Assembly (NCBI GenBank): GCA_036867785.1 | Contig: CP145418.1 | Coordinates: 1,287,725 to 1,307,724, forward strand | From: Plasmodiophora brassicae | Lineage: Eukaryota | Length of the DNA stretch: 20,000 bases | Reading direction: 5' to 3' | Shown: positions 1 to 20,000 of the stretch, one piece after another | How positions within the stretch are numbered: position 1 is the stretch's first letter | How the letters are laid out: every line of letters starts with the position of its first letter | The notes under the pieces: model-generated | The model's database searches: none | Told to the model about the DNA's origin: nothing | Seen by the model: the letters and a program-made list of their open reading frames with translations, nothing else | Translations under genes and position numbers: made by a program

Positions 1-286
1 CGGGGCCATCATCACAACATAATGTACGTGCGAAATGGATGGGAGACCGAACTCACTGGATACCTTCTACCTTCAGCAATGGGACGAATTGTCGCCAACT
101 TCGAAGCCGTGCCCATGTCACGTGAGAAGGTGCCCCGACGATGATAATAACGTATTGCGCCTACTGTAGCGTTCTGCGACAGGGATAAGTCAACCGTCCC
201 GTGTGCTCTAGGGCAGACGCGCGCAGTAACGGGAACTGGCTCGATGTTTATACGGCGTCATGCCTGATGCTGTACCTGAAAGCAAG

Positions 287-2740
287 TCACGCAGAGCAGT
301 ATCGTCTAATGAACGTGGCGATTTGGTCAACGCGCCTGACGATCTCATCGACAAACATATTGTCATGCTCGCCCACGAGGTGCCCAGCGTCCAGCATCTC
401 CAGGAACGTATTGCTGAACTGCCCGTCTCGTGCGTTCACCAATTCACAAAAGTCGTCGCGCGACCTGATCCTGTCGCACAGTAATGACACGATCCACATC
501 GCCATCCCCACGTCTCCACGTAAGCGCGTCACCCAAAAGCTTGCCACGGTCGGCTGGTTCTTGAAGGCTCGAACGACGGACAGCGTCGAGCGGATGACTG
601 TCGCGACCGTATGCAGAATCGTCCAGTTGGCGGCAAGGTCATCGTGCATGACCAACTCAATGAGGGTACCCCGGTGCTGCGCATGTGCCGTCAGAGCCTC
701 CACGACTGGCCTGCGCCTCATCATGACGCCCCAGTGAATTGCCGAAAACCCATCATAGCGGTGGCGAAGAAACCGGGCATCAGTCACGTTGAGCGCTTGG
801 ATTGCGGGGTCTCCAACTCCCACCTTGGCGCGCAACAGAGCCGCATGGGGACCGTCATTGCTCCTGTCAGGATGAGCGAGATGTTCCAGTATCAGGGCCG
901 TGGATATGGGGTTCGACAGCAACCTGACTTTCACTCGAGGAGCGCCCCCGCACGCCAGCATCGCCACTTCGTACGACGACACAGACCCATTGGCGGCCGC
1001 CAGCAGTCGAACCACGGACAGGAAGTCTGGGATGGCGGGTCTATCGGCGGGCATCCAGAAGTCGATGCACGACTGATCGTTGCAGTTGTTCTGGCTTCTG
1101 CGTTGAAGTTCTCGCCAGATCCTGTCCACTGGTGCGCGCCGCAGGATCCATTGAAGCACGGCCGTCGTCATGCAGTCGGTATGCAGAATCGTGTGCGTGT
1201 CCTCCTCGTCAACGTAAGTCACGGCGGCCTGGACTTGCTCGTCGGTTGCGTTTCTCGCTAGGCGCTCCAAGAGGCTAACGGGATCGTCGGCCGTGCAGAG
1301 GTTGCAATAGGCCAGGATGGAGACACCGATACCGCCAAGGAGAACTGTGTCGTCGTCAACAATGCCCAGGAGACGACGAACGGGGATGGAAAAGTAAGCC
1401 ATTTGAAGCGTTGAAACAAAGACCTCGTGCCTCCAGAAACGCTCGTTGAACCCAGCTGCCCGGAAGCGTCGACGAACAGCGCCCAGACAGGTCTCGAACA
1501 AGACTGGCTTGTCGTCGCTCGCATATTGGGTGAGACGTCGCCTCCAGCTCTCGGCTTTATGCACGAGCCAAGCGACGGTGGTGGTGGTTTCGACAGCTGT
1601 GCAATACCTCATGAGTTGCTCCGCGAACGCCAGCACTTCATCGTTGCTCCCGGCGTATTGGTCGGGCTGGCCAAAGGTGAACACAATATCGAAATCGGCG
1701 CCCAACTCGACCATCAGGTTGGCGTTGCGGAAGTCGTTTCGCAGAAGAAGAATAGCCATGAGCCGCATGTCGCTATGGTCATCGTCGGGATTGACCACGA
1801 AGTCTGGATGCCAGTGACCGCTGGTCCACAGCCCGTCAATGTCCATTCCGTGTGCAACCAGGACCTTCAGCAAACGGCCGTCGGCGTCGACGTGGGCGGG
1901 GTCCCGCTCAAATTCATCCACAAGCTCGTCGATGCCGCGACCAGTTAGCGCCATCCGAGCGATGTTGCGATGGGCGTCGTCAGGAAGCAAACGTAGCATG
2001 GCGGACGTGATCTGGTCGCTTTCGTCATATCTGGCGGTATACTGGAAGACACGGGTCCGGCGAGCCATCCGTTCCGATGCGAAAGCAGCGTACTCGCCGA
2101 TGCGTTCTGCATCAACAAACGAGATGCCCTCCTGGAGAAGGAGACGCAGGGCGCCCAAGGCTCGTTCTCGATGCGGATGGTCGAACTGTCCCGAGGTGTG
2201 GCCGATGGCCACCCCCAGCGCGTAACCGGTGGCCAATCGCCAATCGACCGCCATTGTCTTCAGCATGTCCCGAAAACGCTCTGGCGCGACACTCTCGTCA
2301 ACGTTGAACAGGTCTCGAAGGAGCAGGATCTGGGGTCGCAACGGCACTTGGTCCCGGAGACGCCGTCGCGCCCATTCACCAAGCAAGTACGCTCGGGCGG
2401 CCCGCTCACCGGCCTGAAAGTCATCCCGAAGTCGTTGCATGGCCTGGCCATAGTTGTCGAAGAACGTCAAGAGCGTATCCGTCGTTGCTTCCGGCTGGAA
2501 CAATGTCCCCCATTGACGGCGAACGCGTAAAGCCGCGCGAGAGTAAGCACACAGAGTCAGGTTCCTGGACGCTTGGGTCAGGCGGGATGCGTCCATGTCA
2601 TTGACGAAGTTCGTGAGCATCTGAGCCACCACGAACGGGAGACCGCTCATCAGACGACTGGGATGGTCGACGCTGGCGCCTGAAGCAGGCGCCAGTGCCA
2701 TCAGGCTGGACGTACACACGACTACATACACGAACGCCAT
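287..2740 (-). CDS. Candidate secreted effector, 817 aa: signal peptide, F-box-like motif, degenerate ankyrin-like helical repeats
   Basis: Uninterrupted 2.6-kb ORF. The listed start at 2914 is GTG. The ATG at 2740 opens a hydrophobic leader, MAFVYVVVCTSSLMALAPASGAS. Next comes LMSGLPFVVAQMLTNFVNDMDASRLTQASRNL, which has F-box-like LP spacing. Ankyrin-like segments follow: LLKVLVAHGMDIDG, ANLMVELGADFD, HTILHT, GFSAIHWGVMMRRRPVVEAL and WTILHTVAT. Domain calls are by eye. Confidence 0.75.
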   Translation of the reverse strand: MAFVYVVVCTSSLMALAPASGASVDHPSRLMSGLPFVVAQMLTNFVNDMDASRLTQASRNLTLCAYSRAALRVRRQWGTLFQPEATTDTLLTFFDNYGQAMQRLRDDFQAGERAARAYLLGEWARRRLRDQVPLRPQILLLRDLFNVDESVAPERFRDMLKTMAVDWRLATGYALGVAIGHTSGQFDHPHRERALGALRLLLQEGISFVDAERIGEYAAFASERMARRTRVFQYTARYDESDQITSAMLRLLPDDAHRNIARMALTGRGIDELVDEFERDPAHVDADGRLLKVLVAHGMDIDGLWTSGHWHPDFVVNPDDDHSDMRLMAILLLRNDFRNANLMVELGADFDIVFTFGQPDQYAGSNDEVLAFAEQLMRYCTAVETTTTVAWLVHKAESWRRRLTQYASDDKPVLFETCLGAVRRRFRAAGFNERFWRHEVFVSTLQMAYFSIPVRRLLGIVDDDTVLLGGIGVSILAYCNLCTADDPVSLLERLARNATDEQVQAAVTYVDEEDTHTILHTDCMTTAVLQWILRRAPVDRIWRELQRRSQNNCNDQSCIDFWMPADRPAIPDFLSVVRLLAAANGSVSSYEVAMLACGGAPRVKVRLLSNPISTALILEHLAHPDRSNDGPHAALLRAKVGVGDPAIQALNVTDARFLRHRYDGFSAIHWGVMMRRRPVVEALTAHAQHRGTLIELVMHDDLAANWTILHTVATVIRSTLSVVRAFKNQPTVASFWVTRLRGDVGMAMWIVSLLCDRIRSRDDFCELVNARDGQFSNTFLEMLDAGHLVGEHDNMFVDEIVRRVDQIATFIRRYCSA

Positions 2741-3939
2741 CGTCACTGCCCCACTGTGCGTCCTCCACCACCAGTGATTTCGTACACTGGCCGATGCCTT
2801 GGCCGGGATAGCACTGGAGTCGTTCCGACAACCATAAATTGGGCTTGAATGCAGGCTGGTGGCACTGGCGCAGTGTTTCATATCATCCCGACCCGAGGCG
2901 CGATATTCAGGCACCGGTGGTCCGGACGAGTGAGTGCCAGAGCAGCGACCTGTTCACAGCGAAGTCAGTACAGTGATCCCTTCCCAGAAACGCTGCATCC
3001 GACGAACGTTGCCCTTTCGTTTGCCTGCTCCAAGGGTCTGGATGCGGGCAGGCGCGTGCCGGCTGTTGCGCGTCCAAGACCAGCCATCATGGTGACGGCA
3101 GCGATCTCCATCGGCAGCGTGGGCGTCGACGACCCCGCCGTCGTCAGCCCGGTTGCATCGGCGCTTGCGAACGGCGGCCACCTACGCGGCAACCATGTCG
3201 TCAACCATGGCCCGGATTCTAGGCGACGTGCACGTTGTCGCAACAGCCCTCTTTGTTGGTTGGGTGTACGTTGAACGCGTTGACTATCGGTCATCTTGGT
3301 GAATGAAATTTATTTCCGCAGTCCGTACGGTGTAGCGGGTTGTGCCGCAGTTTCCTGCAAACCAACAGCTCTCCCACCAGAGAATCCTACTGCGCCACGT
3401 CACGCTTCCGGCCGTCGTCGAGCGTGTCGCACATAACCCACACTCCTCCTCGACAGCCGACGACGCCGATCTTCGTCCGGTGCGACTCGTGCTTGTCGCG
3501 CGGGATTGGCTTCGTCATCATTAGTATAGAGGGCAACCCTTGCGCTAGGGCCAAGGGTTGAGCCAAATTTAGCGCAGGATGGCCGTGGCAGAGGCCGCGC
3601 ACCTGTGTCCAGGCCACCGCTCCGGCGACGAGCGGCCCAAGGACAGGTCCCCTGCCGTCTCAGGTTGCAAGTCGTGTCGCCCAGAATCGCACCACACAAC
3701 ATTCCTTGCCTCACTCTGTGTCGATCCCGTTCGAATACACGATAGAGCGCTTGAGTTGTTGTCTTTGCGCGGGGGTGAATTGTGGATTACGCGTCGTCAA
3801 TACATGGCACGAGGGCGACAGATGAGTAGGGCCGTCTGACAGCTGACAACGCATGACGCAAGAAGAAATCGGCCCAAAAAAATCGCATTTATTGACCCAG
3901 TTTTTTGGGACGTTAAGCCCCTTTGCCGAGCAACGTTGC

Positions 3940-6900
3940 CGCTTTAGCTTTCGCCCACGCCGGTGGCGGCAGTATGGGACCTGTGGACGACATCGCGCCT
4001 CCGGCCGACGGATGCCGTGTCGGCGTGAATCAGTCGCCGACTCCGTGTTGCGCTGCGACTGACGACGCTGACGATGCAGCCGATCGCCCACGTCCCCTGC
4101 CAATCGCCGACGATCCGACGACCAAGCCGGTGGTCGACGCCGCCCACTACATCGCCGTACACGGCTTCCCGATACGCCACGATGTTCACCATCGCACCTC
4201 GCCGATCGCCGACGACCTGTCGCGACCGCGTGCCCTGCCAGTGTCTGCGCCGTAAGCCGTTGCACCTCGAGGACAGGTACGAGTCATCGTTTGTTGCACA
4301 GTGTCCCAGGCCCTCTGACGCGTTCGACACCGCCCTTATGCAGTCTCATGCCGTCGAGTCGGACCAGGTCCAACATGACCCCGGCGTGGTGGCTTCCGAC
4401 GCTTGGAACAATTGGTCATGCACGCCCCATGCCCGGCACCATGCGTTGATAGCGGGCTAACCAGTCGATGTCGTCGCCGGCCTCCCTGTCTGCGTGTCGA
4501 GCGGTGCCTGCCTGCTGCGTTGTGTTCGTCCTCGCGTCTCTCGAGTCGTCGACGTCCCGAGGCGCCTGCTCGCTGTTCCTGCGATCGACTGTGACGTAAT
4601 CGATGCATCCCACTGGACGTATGCCAACGCGCCCAACACGTCTGGACGACGCCATGCTCCGGTACGGACCGCTGTCTAATGCAAATGATCACGGCCTCAC
4701 ACGTTCTGCACAGGACACTGCCGTCGCCAGTTACGACGCTGCCGGTCGTCAATGCCGCCCACTACATCGCGATATTCGACTAAGTTCGCGTCTGCAGGCT
4801 GCGGGTCCCCAACGACCCGTCGTGCTGCTCGCCGTGCTTACGTCCGCGTCGAAGTCACCGCCGAGCACCGACATGGGCCAACGGGATCACCTGCAACGCG
4901 ACCATAAGGGGGCCTGCTGGGCTTCTGTGCATCTCCTGGTCAGGAGCGTGTCGTTGCCAAGATGCCCCATCGCCTGATACGGCTGCCTGCCCTGCTTGCG
5001 TCCGCGCCGACGTCGTTGCGACCGGGCCAACACATCGTCTACTAGGACAGCGGAACGTGATCATCTTCCTTAAGCGCGCCCAATATCTCTGGGTGCGGTT
5101 CCAGGACAGGTATAGTTTCTCGGCTGATGCGATATGACCTTCGCCTCTGACATGTGATGAACAGGCTAAGCCAGCTGCCGTGGGACGTCGCTTGTCCATC
5201 ATGGGAGCCTTCAAGCAGCCGTGGTTCTGCCAAATTGTCATTCTGCTCCACACGTGACGCGGTCGACTGCCCCACCCTAGCCGCCGGATGCAATTCGCCG
5301 TCTGCCCTGAACCGTCCTGCGAGGCCGGGCCCCGCATGCAAGTGCGTCGCCGCCTCCCCCATCTGCCTGGTCCGCTGCGTCTGCCAACTCTGCTGGTTGC
5401 CCAGCAGGGTAGCGGTGCCCAGCGCCCGTTGCTGCCGGAAGCCTCGCGGACACCTGACTTCCGACGACGATCGTCCAGCATCCCTGACGCTATATCCCGA
5501 TAACCGTGAACGTTGAATACATGCTGCACCTGTTGACATGCGCGTACACCCACATGTGAAGTGCTTCCTGGCGTCAACTGGCGCGTCCGGCAGAGTCCGC
5601 TGCAGTCGTTGTAGGGCAGGGTGCCCGTCGCCGAACGAGAGCGGCGACGCTGCGTGCGCCTGCGTGACGAGCATGGCCGATCAGTCCAATGCAACGCGCA
5701 CGCACGACAGTTGGATGCGCCCAGTCAACGCGCATCGTGGCGCCCACTTCTGCACACACGTGCCTAGATGCGCCCACGGGCCGAGTCGAACGTCTCAGAT
5801 GAATCGACATGCCACGACGACGTCCCGCTGCCAGATTACGTACTGCAATGGATGCCAGCGGCATTGACTGTCGACCTCTGTCGTGGAGTGCCCTGGATTG
5901 TCACCATTGTTGACAGAGAGACCAGCACAGTGCAATGTCCCCGCCCCCGTTGTCAGACGTTGCCCTTTCAAGGACGTGACGTAATGTGATCGGAGGGTAC
6001 TTACTCGACATTAAACGAGGCGAGATCGTACGTACTGATCGAGTTCCGTGTCGGTACATGGTTTTCCAATGGACGCTGGCCTCGGCGAAAGTCCAGCAGG
6101 GCGCCCCACTCCGTACTAGCTGCGTGGTCGTCGACGACCCGGCTACGCTGCCAACGTCGTCCACTACATCGCCGTACACGGTTCAACGGGTGTTCTTCGC
6201 CGTCGCACATCGCGGGTCCCCGTCGACATGCCGTGCCTTCCCGTCCTGCTTGCGTCCCCGCCGACATCTCCGCCGACCCGATCGGCAAGGGCCAAGGCGT
6301 CCCCTACGAAGGCAACGCATCCTGCTGCCGCACAGTATCTCTGGATCTACTATATCCAGAACAGGTAAGTCGTATCGTGTATGACAGGCGGCCATGGGCT
6401 CAGACATGTGATGAACAGGAGACTGCATCCGTATGGCGGGCGTTGCCAGCGTTGCGGCCACCTGCTCCACACCTGGGGCTATCGCATGTCGCGAATCCCC
6501 GACGACACGTCCACGCCGACGTCGCCGCCGACCATATCGGCACGTGTAAAACGCATCCCCGGGGAAGGCAATGCAACCTGCTGCTGGTGTGTCAACGCGC
6601 TCAGTACCTCTGGATGAAGTATATCCAGAACAGGTACGCCGTAGCGCGTATGACCAGCGACCATGACCTCTGACATGTGATGGACAGGAGACGGCAGCCG
6701 TAGCTGTACCGCATCGTCAGGCTTGCGACCACCTGGTCCCACGCCTGAGGCGACGCCTACCCCCTGTCGATCGCTGCGGTTGGTCGTTCGCGTCCCTGCC
6801 ATAAACCCGTCATTCCATGTCGGCCACAGCGAGCAAGGGCGCCGCCAGCGCCACCGTCCGCAAGCCCAGCTGCGCATGCCTACGCTGCTGGTTGCCCAAC

Positions 6901-7260
6901 GTCCATTTCTACCGGCCGCCACGCGAACGCCTGCTATCTTTGATGACGATCGCCACCATCCCGGCCGGCGTATCGCGGCAACCAGGACCGTTCAATACAG
7001 GCAGAACCAGTTGTCACGCGTGTACACCGGCCATGCATGGCTTCCTGGCGTCAGCTGGTGCCGACCAGAGCAGGGCGGGACGCCGTCCGTCCCCAGCGTG
7101 TTCATCGACGTTGCGCCCGTCCCTTCATGTCGACGCATATGAAACCCATCCCATGACGTTGCCATGCCTGGTTAGGCCAAGCAATGCCTACCCTTACAAT
7201 CGACCATCGACGCTCTCGATGCTGCACCTCAAACAGACCCGTCCCGTGTGTTAAGTTACA
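3940..7260 (+). pseudogene. Decayed tandem array of intron-containing Cys/His-rich coding modules (unknown family)
   Basis: Recurrent diverged motifs: (A)DDPTT-LPVVxAAHYIAVHG at ~4108, ~4725 and ~6130; QYLWxxxxQxR at ~5075, ~6335 and ~6597; CxxC-type words CPAC, CQRC, CVCQLCW and CACLRCW. A homologous 54-55 nt GT-AG intron lies at 5110-5164, 6365-6418 and 6634-6687; the copy at 4277-4330 has its AG changed to AC. Stops and frameshifts interrupt the copies. Confidence 0.6.
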
Positions 7261-7269
7261 AATACAAGT

Positions 7270-8151
7270 TTATGAACGGATACCATTGCATCTGTAGAAG
7301 AGCAGCCTGTAGACGCGCTTGTGGAGCAGGCTAGCCACTTGGGACTCTCCATACCGCACTAGGCGATTGGTGTCGCAGAAGACCCAGGAACCACCGGGTT
7401 GCTTGACCCAGGATATATAATGCCCTTCATCGTGCCCAGCCAATTGGGTGTCACTACCCTGGTAATCGACCAGGCCAACGAGATCGAAGTACACGCTCTG
7501 CCAGTCTGAAACGTCACTTCTGGCACCACGTCCTGCCCACAGGAGATATCAGACATCCAAGAGATCCACCCATCATCATCGCTTGATGTCCTGCACCTAC
7601 CACCGTGGTCCTACGACGCGCCATGCTGATCTGCGCTCCGTCAGGGCCGGGTTGCTGGACGATCTCCATCGGATCCTGCCGAACAATCAACAGTGACCCC
7701 GGCGTTGGACTCCTGGCCATGTGGCGGAACGTTGTCGACCGGTGCTCGACATCGTGACCAGGTTGGCAGGGAACGTTGGAGGTGCACCTCCTGGTGATCG
7801 TCTCCGACTGCTCCCCGACCAGAACCGTTGAGAGTTTGACTCGCCGGTGGCAGCCCTGCAGCATGACGACGGGCTGCTGACAAGGCGGGCGCGACGAGGC
7901 ATGGCCGCAGGTGGCACACGTATCAACCACGTGTTCGACGAACTCGACGAGACTGCCAACAATCGGCTGTCCATCAGCGCCGACCATACATACGCCTCCA
8001 TCTGCGATAGCAGTTCCAGGACGAAGTCGTCTGCGTCGTGCTGTTGTCCGGCAGGAAACGACCGTGTCGCCCGGTCGGCGTTGCCCAGGCTGCTGATGAG
8101 CTCAACGAGCGCGTACGACGCCACGTTCGCATCCAGGCGGGGGTTCATCAC
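7270..8151 (-). pseudogene. USP / peptidase C19 deubiquitinase pseudogene, paralog of 10389-11432
   Basis: Four ORF fragments concatenate to a homolog of the 10389-11432 domain. Shared motifs: GQQHDADDF, CATCG, YFDLVGLVDY..GHDEGHYISWVK..WVFCDT and KRVYRLLFYR. The first 53 aa are 38/53 identical. Frameshifts lie at ~7988, ~7557 and ~7493. Homology stops at ~8152, so the Cys box is absent. Confidence 0.88.
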
Positions 8152-8204
8152 CTGGTTGAGTTGACGGTGTGAACACGGTGTCCGATACCTTTAGGGAATG
8201 ATTT

Positions 8205-8224
8205 GGGGGGGGGGGGGGGGGGGG
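8205..8224 (+). repeat. G20 homopolymer
   Basis: Twenty consecutive G, about 50 bp from the truncation point of the USP pseudogene. Confidence 0.95.
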
Positions 8225-8589
8225 TCCAAAATGGACCAGGCAAACTCCGCTTCGGAACCAGTGGGAGAATCGAAATCGTGCAGGATCACGTTCGCGAGTG
8301 GCCCCTGTATATGTACACTGTCTGGCAAACTCGGACGTCAGCCAGACAATTCGGGCCGTGTGCGGCCGGCGAACGTCGGCATAACAGAGAATGTCGGATT
8401 CTATTCTGCTGATGTGTATCGAGCGTGCCGCAGACCGCGTCCAGTTCTGTTGCAGGGCACGACATCGGTCGGGTTACTGTCGCTTGTGTTTATGGTGTGT
8501 ATGCGGATGGATGGCGATATACGTCTGTGTTCGATGCTATCCCCAGGACAAGTACGATGGGCGTAGACACACCCATCGATTGAAGGTGG

Positions 8590-10200
8590 GCCTTGCCAGT
8601 CAACGTCAAGGCAGCCGCCGACTCCGTGGCGGGCGTCGTCGGGGCGACTGACGACCCGACGACGTCAACACTGCCGGCCGATGACCCTGTGTATTCGACA
8701 TCCCTTGTCGTCGACGCCCTGTCGCGCCTCCCTGCCCTGCCTCCGTCCGCGCCGACGTCGCCCCCCGACATCCAACTGCACGGGCCAATTGATTCCCTAC
8801 GATCGCAACACGTCATGCAGGGCGTCTACTGACACGCCTGCCGTCGTCAGGCCAGAATCAGCACCTGCAGCAAGCAGTCGTCCTGCCGATGAACCTGCTC
8901 TTCTGCGACGTGTTGGCCCATTAACCTGTTGTTTCTGCTGACATCCGGCCTGGTATCCTGACAAATCCTGCCGAAATCAGTGTCACCGTTGATGGTAAAG
9001 GATGATATGACAGGTGTATCCCTTGTCTTGGTTACGCAAAAAACTCCTGAGACCTCCCAAAAACAGCCGCGTTGTTTTTTGCTGGCGGCCCCGGTGGCGT
9101 GCGGCGGTGCGGCGTGCGGTCGCCTGGGCGGATGCGCTATACACCATGGAGCGTGCGCCGTCCTCCGACGCCTCCTACACGAGGTCGCGATGCGCATGCC
9201 CGTTGGAGGGCGGTATACGGCACAGACGTGGAGTCCTCTCAACGTGAAGCAGGCGCCGACTCCATGGTGGGCGTCGCCCGCGACTGACTACTCGACGACG
9301 CTGCCGGTCGCCAACGCCGCCTACTGCATCGTCGTCCACGCCCGCCGGATATGCTGTTGTGTTCAGCCTCGCACGTCGCAGGACGCCGACACCCTGACGC
9401 GCCTGTCTGCCGTGCCTGCACCCGCTGCGACGTCGCCGCAGATGGGCAGCACGGCCCAATGGACTCACGACGACCATATCGCGTCCTGCTGGACGCCTGC
9501 CGGCGTGCCCGATCTGTCTGTGTGAACGCCCTGCAGTTGCAGCACTGGTACGTGTCGTCGTCTGATGCACAGGCGTGCAGGCCCTCTAACACGCTGGACA
9601 GGACGCACCTGCTGGCTGTCGCCTGCCGTCGTCCGTCCAGCATGAGCACCTGCCGGGTAGCTGTCATCGTGTCTTGGCGGGGCTGGTCCAGCATCGCGCC
9701 GGCATGCTCCTCAGCTGAGGCGGCGCGCTGGACGTTCGCCGATCGTTGCAATCGGTCGCGCGCGCCGCTGTCGTGCACCATGCGTTGATGGCGGACCGAG
9801 CAACCAAAGGTCTTCTCGCCGATGTCCCCGTCGGCCTGTCGAGCGGCACCTGCCTGCCCTGCAGGTCTTCCAGCAGGCAGGTGGCGCCCAGTGTCCGTTG
9901 CCGTTGATCGACATGCGCACGCCTATCTGCCGTCGACCACCCGCCGCCGGCGTATCGCCTCACCCAGATCACTACAAGCAGATTAGGTCGACACGCGCGA
10001 ACGCCGGCCCTGCAGGTCGTCCTGGCGTCAGGCGGCGCCGGACGGCATCCTTTGCTGAAGTGGCCGGCGGTCGACAGCGCCGACGTCGTCCCTGCATGCG
10101 TGTCAAGCATGGCAGGTCAGACCAGACGAGCGATGCAGGCGTTTCGGGTGTCGCAGCATGCACGTGAGGCAGGTGATTGCGCTCGACTCCAAGCAAACGC
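8590..10200 (+). pseudogene. Further decayed copies of the Cys/His-rich module
   Basis: The anchor gccgactcc occurs at ~8616 and ~9255, as at ~4035. ATDDPTTSTLP lies at ~8644 and ATDYSTTLPVANAAYCIVVHA at ~9280. The homologous 54-nt intron is at 9548-9601 (gtacgt...ctaac...acag). accatgcgttgat.gcgg is shared by ~9778 and ~4438, and gtcgagcgg..cctgcctgc by ~9838 and ~4496. Confidence 0.6.
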
Positions 10201-10388
10201 GGTTCAGTACGTGTCAGAGCGGTCCTACTTCATTATCCCTGAGTTGTACTGCAGCGTGCGGCCTGGCAAGAAGGCGTGAGGTACAACTTCTCAACAACGC
10301 AAACGAATACAACGTCTTTTACGGATCATATGTTCCACCATTCTTTCTACTGCATGGCCAGGCAGATGAACTCGACGATGGACAAGCT

Positions 10389-11432
10389 TTATTGCCTTCG
10401 CAGTGCGAAGCACCTGTAGAACAGGAGTCGGTAGACCCGCTTGCTGAGCAAGTCGGCGACGTGCGCGTCGGAATACCCTTGCACGCGACTGGTGTCGCAG
10501 AACGCCCAGCCACCACGTGCCTGCTTCACCCAGGACACGTAATGGCCTTCGTCGTGTCCAGCGACGTGGGCATTACCCCAGTGGTCGACAAGGCCGACCA
10601 ACTGGAAATACGCATCTCCAACTTGGAAGACCGCCTGTGGCACCACATCCTGCTCAAAGAAGAAATCAGATATGCCCAGGTTTCCATCCATCATCGTTGT
10701 CGGGCCGGCACGTACCACCGCTGTCTTGCGCCGCGCCATACTGATGGTCTGACCATCGAGACCTGGCTCCTGGACGATTTCGATGGGATCCTGCCGCACC
10801 AGCATCACTTGGCCTTCCTCGACCTTGCCCTTCAACTGACGAACCGTCGTGCTTCGGTGCTCCACGTCCTGCCCGCGATTGCACGGCCGTTCAGCAGTGC
10901 ACCTCCTGGCGATCGTCGTAGTGTGCTCTAGGAGTAACGCGTCGGCGAGGGACGTTCGGCCGTGCGAACCACCCAGCATAACAACCGGGAGCTCGCAGGG
11001 CGGACGCCTAGTGACATGGCCGCAGGTCTTGCACGCGTCGACGACATGCTCGACAAAGCCAATGATCGCTCTTTCGATCGGATGACCTAGGGCCCCGACA
11101 ACCTCGTACGCCTGCATCTGCTGCAGCAGCTCCAGCGCGAAGTCGTCGGCATCGTGCTGTTGCCCGGGATCGAACGACCTCGTCGCCCGGTCAGCGTCGC
11201 TGATGGCCTTGATGAGGTCAACCAGGATGTCGGACGCCGCGTTCAGATCCAGACGAGGGTTCATGACCTTATTGTACAGGTCAATCCAGGGCGCGGGGCC
11301 GGAGACACGTTCCCAGCCCGGCAATGACCGCAAGATCTGCACCGGTGCAATCGCGTAGCAAATAGATCGGCAAACGCCTGCCGCATCATTGTTCGATATG
11401 CCCGCTGGCAGTAACGACCCAGCGTCACGCTC
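10389..11432 (-). CDS. Terminal exon encoding a ubiquitin-specific protease (USP/UCH, peptidase C19) domain
   Basis: The frame is open from the tttag acceptor at 11433. Cys box: PAGISNNDAAGVCRSICYAIAPVQILRSLP, with the catalytic Cys codon at 11360-11358, upstream of the ORF-track start. Also present: QQHDADDF box, CKTC...C-x-C zinc ligands, His box YFQLVGLVDHWG..GHYVSWVK..WAFCDTSRV, and terminal YRLLFYR. Confidence 0.9.
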   Translation of the reverse strand, partial: ERDAGSLLPAGISNNDAAGVCRSICYAIAPVQILRSLPGWERVSGPAPWIDLYNKVMNPRLDLNAASDILVDLIKAISDADRATRSFDPGQQHDADDFALELLQQMQAYEVVGALGHPIERAIIGFVEHVVDACKTCGHVTRRPPCELPVVMLGGSHGRTSLADALLLEHTTTIARRCTAERPCNRGQDVEHRSTTVRQLKGKVEEGQVMLVRQDPIEIVQEPGLDGQTISMARRKTAVVRAGPTTMMDGNLGISDFFFEQDVVPQAVFQVGDAYFQLVGLVDHWGNAHVAGHDEGHYVSWVKQARGGWAFCDTSRVQGYSDAHVADLLSKRVYRLLFYRCFALRRQ

Positions 11433-14400
11433 CTAAATGTCAATTTCAGCGCCGACTATGACAATTATGCAGTATACCACACCTGTGAAGGACTTTGTTC
11501 TTCTTTCACCGGTTCGCGGTTGACGCCTTGGGCGGGCCGGCTCGCACGTCCGCCAGGTGTACGTTCGGGTGCCTATGGTCAATGCGAGCGTGTTAGATGT
11601 TATCTTCGCCTGAGTACCGGCGATGTCAGTTTCGAACCAGTTTTGGCGCTGTGAAACGGCGGTTCGCATGTCCAGTCTGTGCCTACAGCAGGCGGACGGT
11701 CAGTAACGCAGTCGAGGCGGGGTACAAGGAATGCCAACCGAAGCAGGCGGCATGGTGCGCGTGTTAGGAGGGTCCTTGATCACAGTCGTCGACGTAACCG
11801 GCAGAGGCCTCTGCAACGTTCCGCCAGTTCAGTCTACATCCCGCTGGCATCACAATATAGCAACTGACCACAGGGCGTGTCGTCGTGCCACACAACTTTC
11901 GGCGCTTCGCACCCTGATGGCTTCGTTTCTTCTGTGGCACACATCCATCGTCAGTCTGCAAACGGCGTCCAACGCTGTCAACCTGGCTTTCGCGCGACGT
12001 CGACTGGCACAGCTCGCTGGTGTCCCTTGACGAGTCATCGCTGTCGTCTTCCGAGCTGGACATCGAGAGGGCGTCTGCAGCGGCCTGTTGGGAACGCAGT
12101 CAGTACAGTAATCCGTGATCAGCAAAGCAGCCAGCGACGAACGATTCGCCTGCGTTTGACTGCTGCGCGGCTCTGCAGGGTAACGGCGCGTCGACTGCTC
12201 CTCGTTCGACGCGTAGGTCCATCGCCGTCGGCAGCAGCGTCGTCGTCAACGGCCTCGTCAGCCTGGTCGGCTCGGTTCCCCCGGCGCTGGCGAATGGCGG
12301 CGACGTACGCGCCCACCATATCGTCGACGATGCCGCGAAACCTCGACGACGTCGCCTCTGCCATCGGCCTTGGTCGTGAGTCCAGGATCACCAGCTCGAA
12401 GGCGTTGACGAAATAGGCATGTGCGTGCCTCGAGCTCAGGCCGATCTCGACGAGCGTGCGCCCCACAGCGCCGATCAGCGCGAGAGCGTGCTTGTAGGGG
12501 CGCCAATCGATGCGTGCAGCGCCGAACATCTCCAGTAAGTCGTCGACGACGAGGACATGCTCAGCGGGGTCACGAACGGCGTCGTTTCGACCGGCGCCGA
12601 CATACGTCAGCACGCCGGGGCCCAGCGCGCGTGCGTGATACACGAGAATCAGGATTTTTTCCGCCGTCGACCAAGTCGACAGGTCGACGGGAGACGGCCA
12701 CCTGTCCTTGACGCCCTTGACAGCGGCGTGCACCTGCGTCGACATTGTCCTGTGGCCCTTGGACAAATGCACGACCGCGTCGACGCCCGCTGCCTGGACT
12801 AGCAGGCCGTTGTGCGGGTCGGCCAGGAACGAGCCCCAGTCGATCTTGGTGCAGGCGCCCCGCGCGTCCGGCGACGAGTGCAGGACGCCCTGGATGAGGG
12901 CCAGCGCCTCCCATAGCCAGTGCCGCTTCTTGCTCCCCTGGTTTGCCGACGGGAGGGGTACGTCGCGCCAACTCTTGCACGCATCAAACAGCGTGACTGA
13001 CCGTGGTGCCAGCGGCAACGTGCTCAGAGTCATCGGGTCAGACGACGCTGGCAGACGCACCACAGCCGATCGATCATGCAATGGCGGGACAATCATGACG
13101 ACGTGCGCCAATACGGCCAGAAAACGCGACGACGGCGCCCAGCGTCCATCGGGGCGAGCACGCATCGCTCGACGCTGAGCGACGGTCTTGGTCGCAGACC
13201 CCATCAGATCGGACACATACTCATCGGTGATTTCGTCAGGAGGCGGGTCGACCAGGGCGACGAACGGATGGATGACGCGTCCCGACCAGCGGAGCAACAG
13301 CGTCACGTGGATGCCATCACGTCCCTGACGGTCCCTGGTTCTCTTGACGCGCTCCACCAACGCTTTCGTCACGTTGTAATCGTCGTATCGTGATTCGGGT
13401 ATGATGGACATCACGTCGCGCCACAGGGCCCGGTGTGGCAACCGTTCGACGCCCGGCGACATCCAATTCGTTGCGATCCAGTTGGAAAAACTAACGGTTG
13501 GCAGCGACGACAGCGACGGATCGAGCGTCGATCCACGCCTGCCCAGGCGGTACAGGGCGTCCAGCGACCGCATGAAACCCGCGAACAGGTAATCGTGCTC
13601 CTGGTCCAGGTCCGGTCGATCCAGAGCATGCCATACCCCGGGCGCCAAAATCTTCCTCTTCGCCAACTGATCGTACGTATACGCAGCTTCAGTCTGCAGA
13701 AGGTTCAGAGCAATGGCGTCCGGCGTCAGCATTGAGCTCAGCCCTGATGAGATGACCAGGAACCACGACTGGACCAGGTAGTGGAGCGCATGCCGGTTTC
13801 CTCTGACGGAGATCCGCAGGACTGTCGACATCATGTCGACGTAGTCGAGGCTCTGAATGAAATTCATAAACTCGCCCTTGTTGATGACCAGGGCAAGCGG
13901 ATCCATGTACGTGTCGTCGACGAAGAAGCGGCCAAACTGCAGAGACGAAGACACGTAGTCGAGAGGCGACCCGTTCGACAGCCACGGCCCGACATTGCTG
14001 TCCGGCGTGGCCCGGTGGTAGAACCGACCTGGGTTGATGGACGAGCCGTCAAAAACCGCATTGAAACAGTCTTCGAAGATCTGCAGCGCGTTCAGCGACC
14101 GCCGATCGATGTTGGACACGAAAGGAGACCGGCGACCGCGCTCCAGCCGGCGAAACATCGCGCGGTACATCTTGCGAGGGAACACGACATACTGCTCTAG
14201 TTTCCGCCGGAGATGTGCCCAGACGGCTTCCGCGTCCAGCAGCAGGAACGTGGCATCGTCGTTGAACCCATCGGCCTCCTGCCACATGCTGTTGAAGCAC
14301 GCATGGCGCATGGTCAGGTTAGCGACGTACTCAACGCGGTGCACGACAGGAACGCGTTCGGCGGCCATCTGGCGACAGAATCGGATACGCTTCCGCATCG

Positions 14401-16076
14401 CGTCCCTCACCGGATTCAACGCCCGCTTTACGTCTTCCTTCTTGACCGGGCCGTACTTCCTAAGCGCGGCGGGCAACCCAGCGATCGACTTCCGGACCTT
14501 GCCCTTCTCGAACGTAGCGCGGACGGCCGCGTTCAGGGTACCGATGTGGGCAAAGCGGACGGGGTCCACCAGAACGCGCCCACGATCCCGCGTGCGCTGC
14601 GACACGGTCGCGTTGTAGCACGAGCGCGCGGATGCCATAACGGAACTGCAACGTGACTTGCATCCACCGAACCCGGCGACCTCCCCGACCGGATAGTACG
14701 AGCTCTTGCGTGGCGCGATGCCACAGCCGACGTCCAGATCTCGCAGCGCTGAGTAGTCGCGGCAGACGGCAACGGCTGTGTTGTCGGGGAAGGGTTCGGC
14801 CGACACGTTGGACCCGATGTCGAAGCGCGCGCAGTCCATTAACGTTGACGGCCAGAACGTTCGCAAGTAGCGGCGCACCTCGAGAACGTCGGCGACACAC
14901 GTCATTTTCATCAACGAGCGCACACCTAGCGCTTGCATCAACACCATGATGGAGCCGTCAAGCTCATCCTCAAGAGCCTCCAGGACAGCGCGGGCGGACG
15001 AAGGTGGCATAACCACGGGGCGGCGGTGGGCCCCAAACTGGTTAAGGTAGTCGTTGATCTCGTCCGGCAGATCTGCTTGGCAGGCACTGAACGCAGCGGA
15101 AACCGCCCTGGAGCAGTGCTGCTTGAGGGAACGATGCGTCCAACGGGGTGCGGCAGCGATTAAGAAGATCGAGACATTTGCCATGGGATGGCAGGCAGTC
15201 AACCTGACCCAACAGGAATCGCGGCAACTGCGCCACTGACCGCGACGCCTTCTCGTCGTCTCGCTGCACACGCAGATCGTGTACCGAGCTTCCCGTATCC
15301 GACTGACGTGCACGGTAGTTCCCGTACCTCTGCATCATGTGCAGGAAGGCAAACGATTTGGCTTCGTGCACAGGAAAGTGCTGCAGCCAGGTCCCGATCG
15401 AAGTCGTGATTGCTTGCAAAGAGTCGACGTCAAACACCGGCCGCAATCGCGGGCGACCCCCGTGAGCGTCTGAGGCGCGACGCGCCTCATCCGCCAGATC
15501 GAAGCGGAACCGGCCGCAGAAGGCCTCTTTCCTGGGGGATCCGAAGACATCCCAGAAGCGTTCGCCGGCGAATTCGTCGAGGTGTATGACCTCAAACGTG
15601 GACAGATCCATTGCTGGTGCACTAGCACAGGGCGGCGTCGACTGGCGGACGAGGTGGTCTACGGAGGGGTCGATGCGTTCGTCATCGCTTCCGTCGACAT
15701 TGCTGGGGTCAGGGACGTCGCCGTCATCCATCGAATACGAAGAGTCAGAATCAGTTTCGACGTCGTCCCCGATTGCGTCGCCTGGGTCAGGGTCATCGCA
15801 CTCGGAGTCTCCCACCGGATCCTCGCAATCATCACCGACTTCGTCACGCTCAGCGGCTTCGTGTGCATCCCTGATACGCTCCAGGTATTCTATTGTGCGG
15901 TCGTCCTCGTCCCCGTGTTCGACTGGATCTTTGTGCCCGGTGCACTCCTGCTTAGGCTGGCCATGTCCGTCGCAGACCATTATCATCGGGGCCGGCGCCC
16001 TTTCACAACTGACACGTACCGCTGACGACGGCAGTACTTCGAGCCAGAGCATCGGCGAGCTGTTCCGCAGGTGCAT
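10389..16076 (-). CDS. Large spliced gene (~1,750 aa): acidic N-terminus, >1,000-aa unidentified region, low-complexity linker, C-terminal USP (C19) domain
   Basis: Proposed exons: 16076-16020, 15956-15328, 15263-12143, 12084-11869, 11810-11739, 11682-11638, 11572-11483 and 11432-10389. The five 3' introns (58, 58, 56, 65 and 50 nt) are all GT-AG and phase 0, and give a stop-free frame. Two of them carry TACTGAC branch motifs. The start codon and the two 5' introns (16019-15957 and 15327-15264) are less certain. Confidence 0.72.
11433..12142 (-). other. Cluster of five spliceosomal introns: 12142-12085, 11868-11811, 11738-11683, 11637-11573, 11482-11433
   Basis: Donors are gttcgt, gtcagt, gttggc, gttcga and gtgtgg. 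Acceptors are aacag, tgcag, tgtag, catag and tttag. The intervening exons are 216, 72, 45 and 90 nt, all multiples of 3 and stop-free. Confidence 0.75.
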
Positions 16077-17272
16077 CAGGGGTAGCGCTATTGTAGACAG
16101 TACCGCCAAAGCTGCCACTCGTTTGACCGGCAACGAGTCGTCGCCCCTTCCTAACCGCTACATTACAAGGGGTTGTTTGCGAGTTTGGGCCACCGTCAGC
16201 TGAGCACAACGGTACCGTTGGAAATAGCAGGAAAAATCAGAGGCAGCTGGGCTGTTTTATTTGGCATATGTGCCACCGATCTTCTCCTATCGCCGAGAAT
16301 GTAGTGCCGCTTGGGCAGATTTGCTGATTTCACTAAGTCAGAACTGAACTCCGTGGGAGTGCGCAAAATGCCGCGTGTGGACTGTTTTGGCACTGCTTGC
16401 GAATCATGGATGGCATCGCCTGGCGTCTCGTTCTCTAGCAAACCTGCGCCCTGATGATCAACCATGGCTAGACCGCCCGCTTCACCCCTTCCTCATTTCC
16501 AGTCAGGGTCTGGGCACGATGCGACGGCGCCGGCAGCACTTCGTTTAGCCGGCGTGCCTCATGGCGAAGGTCCCTGACAGGTGTCCCGCGTTTCCGTTTG
16601 TACAACCTCCACGTCTGGCGTGCGTGCGGGCGTCGTCATGCATTGCGTCGGTTTACGACGCTGTCCTTATTTACCCGCTCGGCATTCGGCGTCCAGGTGT
16701 TCATGTCATCCGTGCCCAGTGACCCGCCTGCTCTGCTGATGATTAGGCCCTGAACCTGCACAACCGCACCCACCCGATCGGCCTCGTTTCCTAAGATGTA
16801 CCTTCTTATGGCCGTGCCGGTTACCATACACTGTTACCCAGGCGACGCTGATTCAGCTTGTCCAGGCATGCGTGCTGTTCATCCTGTGATTTCTATGTTG
16901 CCTTTGCATCGTCAGTGCCCTCTGATCGCACTGGAGTTCCCGTGCAGCGACACAACGTTTGGGAGTTGGAGTCGACTAATCAGATTGCGACATTTCTGAA
17001 ACATGCATTGCTCGCAATAGGGGACAACGAATAGGAATGTCGAGCCAGGCCTGGACGGGAAAGTTCAGAAGCGATCCGGTGAGCATGGCTGCATTGGCGT
17101 TCGCGTAGTACATGGACATATCGCCAGTGGCACGTCGCGCACATCATCGCATGCGCAGGCACCCACGAGTGAGGTCAGAGCAGAAAATCGACGTGCTCAG
17201 AATGCCGACGAATACCCCAACTCGATAACGCAGATCGTATCGCTACGTTTCGCGCTGGCCGGTGTAGGGGGC

Positions 17273-17311
17273 CTGAGACGGGATCGGTCAGTGAAGAACG
17301 ATGAAACGTAC
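17273..17311 (-). other. Candidate 39-nt intron
   Basis: gtacgt...cactgac...ctcag has a canonical donor, branch motif and acceptor. It is very short and its host gene is not resolved. Confidence 0.4.
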
Positions 17312-17435
17312 CAGGTCACTCAACCGGGTAACTGTGCGGCGCGATATCTACCGAGAACGGCTCTTTTGACAATGTTCAGTTGGGGGCTGGATCTGATAGC
17401 ATATCGCCTGGCCTATCAGTTCGTATGGTTGCGTA

Positions 17436-19765
17436 TCGATTCGAGACGCGGCTGTTGACAGTTGGTCGGCGGCGGTGACGGCGTCCGCTGAGAACTGCTG
17501 TGCATCTGCGTGCTGTTCGCCTTCGGGAAATTCCATATTGCTCTGAAACCAGGAGCATCGGACAGCAATTTCCAACGCCCTTTCAGTACGTGTGCCGGTT
17601 GCCTGTCGATTCGAGACGCGGCTGTTGACAGTTGGTCGGCGGCGGTGACGGCGTCCGCTGAGAACTGCTGTGCATCTGCGTGCTGTTCGCCTTCGGAAAA
17701 TTCCATATTGCTCTGAAACCAGGAGCATCGGACAGCATTTCCAACGCCCTTTCAGTACGTGTGCCGGTTGCCTGTCGATTCGAGACGCGGCTGTTGACAG
17801 TTGGTCGGCGGCGGTGACGGCGTCCGCTGAGAACTGCTGTGCATCTGCGTGCTGTTCGCCTTCGGGAAATTCCATATTGCACTGAAACCAGGAGCATCGG
17901 ACAGCATTTCCAACGCCCTTTCAGTACGTGTGCCGGTTGCCTGTCGATTCGAGACGCGGCTGTTGACAGTTGGTCGGCGGCGGTGACGGCGTCCGCTGAG
18001 AACTGCTGTGCATCTGCGTGCTGTTCGCCTTCGGGAAATTCCATATTGCTCTGAAACCAGGAGCATCGGACAGCATTTCCAACGCCCTTTCAGTACGTGT
18101 GCCGGTTGCCTGTCGATTCGAGACGCGGCTGTTGACAGTTGGTCGGCGGCGGTGACGGCGTCCGCTGAGAACTGCTGTGCATCTGCGTGCTGTTCGCCTT
18201 CGGGAAATTCCATATTGCTCTGAAACCAGGTGCACCTGATAGCATTTCTCCTGACCTTTCAGTACGTGTGCCGGTTGCCTGTCGATTCGAGACGCGGCTG
18301 TTGACAGTTGGTCGGCGGCGGTGACGGCGTCCGCTGAGAACTGCTGTGCATCTGCGTGCTGTTCGCCTTCGGGAAATTCCATATTGCTCTGAAACCAGGT
18401 GCACCTGATAGCATTTCTCCTGACCTTTCCGTACGTGTGCCGGTTGCCTGTCGATTCGAGACGCGGCTGTTGACAGTGTTGGTCGGCGGCGGTGACGGCG
18501 TCCGCTGAGAACTGCTGTGCATCTGCGTGCTGTTCGCCTTCGGGAAATTCCATATTGCTCTGAAACCAGGAGCATCGGACAGCATTTCCAACGCCCTTTC
18601 AGTACGTGTGCCGGTCGCCTGTCGATTCGAGACGCGGCTGTTGACAGTTGGTCGGCGGCGGTGACGGCGTCCGCTGAGAACTGCTGTGCATCTGCGTGCT
18701 GTTCGCCTTCGGGAAATTCCATATTGCTCTGAAACCAGGAGCATCGGACAGCATTTCCAACGCCCTTTCAGTACGTGTGCCGGTCGCCTGTCGATTCGAG
18801 ACGCGGCTGTTGACAGTTGGTCGGCGGCGGTGACGGCGTCCGCTGAGAACTGCTGTGCATCTGCGTGCTGTTCGCCTTCGGGAAATTCCATATTGCTCTG
18901 AAACCAGGAGCATCGGACAGCATTTCCAACGCCCTTTCAGTACGTGTGCCGGTTGACTGTCGATTCGAGACGCGGCTGTTGACAGTTGGTCGGCGGCGGT
19001 GACGGCGTCCGCTGAGAACTGCTGTGCATCTGCGTGCTGTTCGCCTTCGGGAAATTCCATATTGCTCTGAAACCAGGAGCATCGGACAGCATTTCCAACG
19101 CCCTTTCAGTACGTGTGCCGGTTGCCTGTCGATTCGAGACGCGGCTGTTGACAGTTGGTCGGCGGCGGTGACGGCGTCCGCTGAGAACTGCTGTGCATCT
19201 GCGTGCTGTTCGCCTTCGGGAAATTCCATATTGCTCTGAAACCAGGAGCATCGGACAGCATTTCCAACGCCCTTTCAGTACGTGTGCCGGTCGCCTGTCG
19301 ATTCGAGACGCGGCTGTTGACAGTTGGTCGGCGGCGGTGACGGCGTCCGCTGAGAACTGCTGTGCATCTGCGTGCTGTTCGCCTTCGGGAAATTCCATAT
19401 TGCTCTGAAACCAGGAGCATCGGACAGCATTTCCAACGCCCTTTCAGTACGTGTGCCGGTTGACTGTCGATTCGAGACGCGGCTGTTGACAGTTGGTCGG
19501 CGGCGGTGACGGCGTCCGCTGAGAACTGCTGTGCATCTGCGTGCTGTTCGCCTTCGGGAAATTCCATATTGCTCTGAAACCAGGAGCATCGGACAGCATT
19601 TCCAACGCCCTTTCAGTACGTGTGCCGGTTGCCTGTCGATTCGAGACGCGGCTGTTGACAGTTGGTCGGCGGCGGTGACGGCGTCCGCTGAGAACTGCTG
19701 TGCATCTGCGTGCTGTTCGCCTTCGGGAAATTCCATATTGCTCTGAAACCAGGAGCATCGGACAG
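17436..19765. repeat. Subtelomeric 169-bp tandem satellite, 13 full units plus one 130-bp partial unit
   Basis: Unit starts (tcgattcgag) are at 17436, 17606, 17775, 17944, 18113, 18282, 18451, 18622, 18791, 18960, 19129, 19298, 19467 and 19636. Units are near-identical. A degenerate extension runs back to ~17392. Confidence 0.98.
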
Positions 19766-20000
19766 GGCTTAGGGTTTTTTTAGGGTTTTTAGGGTTTTAG
19801 GGTTTTAGGGTTTTTTAGGGTTTTAGGGCTTAGGGTTTTTATTAGGGCTTAGGGTTTTAGGGTTTTAGGGTTTTAGGGTTTTTAGGGTTTTTAGGGTTTT
19901 AGGGTTTTAGGGTTTTAGGGTTTTAGGGTTTTAGGGTTTTAGGGTTTTAGGGTTTTAGGGTTTTAGGGTTTTAGGGTTTTAGGGTTTAGGGTTTTTAGGG
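19764..20000 (+). repeat. Telomere, (TTTTAGGG)n with proximal variant repeats
   Basis: A G-rich strand runs to the end of the window. It is mostly T4AG3, with CTTAGGG and T5-T7 variants concentrated near the junction. Confidence 0.98.

What the first reader, a model, noticed from the sequence alone, without database searches (positions are those of the whole stretch)
10389..16076. Hidden ~1,750-aa fusion: large unidentified region spliced in frame to a divergent USP deubiquitinase
Seen: the 1064-aa ORF, several small ORFs and the 317-aa USP ORF look separate in the track. Five consecutive phase-0 GT-AG introns of 50-65 nt join them with no stop, and this recovers the Cys box that the track missed. 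Known: housekeeping USPs carry UBL, DUSP, ZnF-UBP or MATH domains, and none is evident here. Several large eukaryotic DNA elements carry cysteine-protease domains (Ulp1/C48 in some Mutator and Zisupton elements, OTU in some Helitrons). Inference: with a second, broken copy 2 kb away and a subtelomeric position, this may be the main gene of an undescribed mobile or selfish element that carries a C19 protease. A lineage-specific deubiquitinase family is the alternative.
Basis: partly seen in the sequence, partly recalled or inferred. Interest (0 to 1): 0.85.

Follow-up and report, generated by a model that had tools for sequence, protein, structure and literature searches.

The report
Giant subtelomeric deubiquitinase fusion gene
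A gene next to a chromosome end, probably of the clubroot parasite, is spliced so that a large protein region of unknown function is joined to a ubiquitin-removing protease domain, and it belongs to a small family of diverged copies with no sign so far of being a jumping gene.

Summary
The core observation holds. Contigs from three public runs, which skip canonical minus-strand introns and so behave as RNA, splice the 1064-aa ORF to the USP ORF through five phase-0 GT-AG introns of 58, 58, 56, 65 and 50 nt. One contig runs from 14278 to 10373. A sixth 66-nt intron lies inside the USP ORF.

The roughly 1,750-aa frame is not intact in the window. A 4-nt tandem duplication at 15190-15197, absent from all three runs, splits it. 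The RNA contigs also leave the window at an acceptor at 16158.

The C-terminal domain matches Pfam UCH above the curated cutoff, with His box and Asp aligned to solved USPs. The Cys box is only weakly placed.

The N-terminal region, about 1,300 aa, has no known domain. A search of 1.84 billion representative proteins gave 9 hits: a 990-aa metagenome protein at 26-28% identity, two Plasmodiophora brassicae fragments, and six diverged fragments.

P. brassicae e3 carries a parallel pair of USP paralogues, annotated as stand-alone genes. Telomere repeats and a 169-bp satellite confirm the subtelomeric position.

I found no transposase domain and no terminal repeats. The best reading is a lineage-specific, subtelomere-associated multigene family encoding a giant USP-type protein. 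The mobile-element idea is unsupported, but could not be tested properly without the genome.

The parts
15198..16157 (-). N-terminal coding part in frame 2 (320 codons, acidic near its start). It begins at a splice acceptor (AG at 16159-16158). Candidate start codons are at 16076, 16052, 15986 and 15980.
   Evidence: The frame is open. RNA contigs cover 14825-16157 without a joint and leave the window at 16157.
15190..15197 (-). 4-nt tandem duplication (TGCC TGCC on the minus strand) that shifts the frame in the window.
   Evidence: '15190 left out 4' in X1, X4 and X11, in every contig that covers the site. Sequence context.
12143..15187 (-). Main exon in frame 0, 1015 codons: an orphan region, mostly helical in a poor model.
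   Evidence: ORF. Homologous to P0002 at 5e-47. No Pfam, NCBIfam or PDB match.
12085..12142 (-). Intron 1, 58 nt, phase 0, with a TACTGAC branch-like motif. It contains the stop (12121-12119) that ends the unspliced ORF.
   Evidence: Joint in 3 of 3 runs. Sequence.
11869..12084 (-). Exon 2 (216 nt): Ser/Asp-rich acidic stretch followed by a basic KKRSHQGAKRRK motif.
11811..11868 (-). Intron 2, 58 nt, phase 0.
   Evidence: Joint in 3 of 3 runs.
11739..11810 (-). Exon 3 (72 nt).
11683..11738 (-). Intron 3, 56 nt, phase 0.
   Evidence: Joint in 3 of 3 runs.
11638..11682 (-). Exon 4 (45 nt).
11573..11637 (-). Intron 4, 65 nt, phase 0.
   Evidence: Joint in 3 of 3 runs.
11483..11572 (-). Exon 5 (90 nt).
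11433..11482 (-). Intron 5, 50 nt, phase 0.
   Evidence: Joint in 3 of 3 runs.
10716..11432 (-). USP exon A: Cys box (putative catalytic Cys codon 11360-11358) and the CxxC...Cx5C finger cysteines.
10650..10715 (-). Intron 6, 66 nt (GTACGT...GCAG), in frame, inside the 317-aa ORF.
   Evidence: Joint in 3 of 3 runs. The e3 paralogues lack these 22 residues.
10389..10649 (-). USP exon B: His box (His codon 10583-10581, GHY), Asp codon 10496-10494, stop at 10391-10389.
   Evidence: Pfam UCH, profile positions 198-253. Alignments to Ubp8 and USP14.
7276..8159 (-). Second USP copy. In the window it is cut off at 8159, before its Cys box, and has two small indels relative to RNA. It has an intron at 7600-7533. 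Tyr stands where copy 1 has the His-box His.
   Evidence: tblastn. Joints, indels and loose ends. Alignments. Sequence.
17427..20000 (.). 169-bp satellite (13.8 copies, 17427-19765) followed by TTTTAGGG telomere repeats (19778-20000).

Best explanation
This is one gene, not several. Its mature mRNA joins three parts in one frame:
- an N-terminal region of about 1,300 aa with no known domain;
- a linker of about 140 aa, acidic and Ser-rich, then basic and NLS-like;
- a divergent USP (MEROPS C19) domain at the C-terminus.

The full protein is about 1,750-1,780 aa, more if exons upstream of 16157 are coding.

The likely mechanism is inferred, not shown. The C-terminal Cys-His-Asp domain would remove ubiquitin or a ubiquitin-like modifier from targets. 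The orphan N-terminal region would select or scaffold those targets, probably in the nucleus.

The gene belongs to a lineage-specific multigene family that sits in duplicated blocks near chromosome ends. The organism is probably Plasmodiophora brassicae, or something very close to it.

The copy in this window is interrupted by a 4-nt duplication and lacks the upstream exon seen in RNA. In this assembly it is either a damaged copy or carries assembly errors.
For: Shown:
- Six minus-strand GT-AG joints appear in 3 of 3 covered runs. X1 record 3 (3553 nt) is continuous from 14278 to 10373. X1 coverage is even (10-24) from 16157 to 10373.
- All junctions are phase 0 and the frame stays open to 10389.
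- Pfam UCH scores 30.9 bits against a cutoff of 23.9, and 34.1 bits for paralogue P0010.
- The His box and Asp align to Ubp8 and USP14.
- dN/dS is 0.24 over 258 codons between the two USP copies in the window.
- The N-terminal region is a real conserved protein: BLASTP 5e-47 over 725 aa to the metagenome protein P0002, plus 8 further hits.
- The family recurs. PBRA_009553 is 71% identical to copy 1, PBRA_009550 is 77-89% identical to copy 2, and PBRA_009347 is 74% identical to copy 1.
- A relic of the big ORF's tail together with intron 1 lies at 3238-2942, at 73% identity over 99 nt.
- The telomere motif TTTTAGGG is the one reported for P. brassicae (passages read in PMC6823432 and PMC11191646).

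Inferred: deubiquitinase activity, nuclear location (KRRRI and KKRSHQGAKRRK motifs), and a targeting role for the N-terminal region.
Against: - The window's own frame is broken at 15190-15197, and the RNA contigs diverge from the window at 16157.
- The transcripts may come from another strain, or from a near-identical copy elsewhere in the genome.
- In X4 and X11, depth falls about 100-fold from the 3' end to the 5' end. Shorter transcripts that encode only the USP part cannot be excluded. Contigs cannot show transcript starts.
- Public e3 models annotate the USP paralogues as separate proteins of 413-454 aa.
- The Pfam alignment never covers the Cys box (profile positions 70-79 onward).
- By eye, about 5 extra residues separate the GISNN motif from the Cys. 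Its placement on the USP14 Cys box scores negative on its own.
- Both structure predictions failed, with pLDDT 42 and 33, so no fold evidence exists.
- Copy 2 and PBRA_009550 carry Tyr at the His-box His. Part of the family may therefore be catalytically dead.
Confidence: 0.6

Rival explanations
1. Two functional units share one transcript region. The USP protein is translated on its own from the Met in exon 2 (MSSSEDD...), as annotated for the e3 paralogues. The big ORF is a separate product or an upstream ORF, and the long spliced RNA is read-through.
For: - The e3 models PBRA_009553 and PBRA_009550 start at that Met.
- There is a steep 3'-to-5' depth gradient in X4 and X11.
Against: - The only stop that ends the big ORF lies inside intron 1, which is spliced out in 3 of 3 runs.
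- Five consecutive junctions keep phase 0 and an open frame.
- X1 shows one contig from 14278 to 10373 at even depth.
- The big-ORF tail and intron 1 stay adjacent in a third, relic locus.
Confidence: 0.17
2. This is the main gene of an undescribed mobile or selfish element that lives at chromosome ends and carries a C19 protease, analogous to the Ulp1 or OTU domains carried by some DNA transposons.
For: - The family is multi-copy, with frameshifted, decayed-looking fragments such as P0001 and P0006.
- The position is subtelomeric.
- Spliced antisense transcripts overlap the big ORF.
- A relic fragment lies at 3238-2942.
- The orphan protein could hide an unrecognised enzyme.
Against: - No transposase, integrase, RT, helicase or recombinase family matched at E<=0.1.
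- The only inverted repeat found is a 25-nt, 84% pair that does not flank the gene.
- Relatives are 26-87% identical, not near-identical.
- The USP-X-USP block is duplicated as a block.
- The USP domain is under purifying selection across old paralogues.
- Scans of viral and metagenome contigs found nothing.
Confidence: 0.12
3. In this particular genome the locus is a decaying subtelomeric relic: frameshifted, with its 5' exon lost. The intact, expressed gene lies elsewhere or only in other isolates.
For: - The 4-nt duplication at 15190-15197 is absent from 3 of 3 runs.
- The contigs' 5' continuation is absent from the whole window.
- Copy 2 is cut off at 8159, next to a 20-nt poly-C tract, while RNA continues in frame.
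Against: - Three small indels and two breakpoints against RNA could equally be assembly errors.
- Everywhere else the RNA contigs match the window almost perfectly. X1 shows 0-3 other letters per piece.
Confidence: 0.3

Closest known systems
USP/UBP deubiquitinases (MEROPS C19, Pfam PF00443). The nearest solved structures by profile are human USP14 and yeast Ubp8.
   Same: - Pfam UCH match above the curated cutoff.
- His box with GHY and the following Asp align.
- CxxC...Cx5C cysteines sit where the zinc finger subdomain would be (the role is recalled).
- Cys, then Tyr, with Gln at +7, in the order of the USP14 Cys box.
   Different: - The Cys box is not recognised by the profile, and by eye it carries about 5 extra residues before the Cys.
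- No UBL, DUSP, ZnF-UBP or MATH domains are present.
- The domain is fused behind an orphan region of about 1,300 aa.
- E-values to solved USPs are only about 0.01.
Plasmodiophora brassicae e3 'USP domain-containing' hypothetical proteins PBRA_009553, PBRA_009550 and PBRA_009347.
   Same: - They are 71%, 59% and 74% identical to copy 1. PBRA_009550 is 77-89% identical to copy 2.
- They share the linker motifs, and the same intron is removed inside the USP domain.
   Different: - They are annotated as stand-alone proteins of 210-454 aa that start in exon 2.
- None is the window's own gene.
- No public protein covers the big ORF at 50% identity or more over more than about 135 residues.
Cysteine-protease domains carried by eukaryotic DNA transposons: Ulp1/C48 in some Mutator and Zisupton elements, OTU in some Helitrons.
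   Same: A large protein with a papain-like protease domain for the ubiquitin or ubiquitin-like system, in a multi-copy setting.
   Different: - Those elements have recognisable transposase or Rep-helicase domains and defined ends. None was found here.
- The protease class here is C19.
- One full-text search for a USP domain in transposons returned nothing relevant. That search was weak.
Subtelomeric multigene families such as yeast Y' and fungal telomere-linked helicase genes (recalled).
   Same: Large ORFs in duplicated blocks next to telomeres, with truncated and frameshifted copies.
   Different: There are no helicase motifs or domains. The conserved enzymatic part is a USP.

Membership tests
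USP/UBP (C19, PF00443) | Profile match above the curated threshold | tested here: met
   30.9 bits against 23.9, E 2.7e-7, profile positions 76-253 of 254. Paralogue P0010 scores 34.1 bits.
USP/UBP (C19, PF00443) | Cys box with the catalytic Cys near the N-terminus of the domain | tested here: inconclusive
   The Pfam alignment does not cover it. The family profile places sICYAIAPVQILRALPG on USP14 nTCYMNATVQCIRSVPE, but with a negative score. The motif is conserved in P0010 and P0011.
USP/UBP (C19, PF00443) | His box (catalytic His, GHY) and the Asp/Asn that follows | tested here: met
   LVGLVDHWG...GHYVSW...FCDTS aligns to Ubp8 and USP14. Copy 2 and PBRA_009550 have Tyr at the His position.
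USP/UBP (C19, PF00443) | USP fold (palm, thumb, fingers) | tested here: inconclusive
   The AlphaFold2 model reached pLDDT 33 from a 7-row alignment, which is unusable.
USP/UBP (C19, PF00443) | Hydrolysis of ubiquitin conjugates | not testable with these tools
   Needs Ub-AMC or Ub-probe assays.
Eukaryotic mobile element (DNA transposon, Helitron or retroelement) | A transposase, integrase, RT or Rep-helicase domain | tested here: not met
   No Pfam or NCBIfam family matched at E<=0.1 on the big ORF, the N-terminal part or P0002. A very divergent enzyme cannot be excluded.
Eukaryotic mobile element (DNA transposon, Helitron or retroelement) | Terminal repeats flanking the unit | tested here: not met
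   The repeat finder on 1-17400 gave one inverted pair (25 nt, 84%, at 5460 and 7649) that does not flank the gene.
Eukaryotic mobile element (DNA transposon, Helitron or retroelement) | Many near-identical copies with shared sharp ends, target-site duplications and insertion polymorphism | not testable with these tools
   No genome is held. The known relatives are 26-87% identical.

The most novel reading that the evidence does not exclude
The orphan 1,300-aa region fused to a USP could be the signature protein of a previously unseen kind of selfish element in Rhizaria that lives at chromosome ends. The element would spread by subtelomeric recombination or by an unrecognised enzyme hidden in the orphan region. 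The USP domain would process the element's own protein, or protect it from host ubiquitin-dependent silencing or degradation. The spliced antisense RNAs would be the host's or the element's control layer.
Probability: 0.1. Interest if true: 0.8.

Novelty: new variant of a known kind. Interest (0 to 1): 0.45.

Why it matters
- A whole class of giant USP-type genes appears to be mis-annotated in the clubroot pathogen, as small stand-alone USP genes plus unannotated or fragmentary ORFs.
- The N-terminal region defines a protein family with no Pfam model. Only one distant relative outside the P. brassicae-related data turned up among 1.84 billion representative proteins.
- The family sits in duplicated, rearranging blocks beside telomeres. 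Such regions often hold fast-evolving genes in parasites.
- Knowing whether the family is a deubiquitinase system, a set of pseudo-enzymes (the copy-2 lineage lacks the His) or a selfish element would bear on genome plasticity in Rhizaria, a poorly studied supergroup.

Tried and rejected
- Whole genome: none is held, so copy number and flanks could not be tested.
- Word-index protein searches: nothing for the big ORF. For P0002 the search returned only P0002 itself.
- ESM Atlas on the big ORF: no usable hit.
- Pfam and NCBIfam on the big ORF, the N-terminal part, P0002, P0008 and P0009: nothing.
- PDB profile search with alignment A1: 0 hits at E<=10.
- AlphaFold2 on the big ORF (10-row alignment): pLDDT 42. 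On the USP ORF (7 rows): pLDDT 33. Both are unusable, so no fold search was run.
- Metagenome contig scans with P0002 and A2: no relative found. Viral contig scans gave the same result. The DNA around P0002 could therefore not be examined for a USP.
- The look-up of sequencing runs: no RNA holder listed; the holders are only guessed to be RNA.
- Raw-read RNA run X24: 0 reads laid from about 1% of the run. This is no test.
- My first intron set, read by eye, was wrong. It included 11982-11932 and 11617-11573 and gave stops. It was corrected by the RNA joints.
- A candidate intron at 15327-15264 linking the two frames: no RNA contig skips that interval, and the frames are bridged by the 4-nt difference instead.
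- BLASTP of the frame-2 N-terminal part against P0002: not significant.
- BLASTP of the 875-aa ORF against the big ORF: no similarity.
- No internal repeats in the big ORF.
- Rfam on the window: nothing.
- Papers: no full text names PBRA_009553, 009550, 009347 or 009557.
- Passages found in PMC6823432, PMC11191646, 10.64898/2026.10.14.759018 and PMC13547706 do not mention this family. The term 'ubiquitin' had 0 occurrences in the first three; in PMC13547706 only repeat and telomere terms were searched.
- The listings show no paper on a P. brassicae USP. Supplements were closed and may hold gene lists that include these loci.
Full report
**Setting**

The window is GC-rich (0.53-0.66). It ends in 27 TTTTAGGG repeats (19778-20000), preceded by 13.8 copies of a 169-bp satellite (17427-19765).

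TTTTAGGG is the telomere repeat reported for Plasmodiophora brassicae (passages read in PMC6823432, and PMC11191646). The closest named proteins are P. brassicae hypothetical proteins. I therefore take the organism to be P. brassicae or something very close. This is an inference. No whole genome is held.

**The observation**

Three open stretches lie on the minus strand:
- frame 2, 16157-15045;
- frame 0, 15334-12122 (the track's 1064-aa ORF);
- 11432-10392 (the USP ORF).

An exhaustive search showed that stop-free GT..AG paths across the linker are easy to find. 78 of the first 201 enumerated paths end in the USP frame.

The decisive evidence is RNA. I found 20 public runs holding half or more of the locus's sampled words and laid four of them. 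X24 gave 0 reads and is no test. X1, X4 and X11 come from three studies. They are labelled only 'RNA?', but their contigs skip canonical introns with a consistent strand, so they are cDNA-derived.

All three runs show joints at:
- 12142-12085 (58 nt)
- 11868-11811 (58 nt)
- 11738-11683 (56 nt)
- 11637-11573 (65 nt)
- 11482-11433 (50 nt)
- 10715-10650 (66 nt)

The exons between them are 216, 72, 45 and 90 nt, all junctions are phase 0, and the frame stays open to the stop at 10391-10389.

X1 record 3 (3553 nt) runs from 14278 to 10373 across all six introns. Its length arithmetic shows that a tempting 51-nt GT..AG at 11982-11932 is not removed. The sixth intron sits inside the 317-aa ORF. The e3 paralogues lack exactly the 22 residues it would encode.

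- In the window the ~1,750-aa frame is broken. Frames 2 and 0 overlap between 15334 and 15045. They join only because all contigs of all three runs lack 4 nt at 15190, where the window has a tandem TGCC TGCC.
- With XXX at that break, the model is 1747-1777 aa from the ATGs at 15986 or 16076.
- The contigs leave the window at 16157, just after an AG. They continue for 767 nt (X1) to 1634 nt (X4) of sequence that is nowhere in the window. An upstream exon is therefore missing here, or the RNA comes from a near-identical locus.
- A minor 52-nt intron (14330-14279) appears in X1 only, at depth 5. It would give a stop 27 codons later.

**The USP domain**

Profile and alignment evidence:
- Pfam UCH matches at 30.9 bits against a cutoff of 23.9. 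Paralogue P0010 scores 34.1 bits, and P0011 scores 23.6, just under the cutoff.
- The His box (LVGLVDHWG...GHYVSW) and the following Asp (FCDTS) align to yeast Ubp8 and human USP14.
- The Cys box is not covered by the Pfam alignment.
- A family profile places sICYAIAPVQIL on the USP14 Cys box, but with a negative score.
- By eye, about five extra residues separate GISNN from the Cys. That motif is conserved in the e3 paralogues.

Selection and structure:
- dN/dS between the two USP copies in the window is 0.24 over 258 codons, with dS near saturation. The domain has been under purifying selection.
- Copy 2 and PBRA_009550 carry Tyr at the His-box His. That lineage may be a pseudo-enzyme.
- AlphaFold2 failed on the USP ORF (pLDDT 33), so there is no fold evidence.

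**The N-terminal region**

No Pfam, NCBIfam, PDB-profile or Atlas match was found. There are no internal repeats and no hydrophobic segment. The N-terminus is acidic, and the linker holds NLS-like KRRRI and KKRSHQGAKRRK motifs.

An exhaustive phmmer search of 1.84 billion representatives gave 9 hits:
- P0002, a 990-aa 'hypothetical protein' from a metagenome: 26% identity over 725 aa, BLASTP 5e-47.
- Two P. brassicae fragments, PBRA_009557 and SPQ97032.1, at 26-30% identity.
- Six short fragments from run assemblies at 58-87% identity. By tblastn, one matches the window in three different frames and another loses its match partway.

This is a real, old, diverged family with decayed members. 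AlphaFold2 gave pLDDT 42. The model is mostly helical but unusable.

**Family and neighbourhood**

- The second USP copy (8159-7276) is transcribed and spliced at 7600-7533.
- In the window it ends at 8159, beside a 20-nt poly-C tract, whereas RNA continues in frame. It also differs from RNA by two small indels.
- PBRA_009553 matches copy 1 at 71% and PBRA_009550 matches copy 2 at 77-89%. The two-USP block therefore exists at least twice, which looks like segmental duplication.
- A relic of the big ORF's tail plus intron 1 lies at 3238-2942.
- Public models start the USP genes at a Met in exon 2, so the fusion is indeed hidden in annotation.

**Interpretation**

Best reading (confidence 0.6): one gene encoding a giant USP-type protein, a member of a lineage-specific, subtelomere-associated family.

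Rivals:
- USP translated alone (0.17). The depth gradient in X4 and X11 and the e3 models favour it. The intronic position of the only stop and five phase-0 junctions argue against it.
- Mobile or selfish element (0.12). No transposition enzyme and no terminal repeats were found, and the copies are diverged. Copy number and flanks remain untested.
- This particular copy may be a damaged relic, or the assembly may carry errors (0.3). This is not exclusive of the other readings.

**Novelty**

This is a new variant of a known kind: a USP domain behind a novel orphan region, in a subtelomeric family. No paper in the searched library names the e3 paralogues. Supplements were closed and could list them.

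Noticed in passing
window 12958-13012 and 13185-13239, + strand: Two 55-nt GT..AG joints on the strand opposite to the big ORF, at high depth in X4 and X11 (544-1172). The first joint was seen in X11 only, the second in both runs. This points to a spliced antisense transcript over about 12450-13780. No long ORF survives the splicing.
   Followed up: partly
window 8600-10170, + strand: A very highly covered region in X4 and X11 (depth up to 11634) with a 54-nt + strand intron at 9548-9601. There is no Pfam, Rfam or convincing ORF match. Related modules recur at about 4100-5470 and 6100-7063, so each USP copy is followed by such a region.
   Followed up: partly
window 2942-3238 and 287-2914, minus strand: A degenerate copy of the big ORF's last ~75 codons (with an in-frame stop) plus intron 1 lies directly upstream of an 875-aa ORF. 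That ORF has no Pfam hit. Its language-model neighbours are ankyrin-repeat proteins (score 0.95, 139 shared features), which is only a weak lead.
   Followed up: partly
window 8140-8240: Homology of USP copy 2 stops at 8159. Just upstream lie one CCCTAAA unit and a 20-nt poly-C run (8205-8224). RNA contigs continue with coding sequence that is absent from the window. This is either a rearrangement breakpoint or a misassembly.
   Followed up: partly
window 7491, 7989-7990, 15190: Three small indels relative to the RNA contigs, each seen in all three covered runs: 2 nt extra, 1 nt missing and 4 nt extra in the window. They are either true lesions in this isolate or assembly errors.
   Followed up: no
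window 7460-7470 (copy 2) and P0011: Copy 2 and PBRA_009550 read VDYQG where copy 1 and PBRA_009553 read VDHWG/VDHQG. The presumed catalytic His is replaced by Tyr in one paralogue lineage.
   Followed up: partly
window 17427-20000: A 169-bp satellite (13.8 copies, 98% matches) lies directly against the TTTTAGGG telomere. The satellite generates a ladder of spurious 153-210-aa ORFs.
   Followed up: no
window 14279-14330, minus strand: A minor 52-nt intron (GTACGT...CTAAC...GCAG) is spliced in X1 at depth 5. It would shift the frame and stop 27 codons later.
   Followed up: yes
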